Made by a program: the position numbers and the translations under genes
The notes under the pieces: model-generated
Told to the model about the DNA's origin: nothing
The model's input: the letters and a program-made list of their open reading frames with translations, nothing else
Databases searched by the model: none
Part shown: positions 1 to 52,651 of the stretch, one piece after another
How the letters are laid out: each line of letters opens with the position of its first letter
How positions within the stretch are numbered: the first letter of the stretch is position 1
IMG/VR virus record: IMGVR_UViG_3300021599_002177
Location: 1 to 52,651 of that record
Direction: 5' to 3' (one strand)
Source: a virus
Lineage: Duplodnaviria; Caudoviricetes
DNA: 52,651 bases

Positions 1-662
1 TACTTTTCAGCAACCATTTCTATCTCCCGCTGTGGGAAGGACGGAAATCTCTGCCCTTCCACACTGCGACGGAGGGATAGAAAATTCATAAGAGAGCGAG
101 CGTTGATAGTGACATAAGCAGATGAATAGATAGTTACTGGAAGAACCCCTCTAGCAACCTCTCTAGCCACTCCATGCCTAATCATCTCTTCATAGCCTAA
201 ATATGCCTCTTTACAGGTTCTCCTGTAATTAGCCATAGTTACAGCAATCTGCTCTGGACTACCTTCTTCAAAGGTATATGCCCCTGGCTTGCCAATCTGT
301 AGAAGCTTTCTTTGATTGTCTGGGACATAGAACTCTGGTTCTAGAACTCTATAGCGACCAGACTCTTCGTTATAGGAAGCCATGCGATGTCGCATATGCT
401 CTCTCCAAACAAAGATAGGAGCCTTTACATAGAAAGTAAAGACTGAGTGCTCAAATGGAGAGCCATGACGATCTCGCATTAAGTAGTTAATAAGACCCGC
501 CTTTTTCTCAACTTGTTCCATAGAGAAACCAGAATGACGGTCTAGAGACCGTTCTCCTTGAGTTGAGACTCGAGCAGCAAAAACCACATCGTCGTCTGAT
601 GCACTGTGCTTTACTAGTTCCACTTTGACATCAGAACTGAATTTAAGATCGTCTGGGTACAA
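1..662 (-). CDS. thyX: FAD-dependent thymidylate synthase ThyX (runs off left edge)
   Basis: Manual translation from TTG at 662: MYPDDLKF...AARVS...PIFVWREHMRHRMASYNEESGRYR...GVAREVARGVLP...NARSLMNFLSLR; contains the ThyX RHRx7SxR signature. Not in the ORF track. Confidence 0.95.
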   Translation of the reverse strand, partial: MYPDDLKFSSDVKVELVKHSASDDDVVFAARVSTQGERSLDRHSGFSMEQVEKKAGLINYLMRDRHGSPFEHSVFTFYVKAPIFVWREHMRHRMASYNEESGRYRVLEPEFYVPDNQRKLLQIGKPGAYTFEEGSPEQIAVTMANYRRTCKEAYLGYEEMIRHGVAREVARGVLPVTIYSSAYVTINARSLMNFLSLRRSVEGQRFPSFPQREIEMVAEK

Positions 663-875
663 TTACTTCTTCTCTCCTTTAAAGATCTTAAAGTTAGGAG
701 CCTTTGGTACTAACTTATCAACCTTCTTCTTTTTGAAGACATTAACAAAAGCAGTCAGCAGAGCCCATACCAAAGTGAAGCCAATAAAGGCGACAATCAG
801 TACTAACACCCAACCGACCATGAAAAGACTTAGTTGCCACGCTATTTCAAACGGGCGTTGCCAGTCTAGATCCAT
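663..875 (-). CDS. Small membrane protein
   Basis: Long hydrophobic stretch, basic tail; stop abuts thyX start. Confidence 0.7.
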   Translation of the reverse strand: MDLDWQRPFEIAWQLSLFMVGWVLVLIVAFIGFTLVWALLTAFVNVFKKKKVDKLVPKAPNFKIFKGEKK

Positions 876-1011
876 CTTTACCTCTTTCCTAGGGGAGTTT
901 CCCCGTAATTAGTGTACAGACTTAGACTTAAGTATGTACGAGATTTATGCCAATGTCAACCTTTTTATAAGCTTCATATTGGACGATTTTTAAGATTTTA
1001 GGCGTACAACT

Positions 1012-1779
1012 TTAATTTATTAAGTTTTCTTTTATCTCTTTTAAAACTCTTTTGTGCATACCCGTTCTATGAAATCTATCGTAGAGCTCTTCCATACTTT
1101 GATGGGGTTTAGTGTGTTTATGGTCTAAACACGCATTTGTCTGGCTTTCTAAGTCAGGAGTAAGTTTGAATGGTTTAAACACTACTTTCTTTTCAGTATT
1201 AAACTTTAAGTAAGCTATAGGCTCATCCTCTTCTATAGTTATAGTGTCTACCCCTTCCCACAGCTGATAAATCAAAACGTAGGGCCTAAACCAAGAAGAT
1301 ATGTCAAAGCTAACAGCAGAGATAAAACCCTGCTGAGCTTGTTTAGTTTTGTGCATATATGGAGGGGTAATGGTTAAATCTAGAGGTTCCTCGCTAAAGA
1401 ACATATAGGACAGGTCAAAATCAATAGCGTAGGCATTTTGCAGGGAAGATATTCTTTCTTTAAACCACCTACCGTACTTTTGACCTTCCCTAATAACACC
1501 TTCGCTGTCTAGTTTGATTTCTGCGCTAAAAGGAGCTTTTATTACAAACATGTTATGGGTTAGGGTATGAAGAGCCGAGCATGACTGATACTCTCCAGGA
1601 TAAGGTTGCTCTACAGAAGGAGGTCGCTTAGGGTATCTAGCCCTTCTTCTTTGAATTTCACCCATGAGAGATTTAGGTTGGATATCTAGCAAAATCTGAT
1701 GGTGCTGCTTGCTAAGGTGGGCATGAGGTGCCCAATACACCACTACTTCTTCTTCTTCAGTCTCTATCTCATTACTCAT
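1012..1779 (-). CDS. Hypothetical, 'VVYWxP...FFSEE...TPP' paralogue family (remote DUF6065-like), copy 1
   Basis: Shares VVYWAP, FFSEE, TPPY, WFRP, QLW and KENL end with 4500-5252 and 13133-13936. Confidence 0.75.
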   Translation of the reverse strand: MSNEIETEEEEVVVYWAPHAHLSKQHHQILLDIQPKSLMGEIQRRRARYPKRPPSVEQPYPGEYQSCSALHTLTHNMFVIKAPFSAEIKLDSEGVIREGQKYGRWFKERISSLQNAYAIDFDLSYMFFSEEPLDLTITPPYMHKTKQAQQGFISAVSFDISSWFRPYVLIYQLWEGVDTITIEEDEPIAYLKFNTEKKVVFKPFKLTPDLESQTNACLDHKHTKPHQSMEELYDRFHRTGMHKRVLKEIKENLIN

Positions 1780-2000
1780 TCATCACACTCACAAGGGCCG
1801 TATGGGTTAAAACCACAGAACTGGCAGTTCATAGGCTCTTGGTGAGCTTTGCAGTAATAACGGAACTGATGCTCATCGCAACAAACAAAAAGCTCGTCAA
1901 TGATGGTGTAGTAATTGTTCTTATCAATAACCCTACTCAACTGGATGCTCCTGTCTTTCTTTATAGTCTTTTGTCTCTTGTTTGGTCCAGTACTCCACAT
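1776..2000 (-). CDS. Small Cys/His-rich protein (start uncertain)
   Basis: CCxxH, CxxH, CxxC motifs; 4-bp overlap with next gene. Confidence 0.45.
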   Translation of the reverse strand: MWSTGPNKRQKTIKKDRSIQLSRVIDKNNYYTIIDELFVCCDEHQFRYYCKAHQEPMNCQFCGFNPYGPCECDE

Positions 2001-2148
2001 AGGCGTACCAATGGATAAGTTCGATAGTTACAGCCTTTGAGTAGTGACAGTAGTTAAAGCCAAAGCCCCAACTATCCCAAATCCCTGCTCCTACTAAAAA
2101 CCTTCCAAATCTTTTGTTTTTACTTCTTATCTTTATTGTATCCCACAT
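1933..2148 (-). CDS. Hypothetical protein
   Basis: Start moved to MWDTIK, preceded by GAAGGAG RBS. Confidence 0.6.
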   Translation of the reverse strand: MWDTIKIRSKNKRFGRFLVGAGIWDSWGFGFNYCHYSKAVTIELIHWYAYVEYWTKQETKDYKERQEHPVE

Positions 2149-2241
2149 ATATCTCCTTCCCACATTCGGCGCAGATGTAGGCCGACATATTGTCAAGACT
2201 AAAGTAGCAATGGCCAAAGATCAAGCATGTTAGCTTTTTAA

Positions 2242-2355
2242 TTATTTGCATGTCTTTAGATGCCTAACTAAGGTCATATGAGCAAAGCCAGATCTGACCT
2301 CTATCTCTGCTTTGCAATTGGGGCAGATGACTGCCTTATTAACTGTTTTACTCAT
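2242..2355 (-). CDS. 37-aa zinc-finger-like peptide
   Basis: MSKTVNKAVICPNCKAEIEVRSGFAHMTLVRHLKTCK; CxxC...HxxxC. Confidence 0.5.
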   Translation of the reverse strand: MSKTVNKAVICPNCKAEIEVRSGFAHMTLVRHLKTCK

Positions 2356-2544
2356 TTAGTTTTGGTGCTTTCTCTGTGCTGCTTTGCGAGAGCCAAAAGC
2401 TCTTGCGTTGTCCTGTGTGGGTAGTAGCCACTATCGTCAGTGTTCTTGATGTTCTTACTACCTATCAAAGCAAGTTTGACTGACTTCCTAATAGAGGTGT
2501 AGAGAGCGTATTCCAAAAACATATAGGTCCTTTCGTCGTTGGTC

Positions 2545-3195
2545 TTAGTCTACAGGTTCTATTGTATCTGTCAAGTCCATTTTTCCCGGCGCCCTTTCCG
2601 TTATAGGAGGGACGGGAAGAGAGGGGGAGAGGGTTGTGTGTTGTGTCTTTTTGCTGGCTCTCCAGCGTGCCATGCGCTGCCTTTTCTCCTCTAGGGAGAG
2701 ATTGCGCTTGGCTTCTCGACTGCGCTCTCGTAAGCAGAGTTTGCAAAGGGCATATGGATATCCTTGCTTTTTTCGGAAAGTTGTGTTCTCTAGGGTTCTT
2801 GGGTGGCCATGACGACAGAGTTCGTTGAGAATGGGTATGCCAACATGCTCTTCTATTGAAAGTCTTATCCCTTTATTAATGGCATCTAAGTTGTTTGCAG
2901 CAACTGTGCCTAATGTTAGATGGCTTGGATTAACGCAAAGTTTGTTGTCGCATAGGTGCATCACCACAAGGTTTGAGTCTGGGAGATTTCCTTCGTTGTT
3001 TGCGAGCGCCCACGAAAATCTGTGTGCTGTGATGATTCGTTTTGGTGTGTAAGCAAAGGCTCCATACCCACTGCTTTGTTTAGCTGCTTGCCATTCCCAG
3101 CAAGATTTCTGGCTAGTCACTTGCACTTTGTTCCAGAAGCGATCAGCCCTAAGCTCTTCGTAGGTCCTTGCCATCGTCAGATGGTACATCGTCAA
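2545..3195 (-). CDS. HNH homing endonuclease
   Basis: RFWNKV...CWEW...GYG...AHRFSW...VMHLCDNKLCVNPSHLTLGT..NNLD, then CxxGH...CxxC. Confidence 0.9.
   Translation of the reverse strand: MTMYHLTMARTYEELRADRFWNKVQVTSQKSCWEWQAAKQSSGYGAFAYTPKRIITAHRFSWALANNEGNLPDSNLVVMHLCDNKLCVNPSHLTLGTVAANNLDAINKGIRLSIEEHVGIPILNELCRHGHPRTLENTTFRKKQGYPYALCKLCLRERSREAKRNLSLEEKRQRMARWRASKKTQHTTLSPSLPVPPITERAPGKMDLTDTIEPVD
2581..2647 (+). repeat. Dispersed G-rich element, copy 1
   Basis: TTTTCCCGG...TTCCGTTATA-G-rich-GGGTTGTGTGTTGTGT; same layout at 4388 and 8362. Confidence 0.75.
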
Positions 3196-3589
3196 GGTTC
3201 TCTAGGTAGCGAACGTGAGTCCTGTGTCTATGACAATTTGAGCAGACAATCTCACACTTGGCTACCTCTTCTTTAACAATCTCTAAACTAACCACCTTGT
3301 TGGAGTATTGAGATATATTAAAACGCTTCTTGCCTCGAACATGGTCAAAGTCCATAATCCAATAAGGATAGGTGGAGCCACAGTCGGCGCAAGGAGTCTT
3401 GCTTTTTAAATCTTGTAGGTAGTCTGCTATCTCTTTCTTGTGTCTTCTGCGTCTGCTGTTTGTCTTTTCAATCTGACCCTCACCAAGGTGATATGAGACA
3501 GTGCCCTTTGAGCAACTGAGGGCTTTGGATATCTCGTTATAGGAGAAGCCTTCAGCGCTTAGACGAAGGATTTCATCCTTGTGCTTCAT
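3149..3589 (-). CDS. HTH + HNH endonuclease
   Basis: N-terminal HTH (FSYNEISKALSCSKGTVSYH); PCADC...DFDH...KCEIVCSNCHRHRT. Start moved to MKHK because the track start overlaps the tRNA. Confidence 0.85.
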   Translation of the reverse strand: MKHKDEILRLSAEGFSYNEISKALSCSKGTVSYHLGEGQIEKTNSRRRRHKKEIADYLQDLKSKTPCADCGSTYPYWIMDFDHVRGKKRFNISQYSNKVVSLEIVKEEVAKCEIVCSNCHRHRTHVRYLENLDDVPSDDGKDLRRA

Positions 3590-3640
3590 AGAATACAAGT
3601 TTGACACAGGTTCAAAATGTCTATTTTGTTTGAACTTAAG

Positions 3641-3714
3641 TGCGCTATGCAAGACTCGAACTTGCGACGACCAAATTATGAGTTTGGGGCTCTAACCGAC
3701 TGAGCTAATAGCGC
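3641..3714 (-). tRNA. tRNA with CAT anticodon (elongator Met or Ile2); CCA not encoded
   Basis: GCGCTAT acceptor stem, AGCTCAGTCGGTTAGAGC D arm, CCAAA-CTCATAA-TTTGG anticodon arm, GTTCGAG T loop. Confidence 0.9.
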
Positions 3715-3715
3715 T

Positions 3716-3791
3716 TGGCGCCCTCGGCAGGGATCGAACCTGCGACGCAGACCTTAGAAGAGTCTCGCTCTATCCACTGAGCTACGAAGGC
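3716..3791 (-). tRNA. tRNA-Arg(TCT) with encoded CCA
   Basis: GCCTTCGTAGCTCAGTGGATAGAGCG-AGACT-CTTCTAA-GGTCT...GGTTCGATCCC...GGGCGCCA. Confidence 0.93.
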
Positions 3792-4361
3792 TTATATGTT
3801 TGCAGAAAGGGTTAAAGAAGGCAAAGAGCTCATGCTATTTAAATTAGTATGAGGAATTCTCCATTTTTTGCCATTGCTAAAAGGGACTTCAAACTCTGGG
3901 TTTTTACATTGTGAGCCATACATCCAACCTATTGCTTCGTAAGGTTCCGAGTGGTATTCCCTAGAAGGAAGTCTTTGTTTTTTGCTTTCTGGCCCTCCGA
4001 CTATAAGAACATACATACTCTCTTCTTTATCTAAAAAGTTGTATCTTAAGGAAGGCTCTGTTTGTTTATTGATATATGTAAAGCAGTACTTAATCTCTAC
4101 ATCCTTTACATCTTCTTCTGTCCTCCATTTATTAACATGAGGGACGAAATCGTCTAGCCCGACCATGCGAGCAAAAGCTAGCTCTGACCCAGCTGCAATA
4201 CAGTGTTGCCACATTTCCCAGATGTCGCCCTCTGAATAATTACGATTTGCTTGAGGATTTCCAAAGTAAGGTTTCTGCCTTAAATACCCAATTTCAGCGC
4301 AAACTGCTTCCTCTTCAGGGCTTAGGGTGTACTTCCATCTATTATTCTCTTCAATAAACAT
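3792..4361 (-). CDS. Hypothetical, possibly nuclease-like
   Basis: 189 aa with E...DVEIK (PD-(D/E)xK-like); leaderless TATTCT-N6-ATG start. Confidence 0.6.
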   Translation of the reverse strand: MFIEENNRWKYTLSPEEEAVCAEIGYLRQKPYFGNPQANRNYSEGDIWEMWQHCIAAGSELAFARMVGLDDFVPHVNKWRTEEDVKDVEIKYCFTYINKQTEPSLRYNFLDKEESMYVLIVGGPESKKQRLPSREYHSEPYEAIGWMYGSQCKNPEFEVPFSNGKKWRIPHTNLNSMSSLPSLTLSANI

Positions 4362-4387
4362 GTGGGGAGAATATCACTAAAACTCGA

Positions 4388-4460
4388 TTTTCCGGGCGTC
4401 CACTCCGTTATAGGTGGAGGAGGCAGATTTTCCGGGGAGGGTTGTGTGTTTGGTGTGTGT
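4388..4460 (+). repeat. Dispersed G-rich element, copy 2 (divergent intergenic region)
   Basis: TTTTCCGGG...CTCCGTTATA...GGGGAGGGTTGTGTGTTTGGTGTGTGT. Confidence 0.75.
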
Positions 4461-4499
4461 TTTCTTTTGCAAAAGTAAGTATTTGTGTAAGATGTGAAC

Positions 4500-5252
4500 A
4501 TGTCATCAAATGAACCCTTAGTAGTCTATTGGACTCCTGGTGCTATTATAGATAAGTTTGAAAACGATAACTGGAACACTATGTATGGTTCTACTATCTA
4601 TCCAGACCCTAAAAATCTCCATGCTGCTTTAATGAAAGAAAAGAACCCAGATAGAGGTCCAACTACTTTTATTTCGTGTCCTGCAGCTTTAAATACGTTT
4701 AGAAAGACTTTTATCTTTTATAACTCAAAAGCTTGTAAGTATGAATACGATCTAAGAAATATGGAAAAACCTCAGGTCAAACCTGAAGGTGATGATTATT
4801 TAAACTATGCTGTTAGAAGACCTCCAGCACTAATAGATAAACCAACCATTGAGTTCCAGCTTCGTTGGATATTCTTTTCTGAAGAGTCCTTAGAGATAGA
4901 TATAACACCTCCAATGTTTAGTCAGCCTAAATACACTAGGTATGGAACTTGCGTACCTGGTCAGTACAATATTGGTCAATGGTATAGACCTTTTGTTTTT
5001 GAAATTCAAATGTGGGAACCACAGGGTAAGTTTGTGTTGGAAAAAGATGAACCTCTTTTCTATGCTACTTTCTTTACTGATAGACCTATTGTGTTGAAGC
5101 GCTATGTCTACACAGAAAAGCTAGATAGTATTAGCAAACATTTGATTGCTAGCACTACAAACGAGCCATTAGACAGTAGATACGATTTATTTAACAACAC
5201 AAGTCAAAGAGAACTTATTCTTAAAAATATTAAAGAAAACTTACTTGAATAG
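4500..5252 (+). CDS. 'VVYWxP' paralogue family, copy 2
   Basis: VVYWTP, CPA, FFSEE, TPP, WYRP, KENL; TAAGAT-N6-ATG at 4500. Confidence 0.75.
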   Translation: MSSNEPLVVYWTPGAIIDKFENDNWNTMYGSTIYPDPKNLHAALMKEKNPDRGPTTFISCPAALNTFRKTFIFYNSKACKYEYDLRNMEKPQVKPEGDDYLNYAVRRPPALIDKPTIEFQLRWIFFSEESLEIDITPPMFSQPKYTRYGTCVPGQYNIGQWYRPFVFEIQMWEPQGKFVLEKDEPLFYATFFTDRPIVLKRYVYTEKLDSISKHLIASTTNEPLDSRYDLFNNTSQRELILKNIKENLLE

Positions 5253-5254
5253 CT

Positions 5255-5779
5255 ATGACAACTATTATAGGAATACAAAGTAAAGGCTCTTGCCTACTAG
5301 CTGCTGACTCTCGTACTACCAATGAATATGGACGCCCGTACCATCACGAAAAGGTTGCAAAGCTAACTGAGCGTGGGGAATGGATTATTGCTGGTGCAGG
5401 AGATCCTCAAGCCTGTGACATCGTTCAGCATCTATGGGCTCCACCGAAACAAACAATTAAAGATGACTATAAATATATTGTCAGTAAGGCTGCTTTAAGT
5501 ATTAGAGATTGCTTAAAGAAAAACGGATATGAAAGAGATAAATCTGATCCAGATGGAGGGTTTATTTTCTTAATAGCGTACAAAGGAACTCTTTATGAGA
5601 TTGATGAAACCTTTACTGTATATATGAGAGATGATGGTTTCTATGGAATAGGTAGTGGGTCACGGTGGGCGCTTGGAGCTTTACAAGCTGGAGCTGACTG
5701 GAAGGTTGCTTTAGAGATAGCAGAGAAAAACGACATATACACTGGATCTCCTTTTACACATATCACTCAAAAAAGCTAA
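5255..5779 (+). CDS. HslV/proteasome-beta-like Ntn peptidase, copy 1
   Basis: MTTIIG...AADSR...K...AGAG...GIGSGS..ALGAL...D.YTG; N-terminal Thr. Confidence 0.85.
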   Translation: MTTIIGIQSKGSCLLAADSRTTNEYGRPYHHEKVAKLTERGEWIIAGAGDPQACDIVQHLWAPPKQTIKDDYKYIVSKAALSIRDCLKKNGYERDKSDPDGGFIFLIAYKGTLYEIDETFTVYMRDDGFYGIGSGSRWALGALQAGADWKVALEIAEKNDIYTGSPFTHITQKS

Positions 5780-5799
5780 CCTTAGGATACAATTACAAA

Positions 5800-6537
5800 A
5801 TGAATCTATTTAAAAGGGTAATTAAGCCAAAGCCAGTAAAGATAAAGTTTTTAAATTCAAAGGCTATTGATGATGCTTATAAACCTCAGCCAGCAAGAAA
5901 AGATCTTCCATCTTGGTATAGGGATCAAGAAGCTTTTATGGGCGGTAAAAAAGGACTTATGAGGGATGCAAATACTGGAAATGCAACTATAAAAAGATGT
6001 GTACCTGTATTAGACATGTTAATGTCTGGCTACATACTTTACACTCCAGTAGATATATGGGTCAGCAACAATGAAAGGGGAGAGTATGGCTTTAACTGGA
6101 AAGGCTATGAAGTAATTGGCGACCACGATAAAGCTCAGCTAAAAAATCATCCTTATATTGATAGCAGCCCTAATAAACTCCCTAAAATTGTAAATCCGTG
6201 GTCTATCACTACTGAGCCTGGGTACTCATGTATGTTCATAAACCCTCCTCATAGAGAGTCTGTTTTTAGAATATTTGAAGGAATAGTAGATACTGATACA
6301 TACAATATTCCAGTAAATCTTCCTTTTGTCTTTAATGATCCTCTTTTTCAAGGTTTAATCCCAGCAGGAACTCCTATGGCTTTAGTTATACCTTTTAAAA
6401 GAGATTCTTTTGAGTGTGTAGTAGAAACATTAAATGAAAGCAATGCTGACAGAATAGATAAGCAAAATACTACAATGATCAGTCACTACTACGACACTTA
6501 CAGAAGACTTTTTTGGGCTGGTAAAGACTATAACTAA
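5800..6537 (+). CDS. DUF6065-like protein
   Basis: PQPA..LPSWY, TIKRCVP.LD...GY, GIVDTD, N.PF, G.IPAGTP...IPFKR; paralogue of 10990-11715. Confidence 0.7.
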   Translation: MNLFKRVIKPKPVKIKFLNSKAIDDAYKPQPARKDLPSWYRDQEAFMGGKKGLMRDANTGNATIKRCVPVLDMLMSGYILYTPVDIWVSNNERGEYGFNWKGYEVIGDHDKAQLKNHPYIDSSPNKLPKIVNPWSITTEPGYSCMFINPPHRESVFRIFEGIVDTDTYNIPVNLPFVFNDPLFQGLIPAGTPMALVIPFKRDSFECVVETLNESNADRIDKQNTTMISHYYDTYRRLFWAGKDYN

Positions 6538-6544
6538 ATTAAGT

Positions 6545-6712
6545 TTAGTTATCTTTTTTACAGGTACAGGTTACTTTTTTGCTTAACTTGTAGTGCTGTA
6601 TAGCCATCCAAAGGTTCCATCCAAACATAACAATCATTAAAAACCACATAGCTTCCATGTCACTAATAGAAGAAGTGTCTACTGCTATGTGGTCTTTATG
6701 ATCGTGATTCAT
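6545..6712 (-). CDS. 55-aa single-TM protein downstream of endolysin
   Basis: MNHDHKDH...AMWFLMIVMFGWNLWMAI...; TAATG coupling to endolysin stop. Confidence 0.55.
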   Translation of the reverse strand: MNHDHKDHIAVDTSSISDMEAMWFLMIVMFGWNLWMAIQHYKLSKKVTCTCKKDN

Positions 6713-7290
6713 TATTTAATTGCTTGGTGACATGTTGGGCAGACTTTTTCTTCTGCCTTAGCTGCTGGTGCTGACTTAGCAGCTCCTGCGCCCTTAAACT
6801 TTGGACGACCAAATCCAACAATAGAAATCATTTCTCCAGCCTTGTTCTTCTTAAACGCACGAAGTTTCTTTGAAACTTGTCCGCCATTTCGCTGGCTTCC
6901 CTTTTTATCTGGGCTGGTGTTTCCTTCGATACACCAAACAGTTCCATCTTCGTTGTCCTTGATGACAATGCCAACATGAGAAATTCTATCGACGCCATCT
7001 GCTGGGAAATCAAAATACGCAATATCTCCTGGCTCTGGATCTGCGATGTCTCCATCAATCCATGCACCAGACTTTTTAAATGCCTGTGCTCCACCTGGGG
7101 TATAAACAGTATTAGGAACTTTTACCCCGGCTTCGTTCGCACACCACATTACGAAACTTCCGCACCAAGGTTGGAAGTTAGCCTTTGTGTAAGCACCGTA
7201 CTTTGTTTCGTTATCTTTAGGACCTTCGATAGTTCCTAACTCTGCTGTAGCAACTTCAATAAGACGAGCTGCTGTTCCTTGTTCGGCCAT
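6712..7290 (-). CDS. CHAP-domain endolysin
   Basis: QPWCGSFVMWC (catalytic Cys), SHVGIV (His), IEGNT. Confidence 0.9.
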   Translation of the reverse strand: MAEQGTAARLIEVATAELGTIEGPKDNETKYGAYTKANFQPWCGSFVMWCANEAGVKVPNTVYTPGGAQAFKKSGAWIDGDIADPEPGDIAYFDFPADGVDRISHVGIVIKDNEDGTVWCIEGNTSPDKKGSQRNGGQVSKKLRAFKKNKAGEMISIVGFGRPKFKGAGAAKSAPAAKAEEKVCPTCHQAIK

Positions 7291-7292
7291 TG

Positions 7293-7736
7293 TTAGTCCT
7301 TATCCCAATCTGTATCAACTGGTTGTTGTTCTGGCATTTGTCCATCTGGTTTTGCAGCAAGACGAGCCATTGTTGCATCAATCTCTGCATCAACCTTCTT
7401 TTCTGCAATTTCAAGTTCAGATTCAAGTTTCTTATCTGCTTGAGTATTCTTGGCATCCATTTCCTTGTTCTGAAGTTGAGCTGACATAATGTCCTTAGCT
7501 CCAGAATTGCCAATCAAAATACCTGCAAGAGTTCCTGTAATAAATGTTGCAATGCTTCCTAGAACGTTAAAGAACATCTTGTCGTTCTCTGATTGAGCAT
7601 TAATTGGTTGCGAGACAAAAAGTAGTCCATACAAAATGCCAATCGCTGTGCACAGCAAAATTACGCCAAGAATAATTCCAAGGGTAAACTTCAAACGAGA
7701 GTCAAGCTCTGCTTGAGAATATCTATATCTAGCCAT
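7293..7736 (-). CDS. Two-TM membrane protein with coiled-coil tail (holin/lysis-associated?)
   Basis: Two hydrophobic helices; adjacent to endolysin; start moved to MARY. Confidence 0.6.
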   Translation of the reverse strand: MARYRYSQAELDSRLKFTLGIILGVILLCTAIGILYGLLFVSQPINAQSENDKMFFNVLGSIATFITGTLAGILIGNSGAKDIMSAQLQNKEMDAKNTQADKKLESELEIAEKKVDAEIDATMARLAAKPDGQMPEQQPVDTDWDKD

Positions 7737-7962
7737 TAGGTGTCGCTCCACTATCTGTTGTTGTCGTCTCGCCGTTAACGACTTCTTCTCCGACTAAGTC
7801 TACTGGACATGTGCCAGCTACAGTACAGACAGGCGGCTTGCATTCAGCATTTTCCCAATTGGCAGGATCTTGACATGGGTAGCGATATTGACCCTGATAT
7901 CCACAAGAACTCAGCCCTAAGGCTAGGACTGTAGAACTTAAGAAGACTGCAAGCTTCTTCAT
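7729..7962 (-). CDS. Small Cys-rich lipoprotein
   Basis: MKK + hydrophobic core + LSSC lipobox. Confidence 0.7.
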   Translation of the reverse strand: MKKLAVFLSSTVLALGLSSCGYQGQYRYPCQDPANWENAECKPPVCTVAGTCPVDLVGEEVVNGETTTTDSGATPNG

Positions 7963-8075
7963 ATCTGTGCTCATTTCTCTTTTAGGAAGAGGACGCAAAC
8001 CGGGGGTAACTATAACTCCTAAGGTATATGCGCCCTCTTCTAGTCAATTTTAAGAGAGAATATAAGGTTCTTTAA

Positions 8076-8327
8076 CTACGCCTGTCGTACAGGAAAGTTC
8101 TCAGAGTCGTCTGCAAGGAGTTCTTCATCAATGGTTGAGGGCATTCTGTGTCCTACCTTGCGATGCTCCTCCAAGTGCTCCAACATGTCTTGGGTACGAC
8201 GAGCTACAAAGCCAGTTTGCTCGAACCCTTCTTCTAGTGGACACATGCAGCAGTAAAGTGCAGGAAGCCCTGCGATGTTAGTTGCGAAGACATAAATGTC
8301 GTTTTCAAGCATTCGTGAATAAGCCAT
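8076..8327 (-). CDS. Hypothetical zinc-binding protein
   Basis: MAYSR...CCMC...HLEEH; TACAAT-N6-ATG at 8327. Confidence 0.65.
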   Translation of the reverse strand: MAYSRMLENDIYVFATNIAGLPALYCCMCPLEEGFEQTGFVARRTQDMLEHLEEHRKVGHRMPSTIDEELLADDSENFPVRQA

Positions 8328-8361
8328 AGGGAGATTGTACATATAAGAAGTAAAAGGTCAA

Positions 8362-8436
8362 TTTTCCGGGGGCACTTTCCGTTATAAATGGAGGGAGAGG
8401 GGGAAGATGTGGGAAGGGGTTTGTGTGTGGTGTGTT
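8362..8436 (+). repeat. Dispersed G-rich element, copy 3 (divergent intergenic region)
   Basis: TTTTCCGGG...TTTCCGTTATA...GGGAGAGGGGGAAGATGTGGGAAGGGGTTTGTGTGTGGTGTGT. Confidence 0.75.
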
Positions 8437-8476
8437 GGGCTAAATAACGGATTTACAGATAGCGTAGAGTATCTGT

Positions 8477-8743
8477 ATGAGCGAAGAAGAAAACTCTGCT
8501 GAAGAGAACAATATAGATCATTTGGAGTTTGACAGCCCAACTCCTCTAGAGCAAGACGCTGCTCAGATGCATGAGATGTTCAAAGCTCTTACAAAAGCAG
8601 GATTTGAGGAGAGACAAGCTTTGATGCTTGTTGCCTTTTTAATTGAAGAAGCCCATGGGGAGGGTGGAGTCAATCTTTTCTTTGACGAAACTTTCTTTAA
8701 AGAAATGAATAGGGATGAAGAGGATGACGGACAGGACTCCTGA
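8477..8743 (+). CDS. Hypothetical acidic protein
   Basis: HEMFKALTKAGFEERQAL; TAGAGT-N6-ATG start. Confidence 0.7.
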   Translation: MSEEENSAEENNIDHLEFDSPTPLEQDAAQMHEMFKALTKAGFEERQALMLVAFLIEEAHGEGGVNLFFDETFFKEMNRDEEDDGQDS

Positions 8744-8996
8744 AGAAGAAGCCTTTGTAGCGATGCTCCTCGATTGGGGAGCTCTATATGTTGGCGGAGT
8801 AGATGATGATGGTAATGACCTGTATTTTATGAATGCAGGAGTAATGAAAGATGTTTGTCGTCCGTTTTACGATATGTGGATGGCAGATATTGATAAAGGG
8901 TTATTAGAGTTGTATGAGTTGGGTTTGTTAGATGTTACCTATGATGAAAATCTAACGCCAAGATTTAGTGTAAGAACTGAGCCTAGAGAAGATTAA
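8715..8996 (+). CDS. Hypothetical acidic protein
   Basis: ORF overlapping upstream gene. Confidence 0.65.
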   Translation: MKRMTDRTPEEEAFVAMLLDWGALYVGGVDDDGNDLYFMNAGVMKDVCRPFYDMWMADIDKGLLELYELGLLDVTYDENLTPRFSVRTEPRED

Positions 8997-9124
8997 TCTT
9001 CTTTATCTTTTGGGATTAGTAAATCTAGCTCTTCCCACAGTTGTTTGATCTCAAGACTATCAAGTTTTTTCTTATAGTCTTCTGACTCTTTAAGGGTGTT
9101 TAGGTCTAGCTTCTTCTCTTTCAT
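8993..9124 (-). CDS. 43-aa hypothetical
   Basis: MKEKKLDLNTLKES...; fills the gap after the 419-aa gene. Confidence 0.45.
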   Translation of the reverse strand: MKEKKLDLNTLKESEDYKKKLDSLEIKQLWEELDLLIPKDKED

Positions 9125-9129
9125 CTATC

Positions 9130-10389
9130 TTAAAGAAGATCAAACCAAGAAATAGAGCCAACAACGCTGCCAGTGCCAGATAAAGTTTTAGCTGCTATTA
9201 CATATACATCGCTAATTGGGCCACCATTAGCTGACGGATTAGTTCTTCCAAGCTGTAAAGCAAAATTTGCTAACCCGTCAATATCAAGACCTACTGCAGC
9301 ACTTTTTCCTGAAGCACCTGGAGAAGAGCTACCAGCCAAGAAATATTCGCCAACAACAGTTCCGCCAGTCATAGAAGTAGCTGTGTTATTGTATTCAACA
9401 TTTGCATTTGAATGAGTTGACCAAGTTCCAGTAGTTATTTGATTAGGGTTTCTGATAAGAGAGATAACAAAGTTTGCATCTGTTATTGGAAGAGCAGAAA
9501 AGTTAGATGGAAGAATAACGGAGTCTTCTCGACCAGCTGCAAGTTTAATTGCTACAAGTGGATAGTAAGAAGTGCCAACCGATACAGCTGTGTCACGAGA
9601 TGCTGTCCATGAGATTGACTGCTTTTGGTATCCACCATTTGAGATTACAGAAATACATATTTGTTTCATAGAGCTAGAGGATGTTGTCACTCCTGTGTTT
9701 TCTATTTCATATCTGCAAGGAAGTGAAGCTGTAGTCATATAAACACGATCAAGATGGTTTGCATGATTGAATTGATGAACTGGGATAAAGTATCCATCAA
9801 TAGCAAAGCCCATTCGTACTGCGCCAACGCCTAGCCATTCTATTTCTGTAAATAAAATTTGAGCTTTTGAAAGATCAAGGGTGATGTCGCTTGGACCATT
9901 ACCATCTAATGTGTCAATATTCCACTGAGACTGTGGAATTCTTGTTTCTACAATTTGACCAGTTGTGTAATCTCTTTTAACTAGGTTTACTGTTGTTCCA
10001 TCTAACTCTAGATAAAAACCGTTATAGATGGAAAAATATCCTGCTCTTTGTCTGAGATTGGCTTTAGGAGGATTGAATACAAAAGTCTGAAGAATTTGAA
10101 GAGATTTGCCTGGTTGGTATGAAAAAACCTTTTTTGTTTCTCTATAGAGCTTGTCTCCAGAAGCAGTGCCAACTGTTAGTAAAGCGGTGCTTTGTTCTTG
10201 GACATGGGTAGCTGATGCTGTACCTGATGTGTAGTCACTGAAGTCACCGTTCTGGCTATACCTATGAGAAGCGTCAAAAAGAGTAAATCCCTCAGATACC
10301 TTGATTCTTCCAAAAACATCTGTTCGGAAGCTTGCATAGCCATGCTGAGCTACATTAGGAACTTTACCCTGTGCGTTGGTATTGGCCAT
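9130..10389 (-). CDS. Putative virion structural protein, beta-rich
   Basis: Ser/Thr/Gly-rich; DxFGRxxVS..TLFD, YQPGKS, EWLGVG motifs recalled from aquatic phage structural proteins. Confidence 0.55.
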   Translation of the reverse strand: MANTNAQGKVPNVAQHGYASFRTDVFGRIKVSEGFTLFDASHRYSQNGDFSDYTSGTASATHVQEQSTALLTVGTASGDKLYRETKKVFSYQPGKSLQILQTFVFNPPKANLRQRAGYFSIYNGFYLELDGTTVNLVKRDYTTGQIVETRIPQSQWNIDTLDGNGPSDITLDLSKAQILFTEIEWLGVGAVRMGFAIDGYFIPVHQFNHANHLDRVYMTTASLPCRYEIENTGVTTSSSSMKQICISVISNGGYQKQSISWTASRDTAVSVGTSYYPLVAIKLAAGREDSVILPSNFSALPITDANFVISLIRNPNQITTGTWSTHSNANVEYNNTATSMTGGTVVGEYFLAGSSSPGASGKSAAVGLDIDGLANFALQLGRTNPSANGGPISDVYVIAAKTLSGTGSVVGSISWFDLL

Positions 10390-10390
10390 A

Positions 10391-10705
10391 TTAGATTAAG
10401 CCAAATTCATCCATGAGGATTCCTCTTGGCTTTGCTCCTGTGATTCTCTTAGTTTCTTTTCCATCTTCAAAAACAATAATGGTTGGGATACTACTAATCT
10501 TAAGCTCTGCAGTCAGACCCGAGTTTTCATCTGCATTAACCTTGTAAATGGTGATCTGCTCTGGAAAGTCCTCAGCTAAAGCTTCAAGGATAGGGGCAAC
10601 CATTCTGCATGGGCCACACCATTCAGCCCAAAAGTCAACTACAACCTTGCCCTTAGATGTGAGCACATCTACTGCAAAGTTTTTGGATGAGGTTTCTTTT
10701 AGCAC
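10391..10705 (-). CDS. trxA: Thioredoxin
   Basis: VVVDFWAEWCGPC...SIPT. Confidence 0.95.
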   Translation of the reverse strand: MLKETSSKNFAVDVLTSKGKVVVDFWAEWCGPCRMVAPILEALAEDFPEQITIYKVNADENSGLTAELKISSIPTIIVFEDGKETKRITGAKPRGILMDEFGLI

Positions 10706-10714
10706 TTATCTATT

Positions 10715-10996
10715 TTACAGGTCTTTTCTTTGGTGATTAACGGAAGAAGGACTGTCATGGCCACAAGATCTTACATATTTAGACACATAACGAAGTATTT
10801 GTTCTGACTTCCAAGTAGGGTCAAAGTGCATCTTTTCTATCTCTGATGCAAGCTCTTCTACCCAAGCTTCATGCCCCCATCCAAACTTAGGCTCTAATAG
10901 TCTTTTAGCTGCACCACGAAAACTACTATCGGCTACCACGCCATTCTCCTTCTCTCTTTGATATTTAAGTATCATTCCAAGCCTAGGACTTAACAT
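10715..10996 (-). CDS. Hypothetical (start uncertain)
   Basis: ORF in operon context only. Confidence 0.5.
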   Translation of the reverse strand: MLSPRLGMILKYQREKENGVVADSSFRGAAKRLLEPKFGWGHEAWVEELASEIEKMHFDPTWKSEQILRYVSKYVRSCGHDSPSSVNHQRKDL

Positions 10997-11715
10997 TTAT
11001 AGCTTTTCTTGTCCCAGTAAAGGCGCTTATATCCTCCCCAAAAGAAATTGCGAATTGGGGTATTAATTTTTTCAATCTTGTCTGGATCATAAGGCATGAT
11101 CTCTCTTTCCCAGCTCTCTCTTTTAAATGGGATCATTTGATAGAGAGGTGTTCCTTTTGGAATTACTCCTGAAAAACCTTGCTTTAGGTAGAAAGGTAGG
11201 TTTGATCTGATATTAGCGTGGGTATAAGAATCACTATCTACAATCCCAGTTGTAACTCGGAAAGGTAGATCTTCTCTGTTTAAAGGACTGGTGTACATCA
11301 TGCTCCAACCTTTTGGAAGTTCTGGTGTCCAAGGTGGGTGGAAAGTAAATTCAACTGGGTAATACTCTTCTTTTGAAAATAAAGTTTGCACATTCAATCT
11401 AACGCTCACCATGTCGGGAGCTCCAGGAGTGTAGTAATTAAGTTTTTCTTCTCCGTTTTCATCTTTTACTATATTAAATGCCATGTCTTGCCATGACTCT
11501 TGAATATATCCTGTAGTAAAAGTATCAGCGAAAGGCATGCAATGTCTTATGGTCACGTTGGCTTTTCCAGTGTTAACATCAAACTCTGGCTTATTATTGT
11601 TGGTAGCAAATGAGGGAATAGTTTTGTACCACTCTGGCAGATATAGTCTGGCTGGTTGAGGTGGTGGAACTATTAAAGAAATTTGCTCACTTGAAGGATT
11701 AAATTTAACTTTCAT
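10990..11715 (-). CDS. DUF6065-like protein
   Basis: PQPA..LPEWY, T.RHCMPF.D...GY, GIVDSD, NLPF, IPKGTP..QMIPFKRE. Confidence 0.7.
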   Translation of the reverse strand: MKVKFNPSSEQISLIVPPPQPARLYLPEWYKTIPSFATNNNKPEFDVNTGKANVTIRHCMPFADTFTTGYIQESWQDMAFNIVKDENGEEKLNYYTPGAPDMVSVRLNVQTLFSKEEYYPVEFTFHPPWTPELPKGWSMMYTSPLNREDLPFRVTTGIVDSDSYTHANIRSNLPFYLKQGFSGVIPKGTPLYQMIPFKRESWEREIMPYDPDKIEKINTPIRNFFWGGYKRLYWDKKSYKC

Positions 11716-12136
11716 TTGTTTTCCTCATTTCTTCCTCTAAGTCTTTCATTGACATAGTTTTATGTTCTACATCATTATTTTCGGAGTGCAGCTTGAAAGT
11801 TCTTCCTTCATTATTTGAATAGGCATCATAATTACGAATACTTTGCCAAATGTCGTCTCCAACCTTTACCCACTCCATAGGTTCATCTGTGAGAGGAGCT
11901 AGGTTTTCATAACGAATTAAACGAGTCAAAGTCTCTAAACAATGATCTGAAGCCTCTTCTGTTAAATTCATAGCGTTATATGCTTCAAGGACAGAAACAT
12001 ACCAGAGGGTAACCTTTGGGTCTTCTTTTATAAGACTTAACTCAACAATTGCATGTTTAGACATCGCCGATAAATTCGTGGGAATAACTCCACCTTTCGT
12101 TGTTGAGCGCCCACCTTGTTTTCTTTGTTTGCCCAT
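11705..12136 (-). CDS. Hypothetical phage protein (true start probably at MSKHA)
   Basis: LAPLTDEP.EW..V....WQS.R motif; N-terminus of track ORF overlaps upstream gene. Confidence 0.6.
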   Translation of the reverse strand: MGKQRKQGGRSTTKGGVIPTNLSAMSKHAIVELSLIKEDPKVTLWYVSVLEAYNAMNLTEEASDHCLETLTRLIRYENLAPLTDEPMEWVKVGDDIWQSIRNYDAYSNNEGRTFKLHSENNDVEHKTMSMKDLEEEMRKTNES

Positions 12137-13136
12137 CTGTCCTCCTCATGTGGTTCTTCGAAGTAGGTTTCCACTTCGGAGAGTTGTCTCTATATTCCCC
12201 TAGTCTAGGGTGTGAAGTCTTAGAAAAGAAACGCTTTCCATTCTCTATATAATGCTGAGCTACTGCTTCTGAGATGCGTGGCCCAAAACCAAAACCCTGA
12301 TAATCAGGATGAACTACTAATCTATGTTCTCTAAAAGCTGCTTTAACCGTTCCTGACGGATAAGACATAACGGATGAGAAACCAACTACTTTTCCTTCCC
12401 AGACAGCCAAGTAGTTGTGTGAGGCTTTGTTGAGAGACTCGGAGAGATAGTGGTGCTTAGAGAAGTACTCCCAAATGGAGTTTGAGCAAGGATATATGTC
12501 GAGTACCAGTTGAGGTCGTTGAAGATACCTTCCCGAGGTCCACTCACCACGATCAGTATCAATTACCCAATCAGGTTCGAGGAACTCTAAAACATCTCTG
12601 TGGCAAGTGGCAATTGTTATTTGCTTAATCCCATTACGTCTTACATATCTAGCCATAGCAGTCGAGGCTGCCTTAGCAACATTTCTATCAACAACAGAGG
12701 TAAATTCATCAAGGACTGCTCCATCATGCAGGGAACGAGCCAGCCCTGCTCTAAACTGTTGTCCATTAGATAGAGATTGGAATGGCTTAGCCCACTCAGG
12801 AACGCTCATAAGACCTGCTGCTGATAATCGTTCTACTGCATCTTCTGGTGAGTCAAAGTGAGAGGCAATGGCTTTTTTAGAGTCCCATAAGATTGGAGTA
12901 GCTTTTCCAAATTCTTTAAGCAAAGTTGACTTACCTGTGCCTGAAGCTCCAACAATAACTCCTATTGAATAATCTTTAGGCAGATCTTTTGGAACTTCAA
13001 AAGGATAAAACTTCTCTGTGCCATCTGTCTGGTAGTCAAATGGACGAATGACTTCCCACAGCAAATCGTCCATTTGAACTACTGACTCGAGAGGTTTCCT
13101 TGCCCTCTCAAGACTAGTGTATTTAGTTGTGCTCAT
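12057..13136 (-). CDS. ABC-type ATPase fused to GNAT acetyltransferase
   Basis: Walker A GASGTGKS, signature LSNGQ, Walker B VLDEF, H-loop ATCH; GNAT motif A RLVVHPDYQGFGFG. Confidence 0.85.
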   Translation of the reverse strand: MSTTKYTSLERARKPLESVVQMDDLLWEVIRPFDYQTDGTEKFYPFEVPKDLPKDYSIGVIVGASGTGKSTLLKEFGKATPILWDSKKAIASHFDSPEDAVERLSAAGLMSVPEWAKPFQSLSNGQQFRAGLARSLHDGAVLDEFTSVVDRNVAKAASTAMARYVRRNGIKQITIATCHRDVLEFLEPDWVIDTDRGEWTSGRYLQRPQLVLDIYPCSNSIWEYFSKHHYLSESLNKASHNYLAVWEGKVVGFSSVMSYPSGTVKAAFREHRLVVHPDYQGFGFGPRISEAVAQHYIENGKRFFSKTSHPRLGEYRDNSPKWKPTSKNHMRRTDGQTKKTRWALNNERWSYSHEFIGDV

Positions 13137-13936
13137 TCGTCAACAAGATTTTCTTTAATTAAGTTAAGCAATATCTTATGAGTTTTGCTGTTTTTAAATT
13201 GACTATATCTTTCTTCCCATGACGAGAAGAGTCCGAATGTAAACCTATAATCTCTACAGCTTGTACTAATAGATTGAATTTCTTTAGTAATTTTAAATCT
13301 CTTTAGAACAACTTTCTTGTCTGTCATAAATCTTGCATAAAACAAAGGATCATTTTTACTAATCTTAAACTCATCTACTCCTTGCCATAGCTGGAAGTCG
13401 CAGTTAACTTCTCTATACCAAGCTCCGATATTAAAGGTTCCACTAATAAAAGCTCCATAATCAGAGTAATCTGTCTTGTGAAAATATGGAGGAGTTACTT
13501 CTATCTGTAGATCTTCTTCACAAAAGAAAATATAAAACATATGATAAGAAAAAATATGCTGATTGTTTATACTAGGAAGTCTCTTAATTGCACCTGCAAT
13601 GGTCTCTTCTCTTAAGCTTTCTGAAGCTTTTGATTCTGTATCTACTTTAAAATAACTTTCAACTTGATTGCGATAGACAAAAGTATTCTTGAACATGTCT
13701 GCGACAGCTGGGCAGTAAAGGTAATTATCGGATGCAGACTCTTTATTTCGTTGAGATTTGAACTCATCTAAACAATTTTCTGGATCTACATAAAGCATGT
13801 TCCAAGAAGGATAGACAACAGATAGAGGGATTGGCTCATTTTCATTCTTAGGATCTCTCATATACTTTGTGGTAGGCAGCAGAGAGTCGTAAGCAGGTGC
13901 CCAATAAACTATTATTTCTTCTTGCTTCTTCTTCAT
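13133..13936 (-). CDS. 'VVYWxP' paralogue family, copy 3
   Basis: IVYWAP, CPA, FFCEE, TPPY, WYRE, FQLW, KENL; TATGAT-N6-ATG. Confidence 0.75.
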   Translation of the reverse strand: MKKKQEEIIVYWAPAYDSLLPTTKYMRDPKNENEPIPLSVVYPSWNMLYVDPENCLDEFKSQRNKESASDNYLYCPAVADMFKNTFVYRNQVESYFKVDTESKASESLREETIAGAIKRLPSINNQHIFSYHMFYIFFCEEDLQIEVTPPYFHKTDYSDYGAFISGTFNIGAWYREVNCDFQLWQGVDEFKISKNDPLFYARFMTDKKVVLKRFKITKEIQSISTSCRDYRFTFGLFSSWEERYSQFKNSKTHKILLNLIKENLVDE

Positions 13937-14053
13937 ATGTAGATCATAGACTAAGACACGCCAAAAGTCCAGGGGCTGTCCATAATAATATAGGCTAGTA
14001 TTCTTCTCGTGTGTGGATTAAAAACTATAATAAAGATTTAATTAAGGAGAAAA

Positions 14054-14434
14054 ATGGCACTTCACAATCATTTATTATTAAATGGATATACAAACACGCC
14101 TCCTACAGATGAGGCAGAGACAATTGAGTGGATGCGTAAACTTGTAGACACTATTGGAATGAAAGTAATTCAAGGACCCTATGCTTCTTATGTAACTAAA
14201 GAAGGAAACAGAGGTCTGACTTGCGTAGTGATGATTGAGACTTCTCATATTGCTTTGCATGTGTGGGATGAAGAAGAGCCAGCTTTTATTCAATTTGATC
14301 TTTACACTTGTGGTCTACTTCCAGAAGGAATTATTATAGACAAACTAAGAGAAGAGCTAGGTTTGTTTGAGTCTAGTTATGTAGTTTTAGAAAGAAGTAG
14401 TGGTTTTGATGTTGTTAGTCAGAGAGATTTTTAA
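14054..14434 (+). CDS. speD: S-adenosylmethionine decarboxylase proenzyme
   Basis: G.T..V.IETSHIALHVW.E....QFDLYTCG; self-cleavage Ser in ETSH; AAGGAG RBS. Confidence 0.85.
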   Translation: MALHNHLLLNGYTNTPPTDEAETIEWMRKLVDTIGMKVIQGPYASYVTKEGNRGLTCVVMIETSHIALHVWDEEEPAFIQFDLYTCGLLPEGIIIDKLREELGLFESSYVVLERSSGFDVVSQRDF

Positions 14435-15111
14435 TGGGAAGTAATGTTCCAGATAACACTATTGCTATCTTTTATAAAGAAGACTTCAATTTAAATGATA
14501 GACGTGTTGAAAAAATGGTCTACAAAGCTGAAGCAGACAGACTCTGGTTCCCTGAAGAGCTATATAAAATTAGCCCTATAGTGAAAGGGAACTCTTGTGG
14601 TTTTTTAGTTTCGGCTGAGTATGAGTTTAAAGTCCATTGGAACGGTGGGGATAGCGCTGACTCTATCTCTATAAACATACCAAATGAAGAAGCAAGAAAA
14701 TATGGTCACCCAGATATTGTCTCAACTCTTGGTTCAGGAATTTTTACTGTAAACATTCCTTTTCTTCTTAAGACTCCTCCTAATGTAAATATCTTAACTA
14801 TTAACCCTCCCAACTACATTCTTCCTTTATCTACAGTTATGACTAGTATGATAGAAAGTGATACTCTAAAAACTAACTTTACTTTCAACATTAAGATCCA
14901 AGTTCCTGACGCAGAGATTACTTTTCCTGCAGGACACCCGATTGGAGCGTTTATCCCAGTTCCAAAGCATTACATTGAGAACTTTGATTTAACCCCAGCT
15001 AACGAACTCTTTGACGATAAAACAATCAAAAAAGAACTTAAGAACTGTGCAGAAGCTGATGAGCTATATAATGCTAATATTTATGTAAAGGAAGGAAGTA
15101 AGTCAAGATGA
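14434..15111 (+). CDS. DUF6065 family protein
   Basis: WNGG, GSGIFT, KTPPNVN...PPNY, IESD, FTFN, G.PIG.FIP. Confidence 0.75.
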   Translation: MGSNVPDNTIAIFYKEDFNLNDRRVEKMVYKAEADRLWFPEELYKISPIVKGNSCGFLVSAEYEFKVHWNGGDSADSISINIPNEEARKYGHPDIVSTLGSGIFTVNIPFLLKTPPNVNILTINPPNYILPLSTVMTSMIESDTLKTNFTFNIKIQVPDAEITFPAGHPIGAFIPVPKHYIENFDLTPANELFDDKTIKKELKNCAEADELYNANIYVKEGSKSR

Positions 15112-15431
15112 AGTGCAGTAAATGCCAGTTTGAGCAGATGCCAAACAATATCAAAATACTAATCTCTCATGCTCAACAAGAGATTGTAGAAGGAAATTTT
15201 AAAGAGGTTCCAAAAGTAATATGGAGCGAAGGTCATTTTGTTCTTGTAGATACCGTTGAAGAAGGTCAACAAGAGTTTAAAATTGTTATTTATGATCCAA
15301 GACCTGAAGAAAAGTTTATTAACGAAGAATTACATGAAAAAGAAAAGCTTGAAGCTAGAATCTATGCAGCAAAAGAAGAAGCTGAAAAAGAAGAATTTAA
15401 TAAGTTAATAGAAGATCACTCTTCTAAATAA
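15108..15431 (+). CDS. Hypothetical
   Basis: ATGA overlap with upstream gene. Confidence 0.6.
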   Translation: MKCSKCQFEQMPNNIKILISHAQQEIVEGNFKEVPKVIWSEGHFVLVDTVEEGQQEFKIVIYDPRPEEKFINEELHEKEKLEARIYAAKEEAEKEEFNKLIEDHSSK

Positions 15432-15622
15432 TCCATATCGTCATAGATCTCGTAAGCTTTTTCCATAAGAGCATCTTCATACTTCACAAAGTGATGACGG
15501 CAGAAAAATAAGTCGCCAGACTCGAATCTGACCATGTAAAACGCTTTTGCGTTGCAACTATCGCAACGGTCTTGTGGACCTATTGCTTTAATTGGTTCAA
15601 TTGTCGCCGAAGAAGAGTCCAT
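15416..15622 (-). CDS. Small zinc-binding protein (actinobacterial type)
   Basis: DRCDSC.A.A...L.FCRHH. Confidence 0.7.
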   Translation of the reverse strand: MDSSSATIEPIKAIGPQDRCDSCNAKAFYMVRFESGDLFFCRHHFVKYEDALMEKAYEIYDDMDYLEE

Positions 15623-15836
15623 ATAGCTCCTTACATGTTGGACAGATTGGGAACCTTTCTGGGTCCCTAGATGGAATCCATTTCTTTCCGCAAAGGGCAG
15701 TTACTTGGACACCCTCCACATAGGCTTTCATAGCTTCTTCTTTTGAAACATAGTGAGCAAAGCGGTCATGGTCTCCGTCTCCATGATCCAGCTCTGGTTG
15801 TGTATCGAGGTCTAGACCTCCGACTGCTTCGCTCAT
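15597..15836 (-). CDS. DUF3039-like protein
   Basis: GDHDRFAHYV...VTALCGKKWIPSRDP..FPICPTCKELY. Confidence 0.85.
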   Translation of the reverse strand: MSEAVGGLDLDTQPELDHGDGDHDRFAHYVSKEEAMKAYVEGVQVTALCGKKWIPSRDPERFPICPTCKELYGLFFGDN

Positions 15837-16550
15837 GCTTTAATTTTAGTCCTAATTGGTTGTAGTGATTTAAGTACTGTTTCTTTTGGCATAGAAGCTA
15901 TATGAGAAGAAACATCCTTAGAGCCATAACTTACAAGAAAATCATCACCTTGTTCGCACAATCCAGCTGCAAACTCGACTCCCATATTCTCAAAAATAAA
16001 ACCTCTACCAATCAAAGTAGGGACTTCTATCGTAAGGTGTCATCCAGTTCTTTTCTGGTCTAACCCCATCTATTCCTGGTAATTTTTTAAAAGACTCTAT
16101 CGCATTAAGTTCTTTATTAAGACGACATATAGACATTCGAGCTACTTCTGTGTGACCCTTCTCCATAGTGACAGCTGAGAAGTGCCATGCGCCATTACGA
16201 TAGAAAAGCTTTGGATCTTCAAGACCTCTACGAATTTCGCCTTCGCTCGATATGTTCTTTACGTCTAACTGTCTAACATTATTAAGTTTATAAGTTTTTG
16301 GATCAAGTTCAGCTATATAAATCTTACTTCTAATAAGACCTTCTACAACTACTTTATATTCGCCTTTTTCTGTAATAACATAGTTTCCAGAACGAAACAT
16401 AGCAATGTATCCAGTTGATTTGTGATATCCAATGGATAGATTTGTAGCTGACCGCTCTCTTACTTCTGGGTCAGCCAAGCGTCTAACATTATGAATCTTT
16501 CCACCAAGCTGATGGACTGTTGGGTAGTCACGTTCTAATTTAGTCGACAT
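15833..16550 (-). pseudogene. Beta-propeller glycoside hydrolase-like gene split into 16005-16550 and 15833-16015
   Basis: N.SI, GLEDPKL, EKNW in 5' part; VEFAAGL...SYG..D in another frame; intervening blades seem absent. Confidence 0.55.
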
Positions 16551-17328
16551 AGATCACCTTAGGATATCTATCTACAACTCCACTTACTTTTTTAGATAGA
16601 GCAAATATGTTATCGCCTGTGTGTTGAAGTTTTATACCAACCTGCTCAAGACGAAGGCCAATTGAAATATTTGGTTCTTCAAATGAATCTTCAGTCCATG
16701 TTGATCCGTCAAACCCTGCAGCTTTAAGAACTGCTGCAAGTGAGTGAATGCTGTATTCATAGTTATGTCTATAGCGTGATCTGTCGTGACGATACTGCAT
16801 GTAAAAGTATGGCTCAATGCCATTGATGATTTTATGTATTGCCCATGTGCTAGCGCAATTGGGGGTTGTAATTAAAAGGGTTCCTCCGACTTTAAGAACT
16901 CTATTCATCTCTGAAAGCATGTACATGGGGTCGACCTCCATGTGCTCAATAACTTCCGAGAGGAGTATGAAGTCGAAGGAATTATCGTCGAAGGGAAGAG
17001 GTTCGTCTTCAATATTGACGCGACCAACTTTCAGATTGATTGATTCATCTTGAAGTGTAAAAGTGTCTTCACCGAGTTTAGGTTTATCTAAGTTGAAATC
17101 TGTAACGGTTACATCTAACTCTGGTGCAAGCTTATTAAGAACAAGAGGGATTAGGGCTGTCGTTCCTACTTCTAGGAACTTTCCTTGAGGTTTCTGATCA
17201 AGAATGACTTGAAGTATTCTTGCCATGCGACGAGCGTGGCCATAGTGATATGAGTCAGTATCTTTGATAAGTGGCTCTATTGCTCCAACAATCTCTGGAG
17301 ATATATCTTTATAAGTATCAAGAATCAT
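16540..17328 (-). CDS. Class I SAM-dependent methyltransferase
   Basis: LEVG, LPFDDNSFD, EVIEHM, RVLKVGG.L.ITTPN. Confidence 0.88.
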   Translation of the reverse strand: MILDTYKDISPEIVGAIEPLIKDTDSYHYGHARRMARILQVILDQKPQGKFLEVGTTALIPLVLNKLAPELDVTVTDFNLDKPKLGEDTFTLQDESINLKVGRVNIEDEPLPFDDNSFDFILLSEVIEHMEVDPMYMLSEMNRVLKVGGTLLITTPNCASTWAIHKIINGIEPYFYMQYRHDRSRYRHNYEYSIHSLAAVLKAAGFDGSTWTEDSFEEPNISIGLRLEQVGIKLQHTGDNIFALSKKVSGVVDRYPKVIYVD

Positions 17329-17331
17329 TAG

Positions 17332-17682
17332 CTAAACACCTAGGAAATGCTTAACTAAAAAGGTAGCTGCTAAAAGCGTCCAGATAATGTTAAACCATAT
17401 AATAGTTGGTAGTGTCTTAATAGTTGCTGACCATATGAGCAAGATGCTTGTTATAAATGCAAAAATATAAAGCCACCATATTGATATACCAAAAAGTAGA
17501 CCAGGGATAATAATTAAAGCTTTTGTTGTAAAAGCAAGGAACTCGACTGTGTTTGGAATATTCCAATAAGCTTTTGTTTTCATTGTCTTTAATGCATTAA
17601 TCCATTGAAAATGCTTGCGAATATTCCCGTCAAAGACTTCTGCATTTGTGAAGAAGTTTGGGTCTTTATAGTTTTTTACCAT
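17332..17682 (-). CDS. Membrane protein (about 3 TM)
   Basis: Hydrophobic segments. Confidence 0.7.
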   Translation of the reverse strand: MVKNYKDPNFFTNAEVFDGNIRKHFQWINALKTMKTKAYWNIPNTVEFLAFTTKALIIIPGLLFGISIWWLYIFAFITSILLIWSATIKTLPTIIWFNIIWTLLAATFLVKHFLGV

Positions 17683-19256
17683 GTCTCAATCTCCCTCTTC
17701 ATGTATCTAACAAATTTCTTATGATCAACGCACCACTCTTCAACTACTTCATCTTGTACTTTTTTCATAGTATTAAAGTTGTACTCTAAGTCTGGAAAAG
17801 TTACATTGTAGGGGAGAGATTCTTTTGAATGTTTATCTATATTAAACTGACCAATTCCTAAAGCAATTTGATACCAGTTCTCTGCTTGCCAGAAAAGATC
17901 ACTAAAATCTGAAAAACAAAGCAGACGGTATTCTGATATATCAATAAGATCTTTTACTATCTCTGGGGCATTTTCTTTAGTGAACTTCTTCCAGAACTTT
18001 GTATCATCTCTTCCAGACATGTAGTGAAAGTAGATAAAAGCTAGTACATCTTCATTTAACATGCGGAACTTCTTATTAAAATCTTGAACTATTCTTTCGT
18101 CTATAGTGTGCAATGTTTCTGGTTTGGTAAGTACAAATGAAAGAGTAATGATTGACATCCAAATAGAAGTAGCCTCTAAAGGTTCTACAAATCCAGAACA
18201 AAGTCCTACGCTAATGACATTGTTGACCCAAGGTGTTTCGTAGTATCCAGGTTCAAAATTTATTACTCTAGGTACTTCAACCTTAGTTCCAAAATACTCT
18301 TCTGCTTCCTTCTGAGCTTCTTGTGAATTTATTAATGTGGAGTCAAAGACATAACCACAGCCGTAACGTTCTTGTAGAGGGATCTTCCAGATCCACCCAT
18401 ACTTCATAGCTATTGCTTCTGTGTGAGGTGGGATTGCTTCCTCTTCCATAGGAAGGAAGAAAGGAATTGCAGAGTTAACTGGTAGTTTATCTTTGTATGA
18501 GATCCACTTTGATTCAAACTTTTTAGGAAAGAATTTGTTGAATCCAGAGCAATCAAAGACAAAATCTGTTTCAATCACTGTTCCATCTTTTAGAACTAAA
18601 GTTTTTACATCTTTATTCTTATCTTGAGTAAAATCTTCAACAATCCCTTCTACAAGAGTAATCCCTCTTTCTATAGCTATAGCTTTTAGAGATCTTGCTA
18701 GACGCACTGCATCAAAGTGAAGAGCATAGTTAGAAATCTTTTCAAACTGCGCCACTGGATTTTCGCTTGATAAATCTTGTTTTCTTTTGTCGTACATAAA
18801 AGAAACTTTATTTTCTTTTGAAAGCTTTGCATGAAGATCATATTCTCTCTGATCTACTCCAAGATACGAGCCAGTCACATAAATTGACGGTACATCTTGT
18901 AAATATCTAGGCTCTTGTTGGTAGCCTTGAGTTGCAACATTTCCAAATGGTTTAAAAGAGTGATGGTAGAAATCATCGCTACCTTTGTTATTCCAGTTTG
19001 TGAATTTGATTGAAGTCTTTAGCGTTGCTCCTGCTTCTTTTAAGAAAGTAGATACTGGTATGTTTAGAATCTCTAGCAAGTCAACAAAATGAGGGGTAGA
19101 GCCTTCTCCAGCTCCTACAATGCCAATCTCTTCAGACTCTATAAGAGTAATCTTTTTTGTTGGCATTATGGTGTTTATATAAAGAGCAGCTAACCAACCT
19201 GCAGTTCCACCACCTAAAACACACACATTCTCTACAGAGCGAAGATTAGTTGTCAT
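17676..19256 (-). CDS. Flavin-dependent tryptophan halogenase family protein
   Basis: GGGTAGW, GAGEGS, DCSGF, WIWKIP (WxWxIP), GFVEPLEATSI. Confidence 0.9.
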   Translation of the reverse strand: MTTNLRSVENVCVLGGGTAGWLAALYINTIMPTKKITLIESEEIGIVGAGEGSTPHFVDLLEILNIPVSTFLKEAGATLKTSIKFTNWNNKGSDDFYHHSFKPFGNVATQGYQQEPRYLQDVPSIYVTGSYLGVDQREYDLHAKLSKENKVSFMYDKRKQDLSSENPVAQFEKISNYALHFDAVRLARSLKAIAIERGITLVEGIVEDFTQDKNKDVKTLVLKDGTVIETDFVFDCSGFNKFFPKKFESKWISYKDKLPVNSAIPFFLPMEEEAIPPHTEAIAMKYGWIWKIPLQERYGCGYVFDSTLINSQEAQKEAEEYFGTKVEVPRVINFEPGYYETPWVNNVISVGLCSGFVEPLEATSIWMSIITLSFVLTKPETLHTIDERIVQDFNKKFRMLNEDVLAFIYFHYMSGRDDTKFWKKFTKENAPEIVKDLIDISEYRLLCFSDFSDLFWQAENWYQIALGIGQFNIDKHSKESLPYNVTFPDLEYNFNTMKKVQDEVVEEWCVDHKKFVRYMKREIETW

Positions 19257-19492
19257 ATTTTTTGCTCAATCCAAAGTTTAAAGTTAGGGTCATATGGGTT
19301 ATTTTGATTAGATCCAACATATATCTGACCTGTTTCCATATCTAATAAAACATATTTTTCTGGTGCTTTTGTGATAACAGAAAGTTGGATAGGTGTAGCT
19401 AACTCTTCTACATCTTTATTTGGCCACTTAAAACTTACTTGATTGGCTGTTAACTTTCTATTTTTCTTCTTCATTGTTAACATCCCTATCAT
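19253..19492 (-). CDS. Hypothetical phage protein
   Basis: TKAPEKY.L.DMETGQ.Y.G. Confidence 0.6.
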   Translation of the reverse strand: MIGMLTMKKKNRKLTANQVSFKWPNKDVEELATPIQLSVITKAPEKYVLLDMETGQIYVGSNQNNPYDPNFKLWIEQKI

Positions 19493-19871
19493 AAGTAACT
19501 AACCGCTCTATACCTGCTGATGATATAAGTTTTGAACAGCCTGGGCAAGGTGTGCCAGTTACATAAAGTGTTGAGCCTTGTAGCTCTTCCCACGATGCAC
19601 GAATAATTGCATTTGCTTCAGAGTGTGTTGACCAACAAAGATCGTAGTCTCCCTTTGAATGTTCTGAGTCTGGATCTAAAGCACGAGGACACTGACCTGT
19701 TGTTCCACAAGAACGCTCATCACCTGCTGGAGTTCCGTTGTATCCAGTTGAAATAATCTTATGATTTTTAACAATAACTGTTCCATGTTGCGCTCGCACA
19801 CAGTCTCCACGCAAGGAAACTGCAAGAGCGATGTTCATATAATAAACATCCCAGTCTGGTCTTTGAATCAT
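19458..19871 (-). CDS. dCMP deaminase
   Basis: RPDWD.YYM, TGYNGTP, HSEANA, PCPGC. Confidence 0.9.
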   Translation of the reverse strand: MIQRPDWDVYYMNIALAVSLRGDCVRAQHGTVIVKNHKIISTGYNGTPAGDERSCGTTGQCPRALDPDSEHSKGDYDLCWSTHSEANAIIRASWEELQGSTLYVTGTPCPGCSKLISSAGIERLVTYDRDVNNEEEK

Positions 19872-19932
19872 TGTGTCAGCCTATCAATAAAATGGAGAGC
19901 AGTTTTAAGACATGCTCAGGTCTATGAATTTA

Positions 19933-20250
19933 TTAACGTGACTTCTTTTTAGCCACTGCTTTCTTCTTTGCCTTCTTGACAGGGGCACTTTTCTTCTTAA
20001 CTGTAGAAGCTTTCTTTTTAGCCACTGCTTTCTTGACTGGTTTCTTTTTAGCAACTGCCTTTTTCTTAGGAGCCTTACGTTCTAAAGGTGTTCCTTCAAA
20101 AATCTTTCCATCACCATCACGATCTACAGTCTTGTAGATGCGATCAGTAAGTGCAGCAATTTCTTTATTTTGTTTATCTTCTCGTAGAGCCCAGTAGCCA
20201 ATTGCTACTGCCATTGCTCCTACAACGAGTATTACTAATTGGATGTCCAT
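19933..20250 (-). CDS. TM-anchored protein with histone H1-like Lys/Ala-rich tail
   Basis: N-terminal TM, DRDGDG loop, repeated KKAVAKKK. Confidence 0.7.
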   Translation of the reverse strand: MDIQLVILVVGAMAVAIGYWALREDKQNKEIAALTDRIYKTVDRDGDGKIFEGTPLERKAPKKKAVAKKKPVKKAVAKKKASTVKKKSAPVKKAKKKAVAKKKSR

Positions 20251-20274
20251 ATATGTCCTTTTCTCGAGAATGAA

Positions 20275-20919
20275 CTACAACAAAGGAATCCAGTGTTGCT
20301 CCCACGCAGTATACATGTGTGAGCCTGGAAAAACATCATAGGCTATGGTGATTCGTGGTCCTTCCCACTCCCAATCAGCCATAGCGTGAGGGTGACCTGT
20401 TTCGGAGAGAATGGCTCTATTATTCTTATTGACATTATCTACATAGTTTTCGCCAACTTTATAATGAGTTATAGATGGCTCTGCACTTACGCAATAGTAG
20501 CCATGAAATGTTGGGGCACCATTTTCAGCGTGATCGTGCCAGTTTAATTTTCCCTTATGAGAGTAGTTGATGTTGAACCAAGCTTGAGCGTGGTAGTACT
20601 GCTCTTCAAAATTAATTCCATAATATTCACAAGCTTCAACAGTCATGCTTTTAACAGCACGAAGAAGATTAAACATCTCTGGTAAATAAAACTGAAACGC
20701 ATTAAATCGATACCACTCACTTGTAGTGATGCTATTGGTGTCTGGAAAAGCGTTGTAGTTTAGTTGAGGTCCTAATGGGATTTCACCATTTTGGATACGC
20801 TTAAACTGTTCTTGTAGATATGTAGACATAAGATCTAGATCATTATCTAAATGACGTTCAAAGAACTTATGAGGTTGTGGAGACCTGCTTTTTGATACTA
20901 GATGAGTAGTGTTGTCCAT
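20275..20919 (-). CDS. 2OG-Fe(II) oxygenase-like protein
   Basis: W.NIN, WHDH, HGYY, H, RITIAYD; TAGTAT-N6-ATG. Confidence 0.75.
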   Translation of the reverse strand: MDNTTHLVSKSRSPQPHKFFERHLDNDLDLMSTYLQEQFKRIQNGEIPLGPQLNYNAFPDTNSITTSEWYRFNAFQFYLPEMFNLLRAVKSMTVEACEYYGINFEEQYYHAQAWFNINYSHKGKLNWHDHAENGAPTFHGYYCVSAEPSITHYKVGENYVDNVNKNNRAILSETGHPHAMADWEWEGPRITIAYDVFPGSHMYTAWEQHWIPLL

Positions 20920-20936
20920 GCAGGAATACTACTGTA

Positions 20937-21110
20937 TTAGCTTTTCCCTGCCCAACCGCCACCCCTAAAGATGACAGAAGTTTTACCAAAGAATTTTCTA
21001 GCATCGCTTTTACAGTCAGGACATGGTGCAGTTTGAGGTGCTTGACCAAAGGGGAATTGAAGATCGACTAATTTATTACAAACGTCGCATCTATACTCGT
21101 ATGTACTCAA
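20937..21110 (-). CDS. FmdB-family zinc ribbon protein
   Basis: Manual translation from TTG: MSTYEYRCDVC...CPDC...VIFRGGGWAGKS; not in track. Confidence 0.8.
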   Translation of the reverse strand: MSTYEYRCDVCNKLVDLQFPFGQAPQTAPCPDCKSDARKFFGKTSVIFRGGGWAGKS

Positions 21111-21393
21111 ACTTAATACCTCTCTGCTTCAATATTTGATGTCTTTGTTCTTCAGTCATACCTCCCCAGACACCATATATCTCTGGGGTATTAAGAGCGT
21201 GATCTAAGCATTGCATCTTAACGGGACAAGTATTGCATATAGAGACGGCTTCTTTTTCTTTTTTAAGTTTCTCTTTCCCTCTTAGGTTGTGCTCTAAGAA
21301 AAACTTATTAGTCTCAATATTTCTACATGCTCCTTCATACTGCCACTCCCAGAGGGAGTGGACAGGTTTTAGGAATGTACTGACTGTTGGCAC
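21091..21393 (-). CDS. whiB: WhiB-family transcription factor
   Basis: WQ..GAC...C..CPV..QCL..AL....YGVWGG.TEEQR. Confidence 0.93.
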   Translation of the reverse strand: MPTVSTFLKPVHSLWEWQYEGACRNIETNKFFLEHNLRGKEKLKKEKEAVSICNTCPVKMQCLDHALNTPEIYGVWGGMTEEQRHQILKQRGIKFEYIRV

Positions 21394-21402
21394 TTTACTC
21401 CC

Positions 21403-23445
21403 TTATGAATTTGATGTAATAAGTTTAATCTCGCAAGCATCTGTAGTGCAGTAAGCCTCGCCGATAGCATCTGCAGCAAGACCAGCATACACGCCAGAGA
21501 AGTCAATTGGGAACAACTTCATTGTATATTCCTCATACTCTTCTTTTGTAATCTGTGTGTATGGCATTTGAGGATATGTAAAGTTTCCAGATGGAAGGAA
21601 TGAGACAGTCTTTAGCTGGCCATCATGCATATGCAAAACAGTTCCAACATGCTGACCTTCCTTCTCTGGATCAAATGAAATAGTTACAGATACAGAGTTA
21701 TCAGACCAGTAGCGCTGTGCAGTTACTGCAAGTGCCATCTTCTCAAAGATAGTTACATCTTTCTCTGCACGCTCTGCCATTGACTCGATTGGGAAAAAGA
21801 CAACAGAAGTTGTGTCTGGAGATTCTGATGCTGGCTCAATTCTGTAATTAGCAAGCTTGAAGAGTGGAAGCATTGGATCTGAGTTAGCAAAGCGAATAGC
21901 ACGATTGAAGTACTTTCCACCTGGAGTCCAGTGAACTCCTGGAGATTCACCTGCAAGAATTGAAACGGTTCCTGATGGCTTAACGGTTGTGGTTTTGATT
22001 GACTCACGAATGCCTAGCCACTCTGAATAAGTTGTGTCGTAACCCTTTACAACTCCATAGCCTTGATTCATCCACTCTTTAAGAACTGGAAGTCCAATGC
22101 GATCTGCGAAGTTTGCAACACCAGAAACTGAGGTTCCAATTCGACGATTGCGTTGCATGATTGCGTTGGTCTCTTCCCAGTGGGTGGGAAGAAGTGTGAC
22201 AGTCTTTGCATAGAGATAAGCAAACTTAAGTGTGCGCTTGAAATCTTCCATATCATCATGACGATTTAGATATGTTTCAACAAGAGTACACATTTCATAT
22301 GACTCGAGTGATTGTTCAGCGCAAGGGTTGTAACCCATGATGCGATGGTCTTTGTTATTAGGTGGATCGATAAGGCGACCATACTTGCGTGATAGGTCAA
22401 GCCAAACAACGCCTGGTTCACCATTGAGTGCAATACCACTAACAATTCCTGATAGGTCTTGTCCAACTTCTGCTGCAACAGAGTTGTTAGACATCCAACC
22501 CCAACCTGGTGCATCTGGATCGTAAGAGTTGCGCTCTGGGAATACTTCTGCGTTCTTTAGATTAAGGAATGTTTCATCGCCTAATCTTCCGATAAGGAGT
22601 TCAGCAGAGCGACGAACATTGCCAGAAACAACGCAAACGCCAATGAGATTACCAATATCGGCGATATCAGTACGAGTGACTTTTTCATTTTCACGTCCAT
22701 TAAATAACTTTCTAATGTAGTTGTGTAATTTGATAAGTGGATCTGGACCTGCAGCAGTTCCACCAAAAATTTTAATTGGTGCACCAGCTGGACGAACAAG
22801 TGAGTAATCAAATTCAAATGTTGGTTGATCTGGCTTCAAGTATGCATTGATAAGTTGTGCAGTTGTGTTGACCCAACCTTCACGAGAATCTTCAACAACA
22901 ACAGTTACAACTTCATCCTTTGGCTTATAGATTGTGAAATCTTTATCTGCACCAAGGTCATCAAATCCAACGCCAACACCAAGCATTGATGCTTCCATTA
23001 AGAAAGCAAATGGTTTTGCTGGATCGTTCTTTGTCATCTCTCGTGTTGAAACGAAAGCGCAGTTTTGTAATGCTGCAGAGTTTTTCTGCTCGTTAACTAG
23101 TGGTGTTCCCATAACCCAAAGTCCACGTCCTGGCGGAGTCCACTTCAAATTAAATAAACGGTCAAATGCTTCTTTTGCAGAAGCTGCTGCACGAGTATCA
23201 GACCAAGGTAAACGATTAGTTTTGCAGTGATCTTTTTGAATTGAATACATGCCATTGATTACTCGCTCGCATACTTCAACCCAAGTCTCTTTAGTTCCAT
23301 CCTCTTTTTTACGAGAGTATGTACGAAGAAAAGTAATTTCTCCTACAGAGTTTCCACCTGCATCTCTATAACCAAAAGGAGCTTTCTTATCCTTGTAGGT
23401 TGCTAAGAAGTCTTCAGACAACTTAAAAGAAAAAGTAAAAGACAT
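21403..23445 (-). CDS. nrdJ: Class II (adenosylcobalamin) ribonucleotide reductase
   Basis: PPGRGLW, NCAF, GNVRRSA, NPCAEQ, TTVKPSGTVS, C-terminal CTTDAC; no intein apparent. Confidence 0.95.
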   Translation of the reverse strand: MSFTFSFKLSEDFLATYKDKKAPFGYRDAGGNSVGEITFLRTYSRKKEDGTKETWVEVCERVINGMYSIQKDHCKTNRLPWSDTRAAASAKEAFDRLFNLKWTPPGRGLWVMGTPLVNEQKNSAALQNCAFVSTREMTKNDPAKPFAFLMEASMLGVGVGFDDLGADKDFTIYKPKDEVVTVVVEDSREGWVNTTAQLINAYLKPDQPTFEFDYSLVRPAGAPIKIFGGTAAGPDPLIKLHNYIRKLFNGRENEKVTRTDIADIGNLIGVCVVSGNVRRSAELLIGRLGDETFLNLKNAEVFPERNSYDPDAPGWGWMSNNSVAAEVGQDLSGIVSGIALNGEPGVVWLDLSRKYGRLIDPPNNKDHRIMGYNPCAEQSLESYEMCTLVETYLNRHDDMEDFKRTLKFAYLYAKTVTLLPTHWEETNAIMQRNRRIGTSVSGVANFADRIGLPVLKEWMNQGYGVVKGYDTTYSEWLGIRESIKTTTVKPSGTVSILAGESPGVHWTPGGKYFNRAIRFANSDPMLPLFKLANYRIEPASESPDTTSVVFFPIESMAERAEKDVTIFEKMALAVTAQRYWSDNSVSVTISFDPEKEGQHVGTVLHMHDGQLKTVSFLPSGNFTYPQMPYTQITKEEYEEYTMKLFPIDFSGVYAGLAADAIGEAYCTTDACEIKLITSNS

Positions 23446-23529
23446 TGCTGTGCTCCATTCAGTAAAAAGGGTTACAAATAAAGGTATATCGCGTTCTTGG
23501 ATTACCCTAGGGTATTAAGTCTATCTTGT

Positions 23530-23754
23530 CTAGAAAAGCTCTTCTTGTAAAGTTCTGTCCACCGTATGAGATGGGACATCAAAAGTAAGCGCTTGTGCAC
23601 ACTGAAGCCCTGCAATAAACTCGTCAGGAAGTGCTTTAGATTTGCTTTCTTCAACTACATCTTGTATGAGGTTATAAATTTTCTGACGTATAGTAGATTC
23701 AATTTCTATTTTATGTTGCTCATAGTTATTCCAGTAAACAGCAACTTCAGACAT
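23530..23754 (-). CDS. Hypothetical
   Basis: AGGAG RBS. Confidence 0.6.
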   Translation of the reverse strand: MSEVAVYWNNYEQHKIEIESTIRQKIYNLIQDVVEESKSKALPDEFIAGLQCAQALTFDVPSHTVDRTLQEELF

Positions 23755-23762
23755 TGTCTCTC

Positions 23763-24008
23763 CTAAATTAAATCAGTTGTCGGGTCCAAACCATCTTCGT
23801 CGAATAATACGTCTAGAGTTTCTGAGTGACAAGTGTGAAGCTCAACTAGAAGGTCATCTTTGTCACATTCTCCACACATGATGTGTGAAACTCTGTAGCC
23901 TAAACTTTCTAAGGCTTCAAATGCTTTATCGATATCCTTATCGGACATGTTGACCTGGACAACCTTGTACTGGACATCTAGGGTGTCCATTGTTTCCTTG
24001 ATCTTCAA
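23763..24008 (-). CDS. Hypothetical
   Basis: ORF with CxxC. Confidence 0.5.
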   Translation of the reverse strand: MKIKETMDTLDVQYKVVQVNMSDKDIDKAFEALESLGYRVSHIMCGECDKDDLLVELHTCHSETLDVLFDEDGLDPTTDLI

Positions 24009-24061
24009 CTCTTGGTTGACCGCAATATTTGCACTTGTCTTGCTTGTCTAATGGAAGCGGG

Positions 24062-24265
24062 TCAGACATTAATGGAATCCTCTCCAGTTATAAGCATCCC
24101 TGAAGGGAAGCTTGCTGCCCACCCTGCTAGGCACTCGGTTGAGTGAAAGTAGCGAATCTTATCAATTGCTCTTGGCCAATGAAGGGTAAGAGCTTTTGCT
24201 GGGTCGACAGTTTTATGTGTAGGGCAATTCTCCCACGAACAACTGACTTCTACTTGTGTCGACAT
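24062..24265 (-). CDS. Small zinc-binding hypothetical
   Basis: Start moved to MSTQ (TATTAT-N6-ATG); C..C, H...CL..W. Confidence 0.6.
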   Translation of the reverse strand: MSTQVEVSCSWENCPTHKTVDPAKALTLHWPRAIDKIRYFHSTECLAGWAASFPSGMLITGEDSINV

Positions 24266-24301
24266 AATCCAATAATAGTCCGATAATGTAATATGCGCCT
24301 T

Positions 24302-24961
24302 ATGACGACACCCCACTATGACGTAGCAATTGCAACGCCCGGACATAGCATGAAGGCTGAATATGTTAAAAGTTTAGTACTTACCTGCAATGCTTTAGAC
24401 AAGTTGGGTAAGTCTTATATCTTTCTAAACAAGTACTCATCCTTTGTGCCAAGTGCTCGAGAACTTACTGCAACGGACACTTACAGTCATAACTGGGAAA
24501 CTCGGGTTATTGGTTCCGGGGCCTTCAGCTGCAGAAAAATCTTCTGGATCGATTCAGACATTGAATGGGAAGTTGATGACTTCATCAAGCTGCTGGACTC
24601 ACCCCTAGATATTATTTCCGGGCTTTACCAGACGCATCCTGATGGAACTGTGGCTGTGAACAAGTTAGATGAAAAGGGTCGCCCTAAGAAGGTCAATAGG
24701 AGCGAGTTCATGTTAGATGTTGAACCCCTAGAGGTAGGGGGAGTTGGGTTTGGTTTTGTGGCGATGAAAGCCGAGGTTTTTGAAAACACCCCTAGGCCGT
24801 GGTTTTTGATAGATAGGGTCAAATGGGACGAAGTGGACTTTGAGTGCAATGTGGGGGAGGATTACTCTTTCTGCAATAATGTCAGGAAAGCTGGGTACAA
24901 GGTTATGGTTGACCCTATGGTCAGGGTCAAGCACCATAAGGAAACTATCTATCTACCATAA
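24302..24961 (+). CDS. GT-A fold glycosyltransferase
   Basis: FWIDSDI (DxD), GFGFV, GEDYSFC, V.H.K. Confidence 0.85.
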   Translation: MTTPHYDVAIATPGHSMKAEYVKSLVLTCNALDKLGKSYIFLNKYSSFVPSARELTATDTYSHNWETRVIGSGAFSCRKIFWIDSDIEWEVDDFIKLLDSPLDIISGLYQTHPDGTVAVNKLDEKGRPKKVNRSEFMLDVEPLEVGGVGFGFVAMKAEVFENTPRPWFLIDRVKWDEVDFECNVGEDYSFCNNVRKAGYKVMVDPMVRVKHHKETIYLP

Positions 24962-25320
24962 ATTATAAATTATATGACTATAGCCGACTATAGTTGACTT
25001 TTTTCATTTTTGGGTGTAAAAATGGGCAATTAATAAAAACGGAAAAAAGAGGGGAAAAAAGCTGTTAAAAACATGCGGTCAGAAAAAATTAAATATTTTG
25101 AAAGGTTTATTGCTACCGCATGATTATAAAATTATATACTATATATTGTATACTTGATTATGGTTTTACATCGCGTGTATGCGTGCTCTACGGACCTATC
25201 AAAATTCATAATCGTGTATACTCTATATAATTTCTGTATAGTGTATAGTGATATAATCTTGACAGATATTATCGCTTGACTATAAACTATATCTGCTATA
25301 GATTTATTGTAACGAAGGAG
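24962..25320. other. AT-rich non-coding region near the main strand switch
   Basis: No ORF; recurrent CTATA/TATAG; inverted CATGCGGT (25072)/ACCGCATG (25115). Confidence 0.5.
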
Positions 25321-25325
25321 AGACG

Positions 25326-25508
25326 ATGGACGAAGTTGAAAAAAGACTTTGGCTCTTAGAAAAAGAGATCAAAGCTTTTGGAAAGAAGATTGATCTTTTA
25401 TCGAAGTTAGTTACTTCTTTGAAAGCAGATGTTGAAGTCTTACTAAGTGTTCAAAAGACATGGAAGGAGTTGGTTGCTGATGTGGTGGAAGATAGATCAG
25501 GGAAGTGA
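25326..25508 (+). CDS. Small coiled-coil protein
   Basis: GAAGGAG RBS. Confidence 0.65.
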   Translation: MDEVEKRLWLLEKEIKAFGKKIDLLSKLVTSLKADVEVLLSVQKTWKELVADVVEDRSGK

Positions 25509-25749
25509 TATAAAAAATCATCTTAAACTGGTTAGCCATTTAACTGATGATGAATTGGCTGATGCCATGGAATTTGAAGTTATTCAATCAGCAGCAGTTG
25601 GTTTATTGAAACGGTGGTTCCCTAAAAAAGTTCCAACGGATATAGAAAAGTGGGCTGAGATTGCTTACGAAGATGTTGTGGCAGTTCTCAAAGAACTTAA
25701 CGAAGATGGGTATGTAATAATCAAAAACGACGAAAGGACAGACAAATGA
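25447..25749 (+). CDS. Hypothetical (start probably at MWWK)
   Basis: AAGGAG upstream of internal ATG. Confidence 0.55.
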   Translation: MFKRHGRSWLLMWWKIDQGSDIKNHLKLVSHLTDDELADAMEFEVIQSAAVGLLKRWFPKKVPTDIEKWAEIAYEDVVAVLKELNEDGYVIIKNDERTDK

Positions 25750-25979
25750 CAATGAGCTTGACTATTTTAGATCTGGCTTTGATAGGAGCAACGACTGGAT
25801 TAACCACTCTTGCTTCGATGTATTTCACAATGCTCCTGATGAAGCGTAATGCGACAAGGCGCAAGATGATTGTTATGGAAGAGATGTTTAGCCAGATGCA
25901 TGACAAGGCTCAGACTGAGGCAGAGTTCTCAGAGATTGTTGAAAGACTAAAAGAGCAGAGAGGTGGCTTTAATGAGTAA
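25746..25979 (+). CDS. Small membrane protein
   Basis: N-terminal hydrophobic helix; GAAAGGA RBS. Confidence 0.65.
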   Translation: MTMSLTILDLALIGATTGLTTLASMYFTMLLMKRNATRRKMIVMEEMFSQMHDKAQTEAEFSEIVERLKEQRGGFNE

Positions 25980-26502
25980 TCCAGCTTTAGATGCTTTGGC
26001 TGCTATGGGTCTTGATCCCCAAGAGATTGACACCCATGATAAGTCAGTAGTTAATCGACTTGGAGTTGATCGACGAATCTGTATCTGTGGACATGCAATG
26101 GATAGGCACAAGGTCAAGTCCACTATTGGTACAGACAATGTGATACCTATCTTGAAAAACAACGATACAACAGTCCCATTCTCTTGTACCCCGAATGCAC
26201 AGAGTTGTAGTTGTCGAAGATTGATCCCTGTCCTTGAGGTCTCAAACACCAAGTACTTTCTAAAGAAAACAACTGGTTCAGGTGAGCTCCATGCTTTGAC
26301 CAGAGGTATTAGGGCTTTATCTAAAATCAAAGACCATACAATGAATTGGCTAGTAGAACCCACTTGTCTTCTCTGTGGATGCACAGGTGTCCATGAAAGA
26401 ATCGTCCCTGCTGTTTTCAATTCAGATAAGACCCTAAAGCAGACAGAAGGGTCAATTGGCTACGATGACTTTATCTGTCAGAAATGTAGAGTTGCCTCAT
26501 GA
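25972..26502 (+). CDS. Cys-rich zinc-binding protein
   Basis: CICGH...H, C...CSC, CxxC...CxxC. Confidence 0.7.
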   Translation: MSNPALDALAAMGLDPQEIDTHDKSVVNRLGVDRRICICGHAMDRHKVKSTIGTDNVIPILKNNDTTVPFSCTPNAQSCSCRRLIPVLEVSNTKYFLKKTTGSGELHALTRGIRALSKIKDHTMNWLVEPTCLLCGCTGVHERIVPAVFNSDKTLKQTEGSIGYDDFICQKCRVAS

Positions 26503-26831
26503 GTGAATTAGACAAAACCTTCCAAGAAACTATCTTTAATACTTTGGCTACCTTGCTTGCCCAAAACAAGTTCGATACCGACACTCAACTCGATATCTAC
26601 TTGGCTATGAAAAAAGCAGCAATGGATTTGCAGGAAAGTCAAATTCAAAAAATTAAAGACAAGATCGACACTTGGGAGTCTATGTATGGTCAAGCAGACA
26701 CAAGTCTTTACACCTTAGGACTACGCCATGCTCTAGATATAATAAAAGGTGAGATCGCAACTAACAACAACGGTTTCAATGACAAGCCATACGAGGATGG
26801 TCAAGAGTTTAAGTTAGATGAGATTATGTAA
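26499..26831 (+). CDS. Hypothetical
   Basis: ATGA overlap; LY.LGLR.A.D motif. Confidence 0.65.
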   Translation: MSELDKTFQETIFNTLATLLAQNKFDTDTQLDIYLAMKKAAMDLQESQIQKIKDKIDTWESMYGQADTSLYTLGLRHALDIIKGEIATNNNGFNDKPYEDGQEFKLDEIM

Positions 26832-26969
26832 ATGAATTTTAAATTTAAGAAAACAAAAGAGGAGCTAAGGCGACTTTTGGAACTCCGAAGGTCGTCTGCT
26901 TCTCGCCCTGTCGAGTCCAAAAAGAAATACAAGAGAAAACAAAAACACCCTAAGCAAGAAGACTTTTAG
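26832..26969 (+). CDS. 45-aa highly basic peptide
   Basis: MNFKFKKTKEELRRLLELRRSSASRPVESKKKYKRKQKHPKQEDF. Confidence 0.6.
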   Translation: MNFKFKKTKEELRRLLELRRSSASRPVESKKKYKRKQKHPKQEDF

Positions 26970-27205
26970 AGAATCCAGGAAGCACTTTTTTAGACATATT
27001 TTTAACTTTTTCGTACAACTTTTTCTATAATGAAACAGGTCTTTAAAACTAATAAAACACGCTCAAAATCCTATTTTTGTTTATAAAAGCGTCAGACCCT
27101 AACTGTTTCAAACAACTTTTCCAAAAAAACTTTCCAACATCAAACCTGTGCGATTATGTGTATCACGGGATGAAGTTTTTTCCCCCCGTAGAAACGAGTT
27201 CTTGG

Positions 27206-27487
27206 ATGAACAAAGCAATGATCGAGTCGTATGTTCGTAACCTTGCAGGTCAAGTCATTGGCGCAGTAATGATCGTCATGCAGACTTCAGGTATCGCATC
27301 ACCACTCGAGTTCGGTTCAGGTGAATGGCTCCTAGTAGCCAACGCTCTCTGGGCCTCACTAATCCCAACGGCACTCCGCTGGGTTAATAAGAAAGACCCT
27401 GCTTTTGGCAGAATCGCTGAAGGCATCGCAAAAGAGGCAGGGAAAAAACTAGCAGCTGAAGCTGCAAAGAAAAGCAAGACAAAGTAG
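27206..27487 (+). CDS. Holin-like two-TM protein
   Basis: MNKAMIESYVR...two TM...RWVNKKDPAFGR, basic tail; start moved to MNKA. Confidence 0.6.
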   Translation: MNKAMIESYVRNLAGQVIGAVMIVMQTSGIASPLEFGSGEWLLVANALWASLIPTALRWVNKKDPAFGRIAEGIAKEAGKKLAAEAAKKSKTK

Positions 27488-27547
27488 TGAATCAGCCTAG
27501 GGGGATTTTTTCCCCCTAGGTTTTTTCCCCCCATTGAAAGGAACACC

Positions 27548-27778
27548 TTGAACACAGAACACATTGATGTGACTACACATGATTTTCCCCCTGGCGTAGA
27601 TAGCATCGACCAAAAGATCAACTTCATCAGAGACGAGATTCATCGTTTCGAAAACGAAGCGCCACAGGTACACAACCTAACTCTCCAAGCCACAGACAGA
27701 TCTCTCCAACTTGGCCCAGACAAAATTGTGGAAAACCTCAAAATTATTTTAAGGAAGCTAGAAGAACAGCAGCCATAA
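27548..27778 (+). CDS. Hypothetical
   Basis: GAAAGGA RBS before TTG. Confidence 0.55.
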   Translation: MNTEHIDVTTHDFPPGVDSIDQKINFIRDEIHRFENEAPQVHNLTLQATDRSLQLGPDKIVENLKIILRKLEEQQP

Positions 27779-27781
27779 CCA

Positions 27782-28723
27782 ATGTCAAATGATATGTCCC
27801 CCTTCCTCGAAGAGGAGCTGGACGATACCCCGGAAAATATAATTCCTATTATAGAAACTCCATATGACCGTAGACCCAATCTAGAGGAACTCGGCATCAT
27901 AGAAATCGAACGGGGTATTTGCCAAGACACATTTGAGAACCGTGCCATCTTGAGACGGTCAATGTTGAAATGGTCTCCAGTCTTTGACGACCAGACTGGC
28001 GCTGCCACAAATCTTATTATTGCTCGCTCCATCGAACAAGATAAAGAGCGAGCGCTCATCAGCATCAATAACAAACGGCAGCTGTTGTCAGATCCCGGAA
28101 ATGTGAATTCTGATTTCCTGACGGGCCTCGATCTCCTCCTCGATGACGATGCCCAAAAGATTGCACCCCCTTGGGTAATTGGGGCAACCCGCAACTGGCT
28201 CAAGGAACAGGAAGAAGGCGGCCCGAAATCTGTAAAGCGAGCGCCACTTGGATTGCCAGGCAGATGCCGTATGACCAAGACGGATGGAACCAGATGCCAA
28301 CTGTGGAACAGTGGTCGAATCAAAGATGACGGTTTGTGTCGTATCCACTTGGGCTCAACAAGACGGACGGCAAACAACGTTGAGATTGCTCGGCAAAAAA
28401 TAAGTCAGGCTTCCACCTACGCAGTGGATGTCCTTGAGGAACTAATGGAGACCGCCATCTCCGAACCAGTCAAACTAAAAGCGGCTACAGAAATCTTAGA
28501 CCGTGCTGGTGTTCGAGGCGGCATGGAACTGAACATAGATATTAAAAACACAGAGCGCTCACCAGCAGAGATTCTTGCGGAACGGCTGGCCAGACTCGAA
28601 GCTGTCGCCGCGGAACGAACAACTCAACTTACGGCAGACGGCGTGCAGGTAACAGAAGTTTATGCAATCACAGATGTAACACCCAAACCAGAAGACGGAT
28701 CGGATCCAGATGCCAGGAACTAA
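27782..28723 (+). CDS. Putative terminase small subunit
   Basis: RC...DG.RC...C..H.G zinc knuckle (HGGxSTG-like) followed by AVDVLEELM...VKLKAATEILDRAG. Confidence 0.55.
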   Translation: MSNDMSPFLEEELDDTPENIIPIIETPYDRRPNLEELGIIEIERGICQDTFENRAILRRSMLKWSPVFDDQTGAATNLIIARSIEQDKERALISINNKRQLLSDPGNVNSDFLTGLDLLLDDDAQKIAPPWVIGATRNWLKEQEEGGPKSVKRAPLGLPGRCRMTKTDGTRCQLWNSGRIKDDGLCRIHLGSTRRTANNVEIARQKISQASTYAVDVLEELMETAISEPVKLKAATEILDRAGVRGGMELNIDIKNTERSPAEILAERLARLEAVAAERTTQLTADGVQVTEVYAITDVTPKPEDGSDPDARN

Positions 28724-28904
28724 CAACTTAGAAAAGCTTGATGAGCTAGCGGCCCGCCTTCAGGAGGATATTGTTTTAGCAAAATCCCGTGAGGAACACA
28801 TCCGTTTAACGGCTCGGGCTAATGAGGCTCGCCAAATAGTAGACGGTATGAAAACAGAACTTGGGATTCCCCTCTACGATTTTGACGAAGTAACTTTCAA
28901 CTAA
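28710..28904 (+). CDS. Small helical hypothetical
   Basis: Overlaps upstream stop. Confidence 0.55.
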   Translation: MPGTNNLEKLDELAARLQEDIVLAKSREEHIRLTARANEARQIVDGMKTELGIPLYDFDEVTFN

Positions 28905-29740
28905 GCGGCGTGGGATAAGCGCTCGCAAAATATATAACGGTTTGGTAACGAGCTCAGGATCCATATCGTGAAACGGTGTTGTTAGTTCCGGGATGTAGCT
29001 AGCTGCAGATCCACAATCGCCTGTGGATAAACGGACAGACTTAGAATTAACCCTGTACGACTAGTGCGAAGTAATGAACAGTAAGTACAACGGGTACACA
29101 AGGAACAACGGGACCAATGGGTCCACATCCTGGAAATGAGAATGTCAGCCGCAGCAATGATCACACTGGAGCTGTAGATCCATCTGTCTTTATTAGTTCC
29201 GGGAAGAGCCCTCTTCGCAAATCGGACAAATGCCCGGCACGAGGTACCCAGGCCACCTGGAAATAACAAGATGTCCGCGGCGAGCGCAGCTGCAGATCCG
29301 ATGCCCGGAAATTACATTGTTCGTGGTCCAGGGCCGGGATGGTCTTCTTGAGGGATTCCAAAGTTGAGTCGGGTTGGCTCAACGTTATGAAGACGGGTCC
29401 GTTGTCTTCTTTTTAAATTGTTAGTTCCAGGTCTACAGCTCAAGCTGACATCAACGGTGGCGGTGGTGGCGGAGGAGGCGTGCCCGCATCAAGCCCGGAA
29501 AATATAATGTAAGCGGCAGCCGCGGATCGAAGACGGGCGTCCCCCGGAAATAACACGGCGTGTTTGGGTTGACAGCTGGGACCGATCCGCACCCGGAAAA
29601 AAGAACGGCAAGTTACCGAGGAGTAGCTGCAGCTGTCGTTGAAACTTCAACTACTTGTAAGTTCCAGGCGGCATGCTAAGGAAGGGGGAAAAAATTAACG
29701 GTGAGGTTATTGAAATAGCGGCGTGGGATGGGTAGGGTTA
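28905..29740. repeat. GC-richer non-coding region with clustered CCNGGAA(A/C)T boxes
   Basis: About ten boxes in both orientations within 0.8 kb; no convincing ORF. Confidence 0.65.
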
Positions 29741-29772
29741 TATATACAAACGGATAGAGAAGGAGTGACGAC

Positions 29773-30210
29773 ATGCAAACATTCTTGCCATACGCAGAGT
29801 TCGAACGGAGTGCACAGGTACTGGACTATCGCAGACTGGGGAAGCAACGGGTAGAGACGTGGCAATTGATAAGAGCAATCAACGGTGAGACCAGAGGGTG
29901 GAGGAATCATCCTGCAGCAGTGATGTGGAGGGACCACGTCCCAGCGCTCGCACTGTATGGAAAAGTTATTTGTGAGGAATGGATTCGAAGAGGGTACAAC
30001 GATTCGATGCTGCCACGATTTGAATTAATACTTTCCGGGCACAGCGAGGATCTGCAGCTGCCATCTTGGTTGGGAAATGAAAACTTCCACGTCTCACACC
30101 AAAGCAACTTGATTCGCAAATTCCCAGAGCACTACAGAATGCATTGGCCAGAGGTACCCGAAGATTTGCCATACATATGGCCGGGAAGTGAAAACGTTCT
30201 GGCAGCCTGA
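29773..30210 (+). CDS. Pyrimidine-dimer DNA glycosylase / MSMEG_6728-like protein
   Basis: MQTFLPY..F..SA..LD.RRLGKQRVE...HPA..MW...E W..RGY...P.WLG...H.SHQSNL.RK. Confidence 0.85.
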   Translation: MQTFLPYAEFERSAQVLDYRRLGKQRVETWQLIRAINGETRGWRNHPAAVMWRDHVPALALYGKVICEEWIRRGYNDSMLPRFELILSGHSEDLQLPSWLGNENFHVSHQSNLIRKFPEHYRMHWPEVPEDLPYIWPGSENVLAA

Positions 30211-30362
30211 CAGCTGTAAAAGATCTTAAGTTTTTATTTCCAGGCCAGGGCCCCAGGAGCTCGACTCACGAGTCGACGTCAATACTTGACATCTGCCCTG
30301 AAGATAGTTATATAATAAATTCACTAGGGAACCCTAGGGTTTTAAATGACGAAAGGACCACC

Positions 30363-30767
30363 ATGGGTCAATACCATGTACTCGTTAACTACGATAAGAA
30401 AGAAGTTGTTACACCACACGAACTCGGCTTGGGTCTCAAGCAATGGGAACACATTGGATTTGAAGGCGGCACGCTTGCAGATGCGCTGTACATCTTGACG
30501 ATGACCAGTCCAGCTCGAGGCGGCGGGGACCTACCTGAGACTGCAATTTCCGGGAGATGGGCTGGAGACCGTTGTTTCGTTTACGGTGACTACACCGAGG
30601 CAAGTGATTTGCCAGACGGTATGTACGAATCGCTTACAGGCAAACTCGAGAAGTTTGAGGAAATCGGCTCGCTCGTTGCAACGGAGATGGGAAAAGTTTT
30701 TGATTTCACGATGAGCGGCGAGGGATGGAAGCACCGCATTAAAAACGGAACGGGTGCTGAAGTCTAA
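30363..30767 (+). CDS. Conserved phage hypothetical
   Basis: MGQYH...N.DK.E...GLKQWE...GRWAGDR...GDY; own promoter TTGACA...TATAAT at 30287-30316. Confidence 0.75.
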   Translation: MGQYHVLVNYDKKEVVTPHELGLGLKQWEHIGFEGGTLADALYILTMTSPARGGGDLPETAISGRWAGDRCFVYGDYTEASDLPDGMYESLTGKLEKFEEIGSLVATEMGKVFDFTMSGEGWKHRIKNGTGAEV

Positions 30768-30929
30768 CCCGGAAAAAAGAATTCAGGCTCGTCTTTAAGC
30801 TGCGTCTGTGAACGGGCAAGACGGCCTGACTATAGGAGGCTAGACCTGCAGGGTCGCTAACGGTTAGCGCTTTGTGTAGCAGGTCTGGTCTCCTTAATTT
30901 TTATATTACTAACGGAGAGGAAAAAAGGA

Positions 30930-31139
30930 ATGAGAAAAATAATTACAAAAATAGAATTTGAATTTGACGAAGCTGTGATGCTCGAGGACCCGGAAAATAC
31001 AATGACGGATGAGGACCTGCTGCAGCACGCTGCCACTTGCTTCACGGAAGACATTGAGCAAATGGTGAAGTACAACGAACTCTTCCAACTTGCGCTCGCC
31101 CAAACAAGATTCGTTCAGGTTGAGGAATTACAGCAGTGA
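30930..31139 (+). CDS. Small acidic hypothetical
   Basis: GGAGAGG RBS. Confidence 0.6.
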   Translation: MRKIITKIEFEFDEAVMLEDPENTMTDEDLLQHAATCFTEDIEQMVKYNELFQLALAQTRFVQVEELQQ

Positions 31140-31391
31140 TGTCCAGGCCAGGAAATAACAAATCCAGATGGGACACCAGAAGAAGGTCATCAGCCCGGAA
31201 CTTAGATTGTTCGCGTTATTTTAAGCGTTTTACTTTTGAGCGTAAATCCACCTGAAGGTGCAGGACCCCGGAGTGGAAATGAAAACTTCTTATAGAAAGA
31301 GAAACTCCTGACCTAGGTGTTCTTGCGCTGTTAAAATAATCTATGATAGGTTTTCACTGCTACACCAAACAAATGACGAAAGGGAAACAAA

Positions 31392-32006
31392 ATGCCAAAT
31401 TGGTGCGAAAACACAATCAGCATTAGTGGGAACGCTGGTTCAATTAAAAATCTAAAAGAGTTTGTTGGCAGACCAATAGATAGACAAGATGAAAAGATAG
31501 AAGAACCTATCTACTCACTTGCCAACATTATGCCTTCAACTCCTGATGCTCCCCCAATACTGGGCGAGGCTTCTAAGAGCACAGGTCATGAGGATTGGTA
31601 TCACAACAACATAAACTCTTGGGGAACTAAGTGGGATGTGGCTGGCAATGTCTTTATGAACGACTACAAAGAAGGCGACGAGTTTATAGGTTATACATTT
31701 GACTCGGCTTGGTCTCCACCAACACCAACAACACGGGCACTGTCAGAGATTTTCCCGGAACTAACTATTGAACATAAGTATTATGAATCTGGTTGTGATT
31801 TCTGGGGTATTGAAACTTACAAGGCTGGCGAGTTGGTATCCGAGGAAGGTGGCGAGTTAAGCCACACCGCTTGGGAACGGCTAGAGATAGACTGTTATCA
31901 GTGCGAACAATACGGAAACGAACCCGAGGAGTATGAAGAGTATCTTTACTCGGACTGCCCACCAGCAATAGAGTTAGCGAAAAAGACAGGCGTGGTATCG
32001 GTATGA
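31392..32006 (+). CDS. DUF1281/YubB-like ferredoxin-fold protein
   Basis: MPNWCEN, WY...WGTKWD, FDSAWSPP, FP.L...YYE.G..F.G. Confidence 0.8.
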   Translation: MPNWCENTISISGNAGSIKNLKEFVGRPIDRQDEKIEEPIYSLANIMPSTPDAPPILGEASKSTGHEDWYHNNINSWGTKWDVAGNVFMNDYKEGDEFIGYTFDSAWSPPTPTTRALSEIFPELTIEHKYYESGCDFWGIETYKAGELVSEEGGELSHTAWERLEIDCYQCEQYGNEPEEYEEYLYSDCPPAIELAKKTGVVSV

Positions 32007-32153
32007 CGGCGAGGGGTAGGGGGAAAAACCTACCCACTCAACGGCAAGAGGAGTTTGGATCCAGGCCAGATGCCCGGAAATAAAAACTTAGAAACGAGAG
32101 ACAGCTTGCAAATACAACCGCTAGACTAACGGCTAGAGAAAGAGAGGACACCA

Positions 32154-32438
32154 ATGGGTCGCATACATTATTTTGACATTGACGGGAACTACGGGAACGC
32201 CAATCAAATAACTCTTGTAGGAACAGAGAACTGGATACACGAGGACTTCCTATTAGTTCGTGAAGCCAAAGATGAGGAACGCTATCTAGTTGCTCGTCTT
32301 GTATCGGATTGGATTACAGAAGGACGAGATACCAAGAAATATAAAAAGGAATTTAAGAAGTATGGATTAAAACCACATACTGCTACTGAACCTGCCCAAG
32401 AACTTCCACCACAGTTAAAAGAGATAGACATGAACTAA
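32154..32438 (+). CDS. Hypothetical
   Basis: YF..DGNYG.A; GAGG RBS. Confidence 0.65.
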   Translation: MGRIHYFDIDGNYGNANQITLVGTENWIHEDFLLVREAKDEERYLVARLVSDWITEGRDTKKYKKEFKKYGLKPHTATEPAQELPPQLKEIDMN

Positions 32439-32464
32439 TAAGATAAGTTCCTATACATATAGAT

Positions 32465-32516
32465 TTCTGCCCTTACGATTTTACTCGTCATTTTATCGTG
32501 AGGGCAGAACCTTTTT
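32465..32516 (+). terminator. 15-bp hairpin with 15-nt loop, followed by a T-tract
   Basis: TTCTGCCCTTACGAT / ATCGTGAGGGCAGAA; loop TTTACTCGTCATTTT. Confidence 0.75.
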
Positions 32517-32635
32517 CCCCCTTCTTATGTAGAAAAAATAAATTGCGACACAACTTGCTTATATGATGAAAACTGCTAGAATTGACCCAACACCGAGTTC
32601 GTAGGGAACTTGGTAAATGACGAAACGAGATACCA

Positions 32636-33097
32636 ATGCTAGACAAAGAAAAACCAATTCAGGGTGTTTCTGTTTATGCCGAGTTTGTAAAACCGGGATA
32701 CAGAACAGAAATGTTTATTACTCCTGACGGATATACCCCGACAGGTGAGATAGTTCCTGCCAAGATTTATCGCAGGGTCGTATCAAAGGACAAGCCAAAG
32801 AAGTTATGGCAACAGACCACAGTTCAGTTCGCAGATGATATTGCGACAGTTGGTGGCTACAAGGATTTATCTGATGTTGCTCTCAAAGACCAATATGTTT
32901 CTAAGCGTTTAGAACACCTACAAGCCATATTCGCTGGTTTGGTATCAGGTGAGTGGGAAATGAAAAATGACCCATTTCTAATAGAAACTTCTCAAAATGA
33001 TTTGATTGAGATTGGCAAAAGTGAAACACCAGTAAAAGTAATTTATCGTATCAACCAAAGCAGAAAAGCACTTGGCTTTCCTGTTGAGATTGCTTAG
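32636..33097 (+). CDS. Hypothetical, first gene of AAA operon
   Basis: 153-aa ORF after TGCTAGAAT promoter. Confidence 0.7.
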   Translation: MLDKEKPIQGVSVYAEFVKPGYRTEMFITPDGYTPTGEIVPAKIYRRVVSKDKPKKLWQQTTVQFADDIATVGGYKDLSDVALKDQYVSKRLEHLQAIFAGLVSGEWEMKNDPFLIETSQNDLIEIGKSETPVKVIYRINQSRKALGFPVEIA

Positions 33098-33109
33098 GGG
33101 GCAATAAAA

Positions 33110-33936
33110 ATGGATACAATTATCAAAGACAAATTGGCAGAACTAAGAGGCGATTTTTGGACTATCGTTTCTGATTGCTTGGCTCAAAGTGTCCATGAGG
33201 ATACTTCTTTGCGACTTGGCGCAAAGGTGTTGCCTAGTGGTCGTTGCGTTGAGCGAGCAAGTGGCGACAAGAGAAAAGCAAGAGAGCGAGTTAGTGCTAT
33301 GACCCCTAGTGGTGTTGAGGTTGAGAACCTAAGTGCTGATGAGTTTTATGTTCGTCCTAATGGACAAAAGTATTTCACTCGCCAATGGGGAGTTCATACT
33401 GATGTAGCAGTTCTACGCAAAGCAAGAGAAGCAACTAAAAAATACTTCACAGAGGGCGTTGGTTCTCCACAGTTCGCATTTTTCTATGGAGTTCCGGGAA
33501 CAGGTAAAACTGCTTTGGTAGAAGCAAGTTTTTGAACCCTGATAGGGGAACTATCAAAGTCCATGAAAACTTTTATGTAATTTCTGCTACCAACCCTAAC
33601 GCTCCGGGAGTTCGCATGAGCGAAGCGTTGCTATCTCGTTTCCAAATCCAAGCAGAACTAACAACTGATTGGTCGTTGGCAAAGAAGTTAGGTGTTCCAG
33701 CGACAATGGTTAGCGTTGCTCAAAATCTTTACAAGCGCACACAAGGCGATAGTGCTGAAATCTCATGGTCGCCACAAATGCGTGAGTTGCTAGGTTTCAG
33801 AGATACAAGTGAAATCTTTGGAACAGAGTTTGCTATCTCTAATCTAATTGCGAGCGCACCTGAATTAGATAGAGATGTTGTTGTTGATGTTATTGCTCGT
33901 GCCTTTGGCGCAGAGCATAAGCCAGCGAAAATCTAG
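33110..33936 (+). pseudogene. MoxR/CbbQ-like AAA+ ATPase split into 33110-33535 and 33532-33936
   Basis: Walker A GVPGTGKT then stop; next frame has ATNP, SEALLSRF, SPQMREL; no Walker B between them. Confidence 0.75.
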
Positions 33937-34009
33937 GTTTTCCCTAGAACCTAGTTGTTGGCTAGGAAGTGGGGGATTGGTGTTGGTATCCCAACCCCCA
34001 CTACTCCTA
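33933..34009 (+). other. Two 3'-UTR hairpins after AAA gene
   Basis: CTAGGTT-TTCCCTAG-AACCTAG and AGTGGGGG(A)TTGG-TGTTGGTATC-CCAACCCCCACT. Confidence 0.7.
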
Positions 34010-34118
34010 CATATAAAGAGAGAAAAAAGATTTTTTCCCCCTTCATATATAGACAAAATAAAAATAAAAATGATATGATATTTCCACAAGGACACACGAT
34101 TAGAAAAGGACACAGGAC

Positions 34119-35826
34119 ATGGCACATATCAAGCCACAGGAACTAAGTCGTTCCAAGATAAAGACACCTAGCGATTGGCTAGGAGTTGGCTATGAAATTA
34201 CTCAATTAGTAAATCTTTGGTCTGATAGAACAGACCTAGTTGCTTTGCTAGGAACAGAAGCAGGTCAAGGCGCACCTGCTTGCTATCTACCTGCTCTCGC
34301 AGAAGTAGAAGTAAATACAAAAGAAGCCTTTGGTGAAATCACTACACCTAACATGATTGACGACTTGACTAAAAGAAAGAACCAATACGAGTTTGCTAAG
34401 GCAGTTGGCGCAATTCGCCATGAGGCATACCACGCAAAGTTTTCAGCATGGGATATTCCACTCGCAGGTAAGACACTAAAGCAAGATGAGTTTGAGGCTT
34501 TGATGTTGCTAGAGGAAGGTCGCATAGAAGCGTGGGGTATCAAGACCCACCCTGACGCAAAAGTTTTTCTACGAGCAAGTGCTATGGGTTTGATTAGCAA
34601 GAATTATCGCAGGGTCGCTTGATGAACTCCAAGCCTTTGATTTAGTAGATAAGGTCAATGGCATTTTAGGTTCTGACCTAGTTATGAAACTAAAGGAAAT
34701 TATTTACCAATTCCAAGACCACGCAATTCATACTGATATTTCTGCTTGCTACCCACTAGCGATTGAGTGGGCGAGATTAGTTCGTGAGAAGGCAGAGGAA
34801 GCAGGGGAACAACCAACTAAAGAGGAACAAGAAGCGTTTGCTGAAATGATGAGCGACTTACTTGGTGAAATGAAAGAAAACATTTCTATCTCTAATGCCA
34901 ATGAGTTATCAGAGCAGAAGCAATCAGAGGACATGAAAGAGAGCGCAACTGCTAAAGCCAATACTTCTAAAGAGCAAAAGAAAAATGAGGAAATTGCTCG
35001 TCAAGTATTCTCAAAGAGTTCAGGTCCGGGAGAGGCAAGCACTCGCTCACAGTTGATTGAGAAGCGAAGCCCAAATGGTAAAGAGCGCAATAGCGCAGTA
35101 AAAATTGCTAGGGCTTTGGATAGAGCAAAGTATCGTGAGCGTGGTGTGATTGAGATTGGAAGTGTTATCCCACCGGGAAAACTAAACACTCGCAAAATTA
35201 TTCAGGCAAAGGCTTTGGAACAAAAAGGTATCTTTACTCAACCAAAGGCTTTCACAAAGAAAGTTCGTAAGCACACAGACGAACCTGAATTATCAGTTGG
35301 CGTAATGGTTGATATATCAGGCTCAATGAGTTCTGCTATGAACCCAATGGCTTCTACTGCTTGGATTATGGGTGAGGCAGTTCGCCGAGTTCAGGGTCGT
35401 TGCGCTATGGTTTATTATGGTTCAGATGTTTTCCCAACTCTCAAAGTTGGACAACGCCTAAAAGATGTAAATGTTTATTCTGCCCCTGACGGAACTGAAA
35501 AGTTTGATAGAGCCTTTCGTGCTTTGGACGGCGCACTCAATCTGCTCAATGGTGAGGGCGCAAGATTATTGGTCGTTGTATCTGACGGACACTACACAAG
35601 TGAGGAAATGGAAAGCGCAAAGGCGTGGGTTGCTCGTTGCTCAAAGAACGGCGTAGCAGTTCTATGGTTGCCAATCGGAGATAACGGCGCAACCGCAAAG
35701 CATATTTGCGCTGGTGCTAACGCAGAGGTCGTTGAGAACATAACTGACCCAAGTGTGTCTGCTTTGATTATCGGCAAGAACGCCGAGAAAGTTTTATCAA
35801 CGGCAGGGCAAAGGTTCGTGGCATGA
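34119..35826 (+). pseudogene. CobT-like metallopeptidase-VWA protein split into 34119-34622 and 34594/34684-35826
   Basis: HEAYH and EEGRIE in 5' part; MIDAS DISGSM, T and VSDG in 3' part; frame changes near 34594. Confidence 0.75.
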
Positions 35827-35840
35827 GATAACGGCGAGGT

Positions 35841-35930
35841 TTCGTGGTCGGGTATCGTCCTTATTGGTGCGTGTGTCCCCCCGATTACGGATAGAGAAAT
35901 CCCCTTCGTGTATGCGAGGGGGATTTTCTT
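35841..35930 (+). terminator. Large-loop hairpin plus intrinsic terminator after VWA gene
   Basis: TTCGTGGTCGGG/CCCGATTACGGA, then AAATCCCCTTCG...CGAGGGGGATTTT. Confidence 0.7.
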
Positions 35931-36284
35931 TTCCCCCTTTATATGTATGCGCTATATAAGAAGGGGGAAAAAACGGATAGGACGAGAGAAGCTTTAGCGA
36001 AAGGAAGTTTTCATTTCCCCTACCTAGCCGACCAGACCGAGTAGTCGTTGAGCGTAAAGTTGCTGAAGCATGACGGAACTAAATAATCTATTTTCCCGCT
36101 TTCATAAAGAGTAAAAATCCTACGAACTTATATTTTCAGTTCCACCCCAAGTCGTTACCCACCCAGGAATTTACGCTCAAAAATTAAAGATGACGCATAG
36201 GAAGTAAAAACTTTTATTTGTTATTGACGATTACTGCTCGCTTTATGATAGGATTTTCCCAAGACAAATGACGAAAGGTAAAAC

Positions 36285-36437
36285 ATGAAATACGAAGTAG
36301 TAGTTTCAGCAAACATCAGAACTGTATGGGAAGCCGATAGTGAGGAACAGGCTTTACGACAAGCAGAGGCTTGGACGGCAGAGGAATATGGCGACCTAGT
36401 TCATAAAGCAAACTTTGACGCAAGGGAGATTTCATAA
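36285..36437 (+). CDS. 50-aa hypothetical
   Basis: MKYEVVV...EADSEEQA; AAATGACGAAAGG leader. Confidence 0.65.
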   Translation: MKYEVVVSANIRTVWEADSEEQALRQAEAWTAEEYGDLVHKANFDAREIS

Positions 36438-36661
36438 TGGCTGAAATCCATTACCTGATTTGTTTTGATACAGAAACTAAAAAATGGAAAGCGGCTGACG
36501 AGGCTTTGGGTTCATGGTTTAGAAACGGCCCGGTGTGGGACGGCCCGGATCATGATGAGGGCAAGTGGAGATTACTAAATTATGACGACCCTATTGAAAT
36601 GGATTTGGAATACGAGGCAACTGAAAAAGTCGGCGAGATGTTACGCCAACTAAATAAGTAG
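36437..36661 (+). CDS. Hypothetical
   Basis: TAATG coupling. Confidence 0.65.
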   Translation: MAEIHYLICFDTETKKWKAADEALGSWFRNGPVWDGPDHDEGKWRLLNYDDPIEMDLEYEATEKVGEMLRQLNK

Positions 36662-36670
36662 GGGGAAAAA

Positions 36671-37138
36671 ATGCCAACGGCAGGGGAATATGAGATTGAG
36701 TTCTTTTGGCTTGACGGAAACACTCCTGACGGCGAGCATCAAGATAGTGTGTGGTGGGAGAACGGAGCGGTCTGCAAAGTTGGCTTGGGTGATTTCGAAG
36801 TAACAATTAATGTAGACGGTGTAACTAGGATTGAGGATAGAGAAACGGGTAGCACCTACACAAGCAGTAGCGAGTTCCCTAGCGAGATAAATAACGACAG
36901 AGCTTTATCGGAAGCGAGTTCTGGAAACTACCCACGCTTTGAGTGGCAAAACAATTCGTGGTTCGACATTTACACATCTGACGGAGAACACTTAGACATG
37001 GTTAATCACGAGGCAGACGAAGCCTTTGACCAAGCGTGTGAGTATTTGATTGAGCAGTTCGTAAATGTTTGTATGATTGAAAATAATCAAATGCCACAAG
37101 TTGAGGGCAGACAAGTCGTGGTTCTTGATTTAGATTAG
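36671..37138 (+). CDS. Acidic hypothetical
   Basis: 155-aa ORF, NNSWF motif. Confidence 0.7.
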   Translation: MPTAGEYEIEFFWLDGNTPDGEHQDSVWWENGAVCKVGLGDFEVTINVDGVTRIEDRETGSTYTSSSEFPSEINNDRALSEASSGNYPRFEWQNNSWFDIYTSDGEHLDMVNHEADEAFDQACEYLIEQFVNVCMIENNQMPQVEGRQVVVLDLD

Positions 37139-37183
37139 ATTTTTGGTAGAATAGACCTAAGACAAAATGACGAGGGGTAAAAA

Positions 37184-37678
37184 ATGCATTGTGTTCAATT
37201 ACTTTTGGTTGAGGCAGATACTCACCAAGAAGCAATAGGGGAAGTTGAAAGCAGACTAGAGGAAGCAGATTGGTCTGATTGGTCTGAAGTTGGTGGTCGC
37301 TGGCAAGGTATGTTCGGAGATGATGAACCTACTAACGCTCTAAATTATGCTAATGACCCTGAAGTATTTATGAAGTGGATAAACACTTTTACTGAATACA
37401 GAACTACTAACATAAAAGAGGCTCTCGCTGGTTTAGATAAAAAGGGAAAAACTCTAAATGAAATTGTGGATACTTATGACCCAAGAGTAAATGATTTTGA
37501 GTTAGGTATGTCTGGCTACTACATAAGAAGGATTGGAACTTTGCTTGCCGATTATTGGACTAGCGATAGTGCTATCTGGGATTTAGCGGCAGGAACAGGA
37601 AATCTAAGTTATCTTATTGAAAGAATAGAAAAAGAACCGAAAAGACAATTTGCAGTAATTGTTGATTTCCACCACTAA
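37184..37678 (+). CDS. Conserved phage hypothetical
   Basis: MH..., DW..VGGRW.G, C-terminal VDFHH. Confidence 0.75.
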   Translation: MHCVQLLLVEADTHQEAIGEVESRLEEADWSDWSEVGGRWQGMFGDDEPTNALNYANDPEVFMKWINTFTEYRTTNIKEALAGLDKKGKTLNEIVDTYDPRVNDFELGMSGYYIRRIGTLLADYWTSDSAIWDLAAGTGNLSYLIERIEKEPKRQFAVIVDFHH

Positions 37679-37718
37679 AAAGAGTAGAATAAAGATACCG
37701 AACAGAAAGGGAAAATAA

Positions 37719-37958
37719 ATGACGGCTTTCGGTGAAATGGTTGAGAACACGACTTACATTGTGGAAACTCCAAAATGTTTTGTGTGTGGAGATTATGGGC
37801 AAGTAGAAGTGCCTATGACGGGTTTTCTAATTAGACAACTCGGTGGGCTAATCCAAGAGGCTTACCCCGATTTAGATTTAGGCTTGCGTGAGCAAATGAT
37901 TTCAGGCACGCACCCTGATTGTTGGGAACTCCGTTTTGGAAAGTGTGAAACGGCGTGA
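37719..37958 (+). CDS. Small zinc-binding phage protein
   Basis: CxxC...IQ.A.P.L....RE..ISGTHP.CW. Confidence 0.75.
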   Translation: MTAFGEMVENTTYIVETPKCFVCGDYGQVEVPMTGFLIRQLGGLIQEAYPDLDLGLREQMISGTHPDCWELRFGKCETA

Positions 37959-38152
37959 GAACAAAAAAGCAAGTCCGTAAGGACATAAAAGACCAAGCAG
38001 AACAAATAATGTATTTCGAGGCAAGTATGCCCGACATAGACAAAGCAACAAAGATGTTAGCCGAACGGCTAGAGAGTCTTTACTATGCTGGTTATGATGA
38101 CGGATTGGATTACGCAGTAAATAATCCTGACAAACTAGGTGCTTCCTACTAA
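37955..38152 (+). CDS. Hypothetical
   Basis: GTGA overlap. Confidence 0.6.
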   Translation: MRTKKQVRKDIKDQAEQIMYFEASMPDIDKATKMLAERLESLYYAGYDDGLDYAVNNPDKLGASY

Positions 38153-38175
38153 CGACAAAACGAAACGGAGAAAAA

Positions 38176-38379
38176 ATGTTTTTCAATGGATTTACTTTAC
38201 TAATGATGATTATTGGCGGTGGGATTGGATTTGCTATCTCACGCTGGACTCTCACTACTGAATACCTTGTGGATAACTTAGCCAATAGAGTTGGACACGA
38301 ATACGACTCGGAAGGTCAAGTTGTTATTTACACAGGACTTTATGACGAGGAACAAGAAGTCTATGCTGAGGGCTACTGA
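38176..38379 (+). CDS. Small membrane protein
   Basis: N-terminal TM; GGAG RBS. Confidence 0.65.
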   Translation: MFFNGFTLLMMIIGGGIGFAISRWTLTTEYLVDNLANRVGHEYDSEGQVVIYTGLYDEEQEVYAEGY

Positions 38380-38509
38380 TTTTTTCCCCCTTATTATGTA
38401 GAGGCGACACAGTAAGTTTGGATTTGCGAAAGGCAGGAAAGTAGGCTATTATTTTCTTACTAGGCAATCACGCTTAGTAAATGACGAAACGAAAGGTAGG
38501 AAGTAGCCA

Positions 38510-38944
38510 ATGGCTAGCACTATCAAATCAAGCACCACAACCACAACCAAAAAGGTTGCTGGTAAGACAGTAAAGACAGTTGTTGATGAAACAACAGTTA
38601 GCGCAACAAGTGATGTTATTTCACTTGATAAGAACAAGAAAAAGGCAGAAGCCTTGATTGCTGAATTGGTTAGATTGCGTGAAGCAATTACCGATTTGGA
38701 AAAGGAAAAGACAGAAGCCACAGAAGCGATTTATGCGCTTATGGGTTGGGAGAAAGTCTTGATTGGCGATACCGAGAAATGGGTCGGCGTTGCTAATAAG
38801 GGAACAATCAACGGCGGAACAAGAATTACAATTTCTAACCGCTCACGCACAGATGTAAATAAGAAACTACTAGAAGCAGATTTCCCTGAAGTCTTTGCCA
38901 AGACTAAAGTGGAAACTACTTACACAGTAGTATCTACTAAATAG
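38510..38944 (+). CDS. Hypothetical coiled-coil protein
   Basis: Own promoter and terminator; ...LLEADFPEVFAK... Confidence 0.7.
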   Translation: MASTIKSSTTTTTKKVAGKTVKTVVDETTVSATSDVISLDKNKKKAEALIAELVRLREAITDLEKEKTEATEAIYALMGWEKVLIGDTEKWVGVANKGTINGGTRITISNRSRTDVNKKLLEADFPEVFAKTKVETTYTVVSTK

Positions 38945-39115
38945 ACAATCCCTAGTCGGCAGAACCCCTTGCGAAAGCAGGGGGTTTTGTTTTTCCCCCC
39001 TACTATGTATAAAGGGGGAAAAAAGAAAACGGCACGAGGTTGTAGAAAAAGTCAGATAGGCTTGGTAGAATAGAGTTGTTAGCAAGGGGCTAACGGCTAG
39101 GGAAAAGGAAAACAA

Positions 39116-39250
39116 ATGAAAGATGTATGGGCTTCATCAGTAAGCGCAGAAATGGCAAACGGCTTGACGAAAAAGGAACTAGAGCAGTTGGTAGAGGAAT
39201 TAGATGATGCGGTAATGCGTGTCTGCCTAGACTTTGGAATAGAGGGGTAA
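39116..39250 (+). CDS. 44-aa hypothetical
   Basis: MKDVWASSV...ELDDAV; promoter and CTAGGGAAAAGG leader. Confidence 0.65.
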   Translation: MKDVWASSVSAEMANGLTKKELEQLVEELDDAVMRVCLDFGIEG

Positions 39251-39254
39251 ATAA

Positions 39255-39569
39255 ATGAGCGCAGAGAAGTATTACTCAACGGGTAGAGATTTAACTATCT
39301 CAATAGTAGAAATCAAGGCGAGCAGTATGGAAGAAGCTGAAGCGGTTATGCAGAGGTTTATAGATAAAATCGCCGAGGTAATGAAGGACGAGGTTCGCTG
39401 GGATGAAGCGGATTGGAGTATTCAGGAAAACACTATGAACGCAGAAGGAACAGGTTATTGGGTAACGGACGAGGGCGTTCCAGATTACTACGAGATGAGT
39501 GATGTGGAAGCAGACGCAGATACTCTTGCGAGCGCAGGACACGGAACGGACGAGGACTACGGGGGATAA
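39255..39569 (+). CDS. Acidic hypothetical
   Basis: C-terminal DAD.LASAGHGTDEDYG motif. Confidence 0.7.
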   Translation: MSAEKYYSTGRDLTISIVEIKASSMEEAEAVMQRFIDKIAEVMKDEVRWDEADWSIQENTMNAEGTGYWVTDEGVPDYYEMSDVEADADTLASAGHGTDEDYGG

Positions 39570-39763
39570 TTTTTCCCGGAGAAGCCCCGCTACTTTTGTA
39601 GTGGGGTTTCTTTTTTTCTCCCTACTATGTAAGAAGGGGAAAAATAAAAATAGTTTTGCAGGTAGTCATTACCCGGAAATGAAAACTTTTGGTTGAGTAT
39701 AGATTTTTCAACAACGCTATGATAAAATTATCTTGTTCATACAAACTAGGGAAAGGCAAGACA

Positions 39764-40144
39764 ATGGACACAATGGAACAGCACACGGTTGAATTAACTA
39801 GCGACTGCACTTGCACTAACGAGGACGGCACGCCTAGTAATGATTGTTTTGATTGCTGGGACGACTCAGTATGGTTGTTCAAGGACTTGATGAACACTTG
39901 GCGCAAGACGGTTGGCGTGGAGTGGGACACCGTAAGAGTTACTGGCAAAGGTATGGGTTGGCAACGCACTAGCGGTGAAGCGGTAATACCGTTCGATGAA
40001 GTCTTAGAGTTATTAAAGATAAACGGGGACTTTACTCTACGGTTCAAGCGTGAAGGCAAAGTCCTTACGGCAACACGGTCAAGCCACGATGAGCCTACTG
40101 GCGCAGGATTTACTTTCACCCTTATTAAAGGAGAGGAAGCATAA
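39764..40144 (+). CDS. Hypothetical
   Basis: Start moved to MDTM after CTAGGGAAAGG; GW...SG, SHDEPTG. Confidence 0.7.
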   Translation: MDTMEQHTVELTSDCTCTNEDGTPSNDCFDCWDDSVWLFKDLMNTWRKTVGVEWDTVRVTGKGMGWQRTSGEAVIPFDEVLELLKINGDFTLRFKREGKVLTATRSSHDEPTGAGFTFTLIKGEEA

Positions 40145-40296
40145 TGGCTTGCGAAGATTTCCCTTGTTGCGGACACGAGATGGGCGACTGCGAAGGACAC
40201 CTATACGGCTCGGACGAGTCAATTAAGCGGATGGTGATTACACGGATGAGAAGTGAAAACTTTGACCCTTACTACGATGACTGGCTAGAGAAATAG
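40144..40296 (+). CDS. 50-aa CEDFPCCGH peptide
   Basis: MACEDFPCCGHEMGDC...; TAATG coupling. Confidence 0.6.
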   Translation: MACEDFPCCGHEMGDCEGHLYGSDESIKRMVITRMRSENFDPYYDDWLEK

Positions 40297-40305
40297 GAGA
40301 GAGAA

Positions 40306-40449
40306 ATGGGAAAAGATTATTTATCTATCTTGATGGAGTGGAAGCCTGATGGAAGTTTCACGGAAGAAGATTTATGGGATGCTATCGCTGAAGCGGAAGG
40401 AGTAGATGTAAGCGAGATAAGCGATAGGGATTTAACGGAGTTTATTTAA
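40306..40449 (+). CDS. 47-aa acidic peptide
   Basis: AGGAG RBS; EEDLWDAIAEAEG. Confidence 0.6.
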   Translation: MGKDYLSILMEWKPDGSFTEEDLWDAIAEAEGVDVSEISDRDLTEFI

Positions 40450-40612
40450 TTTTCCCCCATAGTAAGTAGAAGCCCCTGCCAAACGGTGGGGGTTTCTCTT
40501 TGCTACATAAGAAGGGGGAAAAACAAATAAACTTGAAAAGGGCAGGGAAGTAGAGTATTATTTTCTTAACGGCAAATCATTAGGGATAAGCCGATTGTTC
40601 TAGGGAGAACAA

Positions 40613-40993
40613 ATGCAAAACTCAGACAAGATGACGGTGGGAATTACTTTCACCGTTGGCGAGTTGTGGGAAGCCGTCTTTGGTTCAGACGGCGCAGGAA
40701 TGGTTCACTGGTCTACCGAAATCAGAAATGAAAACGGCGAGGACATTGATTTATGGACTACCGATGAAAACGGTGAGTCAGTAACAAATCCACAAAACTT
40801 CCGAGTTTATGAAGATGAAGAAGAGAAGTGGCACGATGTATCTCTCGAACAACTTCGTGTTGGTTTCGAGAAGGCTCTTGTTGAAAACTCAACTCATTGC
40901 GGTGGCTATGCGTTGAAGCTTGATGACTACGACGCTTGCTTCGGCGACATCGTTATTCAGTATGCGGTATTCGGAGAACTTGTCTACGGATAA
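40613..40993 (+). CDS. Conserved phage hypothetical
   Basis: C-terminal DA..GD..IQYAVFGELVYG. Confidence 0.75.
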   Translation: MQNSDKMTVGITFTVGELWEAVFGSDGAGMVHWSTEIRNENGEDIDLWTTDENGESVTNPQNFRVYEDEEEKWHDVSLEQLRVGFEKALVENSTHCGGYALKLDDYDACFGDIVIQYAVFGELVYG

Positions 40994-41154
40994 GCAAAAG
41001 TAGAGAAGCCCCTTGCTAAACGGCAAGGGGTTTCTTTTTTCTCCCTATCTATATATAAAGGGGGAAAATAAATAACGGCGTGGAGATATGGAGAAGTGCA
41101 GGAAGGTTTGGTAGAATTAATGCACCAGCAAGGGGCTGGTAAAGAAAGGGAATT

Positions 41155-41370
41155 ATGAGCACAAATTATGTTGGAGTATCTCATCCTTGCGACGAGTGCC
41201 GAGTAGAAGTAAGTTTTATTATCCCAACAATTGACTCATCAACAAAAACATCGGAAACACTCATTGACGATAAAGGGAATATTGAATACTGGAAAACAAT
41301 GAGTTGCGATGAGTGCGGAACAGTTAGCACTCACGCTGGTGTCTACCAATCAGAATGGATAGATGTTTAA
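41155..41370 (+). CDS. Small zinc-ribbon protein
   Basis: Two CDEC motifs. Confidence 0.65.
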   Translation: MSTNYVGVSHPCDECRVEVSFIIPTIDSSTKTSETLIDDKGNIEYWKTMSCDECGTVSTHAGVYQSEWIDV

Positions 41371-41529
41371 ACTTACATTGAGAAAAGCCCCGCTTCGGCG
41401 GGGTTTTTTTTCTTTCTCTATATAAGAAGGGGGAAAAATAAAAAAGGATCCAGGTGAAATAAAAAGTCAGGAAAGTATGTTAGACTTAATACACACTCGC
41501 TAAGGGAGCGAGAGAATAGGGAAACAAAA

Positions 41530-41838
41530 ATGGAACTACTAACGAAAGAACTTCGCAAGAAGTTGCCACCGCTTTACGCAAATGAAGAAGTGAAAGACCC
41601 AATGGTAATTGCTAAGTTTTTTGCGCTCGCAAGCAACTGGACTTGGTTTGCTATGGAGTTTGACGGAGAAGATTTATTCTTCGGAATGGTTCACGGCTTT
41701 GAGAAGGAGTTAGGTTACTTCAGCCTGAAAGAGTTACAGAGCCTGAAACTTTCAATGGGCGGAATCGAAATCCCTGCGGTTGAAAGAGATATCAACTGGA
41801 CACCCCGCCGACTCTCAGAACTCAAGGAATACGCCTAG
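41530..41838 (+). CDS. DUF2958 family protein
   Basis: LP.LY..E...DP....KFF....WTW...EFD....FFG.V.G.E.ELGYFSL.EL...ERD. Confidence 0.85.
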   Translation: MELLTKELRKKLPPLYANEEVKDPMVIAKFFALASNWTWFAMEFDGEDLFFGMVHGFEKELGYFSLKELQSLKLSMGGIEIPAVERDINWTPRRLSELKEYA

Positions 41839-42020
41839 AGTAAAACGAAAGAACCCCCGTCAAACGGCGGGGGTTTTTTTCTTTCTATATATAAAGGGGG
41901 AAAAAAGAAACACCGAGAATGTTATTGAAAAAAGCATGAAAGCAAAGTAGAATAATAACAACTTGGTAGGGGGAAGCCGTTGGTCACCTGAACGACTTGA
42001 ACTCTAGAGGGTCGGAAACA

Positions 42021-42245
42021 ATGCGGCTCCCTACTAAGCAACTAGGGAAAAAAGAATATCCAGAAATCGTTGTTCCGCTTGTAGGACAAGACGGCAACGC
42101 AGTCGCAATTATGGGACGAGTGGCAAACGCTATGCGTAAGTCAGGAGTCGCACAGGAAGAGATTAATCAGTATCTCGATGAAAGTATGTCGGGAGATTAC
42201 GATAATCTTCTTCGCACCGCTATCAAATGGGTAGCAACGGAGTAA
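42021..42245 (+). CDS. Conserved phage protein (start ambiguous)
   Basis: YP.I.V.LVG.DGNA.AIMGRV..AMR...SGDYD.LL; no ATG after the CTAGGGAAA at 42042. Confidence 0.65.
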   Translation: MRLPTKQLGKKEYPEIVVPLVGQDGNAVAIMGRVANAMRKSGVAQEEINQYLDESMSGDYDNLLRTAIKWVATE

Positions 42246-42333
42246 CTTCCCTTAGGAGAAAGCCCTTGTCGAAAACGGCAAGGGTTTTTTCTTGTCTATA
42301 TATAAAGGGGGAAAAAGAGAGTAGGATAGAAAC

Positions 42334-42642
42334 ATGGATAAGATAATGAATATTAAAAATGTAATGTTTATAGGTGATTATTTTTCAATGATAGTAAGTG
42401 TTGCCGTATCAGAAGATGATTTACAAAATGGAGAGACTTATGAGGACGCTTGTTTAAGAGCTGCGGGTAATCTTTTGAAAGGGCAGTATGGCTGGGATGT
42501 AGTCGCCGTTTCAAATCACATAGGCGTTCTTGATGAGGGAGACCCTAATTGTGAAACTTGTTATGGAGAGGGAAAAGTAAGAAGTGAAGTAAGCGGTCAG
42601 ATGAGAGAGCTGGAATGCCCCGATTGTTTTAATAAGCGTTGA
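42334..42642 (+). CDS. Hypothetical with DnaJ-type CxxCxGxG zinc finger
   Basis: CETCYGEG...CPDC; TAGGAT-N6-ATG. Confidence 0.65.
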   Translation: MDKIMNIKNVMFIGDYFSMIVSVAVSEDDLQNGETYEDACLRAAGNLLKGQYGWDVVAVSNHIGVLDEGDPNCETCYGEGKVRSEVSGQMRELECPDCFNKR

Positions 42643-42718
42643 TTTGAAAAAATGCAGGAAAGCGACTACAATCGGACTACAATTTAATACCGACACTAAC
42701 TAGGGAAAGGAAAGATAA

Positions 42719-42808
42719 ATGGCAACACTTCAAGAGAAGCTAGATGAAGCTTCAGAAGCTTGCGAAGTTATCTTGGCAGAATTGCTGGACGAAATAGAGA
42801 AAGACTAA
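42719..42808 (+). CDS. 29-aa acidic peptide
   Basis: MATLQEKLDEASEACEVILAELLDEIEKD; full promoter, RBS and terminator. Confidence 0.6.
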   Translation: MATLQEKLDEASEACEVILAELLDEIEKD

Positions 42809-42908
42809 ATCGTTCGAGAGAAGCCCCCGCCCCTGCGGGGGTTTTTCTTTTTCTATGTATGTAGGGGGAAAAAGTTTTTGCACCGAAGTTGTAATGCTAG
42901 AATAAGAG

Positions 42909-43013
42909 TCCAGGTAGTAGCGAGGACTTCCCTTCCTATCGCTCCCTGATGAGATAGGCTTCCCTGCCTATCGCACCTCACCCCTGCCTCCCTAGCGGGG
43001 GTGAAGTGTCCCT
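42909..43013 (+). ncRNA. Candidate triple-hairpin sRNA with UCCCU loops
   Basis: After TGCTAGAAT -10; no ORF; loops CTTCCCT, TTCCCT, CTCCCTA. Confidence 0.65.
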
Positions 43014-43072
43014 ATTGAAAATGTCAGATAGGTAATGTAGAATAAAGACAGTAGCTCGGAAGGGAGAAAGTT

Positions 43073-43309
43073 ATGAGTTATGAAGGAAGTATGAAAGGTT
43101 CGGGTATCTACTCCGAAGATGTAACACTTGAGGTTGAGTGTGATGAGTGCGGTAAGTCTTGGGAAGAAGATTTTATGACCGACGACTGGGGAAATGTATC
43201 CTCAGAAGTAAAGTGCGAGTGCGGTAATGCTTGGACTTTTGAAAAGGAACAAGAGGAAATGGGCGACCCTAATGCGCCTGATACCTTAGAAGAGTTATGG
43301 GGCGAATAG
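43073..43309 (+). CDS. Small acidic zinc-ribbon protein
   Basis: CDECG...CECG. Confidence 0.7.
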   Translation: MSYEGSMKGSGIYSEDVTLEVECDECGKSWEEDFMTDDWGNVSSEVKCECGNAWTFEKEQEEMGDPNAPDTLEELWGE

Positions 43310-43397
43310 ACCCGAAGCCCTCCACCGAAAGGTGGGGGGTTTTTCTATATAAGAAGGGGAAAAATCAGGAAGGTTGAGTGCGGTTATTCTTTAGAGT

Positions 43398-43643
43398 ATG
43401 GAAATAGTTCAGAAGGTATATCACTCAAATGGATCTAGTGCGCCGTTTATTGTTGCCATAGTTGATGACCCTGATGCCGGGGATACAAAACTTGTAATTA
43501 TGTTTGAAGATAATGAATACACCGCCGTTTTATCGTTAGACAGACTTATTGAAAATGAGGATATAGGAGACAGAAACTCTCATAGTGCCGATAAGTATGA
43601 GTATGCCTTGCGTGATGAACTTTGGAATGATTTTAACTACTAA
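43398..43643 (+). CDS. Hypothetical
   Basis: H.NG..APF motif; TATTCT-N7-ATG. Confidence 0.65.
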   Translation: MEIVQKVYHSNGSSAPFIVAIVDDPDAGDTKLVIMFEDNEYTAVLSLDRLIENEDIGDRNSHSADKYEYALRDELWNDFNY

Positions 43644-43657
43644 TTAAGGATTGAGCA

Positions 43658-44227
43658 ATGACCACAATAGCATCAGTGCAGGGTGATGGCTGGGCGGTTA
43701 TTGGTTATGACTCCAGAGTTTCAGAGGAAGAAGGTAGAACTTATATTCTGCCGAAAGACAATGGAAAAGTTTTTAAGAATGGTAACTACATAATTGGAGT
43801 AGCTGGTGATGTGCGGGCTATTAATTTATTGGCTCATGTTTTTAAGCCACCAGTTTGCACCATAAACACTTTAGGGGTAAAACTAAATAAGTTTATGACT
43901 GCCGTATTTATCCCAGAACTTAAGAAGTGTTTTGAGGAAGCCTCTTACTCAAAAGATGGCGACCACGAAAGTCAGATTATTGTTTTAGTTAATGGAACTA
44001 TCTATGAGATAGGTGAGGACTACTCTTGGTGCCACGATACCGTTGGGGCATACTCTATTGGTTCAGGTTCAGCCTATGCTCTAGGCGTTCTTAATGCCTT
44101 ATCAGAGGGAAAGAAAAGAACTCTCACTAACGCAAGGTCAGCTATCAAAACTGCGCTCGCCGTGTCTGCAAAGTTTGATAACAAAACTGCCGAACCTTTT
44201 TATCTTTTAACGCAATACCGAGATTAG
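43658..44227 (+). CDS. HslV/proteasome-beta-like Ntn peptidase, copy 2
   Basis: MTTIA...DSR...K...GVAGD...SIGSGS.YALG...D. Confidence 0.85.
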   Translation: MTTIASVQGDGWAVIGYDSRVSEEEGRTYILPKDNGKVFKNGNYIIGVAGDVRAINLLAHVFKPPVCTINTLGVKLNKFMTAVFIPELKKCFEEASYSKDGDHESQIIVLVNGTIYEIGEDYSWCHDTVGAYSIGSGSAYALGVLNALSEGKKRTLTNARSAIKTALAVSAKFDNKTAEPFYLLTQYRD

Positions 44228-44287
44228 TTTTTCCCCCCTTATACATAGACAAAAAAATAACCCCCGATTTCTCGGGGGCTACTTTCT

Positions 44288-44404
44288 TTAGCACTTTTCG
44301 CAAAGTATGTTGCGGTAATAATCTATTTGCCTAATTTGGAATTGCTCTCCGCACCGATAGCAATTTATCCAAATCATTACTTCACTTGCTTTTACTCTTG
44401 CCAC
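44288..44404 (-). CDS. 38-aa zinc-binding peptide
   Basis: MARVKAS...CYRC...CEKC; AAGGGAA RBS. Confidence 0.5.
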   Translation of the reverse strand: MARVKASEVMIWINCYRCGEQFQIRQIDYYRNILCEKC

Positions 44405-44606
44405 TTGAGTTCCCTTTCTCTTGGCTTGTATCTTAATTTTATCTTATGTGCCGTCAAAAGTGTGGGAACTTATAAGTTGGCGTGTTATTTATTTATTTTT
44501 TATTTTCCCCTTTATATGTAGAAAAAGTCAGGAAAGTCGTGTAGAATAAAGCCATACACACTCGCTAAGGGAAGCGAAGGTGAATAGGGATAAAGGGGTA
44601 ATTAAA

Positions 44607-45251
44607 TTGCCAAAGGAAAAAACAAAAGTATGTATTGGGTGTTTCTATCCTCTACCGCTTTCACAGTTTAATAAATACAACTGGGGCGTTGATGGAGTAA
44701 GAGCAAGATGTAAGAAGTGTTTCGCAATTCACCGCAAAGGTGGCCCGGCTCGCACCGCAAAGCGCAAGGAACTATTAGCAAAAGGATTACGCCCTTGCTC
44801 TGGTTGTAAAAGAAGCAAGCCTCTATCCTCTTTCCAAGAAAAAACATACGCAAATGGAAATGAAGGCTGGGAAGGTCAATGTAAGAGTTGCGTATCTAAG
44901 TCCTCAAAAGTTAAGAACGCGAACAGAAACAAAGATACAAGAGGTTTCGTGTTTGAGTATCTAAAGAAGCACCCTTGCGTGGATTGCGGTGAAACCAATG
45001 TATTAGCCCTAGAGTTTGACCATATTCACAGCAAGAAGTTTGATATTGGAAACGCACTAAATAGCAATAAAGGTATGAAATTAGTTAAGGCAGAAATTAA
45101 AAAGTGTGTTGTGCGTTGCTCTAGTTGCCACCGCATAAAGACTCACATAGAAAGAGATACTTGGAGATTTAATCTATCTTTACAAGACAAGGCTACAAGC
45201 CGTAAAATTAAGAACACAAAGCAATACAAAACTTTAATGAAGGCGGGGTGA
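44607..45251 (+). CDS. Zn-finger + HNH endonuclease
   Basis: Two CxxC...PLS.F...CKxC repeats; PCVDCG...LEFDH...KC.VRC..CHRIKT (same family as 3149-3589). Confidence 0.85.
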   Translation: MPKEKTKVCIGCFYPLPLSQFNKYNWGVDGVRARCKKCFAIHRKGGPARTAKRKELLAKGLRPCSGCKRSKPLSSFQEKTYANGNEGWEGQCKSCVSKSSKVKNANRNKDTRGFVFEYLKKHPCVDCGETNVLALEFDHIHSKKFDIGNALNSNKGMKLVKAEIKKCVVRCSSCHRIKTHIERDTWRFNLSLQDKATSRKIKNTKQYKTLMKAG

Positions 45252-45255
45252 TTAA

Positions 45256-45378
45256 ATGGGATATGTAGAAATCTTTCGCTTAGATGAGGAAGGTGCTGGC
45301 TGGGTAAATCTAGAGGAAGCCACACCTGCCGAACTCTCAAATCTAGAAAAAGGTTTAGCAGAGGAAGGCGCACTTTAA
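45256..45378 (+). CDS. 40-aa acidic peptide
   Basis: MGYVEIFRLDEEGAGWV... Confidence 0.55.
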   Translation: MGYVEIFRLDEEGAGWVNLEEATPAELSNLEKGLAEEGAL

Positions 45379-45466
45379 GAAAGGAAAGGGGGCGCTCGCA
45401 AGGGCGCTCTCTTTTCTCCCTATATAAGTAGGGGGAAAATAAAAAGAGAGAAAGGAAAATAAAGCT

Positions 45467-45661
45467 ATGAAGTTTCTACCTGATAGTGCGGTGCTTGGGA
45501 CACTAGGACACATTAAGAACGCCACAAGAAAGAAAAGAGGTAGTGCGGTTGGGTTGAGTATGGTTAGAGATAGACACGCTTATTACTACCCACGCAGAAC
45601 CACGCAGGAATTATTAGCCTTAGCAGGACACGCCCGAAAAGCAAATAAAGCAGGAAAGTAG
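45467..45661 (+). CDS. Small basic hypothetical
   Basis: AAAGGA RBS. Confidence 0.5.
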   Translation: MKFLPDSAVLGTLGHIKNATRKKRGSAVGLSMVRDRHAYYYPRRTTQELLALAGHARKANKAGK

Positions 45662-45727
45662 AAAAAAGCAGGGAAGTAGTGTAAAGTTCTACTAGTGGCT
45701 AAGGGAGCCACAGAAAGCAGGGACAAA

Positions 45728-45883
45728 GTGAAAACAGAAGCAAAGTTTATTAGGCGCAGAATTGCGGTTGCTCTTATTGCGCTCGCTCTTATTGCTTGGG
45801 CGTTTGACGCAACAACACCTGAACAATGCAAAGTTCCAGTTGAGCAGATGAATAGTTTTTGTAAGGACTTGCTCTACCCGTAA
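45728..45883 (+). CDS. Small membrane protein
   Basis: RRRIAVALIAL TM...TP.QC.V.VEQM..FC; GTG start after CAGGGA. Confidence 0.65.
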   Translation: MKTEAKFIRRRIAVALIALALIAWAFDATTPEQCKVPVEQMNSFCKDLLYP

Positions 45884-45918
45884 GGGTAGGGCAGGTCTCT
45901 ATATATAAAGGGGGAAAA

Positions 45919-46152
45919 ATGCCTAGACTTAGAAAACCAGAACCAATTATGTTAAATGATGATGAACTCTATGCGGTTATGCGAGCCACATTTCAACACC
46001 CTAAAGTTCGTAAATGGAAGCCGACAGGTTATGAACTAGAGTTATTAAAAGACGCTTACGAAAAAATCGCTACAGAGTATTACGCTCGTGCAGAAGAAGA
46101 GCAGCGCATTGACAATGAACTACAACTAATAAGAGCCGAATACGAGGGATAA
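45919..46152 (+). CDS. Hypothetical
   Basis: ORF starting right after a 21-bp box. Confidence 0.6.
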   Translation: MPRLRKPEPIMLNDDELYAVMRATFQHPKVRKWKPTGYELELLKDAYEKIATEYYARAEEEQRIDNELQLIRAEYEG

Positions 46153-46155
46153 AAG

Positions 46156-46344
46156 ATGATGTTTGATATTGGCTTTGGGCTACCGACTTACTTGGCTCAT
46201 ATAACTATTGGAGTTGGTCGCTACACCCTTTGGCTAAACATTGTGGCTACTAACTGGAAAACAATTCATTTTGGAAAAAGGTGGGGCGACTGGGTTGGTT
46301 GTTTCTCCGTCTTTACTTTTGCCTATACAAGGAAGGAGGGGTAG
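46156..46344 (+). CDS. Hypothetical
   Basis: Operon context. Confidence 0.5.
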   Translation: MMFDIGFGLPTYLAHITIGVGRYTLWLNIVATNWKTIHFGKRWGDWVGCFSVFTFAYTRKEG

Positions 46345-46346
46345 AT

Positions 46347-46538
46347 ATGGTTTTAGATAATGGAACAATGCTTGCAATAATTATTGCGCTCGCAGGTTCG
46401 TGTTTTGTTATGGTTGTTGGTATCAGAGCGCAGGGACAGTTGCACCGAGTCATCAACCAAAAGAATGAAAAAATCAGATTTCTTGAAGCGGAAATCTCTA
46501 GACAGAAAAGGAAAGAACTAACAAATGAAAGTCGCTAG
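46347..46538 (+). CDS. Small membrane protein
   Basis: MVLDNGTMLAIIIAL; AGGAGG RBS. Confidence 0.65.
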   Translation: MVLDNGTMLAIIIALAGSCFVMVVGIRAQGQLHRVINQKNEKIRFLEAEISRQKRKELTNESR

Positions 46539-46755
46539 TATTCAAGAAGAAGCAGTAAAGCTTTATGAAGGTGGGCTGGCTATTGAAGCAGTCGCTAAGG
46601 AGTTGGGGGTTGCCTACCGAACTGCAAGAAAGGCTATCTACTCTAAAGGGGTAGTGGCTAGAGACCCTTCTGCAAGGCTACTAGGTAGAACAAGTCCTAC
46701 TGGAAAGAAGGCACAGGCAAAGACAACAACTACTAAGAAGAGGGGAAAAAAGTAA
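46525..46755 (+). CDS. Helix-turn-helix DNA-binding protein
   Basis: LYEGGLAIEAVAKELGVAYRTARKAI. Confidence 0.75.
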   Translation: MKVASIQEEAVKLYEGGLAIEAVAKELGVAYRTARKAIYSKGVVARDPSARLLGRTSPTGKKAQAKTTTTKKRGKK

Positions 46756-46920
46756 ATGGACTTTAACCGAATTGTTTGGACTGCCGTTCTTTCTATGGCG
46801 CTCGCAGTAGGTTCAATTATTGCTGGACTACAGAACAGTTCAGGGGGAGACAGTCTTGCCTTGTCTCTCGGACTGAGTTCTATCGCTCTTGCAACCCTTT
46901 CAGCAAGGGAAAGACGCTAG
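46756..46920 (+). CDS. 54-aa two-TM protein
   Basis: MDFNRIVWTAVLSMALAV...LALSLGLSSIALATLSARERR. Confidence 0.55.
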   Translation: MDFNRIVWTAVLSMALAVGSIIAGLQNSSGGDSLALSLGLSSIALATLSARERR

Positions 46921-47237
46921 GCGCTCGCAAGTCTCTAAAGTGTGGGGAAGGGCTGAAAACAGTCCTTCCTGCACTTTTTTTGGGGCATTTAAGGATTTTT
47001 ATGGATTTAGCACGCTCAGCAGGGCTTTTAAGCGTAAAAAGTATTTTTGAGACACGCATACTGCGGATTTGACTAGGGGACTTCCCTGCACTTATGCTAG
47101 AGTTTATGCAGTACCAAAGAACGACACAAGGAGATCTACGAATTAGACACTTGAAGTAAGGCTATCCCCTAAGAGGCGATGGTCGGGTTGGCTCAGAGAG
47201 CAACCCTGTCCCCGTAACCTAACAAAGGAAAAACCAA

Positions 47238-47687
47238 ATGAACCCAACTCTAAAGACCCCTGAAAAGGTATTGGCGCTGGTATCGCTCTTTATAGTTCTA
47301 TCATCAGGAGCAGTAGCAGTAGCAGTAGAGAACAAAGTCCAAGAGGTTGTCGCAACAGAGCAAGTGGCAACAGAAAGAGTAAGACCCGTAGTTGAGTCAG
47401 AGCCAGTCAAGAAGACTAAGCCTCTCTCCTACTTTGAGAACAAGACAAGCCTTACCGACATTGAGTTGGTGTGGCTATTAGAAGCCGTAGGCTTTGAAGG
47501 TCAAGACCTAAAAGAAGCTTGGGCAATAGCCAAGAAGGAAAGCAATGGTCGCCCCCTTGCCTTTAATGGCAACACGCTAACTGGCGACAACTCTTACGGC
47601 ATATTCCAAATCAACATGATTAACTCTCTAGGCGAAGACCGTAGAGAACCTTATGCCGTTGCTTGGTTCTCTAGTGCCTTCAACTAG
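47238..47687 (+). CDS. Secreted lytic transglycosylase-like protein, C-terminally truncated
   Basis: Signal/TM; AWAIAKKES (catalytic Glu), GDNSYGIFQIN; ends abruptly after LGEDRRE. Confidence 0.75.
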   Translation: MNPTLKTPEKVLALVSLFIVLSSGAVAVAVENKVQEVVATEQVATERVRPVVESEPVKKTKPLSYFENKTSLTDIELVWLLEAVGFEGQDLKEAWAIAKKESNGRPLAFNGNTLTGDNSYGIFQINMINSLGEDRREPYAVAWFSSAFN

Positions 47688-48036
47688 TGAGCAAGCGCTC
47701 GCCGTTGAGACAGAGCCAGTAGCGATTAAAGAAGAACCAAAGAAGGACAAGAAAGCCCCAACTTTTCAAGCCAACCCTGAAAAGTATGTTTATCTTTCAG
47801 CTTTGAAAGTAAATGCTTATGAAGGTAATTCTGAGTCAGTCAAGACAGTTCAACTGCGGTTGAATGATTTAGGCTTTAGTTCAGTAATGAATGACAAGTT
47901 TGGTCGTCTTGGTGAAGGAGCAGTTGAAGCGATCAACGCATTTAGAAAGTCCAAGGGACTTAGTGAGTGCGGTTGCTTTGATGAAGAAGTTTTGGCTTAT
48001 CTCTTTGATGGTCAAAGTGTTGGAGTTCTTCCATAA
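47653..48036 (+). CDS. Peptidoglycan-binding domain protein, N-terminus unclear
   Basis: VKTVQLRLNDLGF...G.LG.....AINAFRKSKGL...G. Confidence 0.65.
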   Translation: MPLLGSLVPSTSEQALAVETEPVAIKEEPKKDKKAPTFQANPEKYVYLSALKVNAYEGNSESVKTVQLRLNDLGFSSVMNDKFGRLGEGAVEAINAFRKSKGLSECGCFDEEVLAYLFDGQSVGVLP

Positions 48037-48093
48037 ATTAAGACAACAAAAAACCCCCTTCCTTTTGGTAGGGGGTTCTTTGTTTTAGGGGTT

Positions 48094-48435
48094 TTATACT
48101 TGTGCAAAGATTTTCAATAAGCGGTCTGCATAATCTTTATCAAGACCTAATTGCTCACCTTCATCATCATAACCCCCTGCAATAACTACATCACCGAGAA
48201 TTACATCAGGAAAGTTTGGGAAGTTAGCCAACCAAATTTCAGTGGCTCTTGAATTTACTGGAAGACCCTGCAACTTTCCTTCTTCATTCATAATAAGTGT
48301 GTAACCACTTGCAAGAGTCTTTGGCTCAATAAGACCACCTACCGCCATTTGAAGTGTTAGTAGTTCGTTACTATCTGCCGTTAGGTCAATGATAGAAGCG
48401 TTTCCTTCTGCGGTTAGTTTAATTGCTAGTTTCAT
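48094..48435 (-). CDS. DUF3846 family protein
   Basis: LQ.AVGG.IE...NEEGKL.GLP.N..AT...I.GDVV. Confidence 0.85.
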   Translation of the reverse strand: MKLAIKLTAEGNASIIDLTADSNELLTLQMAVGGLIEPKTLASGYTLIMNEEGKLQGLPVNSRATEIWLANFPNFPDVILGDVVIAGGYDDEGEQLGLDKDYADRLLKIFAQV

Positions 48436-48584
48436 TTGTTTTCTCCCTAGTGTGGTACTTGGTTTCCCACTACCGAAAGAATAGATTACTTTCCTGCACT
48501 TTGCAAGATTAAAGGGAAGCTTTTGTGCGGTGTGTCTTAGAAAAAGAAAAAGCCCCCCTTGGATAGGGGGGCTAATTCTTGCGG

Positions 48585-48845
48585 TTACTTGGTTAGGAGT
48601 AAGTCCAAGATTTCGCTATCTGAAAGGTTGCGGTAAGGGTTCTCATAAGAGTTTGGATTCTCTTCAGTTACCTTAACCTTTAGTACGGTTGCATTCATTC
48701 CCTTTGCATTCTTTGCGGTTTCAGTAATTAAATCGCAAGCATTTGTTGCGGTATCAACATGGAAAGAATAATCTCTTTCTGTAGTGATTGTTCCGTTTGA
48801 AGTTTCTTCTGTGTACTTAACTGTAATTTGAACTCCGTATGACAT
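48585..48845 (-). CDS. Hypothetical
   Basis: Own promoter, leader hairpin, AAGGGAG RBS and terminator. Confidence 0.7.
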   Translation of the reverse strand: MSYGVQITVKYTEETSNGTITTERDYSFHVDTATNACDLITETAKNAKGMNATVLKVKVTEENPNSYENPYRNLSDSEILDLLLTK

Positions 48846-48946
48846 TTGTTTTCTCCCTTTTTGTTATTGAAGCCCCTTGCTTCAATAAGTAAAAGATATT
48901 CTACTTTCCTGCACTTTACAAGTTTATAAGTAGTCATTTCGTGTAC

Positions 48947-49086
48947 ATGACTAGTCATACTTTTTTAGGCTAATAGTCAGTAGGTTACTAGTCAGTAGGT
49001 TACTAGTCAGTAGGTTAGAGGGTAGTAGTTACTAGTCAGTAAGTTACTAGTCAGTAAGTTACTAGTGAGTAGTAGTTAGTAGTAAG
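48947..49086. repeat. Tandem array of 15-bp TTACTAGTCAGTARG units
   Basis: Exact units at 48985, 49000, 49029, 49044; degenerate at 48971, 49015, 49059; palindrome ATGACTAGTCAT at 48947. Confidence 0.9.
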
Positions 49087-49434
49087 ACCTATGAATAATA
49101 AAAAGCACATATATATTAAAAGAAAAACTAGAATAAAAATAACAATAAATAGCCCATAAATCTCCACAAAAAATAAAAAATAAAAATAGAGGGGCATGCT
49201 TGCTACAAAATTTATTTTTAAAAGTTAAAAAAGTGTCTTTCAAAAAGGGGGAAAAAATAAAAGATTTTTTTAGAAAAAAAGCCCGGAACGATTTTGAAAA
49301 ACCCGGAAATATACTTCTGCCTTCTCCGGGGCCAAAAGCAAAATATGGAAAGGTTCATATATTTTAAGCTGTCGTACAAGATTGGATCCCCTTTCTTCTC
49401 GTACACCCTTCTAAAAACTCTGTACAATAAGATC

Positions 49435-49932
49435 ATGCTGAACCCGCCTAAACTTCCGATAGAGGAGGTCATCTACATCTCGACGCTTACACGCTCAGAG
49501 ATGGAGTCACGCCTACGCTCACTGTGGAAGGCAGGTTGGTCACTGGGGGTTATTGGCAATTCCCTCAACCCAGTTGTCCCTAAGACTACGATCCACTTCT
49601 GGGTCCGTAGAGCAGAAGATGCTAAGCAGTTAAAAGCAGTTCCACTGCCACCTCCAAAATCTTTAACCACCTCCGTACCCACCAAGCATGCTCCTCGTCT
49701 CAAGTCCATATCTCCGGGCGTACCTCCAGAGATCAGAACCAGACTTCGTGAGCTTTCGGTCCTCTCAAAACGCTATAGAGCTAAGACACCTCCAACTAGC
49801 CCTCTAGCTCAGGCAAACAACGAGCTCACTCAGATTGCAAGGCAGCTCAGAAGCCGTGGAGTGCCTACAGCAGCCATAGCTGAGGCCGCTGGGGTCACAT
49901 ACCGTGCTATGGCAAGGCGTCTTAGTCAATGA
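49435..49932 (+). CDS. Double-HTH DNA-binding protein
   Basis: GWSL..IG...PKTTIHFWV and GVPTAAIAEAAGVTYRAMARRL; TACAAT-N6-ATG at 49435. Confidence 0.75.
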   Translation: MLNPPKLPIEEVIYISTLTRSEMESRLRSLWKAGWSLGVIGNSLNPVVPKTTIHFWVRRAEDAKQLKAVPLPPPKSLTTSVPTKHAPRLKSISPGVPPEIRTRLRELSVLSKRYRAKTPPTSPLAQANNELTQIARQLRSRGVPTAAIAEAAGVTYRAMARRLSQ

Positions 49933-50267
49933 GCCGCCTCTATAAAACAAAAAGCGGCACATACAAGGACACCGAACTGGTTGTGGTTGTTTGGAAGAAC
50001 CCTAAAAAATCTAAAAGACCTCAATCACGATCCCTTGAGACTATGTCTGCACCTAACTCGAGTTATCCGATGGCTTTCCCGTTAGCCGCTCTTAAGAGTC
50101 ACTATGCGTGGAAAGAGGCAAAGCATGTAAAAAGCTCTGAAGACTTTGATACGAGCATCGAGACTAGCTCTAGAGAAGCTCCAGTGATACTTGATTTACA
50201 TTTAGCAGGTTACACGCTAGGCTGGAACGACTTTTATGTCCCTGAAGAATACACAGAGTTTGGATAA
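49929..50267 (+). CDS. Hypothetical
   Basis: ATGA overlap. Confidence 0.65.
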   Translation: MSRLYKTKSGTYKDTELVVVVWKNPKKSKRPQSRSLETMSAPNSSYPMAFPLAALKSHYAWKEAKHVKSSEDFDTSIETSSREAPVILDLHLAGYTLGWNDFYVPEEYTEFG

Positions 50268-50272
50268 GCCTT

Positions 50273-50641
50273 TTGAGAGCAGTATCTGATGTCTTCCCAG
50301 CGTTAGTTTGGATTGCCCCACCCGGTTCCGTTGGTCTTGATGAGCTTTCTATACCTGGACCATCGCCTCAAGGCACTCGCAAGGTAGATAGAGTCAGAGT
50401 TGTACTTCTTGGTGACAGTATTCTGATAGCGCAGGACTCTCCACAAGGGCCTACACTTGTCTTCAGAGAGAAGTACACCCATAGACACGTCGATGGGAAG
50501 CTTCAAGCAGTTTTAACAGAGTCCGAAAAGGTTGTGGCTTTTATTAAGGACGCTTCTTGCGGTTGTGGGTCGCGTCTTAGAGGTTGGAATCCATATGGAC
50601 AGAACAATTCCGTCTACTCGAATCAGGACCCAACAGAATGA
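50273..50641 (+). CDS. Hypothetical
   Basis: CGCGSRLR.WNP motif. Confidence 0.7.
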   Translation: MRAVSDVFPALVWIAPPGSVGLDELSIPGPSPQGTRKVDRVRVVLLGDSILIAQDSPQGPTLVFREKYTHRHVDGKLQAVLTESEKVVAFIKDASCGCGSRLRGWNPYGQNNSVYSNQDPTE

Positions 50642-50934
50642 AAGATATAACTCTTCTGCAGTTTGTTCTTCTAGGGCTAGCTACATACCGTGTAACTCGC
50701 CTAGTAACTCGTGACATGGTTACAGCCCCTTTGCGTAACGCCTTTTGGAAAAAGTTTCCACCAGAGTCTTCCTACATTGGCTATTTATCCACTTGTGAGT
50801 GGTGTTTTAGCTTTTGGATAGGATCAGGGTTTGTAATTTCGGCTATCATTATTCCATCAGTAACCTACATAGTTGCTACCGTTTATGCGGTATCTGCTAT
50901 AGCAGGACTGTTGACTGCATATGAAGATAAGTAA
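50638..50934 (+). CDS. DUF1360-like membrane protein
   Basis: LATYRVTRLVTRD....PLR...L.TC.WC.SFW; start moved to MKDI. Confidence 0.8.
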   Translation: MKDITLLQFVLLGLATYRVTRLVTRDMVTAPLRNAFWKKFPPESSYIGYLSTCEWCFSFWIGSGFVISAIIIPSVTYIVATVYAVSAIAGLLTAYEDK

Positions 50935-50972
50935 GACTTCATATTCCGCAACTAGGATGACAAGGAGTTACC

Positions 50973-52651
50973 GTGGGTCTATTCACTAACGACACACCTA
51001 ATCAACCAACTCCTCCACCATCTAAGCCAAAGCGTAAGAGAACTAAGTCAACATTTTCTCGTTCCACACAAGTAATTCAGGCTCCAAAGCCTTCAACAAT
51101 TTCTTCCGTGTTTACTAACACAGCACAATCTGCAAGCTACTCAACTCCTAGAACTCTTACAGCTGCAGCGGCTCAAATTAAAGTTAATGACAAGGGTGAA
51201 TTTGAGCAATTTAGAATTCGTCGCTCTGCTGGATCAAGCGCATGGCAAGCAGAAGCTTGGGAATATTATGATGCAATTGGTGAAATCAAATATGCATTTA
51301 ATTTAGTTGCATCAGTTGTTTCACGAATCAGAATTTATGCAGCAGTAATTGATGATCCATCAGAGACTCCAATTTCTGTTCGTCAATCAGAGTTAATTGA
51401 TGATCGTCTTGGTGCAGCAGCAGAGCGTGCACTTGCACGATTGAACTCTGCATACGGTGGACAAGCTGGACTTCTCAGAGATGCTGCACTTAACCTTGCA
51501 GTAGCTGGAGAATGTTATTTAGTTCAGATGCCAGCTAAACCATCTCAGAGATTGCCTGAGTCTTGGGACATTCGTTCTGTTGATGAAGTAACAACCGATC
51601 CTCGTGGCGGTTTTAATGTTATTGGAAGACGTGAACAATCAACCACTACACAAGGTGGAAACGGTCAAGCATCTAAGCTAGGCAAGGATGCATTTGTTGG
51701 ACGCATCTGGCGTTCACATCCACGTTTTTCTGACGAAGCAGATTCATCACTTCGTGGTTTGCTAGATCTCTGCGCTGAACTACTTCTCCTCAACAGAACA
51801 TTCCGTGCAACTGCACGCTCTCGTCTCAATGCAGGTGCTCTCTACTTGCCAGACGGACTTTCTGTTGCTTCACAAGGCGATGGAGATTTCCCTTACGACT
51901 CAGAAGATGGCATTGGTCCAAACTTTACTGCTGAAGAAGCAGAAGATGAGTTCGAAGAGCAACTAATGGATGCAATGACAACTCCGATTCGTGACGAAGA
52001 GTCCGCATCAGCAGTTGTCCCACTTATTATTCGTGGTCCTGCAGAACTTGGCGACAAGATTAAGCAGTTTAAGTTCGAGCGTTCATTTGACCCAGCACTT
52101 GCAGAGCGTTCAGATCGTGTACTAGAGCGTATCTTGCAGGGACTTGATGTTCCAAAGGATGTTGTAACAGGTCTTGCAAATGTTAAGTACTCAAATGCAA
52201 TGCAGATTGATGAATCACTTTACAAGGCGCACATCGAGCCACTTATGTTGCTCATTGCAGATGCTCTAACAGTTGTTTATCTTCGCCCATACCTCATCGC
52301 AAATGGTTTTGAAGAGACACAAGTAAATCGCATCGTCGTTTGGTATGACCCATCAGCAATTGCAACTCGTAATGACCGTGCAACAGATGCTGACGCAGGA
52401 TTTGACCGTATGGCAGTCTCTGCAAACACATGGCGTCGTGCTCACGGCTTCTCAGATGCAGATGCACCAACTCCAAAGGAACTTTCAATCAGACTCCTAC
52501 AAGAGCGTGGTGTATTTACTCCAGAATTTACAGAAGCAATGCTTTCAGCAGTTGCTCCAGAAGTTATTAACACTGTTCGTTCTCAGCAACAGCAGTCTTC
52601 AGTTGCACCTATCCCACCTGAGCTACAAGCAGCACTAGATGCAGCAAGTGA
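50973..52651 (+). CDS. Portal protein (runs off right edge)
   Basis: GTG after AAGGAG, open to window end; WQAEAWEYYDAIGEIKY...SRIRIYAA, IWRSHPR...ADS, SRLNAGALYLP, ASAVVP, GLDVP as in actinophage portals. Confidence 0.85.
   Translation, partial: MGLFTNDTPNQPTPPPSKPKRKRTKSTFSRSTQVIQAPKPSTISSVFTNTAQSASYSTPRTLTAAAAQIKVNDKGEFEQFRIRRSAGSSAWQAEAWEYYDAIGEIKYAFNLVASVVSRIRIYAAVIDDPSETPISVRQSELIDDRLGAAAERALARLNSAYGGQAGLLRDAALNLAVAGECYLVQMPAKPSQRLPESWDIRSVDEVTTDPRGGFNVIGRREQSTTTQGGNGQASKLGKDAFVGRIWRSHPRFSDEADSSLRGLLDLCAELLLLNRTFRATARSRLNAGALYLPDGLSVASQGDGDFPYDSEDGIGPNFTAEEAEDEFEEQLMDAMTTPIRDEESASAVVPLIIRGPAELGDKIKQFKFERSFDPALAERSDRVLERILQGLDVPKDVVTGLANVKYSNAMQIDESLYKAHIEPLMLLIADALTVVYLRPYLIANGFEETQVNRIVVWYDPSAIATRNDRATDADAGFDRMAVSANTWRRAHGFSDADAPTPKELSIRLLQERGVFTPEFTEAMLSAVAPEVINTVRSQQQQSSVAPIPPELQAALDAAS

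Follow-up and report, generated by a model that had tools for sequence, protein, structure and literature searches.

Coordinated change keeps 3' loops matched to translation leaders in lake phages and points to RNA-based self-control of translation

In a group of related lake phages, we found that stem-loops at the 3' ends of two or three neighboring operons carry sequences complementary to the leader or ribosome-binding site of their own unit, that in two of the operons the match is specific for the cognate leader, and that it has been kept in evolution by coordinated changes in the two partners, one of which sits on a stem that itself covaries. This pattern points to RNA-based self-control of translation. 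The window, i.e., the whole stretch of 52,651 nt analyzed here, gave a modest signal when taken alone, and it was the relatives that made the signal strong.

Three adjacent operons and their 3' elements

The gene order o153, AAA ATPase, VWA/CobT-like was common to 98 related viral loci and the public phage DSL-LC01. In the window, three operons follow one another on the + strand. Operon 1 (31392-32438) comprises an Api92-like/DUF1281_C gene (31392-32006), a conserved non-coding spacer and a 94-aa ORF (32154-32438), with synteny in relatives. Operon 2 (32636-33936) holds a 153-aa ORF, o153 (32636-33097), and the AAA ATPase gene, which is broken by a 232-nt internal deletion and reads as 33110-33535 and 33532-33936. 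Operon 3 (34119-35826) is the VWA/CobT-like gene, which is broken by a 74-nt internal deletion and reads as 34119-34622 and 34684-35826; of 79 relatives whose start was usable, 78 have it as a single unbroken ORF of about 550-600 aa or more. Because both target genes are broken by deletions, the system in this window may be a relic. The region as a whole is an assembly of promoter and terminator cassettes.

The 3' elements (T1 to T3) begin 20-45 nt past the stop codon, on the same strand as the genes. The leader of operon 1 carries a generic box, AAATGACGA (31371-31379), ahead of the api92-like start at 31392, and the operon ends in T1 (32465-32509), a hairpin with a 15-bp stem and a 15-nt loop (32480-32494) followed by a T-run. 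The leader and translation start of operon 2 (32615-32638) contain the generic box (32615-32623), GATACCAA (32629-32636) and the ATG at 32636. Its stem-loop T2 (33968-34002), 3' of the ATPase gene, has the apex TTGGTATC (33983-33990), complementary to positions -7 to +1 of the o153 start; a smaller + strand hairpin upstream of T2 (33934-33953) overlaps the ATPase stop codon. The VWA/CobT-like leader (34090-34121) contains GGACACACG (34090-34098), the Shine-Dalgarno region AAGGAC (34106-34111) and the ATG at 34119, and the structured 3' element T3 (35844-35888) has a covarying outer stem around GTCCTT (35857-35862; anti-Shine-Dalgarno) and CGTGTGTCC (35870-35878). These strings, and with them TCGTCATTT (32485-32493), CCAACACC (32587), TAGGGAA (32602), TTCCCTA (33940) and GGTGTTGG (33979), were all at the sites given in the original prediction. 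It had further described hairpin loops antisense to the leaders, which held for T1, where TCGTCATTT lies wholly inside the loop; in operons 2 and 3 the anti-leaders are not cleanly exposed, because the minimum-energy fold places parts of them in weak inner helices, and TTCCCTA is mostly stem.

T1 is an intrinsic terminator, i.e., a G+C-rich hairpin directly followed by a T-run (CCTTTTT), and T2, which lacks a directly adjoining T-run, is not. T3 is not the terminator of operon 3 either; a separate one, with a 13-bp stem, a 6-nt loop and a T-run, lies downstream (35896-35927). Rfam 15 covariance models detected no family between 29000 and 40000, the only hits being two chance matches to snoRNAs below threshold (E 0.13 and 0.93). 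Two metatranscriptomes (Logan contigs) hold part of the stretch, as a few short contigs that cannot show ends or levels.

Cognate matches in the window and in related phages

When 3' elements and leaders of the window were paired with RNAduplex, T3 had its own VWA leader as the best of 8 leaders (-26.6 kcal/mol; 7/500 dinucleotide shuffles as good), and for the T2 apex, too, the o153 leader of its own operon was the best of 8 (-17.8 kcal/mol, 13/500). The T1 loop paired with its own api92 leader at -10.9 kcal/mol, with 27 of the 500 dinucleotide shuffles as good. The proposal that each hairpin is antisense to its own leader was thus borne out for operons 2 and 3; for operon 1, the target of the loop is the generic box.

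The two T3 segments, GTCCTT and CGTGTGTCC, are collinear and antiparallel to both leader segments, with an identical 7-nt spacer, and the T3 match in the window had a p of 0.0083 (background 41-nt windows average 5.3-5.8 nt). From IMG/VR, 80 related loci were fetched and 77 tested, resulting in 59 distinct pairs, for which empirical p values were taken against all 41-nt windows of the same locus. The longest perfect complement between T3 and its own Shine-Dalgarno region was at least 8 nt in 47 of the 59, with p <0.05 in 42 and <0.01 in 23, although these statistics, like all match statistics for the relatives, ignore phylogeny, and kin share solutions. The match was weak in some lineages (<8 nt in 12/59 pairs). 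Against the o153 leader as a control, p was <0.05 in only 2/39 (median p 0.50), and the cognate match was longer than the control in 35/39, equal in 3 and shorter in 1. The matches involved 34 distinct leader segments, which mostly start at -18 to -13, and compensatory change was seen between the close relatives L005 (TTTCCC with GGGAAA) and L006 (GTTCCC with GGGAAC). In distant relatives, T3 has an 11-16-bp stem with the anti-leader within a 13-20-nt loop, and 324 of 437 matched nucleotides are unpaired in the minimum-energy fold. A subgroup of 14 sequences showed double changes at 8/10 stem pairs around an invariant loop core.

For T2, the apex test gave p values of 0.0037 in the window and 0.0077 in L005, and none of the background windows was as good in L002 (0/25950) or L007 (0/25938), the apex and TIR windows of this test having been chosen after data inspection. 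Among 40 distinct pairs from relatives, the match of T2 to its own leader reached at least 8 nt in 23 and p <0.05 in 15, compared to p <0.05 in 2/40 for non-cognate control pairs; it was longer than the control in 32/40, equal in 7 and shorter in 1. A further 17 distinct T2 loci with refined start codons contained matches of at least 8 nt in 12, mostly between the apical loop and positions -12 to +3. Here, too, partners changed together between close relatives (CTGGGTGTTT with AAACACCCAG in L036, TGAGTGTTT with AAACACTCA in L064). Some lineages were poor, the L013 group and DSL-LC01 reaching 6 nt only.

Swapping partners among representatives reduced the mean match from 8.72 to 6.61 nt for T3 (39 representatives) and from 8.00 to 6.40 nt for T2 (25 representatives), and the observed mean was reached by 0/20000 permutations in each case. 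The comparison of cognate with non-cognate or swapped pairs therefore came out in favor of the original prediction, as did the search for compensatory loop/leader changes in related phages, which were found for T1, T2 and T3. Not all of the pairs that it had listed were retained. GTCCTT with AAGGAC and TTGGTATC with GATACCAA are kept in relatives through covariation, TCGTCATTT with AAATGACGA is likewise kept in relatives, and CGTGTGTCC with GGACACACG is conserved in near relatives. TTCCCTA with TAGGGAA occurs in the window, L001 and L002 only and is mostly not kept in other relatives, and GGTGTTGG with CCAACACC is not kept in relatives, being broken in L001. In DSL-LC01, the 3' loop of CobT matched its own leader over 13 nt plus 9 nt and ranked first among 33 leaders; no general effect was seen across the 33 units tested in this phage, the anti-leader feature being absent from the other 32.

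The T1 fold (32465-32509; -24.9 kcal/mol, z -6.0) was equaled by 0/200 shuffles, and its loop sequence TCGTCATTT is the complement of the generic leader box. In the window, AAATGACGA occurs 7 times, compared to 0.55 expected, with one copy inverted; the six + strand copies are all downstream of sigma70-like -10 boxes, five of them 19-21 nt and one (38479) 31 nt upstream of an ATG. The T1 loop matches all 6 box-bearing leaders, the best being the leader at 37165 (11 nt, -15.2 kcal/mol), and because the box is so frequent, the match of T1 to its own leader is not specific. In relatives, each 13-kb locus has the box, as its T or C variant, 3-8 times on the + strand, except L017, where neither variant occurs on that strand. 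A covarying stem with a conserved loop was found for T1 in 8 lineages, and the A/G variant of the loop follows the T/C variant of the leader box in 10/10 distinct hairpins, e.g., TCGTCATTT with AAATGACGA in L007 and TCGTCGTTT with AAACGACGA in its close relative L008. The target of T1 is the generic leader box, which is on most sigma70-type leaders of the phage, and not its own operon specifically.

Possible modes of action

On balance, we favor the reading that translation is limited by pairing between the leader and the 3' anti-leader loops, which would act in cis or as RNAs derived from the 3' end. The three adjacent units (api92-o94, o153-ATPase and VWA/CobT-like) each end in a stable stem-loop with an unpaired apical or internal region, the anti-leader, which over 8-13 nt is complementary to a leader at a translation start. 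Of these, T2 and T3 are gene-specific, T2 matching the region around the start codon of o153, the first gene in its operon, and T3 its own Shine-Dalgarno region and, in the close relatives of the window, a leader segment further upstream as well. After synthesis of the mRNA 3' end, the loop could pair with the leader in the same molecule, or a nuclease-resistant 3' fragment could do so on new transcripts. Pairing would occlude the ribosome-binding site and therefore limit the output per transcript (negative autoregulation), and T1 may likewise act on the whole set of box-bearing leaders. The complementarity, its specificity, its upkeep by coordinated change and the covarying stems support the earlier proposal of RNA pairing between 3' loop and 5' leader, in cis or via 3'-derived RNAs that act on the ribosome-binding sites of their own and sibling units. 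In vivo RNA pairing of the partners, be it in cis or in trans, is what we infer from these sequences, and the sign of the effect, repression or stabilization, is pure conjecture.

The same pairing could have the opposite effect if the 3' loop closes the mRNA and protects the 5' end, or a nuclease site within the leader, so that the message is stabilized or its activation timed, as in hbs or hok-type messages. Complementarity and covariation would be identical in this case, some of the paired sequence is located 5' of the ribosome-binding site (GGACACACG at -29, and AGGACAAGTAAAC at -33 in DSL-LC01), and the reported 5'/3'-UTR interaction of B. subtilis hbs offers a precedent (PMC5737220). However, the leader segment involved includes, in most lineages, the Shine-Dalgarno region (T3, with starts at -18 to -13) or the start codon (T2) and should compete with the ribosome, and we consider stabilization rather unlikely.

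That the matches instead act at the level of DNA or protein, as paired sites for a DNA-binding protein at unit ends or as inverted repeats left by mobile cassettes or recombination, would fit the many copies of the generic box, one of them inverted, and the cassette make-up of the region. We regard this as very improbable, since the sequences are specific to each unit and remain complementary while varying between lineages (T3 has 34 solutions), one partner is always in the loop of an RNA hairpin whose stem covaries and the other on a Shine-Dalgarno region or start codon, and repeats of 8-13 bp are presumably too short for recombinational homogenization. Little credence can likewise be given to functional minus-strand transcripts, i.e., leader mimics, decoys or antisense silencers made from promoter-like motifs, with the reverse complement of TTTTCCCCCTT..TATrTAG, which face back into operons 1-3 from their ends. 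Such motifs lie at 32514, 34034, 35930 and 38383, oriented against the operons, and the same motif occurs in sense about 25 nt upstream of + strand starts at 39-46 kb, but it is missing beside T1 in L002, L007 and L008 and beside T3 in DSL-LC01 and other distant relatives, although the complementarity is kept, and no minus-strand ORF or start lies downstream of the motifs. Finally, chance pairing of pyrimidine-rich 3' regions with purine-rich ribosome-binding sites is hardly credible, since, although single matches in the window are 6-9 nt over a background averaging 5.3-5.8 nt, low-complexity matches exist (TTCTCTCT with AGAGAGAA, TTTCCCTTT with AAAGGGAAA) and a blind scan of all window hairpins gave many chance 8-mers, non-cognate leaders, which also have ribosome-binding sites, gave a median p of about 0.5, none of the 20000 swap permutations reached the observed mean, and several solutions are of high complexity (CATGGGTGT, TGACGGAAGGAT, GTTTACTTGTCCT).

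A broader scheme, less likely than not, can be put forward tentatively: these lake phages may use an RNA "address" system in which leaders carry the generic box or a gene-specific variant and long 3' stem-loops show the anti-box in apical loops. T2 and T3 would close or feed back on their own mRNA, while a generic T1-type loop, found at different genomic positions in different phages, might act in trans on all early leaders with the box, as a switch for timing or shut-off that needs no protein, with orthogonal box/anti-box pairs evolving like the c4 specificities of P1 and P7.

Comparison with known systems

To our knowledge, only a handful of cellular genes provide examples of end-to-end pairing of bacterial mRNAs or of feedback through 3'-derived RNAs, each found experimentally. 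The same logic appears to be present in a family of uncultivated double-stranded DNA phages, where it is visible without experiment. A literature search at the level of listings found no description of such elements in DNA phages, and the main text of the DSL-LC01 paper does not contain the word "terminator". Dozens of lineages have kept the complementarity while the letters changed, which provides a natural covariation data set for long-range mRNA pairing. The compact, protein-free design, with the anti-leader on a stem-loop, could be tested and reused, and it gives a lead on the dosing of a widespread phage gene pair, ATPase and VWA (CobS/CobT-like).

In the icaR mRNA of Staphylococcus aureus, 3' UTR sequence reportedly pairs with the Shine-Dalgarno region of the same mRNA, and the role ascribed to this is translation control. 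The phage elements share with this 5'-3' UTR interaction (PMC3868564) a 3' sequence complementary to the Shine-Dalgarno region of the same unit. Unlike in icaR, the phage anti-leader is in the apical loop of a long covarying stem, two or three adjacent operons are involved, conservation runs through many different sequences, and a generic version (T1) exists.

OppZ and CarZ of Vibrio cholerae are said to be RNAs from the 3' end of an operon that pair with a translation start in the same operon, resulting in negative feedback; reportedly, they are cut out by RNase E, need Hfq and have a single-stranded seed 5' of the terminator. With these autoregulatory 3' UTR-derived sRNAs (PMC7398697), the phage 3' elements share complementarity to the translation start of their own operon, and hence the potential to base-pair with it. 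The phage seed differs in being a hairpin loop, and its target is the first cistron.

In hok-type toxin mRNAs, the full-length message is kept closed by its 3' end, which pairs with the 5' translation region; trimming at the 3' end activates these mRNAs, and an antisense RNA guards them. As in AapA1 of H. pylori, a type I toxin mRNA with a 5'-3' fold-back (PMC6733600), the phage 3' end is complementary to the 5' translation region and is predicted to pair with it. Unlike in hok and AapA1, the phage genes are an ATPase/VWA module and small ORFs, and no antitoxin RNA was seen. The c4 antisense RNA of phages P1 and P7 comes from the same strand and transcript as its target and has loops complementary to the ribosome-binding region of the target, and its specificity differs between related phages through coordinated changes; it lies upstream of its target, is processed to a stand-alone RNA and controls immunity. 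The phage loops described here would resemble c4 in their complementarity to a ribosome-binding region and in the coordinated changes between relatives.

In B. subtilis, long-range anti-Shine-Dalgarno-like sequences, which are pyrimidine-rich and located hundreds of nt downstream, are reported to inhibit initiation and favor mRNA decay by pairing with the ribosome-binding site, a precedent for the reading favored here; there they are deleterious and depleted from genes (PMC12697547). The phage anti-Shine-Dalgarno, in contrast, is conserved, extended to gene specificity and shown on a stem-loop. By analogy, the phage anti-leaders resemble those of icaR, hok or OppZ, but they occur in a phage and use apical loops.

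Three plus-strand units and their 3' hairpins

The window is 52.6 kb of an uncultivated virus record, 41.6% G+C and, by estimate, some 40% complete. Its genes include those for a tryptophan halogenase, a class II ribonucleotide reductase and a portal protein. The halogenase (Pfam E 4e-101) and the reductase, which is B12-dependent, are auxiliary-type genes (17676-19256 and 21403-23445, both on the minus strand). Plus-strand genes behind sigma70-like promoters occupy 30.3-38.9 kb, among them operon 1 (31392-32438; an Api92-like gene and a 94-aa ORF), operon 2 (32636-33936; a 153-aa ORF and an AAA ATPase gene) and operon 3 (34119-35826; a VWA/CobT-like gene). Compared with the related IMG/VR locus L001, in which the ATPase and VWA ORFs are intact (352 and 593 aa), both genes are broken in the window by frame-shifting internal deletions of 232 nt (at 33533) and 74 nt (at 34597), reflecting either real module decay in the virus or an assembly artefact.

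The original prediction was that these three successive operons end in hairpins whose loops are antisense to their own 5' leaders. Every sequence string it named was found in place, and the observation was partly confirmed: the own-leader match stood for the stem-loop after the ATPase gene (T2, 33968-34002) and the element 3' of the VWA gene (T3, 35844-35888), while the target of the operon 1 terminator hairpin (T1, 32465-32509) proved to be a generic leader box. In T1, a 15-bp stem closes a 15-nt loop that contains TCGTCATTT, and a T-run follows; the fold (-24.9 kcal/mol, z -6.0) was matched in stability by 0 of 200 shuffles. At T2, a small extra hairpin overlies the ATPase stop codon, and a terminator distinct from T3 lies 3' of it, at 35896-35927. 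The complementary strings are exposed in the loop of T1 and only in part in T2 and T3, where half of each string lies in weak inner helices of the minimum-energy fold.

In a shuffle test within the window, the T2 apex paired with its own leader at -17.8 kcal/mol and T3 at -26.6 kcal/mol, in each case the best of eight leaders, and few shuffles did as well (13/500 and 7/500, respectively); by itself, this result is suggestive and no more. T3 is bipartite and collinear with its leader, its reverse complement and the leader both reading GGACACACG, 7 nt, AAGGAC. When every hairpin of the window was compared blindly with the 6 kb upstream, chance 8-mers dominated the matches.

Complementarity of T2 and T3 with their own leaders in relatives

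The VWA protein, used in a first IMG/VR scan, retrieved 18 loci (46-95% protein identity), and synteny of all three units was kept in L001-L011. An alignment-based scan, including the first-scan contigs, gave 80 loci (47-93% identity), 73 of which had the 153-aa ORF, ATPase and VWA genes in order. Three of the 80 were dropped for want of a usable VWA start or of sufficient flanking sequence, and T2 scores were limited to loci whose protein alignment started at residue 1. For each locus, we determined the longest perfect complement between the leader (-35 to +6) and the 3' region, taken from the stop codon as far as +75 or +85; the background was every 41-nt window of that locus, both strands included.

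With shared ancestry ignored, T3 matched its own leader at p<0.05 in 42 and at p<0.01 in 23 of the 59 distinct pairs (median p 0.02), and T2 did so in 15 and 7 of 40 (median p 0.08); matches of at least 8 nt were found in 47/59 and 23/40 pairs, respectively. Against the other operon's leader, only 2/39 T3 pairs and 2/40 T2 pairs reached p<0.05 (median p 0.50 and 0.49). Cognate matches were longer than these controls in 35 of 39 cases for T3 (3 equal, 1 shorter) and in 32 of 40 for T2 (7 equal, 1 shorter), with a Wilcoxon p of 3e-7 for each, again ignoring shared ancestry. When leaders were exchanged among representatives differing at >10 of 41 leader positions, the mean fell from 8.72 to 6.61 for T3 (39 representatives) and from 8.00 to 6.40 for T2 (25 representatives); with kinship ignored, 0 of 20000 permutations reached the observed value in either test. 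Own-leader pairs were thus longer than both control and swapped pairs.

The T2 apex stayed complementary, through unrelated sequences, to the start region of the gene that opens its own operon, the 153-aa ORF: TTGGTATC with GATACCAA in the window (-7 to +1), GGTATCTCT with AGAGATACC in L002, TTCTCTCT with AGAGAGAA in L005, L006 and L009 (a 9-nt loop), CATGGGTGT with ACACCCATG in L007 (-6 to +3) and CATGGGTG with CACCCATG in L008. With refined starts, 12 of 17 further distinct loci omitted from the T2 test had at least 8 nt, mostly between the apical loop and -12 to +3, and a compensatory change separated L036 (CTGGGTGTTT with AAACACCCAG) from L064 (TGAGTGTTT with AAACACTCA). Of the other operon 2 matches originally proposed, GGTGTTGG with CCAACACC is broken in L001, and TTCCCTA with TAGGGAA holds in the window, L001 and L002 and in no other relative. 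The T2 loop is also complementary to an 11-mer inside the Api92-like coding region (31718-31728) and to 8 nt at the start of the 94-aa ORF (ACACCAAT, 32148-32155); both matches are probably incidental, since the latter is absent from L001. The operon 2 leader itself contains a hairpin (32592-32612) whose stem covaries (GAGTTC/GAACTT, ATGCGTT/AACGCAT, TCGCAC/GTGCGA) around a G-rich loop.

In T3, the segment opposite the Shine-Dalgarno region covaried, with TCGTCCTT facing AAGGACGA in L002, TTTCCCTTT facing AAAGGGAAA in L005, GTTCCC facing GGGAAC in L006 (a double change relative to L005), TCTTTCCCT facing AGGGAAAGA in L009, TCGTCCTTTTC facing GAAAAGGACGA in L007, CTTCCGTCA facing TGACGGAAG in L013 and GTTTCGTTCC facing GGAACGAAAC in L017, which also had CCCATTTCT facing AGAAATGGG across the start codon. 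The best leader segments comprised 34 different sequences, starting mostly at -18 to -13, i.e., on the Shine-Dalgarno region. In distant relatives, T3 was a plain 11-16-bp stem with a 13-20-nt apical loop bearing the sequence complementary to the leader, and 324 of 437 matched T3 nucleotides were unpaired in the minimum-energy fold. For a 14-sequence T3 subgroup, RNAalifold predicted 10 stem pairs enclosing a loop core that never varied, CTTCCGTCA, and 8 of these pairs showed double compensatory changes. A set of 33 diverse T3 sequences aligned too poorly to yield a structure. An apex test, for which the windows were picked after the data had been seen, gave p 0.0037 for our window, 0.0077 for L005, 0.18 for L013 and, with a corrected start and the strongest hairpin, 0.06 for L017, whose smaller first hairpin has a 7-nt match by eye; in L002 and L007, 0 of 25950 and 0 of 25938 background windows were as good. 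Together, these results show a specific, evolutionarily maintained complementarity between the displayed 3' loops of T2 and T3 and the translation start regions of their own units.

The T1 loop and other recurring elements

The leader box of operon 1 (31371-31379), AAATGACGA, is generic and not confined to that leader. The window has 7 copies where 0.55 would be expected. Six are on the plus strand, all 3' of a -10 box; the distance to the following ATG is 19-21 nt for five of these and 31 nt for the copy at 38479. Most relatives have 3-8 plus-strand copies per 13-kb locus. The T1 loop is the sole inverted copy in the window. Its predicted complementarity to the operon 1 leader was real without being specific, as the loop fits all six box-bearing leaders: pairing with its own leader scored -10.9 kcal/mol (27/500 shuffles as good), and the best partner was the box-bearing leader at 37165 (11 nt, -15.2 kcal/mol, 7/500).

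In relatives, the T1 stem covaried (e.g., ACGAT/ATCGT, ATAC/GTGT, ACGC/GCGT) and the loop, TTTTAyTCGTCrTTTkA, was kept in all 8 distinct lineages. A compensatory pair was seen in L008, where the loop TCGTCGTTT accompanies AAACGACGAA in the next leader, compared to TCGTCATTT and AAATGACGAA in its sister L007. T1-type hairpins were also found in L086 (at the T2 position), in L088 and, at 41358, in DSL-LC01 (OQ999401), a metagenome-assembled Actinomycetia phage, all with TTCGTCGTT in the loop. Across 10 distinct T1-type hairpins, the loop variant tracked the leader-box variant: six carry TCGTCATT and their loci are without the AACGACGA box, and four carry TCGTCGTT in loci where copies of AACGACGA equal or outnumber those of AATGACGA. 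The T1 loop thus shows a specific, evolutionarily maintained complementarity to the generic leader box.

A second conserved motif, CTATATAwrAAGGGGGAAAA, is found at 27509-49254 (e.g., 41049-41068 on the plus strand, 32514-32533 and 34033-34052 on the minus strand), its core matching 35 times at ≤1 mismatch where 5.1 matches would be expected. In the 39-46 kb region the copies are in sense, directly follow terminators made of a hairpin and a T-run, and precede plus-strand starts by about 25 nt; here the motif resembles a phage-specific promoter with a -10-type element only. Copies oppose the sigma70 operons at 32.5, 34.0, 35.9 and 38.4 kb and stand back to back at 35930/35970 and 38992/39021; the motif might promote transcription antisense to the earlier operons. 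Downstream of a plus-oriented copy (35952-35971), about 270 nt (35972-36245) without an ORF of at least 40 aa, parts of which are kept in relatives 3' of the VWA gene, form a candidate non-coding RNA. The non-coding spacer of operon 1 (32007-32153), which separates its two genes and is also kept in relatives, has a covarying hairpin (GGGGTAGG..CCTACCC) and AACGGCrAG-like word repeats, and may be a structured RNA. AACGGCRAG occurs 8 times in the window against 0.38 expected (7768, 29604, 32040, 35830, 40733, 41019, 42274 and 47698). AAACGG words fill several terminator loops (40468-40497, 41002-41037, 41847-41880) and recur in leaders after the GGGGGAAAA motif, in the same sense and therefore not complementary; the AACGGCRAG-type word is possibly bound by a protein as RNA.

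Scope, proposed mode of action and known systems

DSL-LC01, the sole and weak similar-DNA match in the phage collection (67% identity over 242 nt), has a hypothetical gene, an AAA ATPase and a 'cobalamin biosynthesis protein' in this order. A 16-bp stem with a loop of about 20 nt follows the last gene and has two matches to its own leader, GTTTACTTGTCCT with AGGACAAGTAAAC (13 nt, at -33) and TTGTCCTTT with AAAGGACAA (9 nt, at -12). An Actinomycetia host is predicted for DSL-LC01 in the accessible text of its paper, in which the word 'terminator' is absent (PMC10611076). Given this kinship and the lake origin of the sequencing runs, our guess is that the window phage infects a freshwater actinobacterium. 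Complementarity between 3' loop and leader as a genome-wide rule was rejected, because in DSL-LC01 (33 units within 18-48 kb, delimited by gaps of at least 70 nt) the cognate mean of 5.24 nt equaled the non-cognate mean of 5.23 nt, with 10198 of 20000 permutations as good; the CobT unit alone stood out (13 nt, rank 1 of 33). In the window, the other sigma70-type units, at 36285-37138 and 37184-38379, have no 3' hairpin, and the unit at 38510-38944 ends in a tetraloop terminator. An Rfam scan of 29000-40000 (E up to 1) returned two chance snoRNA matches only. Two lake metatranscriptomes contain 5-6% of sampled window words; one yielded three 151-nt contigs, of which 33872-34022 spans the end of the ATPase gene and T2 and is identical to the window, and the other mostly 90-99% relatives, ends, strand and level being invisible in such contigs.

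The excess of cognate over control and swapped matches, together with the compensatory loop and leader changes seen for T1 (L007/L008), T2 (L036/L064) and T3 (L005/L006), supports the original interpretation, and we infer that 3' loop and leader pair as RNA. Repression of translation initiation would be the likeliest effect, since the leader segment involved in the match mostly overlies the ribosome-binding site or start codon. Such repression could act in cis once the 3' end is made, or in trans via persisting 3' fragments, and fits the reported distant anti-Shine-Dalgarno-like sequences that block initiation and speed decay (PMC12697547). Less probably, pairing would close the mRNA and stabilize it, as reported for hbs (PMC5737220). 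Sites for DNA-binding proteins or recombination repeats at both partners would fit poorly, because they leave unexplained why unit-specific partners drift freely yet stay complementary, and why one lies in a hairpin loop and the other on a Shine-Dalgarno sequence or start codon. The minus-strand promoter-like motifs beside the hairpins account poorly for the feature, as they are missing in many relatives that retain the match.

The underlying logic of 3' loop and leader pairing is already known, close systems being the hok-type fold-back mRNAs and the P1/P7 c4 RNA. The 5'-3' UTR pairing of icaR (PMC3868564) and the autoregulatory 3'-derived sRNAs OppZ and CarZ (PMC7398697) are likewise close. 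A literature search at title-listing level found no phage precedent for such elements. Relative to these systems, what is new is the double-stranded DNA phage setting, the long stem whose apical loop displays the leader-complementary sequence, the occurrence in adjacent units of a module with ATPase and VWA genes, the presence of gene-specific and generic pairs side by side, and the depth of natural covariation.

Follow-up and report, generated by a model that had tools for sequence, protein, structure and literature searches.

General features of the locus

The window, the whole 52,651-nt stretch analysed here, comes from a lake-water phage (IMG/VR record IMGVR_UViG_3300021599_002177) and carries at 42904-43016, on the plus strand, a predicted RNA gene with three hairpins, C-rich loops and a transcript of approximately 105-110 nt. 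It scores 121.3 bits (E = 1e-29) with the covariance model R1. The phage is probably a large (~134 kb) freshwater virus with an actinobacterial host, and the RNA lies in its early, small-gene region; the host order, Nanopelagicales, is a guess from one binned MAG contig. A single copy of the RNA gene is present in each of the records G000, G001 (134 kb) and G002 (135 kb), the last two of which have terminal repeats.

The upstream border of the slot is an intrinsic terminator listed by the terminator scan (42816-42849, +; 15-bp stem with eight G-C pairs, followed by a T-tract), which closes a mini-cassette containing a 29-aa ORF (42719-42808). This cassette is absent in the relatives, where the RNA promoter is found directly 3′ of the homologue of a 102-aa gene. 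The terminator is followed by a copy of a repeated box, TCTATGTATGTAGGGGGAAAAA (42852-42873, +; repeat families D1 and D9), the GGGGGAAAAA part of which ends 24 nt upstream of the -10 hexamer, at the usual position of a -35 element; GGGG(G/T)AAAAAGTTTTTG is retained 5′ of the RNA in near relatives. The extended -10 element itself, TGCTAGAAT (42895-42903, +), was read from the sequence and will be referred to as P1. Just past the third hairpin begins P2 (43015-43043, +; TTGAAA, 17 nt, TAGAAT; 10 of 12 matches), the promoter of the next gene, which specifies a 78-aa zinc-ribbon-like protein (43073-43309, +) and has the leader GGAAGGGAGAAAGTT ahead of its ATG. An earlier, sequence-only reading had described this slot as a terminator, a box, a TGCTAGAAT -10 and three hairpins, and all of these parts were found.

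Secondary structure and TCCCT motifs

Inspection of the sequence and folding both reproduce the three hairpins of that reading, with their loops CTTCCCT, TTCCCT and CTCCCTA. Hairpin 1 (42911-42948, +) consists of an inner stem (42919-42926/42934-42943) closed by the first of these loops (42927-42933) and of an outer stem, CAGG/CCTG (42911-42914/42945-42948), that is absent from that reading. Hairpin 2 (42953-42972, +) is GATAGGC-TTCCCT-GCCTATC, and is directly abutted by hairpin 3 (42973-43009, +), which has a 14-bp stem and carries its loop at 42988-42994. The plus strand folds with a minimum free energy of -47.6 kcal/mol (z = -4.2), and none of 200 shuffled sequences was as stable. Since the minus strand folds about equally well (-48.2 kcal/mol, z = -3.35), the fold of a single sequence leaves the strand undecided.

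The reported cluster of five TCCCT copies was confirmed, at 42929, 42943, 42961, 42989 and 43009 (+), within 85 nt. The plus strand of the window has 48 copies in all, and five per 90 nt was reached in 0 of 2000 first-order Markov simulations, the simulated maximum being four.

Conservation, strand and coding potential

R1 locates the element at the same place in all 23 closely related IMG/VR loci that have upstream DNA, with 95-128 bits; the search covered 82 sources and, with an E cut-off of 1, produced 26 matches. Among 13 distinct aligned sequences, pairing is retained in 97.0% of 336 cells, compared with 43.8-55.2% for slid controls, and compensatory changes affecting both sides occur in 10 of 26 pairs, a figure matched by one of 500 shuffles. 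These include the outer pair of hairpin 1, which changes from A-U to G-C in 10 of the 13 sequences, five of the seven pairs in the stem of hairpin 2 (helix 4) and three pairs in that of hairpin 3 (helix 5). A covariance model from related phages had been proposed as a check on the element, and the covariation recovered in this way supports it.

The alignment also bears on the strand, which had been assigned as plus. Read as the minus strand, 84.2% of cells would pair against 97.0% for the plus strand, with 46 G-U cells becoming A-C mismatches; the plus strand has three A-C cells. The assignment therefore stands, and a CsrB/RsmY-type GGA sponge on the minus strand is not supported, as both pairing and promoter favour the plus strand. 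More generally, the stretch might serve as a structural element at the DNA level (an insulator, a stack of terminators, or a replication or packaging signal), or, in a variant, as a minus-strand CsrB-like ANGGA sponge. The stable minus-strand fold and the position between transcription units would suit such a role; we nevertheless consider it extremely unlikely, given the lost pairing, the conserved plus-strand extended -10 at the correct spacing to the first stem, the lack of any minus-strand promoter facing the element in the promoter scan, and the relatives, which have neither a terminator before the RNA nor a U-tract after it.

Two small local ORFs overlap the region, neither of them conserved. 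A 1-nt indel that sets the window apart from all 12 other aligned sequences falls inside both of them, and the TTG-started ORF meets a stop after two codons in relatives; a small peptide is ruled out on these grounds. Covariation, G-U bias, the conserved extended -10 and the ORF-breaking indel all bear out the proposal of a stand-alone non-coding RNA gene, and we regard a structured plus-strand RNA of ~105-110 nt with its own extended -10 promoter as very probably real.

Conservation in the near family is also strong outside the loops, in GCTCCCYGWTGAG, CGCAC and GGTG..GTGT, which would also fit contact with a protein or with RNA polymerase. Resemblances to a hammerhead (CUGAUGAG) and to a C/D box (UGAUGA) were dropped because most relatives have CCGUUGAG instead.

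Searches against known families, hosts and transcripts

The Infernal search that had been suggested placed no Rfam 15 family on the plus strand of the element at E up to 10. At the gathering threshold the whole window gave two tRNAs only. Within 42700-43200 (501 nt), again at E up to 10, the element is overlapped only by chance hits on the minus strand, to NrrF (19.6 bits; gathering score 60) and His_leader (14.7 bits; gathering score 49), and a hit to RsmY (16.2 bits; gathering score 57) sits on the upstream terminator, off the element. The same search of the elements of the related loci L027, L031 and L105 found nothing; in L032 the minus strand has a weak hit to BSnc120 (3521-3605; 21.4 bits, gathering score 114), which overlaps the element by ~20 bases and which we take to be the upstream terminator.

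The actinobacterial 6C model (RF01066; gathering score 47 bits) matched none of five phage records (G000-G004) at E up to 10, nor the elements of L027, L031, L032 and L105 or that of the window. With an E cut-off of 0.001 it likewise had no match in 41 Nanopelagicales genomes, a weak blank since the control genome itself appeared only below the cut-off. R1 had no hit in the one MAG examined nor, with an E cut-off of 0.1, in any of 151 Nanopelagicales genomes; across the IMG/VR loci, these genomes and the MAG, the element was found on phage contigs only.

GenBank phages gave no match in a DNA search with 42000-44300 of the window. Among public sequencing runs, none of RNA was listed as containing the stretch, and three small lake metatranscriptome runs from one study returned no records at 85% likeness, results that carry no weight either way. 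Our literature search found no description of an actinobacteriophage sRNA with anti-SD-like loops. To our knowledge few phage-encoded small RNAs have been recognized, mostly from coliphages and prophages. With its support from covariation, the predicted element makes a new RNA family, one carried by large, uncultured phages whose hosts are abundant lake bacteria.

Loops in near and distant relatives

The core TCCCT of loop 1 is kept throughout the near family, and TCCCTAG of loop 3 is invariant in 13 of 13 sequences while the stems covary. Loop 2 varies: L015-L018 have CACTTG or CACTTA there, and L094 has TATTCCAAT. Of the five-fold TCCCT display proposed earlier, the copies in loops 1 and 3 thus hold up; loop 2 changes, the copy in the 3′ tail is variable and that at 42943 is itself base-paired. 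The alignment points to a bivalent RNA, not a pentavalent one.

Syntenic but distant relatives (L027, L028-L031 and L032) retain three hairpins and CCC-containing loops, and all of them have the CCCUU of hairpin 1. Near-family loops contain CCC only (UUCCCUU, CUCCCUA), and the distant ones have five or six C (UCUCCCCCCUUUCUG in L027, CACCCCCCUUCG in L031), taking the form CCCCUUUC(U), which is like the 3′ tail of 16S rRNA. That tail is CCUCCUUUCU; in the RNA loops the central U of CCUCC is consistently C.

R1 gave nothing credible in DSL-LC01. When 33 chosen loci were scanned for folds upstream of the HslV-like gene, seven showed three hairpins with C-rich loops (L004, L017, L027, L028, L030, L031 and L032), all already known or suspected; there was no convincing instance in the other 26, more distant loci chosen from L033-L082, nor in L170 or DSL-LC01. 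The pattern GCTCCCYGWTGAG..CGCAC returned 50 stretches from IMG/VR; R1 matched none of the 27 from additional contigs, and the 12 of these that were inspected are without the hairpin layout and look like chance matches. An alignment of near and far sequences with MAFFT was structurally inconsistent and unfit for a second, wider model.

Promoter, 3′ end and downstream gene

The TGn and TAnnnT hexamer of P1 is present in 15 of 15 distinct aligned sequences. The promoter claimed previously is upheld in this respect, although the -35/-10 scan did not call it, because its -35 is poor. Transcription is inferred to start at about 42907-42911.

The 3′ end is less clear. Hairpin 3 has the stem of an intrinsic terminator but is unlisted by the scan, which needs at least five T in eight; the tail that follows is TCCCTATTG (also given as UCCCUAUUG), not a U-tract, and on the alignment the relatives have four to six U in nine. 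The neighbouring cassettes, unlike the RNA gene, close with clear U-tracts. With the U-tract missing after hairpin 3, a discrete 3′ end is not assured, and two alternatives in which the hairpins would work in cis deserve attention.

The first is a 5′ leader. Transcripts from P1 would read past hairpin 3 and reach at least the next gene, the hairpins and their C-rich loops acting intramolecularly by pairing with the downstream GGAAGGGAG SD, by altering mRNA stability or by attenuating transcription, and P2 would supply an unregulated transcript with a short leader. The missing U-tract after hairpin 3, and its absence from the terminator scan, would allow this. So would the predicted duplex between the apex of hairpin 1 and the leader of the 78-aa gene (-17.0 kcal/mol), which ranks second among the 126 called genes of the window and makes that gene a possible target of loop 1, in cis or in trans; L027, moreover, shows no obvious promoter between the RNA and the next gene. 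We think a leader unlikely, for the RNA is kept although its downstream neighbour varies by group (a 78-aa, 85-aa or 81-aa gene) and differs in G002 and the distant groups, and the G002-group leader, AAGAGGGGT, has poor complementarity to the RNA. A conserved -35/-10 promoter also intervenes: the P2-type TTGnAA-N17-TAnnnT is kept in near relatives, and TTGACA-type promoters lie 3′ of the RNA in L028, L030 and L031. The RNA gene appears to stand alone, autonomous of its neighbour.

The second is a cis-acting antiterminator. In coliphage HK022 the put sites (putL, putR) are promoter-proximal paired hairpins of the early transcript, with no terminator of their own and situated upstream of terminators. 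By analogy, RNA polymerase would be bound by the hairpins as it transcribes and would then read through the many intrinsic terminators of the cassettes downstream. The geometry is suggestive in that the RNA begins a few bases from its promoter, lacks its own terminator and has adjacent hairpins (2 and 3 abutting), with same-strand terminators downstream at 43313-43345 (sequence reading) and 44261-44278 (terminator scan), and in that junction and stem sequence is conserved beyond the needs of pairing. The element has, however, no sequence or model similarity to put or to any Rfam family, and a promoter follows it directly. Put-type RNAs are not known to us outside lambdoid coliphages. The C-rich loops are conserved across distant relatives while the stems drift, which points to the loops as the functional part. 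Antitermination of this kind seems to us decidedly unlikely.

Ribosome-binding sites near the RNA gene

The sequence-only reading had noted that surrounding genes carry AGGGA rather than AGGAG before their starts. AGGGA is indeed present at every listed site: six are on the plus strand (39099, 39748, 40602, 41518, 42702 and 43061) and two on the minus strand (48444 and 48854, the latter having been given as 48853, one base off). Several of them (43061, 40602, 48444) are AGGGAG, which includes the canonical GGAG core, so that the contrast between AGGGA and AGGAG was overstated.

Enrichment of G-run SDs around the RNA gene is clear in counts made with a purpose-made simple gene caller. AGGGA precedes 14 of 52 starts within 10 kb against 6 of 74 elsewhere in G000, 14 of 49 against 10 of 129 in G001 and 13 of 52 against 9 of 123 in G002; the odds ratios are 4.2-4.8, and p ranges from 0.006 to 0.0009. 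For GGG the figures are 26 of 52 against 13 of 74, 28 of 49 against 26 of 129 and 28 of 52 against 30 of 123. Over these 10 kb around the RNA gene, G-run SDs are thus enriched approximately four- to five-fold in three genomes, which are related, so that the enrichments are not independent; canonical GGAG/GAGG is not enriched there in the same three genomes.

The heptamer CTAGGGA, the complement of the invariant loop 3, recurs in early leaders. It lies within 25 nt before called starts in 4 of 14, 4 of 12 and 2 of 15 occurrences, where 0.2-0.4 would be expected, and is 10-20 times above random placement in leaders. L032 has early leaders CGAAAGGGG and a loop 3 of CCCCCUUUCG. The invariant loops 1 and 3, the SD enrichment and the CTAGGGA leaders together amount to a conserved single-stranded seed complementary to a set of ribosome-binding sites.

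Predicted pairing energies are less uniform. On neighbouring leaders the real loops beat composition-matched shuffled loops in four of five phages (2/200, 5/200, 2/200 and 0/200 shuffles at least as good); the window's own loops do no better than the shuffles (77/200). The 16S anti-SD, too, pairs better with genes close to the RNA; the gap between loop and anti-SD pairing has p = 0.016 (G000), 0.12 (G001) and 0.26 (G002). Loop pairing is the weaker of the two in the near family (-7.0 vs -7.8 kcal/mol). Selective targeting of AGGGA, as first proposed, would agree with the concentration of G-run SDs around the RNA in three genomes, but only one of the three shows a significant advantage of loop over anti-SD pairing. 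A cross-phage matrix of sRNAs and leaders showed no cognate (diagonal) preference, longer loops simply pairing better, and no target recurred among the top 12 predictions in the three genomes.

Proposed function

The reading we prefer, to which we would give slightly less than an even chance, is that the element specifies a trans-acting phage sRNA that occludes SDs in the manner of 6C and RsaE, with early mRNAs as its targets. A stable RNA would be transcribed from the plus strand, from P1, in the early region, and would act in trans by base pairing, like the actinobacterial 6C and firmicute RsaE/RoxS RNAs. Its conserved apical loops (hairpin 1, UUCCCUU; hairpin 3, CUCCCUAG; in distant relatives CCCCUUUC(U), equivalent to the 16S 3′ tail with U replaced by C) would pair with G-run SD regions such as AAGGGA, CUAGGGA and GAAAGGGG, blocking binding of the 30S subunit. 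As the stable RNA builds up, early translation would be shut off or tuned. Host mRNAs with G-rich SDs may be an alternative or extra set of targets; early mRNAs would be the most economical one, given how G-run sites cluster in early genes of the phage itself.

According to the published account (PMC6486639), 6C needs no chaperone for the pairing of its C-rich loops with G-rich ribosome-binding sites, of which AGGGGGG of panD is one, and it represses translation independently of Hfq or ProQ, two loops being active. The phage RNA resembles 6C (RF01066) in its C-rich hairpin loops, which would likewise pair with G-rich ribosome-binding sites, and, probably, in host phylum. It differs in having three C per near-family loop where 6C has six conserved C, in its three hairpins and other junction layout, and in being phage-encoded, 6C being chromosomal across Actinobacteria.

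Comparable loops occur in other phyla. RsaE/RoxS, the UCCC-motif sRNAs of S. aureus and RNAIII carry several unpaired UCCC/CCCC loop motifs which pair with SDs; they are chromosomal sRNAs of Firmicutes. The Rfam search matched none of them to the plus strand of the phage element at E up to 10, and no homology is implied. The cuckoo RNAs of alphaproteobacteria are multi-hairpin sRNAs with conserved C-rich, anti-SD-like loops, chromosomal and multi-copy. They belong to another phylum and, unlike them, the phage RNA is single-copy in each genome; it again lacks an Rfam match.

Loops of this kind might also attract a protein. As a decoy or sponge, the RNA would imitate the 3′ tail of 16S rRNA and, instead of pairing with mRNAs, draw off a factor of the host or of the phage, such as a protein that binds or cleaves the 16S 3′ end, or a defence nuclease. 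The resemblance of the distant loops UCUCCCCCCUUUCUG and ACCCCUUUCU to the tail, the several loop copies per RNA and the strongly conserved non-loop sequence would be in keeping with this; the consistent replacement of the central U of CCUCC by C fits G-run mRNA sites better than it does mimicry of the tail, and no candidate for a partner protein was found. We consider a decoy very unlikely.

The trans-acting, SD-occluding RNA could be taken a step further, to a code in the "flavour" of the SD, by which the RNA would silence early genes with G-run SDs and spare host-like, late and leaderless messages. The ribosome would read the G-run SDs (those listed above) through G-U wobble, and the look-alike RNA, with C for the central U of CCUCC, would prefer G-run sites to canonical GGAGG. 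We regard this extension as doubtful. If true, it would be an RNA-only counterpart, in uncultured freshwater actinophages, of T4 RegA/RegB. In T4 these proteins inactivate early messages at SD or initiation regions once the early phase ends. The likeness of our proposal to the T4 shut-off is in logic only, the T4 agents being a GGAG-cutting endoribonuclease and a translational repressor, and here a predicted RNA.

Should the mechanism hold, riboregulation by C-rich loops, as in 6C and RsaE, would have been taken up by phages, a sequence variant of the ribosome-binding site could mark a temporal class of genes, and an RNA would be doing the job of the T4 proteins. The test object is small and clean, with two loops and a handful of leaders.

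Genome and relatives

The IMG/VR record of 52,651 bp has an estimated completeness of approximately 40% and encodes several phage hallmarks, namely a portal protein, a virion protein, an HslV-like peptidase and an HNH endonuclease. Auxiliary genes specify a tryptophan-halogenase-like flavoenzyme (17676-19256; Pfam E = 4e-101) and a class II (B12-type) ribonucleotide reductase (21403-23445), and two tRNAs, tRNA-Met(CAT) and tRNA-Arg(TCT), lie at 3640-3791. The portal protein places Actinomycetia phage DSL-LC01, a metagenome-assembled genome, closest among named phages (74% amino-acid identity), followed by large Microbacterium and Arthrobacter phages. Two complete IMG/VR relatives possess terminal repeats: G001 (134,380 bp) and G002 (135,031 bp). 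The sole relative of the HslV-like gene among GTDB genomes (40% identity) is found on L170 (JBMTBW010000020.1), a 15,280-bp contig, probably of phage origin, that was binned into a Candidatus Nanopelagicaceae MAG; this binning is a weak hint that this lineage hosts the phage group.

A conserved three-hairpin RNA

Downstream of a terminator (42816-42849) and a copy of a repeated box lies TGCTAGAAT, followed by a non-coding RNA gene (42904-43016, plus strand), which is the slot layout described in a sequence-only reading. Reading and folding the sequence reproduced the three hairpins, with the loops and coordinates proposed there (42919-42943, 42953-42972 and 42973-43009), and added an outer stem to hairpin 1, in which 42911-42914 pairs with 42945-42948. 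The plus-strand fold has an energy of -47.6 kcal/mol (z = -4.2), the minus strand being comparably stable. The five plus-strand TCCCT copies fall within 85 nt; of 2000 sequences simulated from the window under a first-order Markov model, none had as many as five in 90 nt on one strand.

BLAST and R1, a covariance model of the kind the sequence-only reading had proposed, built from 13 distinct sequences, located the element in every one of the 23 related loci whose sequence covers the upstream DNA (95-128 bits), with one copy per record in the window, G001 and G002. RNAalifold returned three helices with compensatory changes in 10 of 26 pairs. Of 336 pairing cells 97.0% are paired, versus 43.8-55.2% after shifting the partners by 1-3 columns, a measure flattered by the derivation of the structure from the same sequences. 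Stronger evidence comes from two-sided changes, which affect ten pairs and were equalled in 1 of 500 shuffles; the covariation score (0.346 versus 0.171 in shuffles) was reached by none of 500. Covariation is strongest in hairpin 2 (5/7 pairs). In some stretches of hairpins 1 and 3 MAFFT places the rows of the G002 group one register off, which makes the pair counts there conservative. The element is thus a conserved structured RNA.

Little or no variation is seen in the loop-1 core (T)TCCCT, in TCCCTAG of loop 3, in GGTG..GTGT, in GCTCCCYGWTGAG, which lies on the 3′ arm of hairpin 1 and in the junction, or in CGCAC, where hairpins 2 and 3 meet. Loop 2 is unconstrained: the G002 group has CACTTG there and L094 has TATTCCAAT. 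The 3′-tail TCCCT differs among relatives, and that at 42943 is base-paired and is TCCCC in most of them. Only two of the five copies, those of loops 1 and 3, are therefore constrained as loops, so that the multivalent sRNA suggested by the sequence-only reading would be bivalent.

Strand, promoter and coding potential

As had been argued from G-U pairs and the promoter, the plus strand is favored: the aligned sequences contain 46 G-U cells versus 3 A-C cells, and the 97.0% pairing would drop to 84.2% if the minus strand were read. Each of the 15 distinct aligned sequences has a TGn-extended -10, which places the start a few bases 5′ of the first stem; a -35/-10 consensus scan did not call this promoter, whose -35 is poor. 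Neither of two small ORFs overlapping the element is conserved among the aligned sequences, a 1-nt indel within both setting the window apart from all 12 others, and a TTG-started frame meets a stop after two codons in relatives.

Genomic neighborhood and distant relatives

In the near family the RNA sits between a 102-aa gene, which is upstream, and a 78-aa zinc-ribbon gene; an 81-aa gene and then the HslV-like gene come next. Directly 3′ of the RNA, the G002 group has an unrelated 85-aa gene and the distant groups the 81-aa gene. A promoter (TTGAAA-17 nt-TAGAAT, 43015-43043) directly follows hairpin 3 in the window, and a -35/-10 promoter occupies this place in the near family and in L028, L030 and L031. 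With neighbors that differ and a separate promoter for the next gene, the RNA behaves as an independent module. Hairpin 3 is not followed by a U-tract, whereas other units in the region end in strong ones. This absence lends some weight to two less probable cis-acting readings, that the element is the leader of the downstream genes, or that it is a put-like antiterminator that would carry polymerase across this terminator-rich region.

In six distant syntenic relatives (L027-L032), whose HslV-like proteins are 52-62% identical to that of the window, a three-hairpin RNA occupies the corresponding position; R1 matches it weakly (15-24 bits) and a fold scan recovers it too. The loops are UCUCCCCCCUUUCUG and ACCCUU in L027, ACCCCUUUCU and CACCCCCUUUCG in L032, and CACCCCCCUUCG and CUUACCCUC in L031. 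The 16S rRNA 3′ tail is CCUCCUUUCU, which these loops resemble, with C for the central U. Fold scanning of 26 remoter loci (from L033-L082), L170 and DSL-LC01 revealed no convincing three-hairpin RNA, nor did R1 match DSL-LC01 credibly.

The 81-aa gene (43398-43643) is the most constant partner of the RNA and the HslV-like gene in all groups. It has no SD-like run 5′ of its ATG and, because a TATTCT hexamer lies just 7 nt 5′ of the A, may be expressed from a leaderless mRNA. Downstream of the 102-aa gene and upstream of the RNA, the window carries a mini-cassette (42644-42850), absent from aligned relatives, that consists of a 29-aa ORF (42719-42808; MATLQEKLDEAS...) with a promoter (42644-42672) and a terminator of its own. 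This ORF is probably a real gene for an acidic micro-protein. The G002 group has a 30-aa look-alike (MRTLQEKLDAVA...; L017:2339-2431) at a different position.

Proposed action and matching leaders

The best-supported reading of our analysis is that the element would be a trans-acting sRNA directing two C-rich loops to G-run Shine-Dalgarno (SD) regions. The actinobacterial 6C RNA binds G-rich ribosome-binding sites through its C-rich loops L2 and L3 without a chaperone (PMC6486639), an action like the one proposed. UCCCU or CCCC would pair fully with AGGGA or GGGG and be mismatched at the A of GGAGG, whereas the ribosome would read both types alike through G-U wobble. Loop chemistry could thereby confer selectivity for G-run SDs, which energy calculations so far do not support.

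AGGGA does precede the starts for which the sequence-only reading set it against AGGAG, but several of these sites, reading AGGGAG, include the canonical GGAG core. A simple codon-usage caller gave 126, 178 and 175 genes in the window, G001 and G002. In all three, AGGGA leaders, and more broadly GGG leaders, are 4-5 times commoner within 10 kb of the RNA gene than elsewhere, and canonical GGAG/GAGG leaders show no enrichment there; being related, the genomes are not independent trials. Invariant loop 3 has CTAGGGA as its exact complement, and the window contains 14 copies of this heptamer versus 6.2 expected, a count reached by 1 of 100 shuffles. Within 25 nt before called starts lie 4/14, 4/12 and 2/15 of the sites in the three genomes (0.2-0.4 expected), and almost all of these are no more than 10 kb from the RNA gene; a fifth case in the window precedes the 29-aa ORF at 42719, missed by the caller. 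In L032, with loops CCCCUUUC(G), small-gene leaders read CGAAAGGGG or AAAAGGGGG; those of L027 read AGAAAGGGG.

Predicted loop-leader duplexes are stronger for neighboring genes (p = 2e-4 to 6e-6), as are duplexes with the 16S tail (anti-SD), and their difference reaches significance in the window only (p = 0.016, 0.12 and 0.26 for the three genomes). Loops are weaker than the anti-SD in the near family (-7.0 versus -7.8 kcal/mol) and stronger in L032 (-12.0 versus -9.9 kcal/mol). Composition-matched shuffled loops equaled or exceeded the real ones in 2/200 trials for G001, 5/200 for G002, 2/200 for L027 and 0/200 for L032; those of the window were no better than shuffled (77/200 at least equal). 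Comparison of sRNAs and leaders across phages revealed no cognate preference, and no predicted top target is common to the three genomes.

Relation to known RNA families

The Infernal/Rfam search suggested by the sequence-only reading matched no Rfam 15 family on the plus strand of the element, and the 6C covariance model found nothing in five phage records. R1 matched none of 151 Nanopelagicales genomes; the 6C model matched none of 41, a weak blank since its control matched only below the cut-off. Our literature search found no paper on such an RNA in any actinophage. SD-targeting sRNAs with C-rich loops are an already known kind, but this family is absent from Rfam 15. New, too, is the setting, an early region of a phage in which the genes have in common an SD flavor matching the loops.

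Other repeated elements

Downstream of most cassette terminators stands a box of approximately 21 bp, CTATATATAAAGGGGGAAAAA, present in at least nine copies in 38985-45919 (among others at 39002, 39624, 41048, 41417, 41884, 42295, 42852, 45419 and 45898). An inverted form, TTTTTCCCCC..TAyATGTAGA, is also present, and the two halves constitute a palindrome at 38985-39023. By manual count, the G5A5 part precedes the -10 by about 42 nt in ordinary cassette promoters and by only 24 nt in the RNA promoter, which is without a -35. At 36671 and 45919, where the box stands immediately 5′ of the ATG, it would act as an SD. Candidate roles are an activator site, a UP-like site and the mark of a second promoter class.

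The leader motif AATGACGAAAGG (variants ACGAGGGG and ACGAAACG) recurs before many starts in the window and in distant relatives, being found 25 nt upstream of those at 30363, 31392, 32636, 36285, 37184, 38510 and 25746, and also at L027:30 and L027:1457; its role may be regulatory, or it may form a common module for initiating translation. Direct repeats of 15 bp (TAGTCAGTAGGTTAC-like; at least five overlapping 43-nt family members) are arrayed at 48956-49072, in the gap separating divergent genes, and look like iterons or an operator array.
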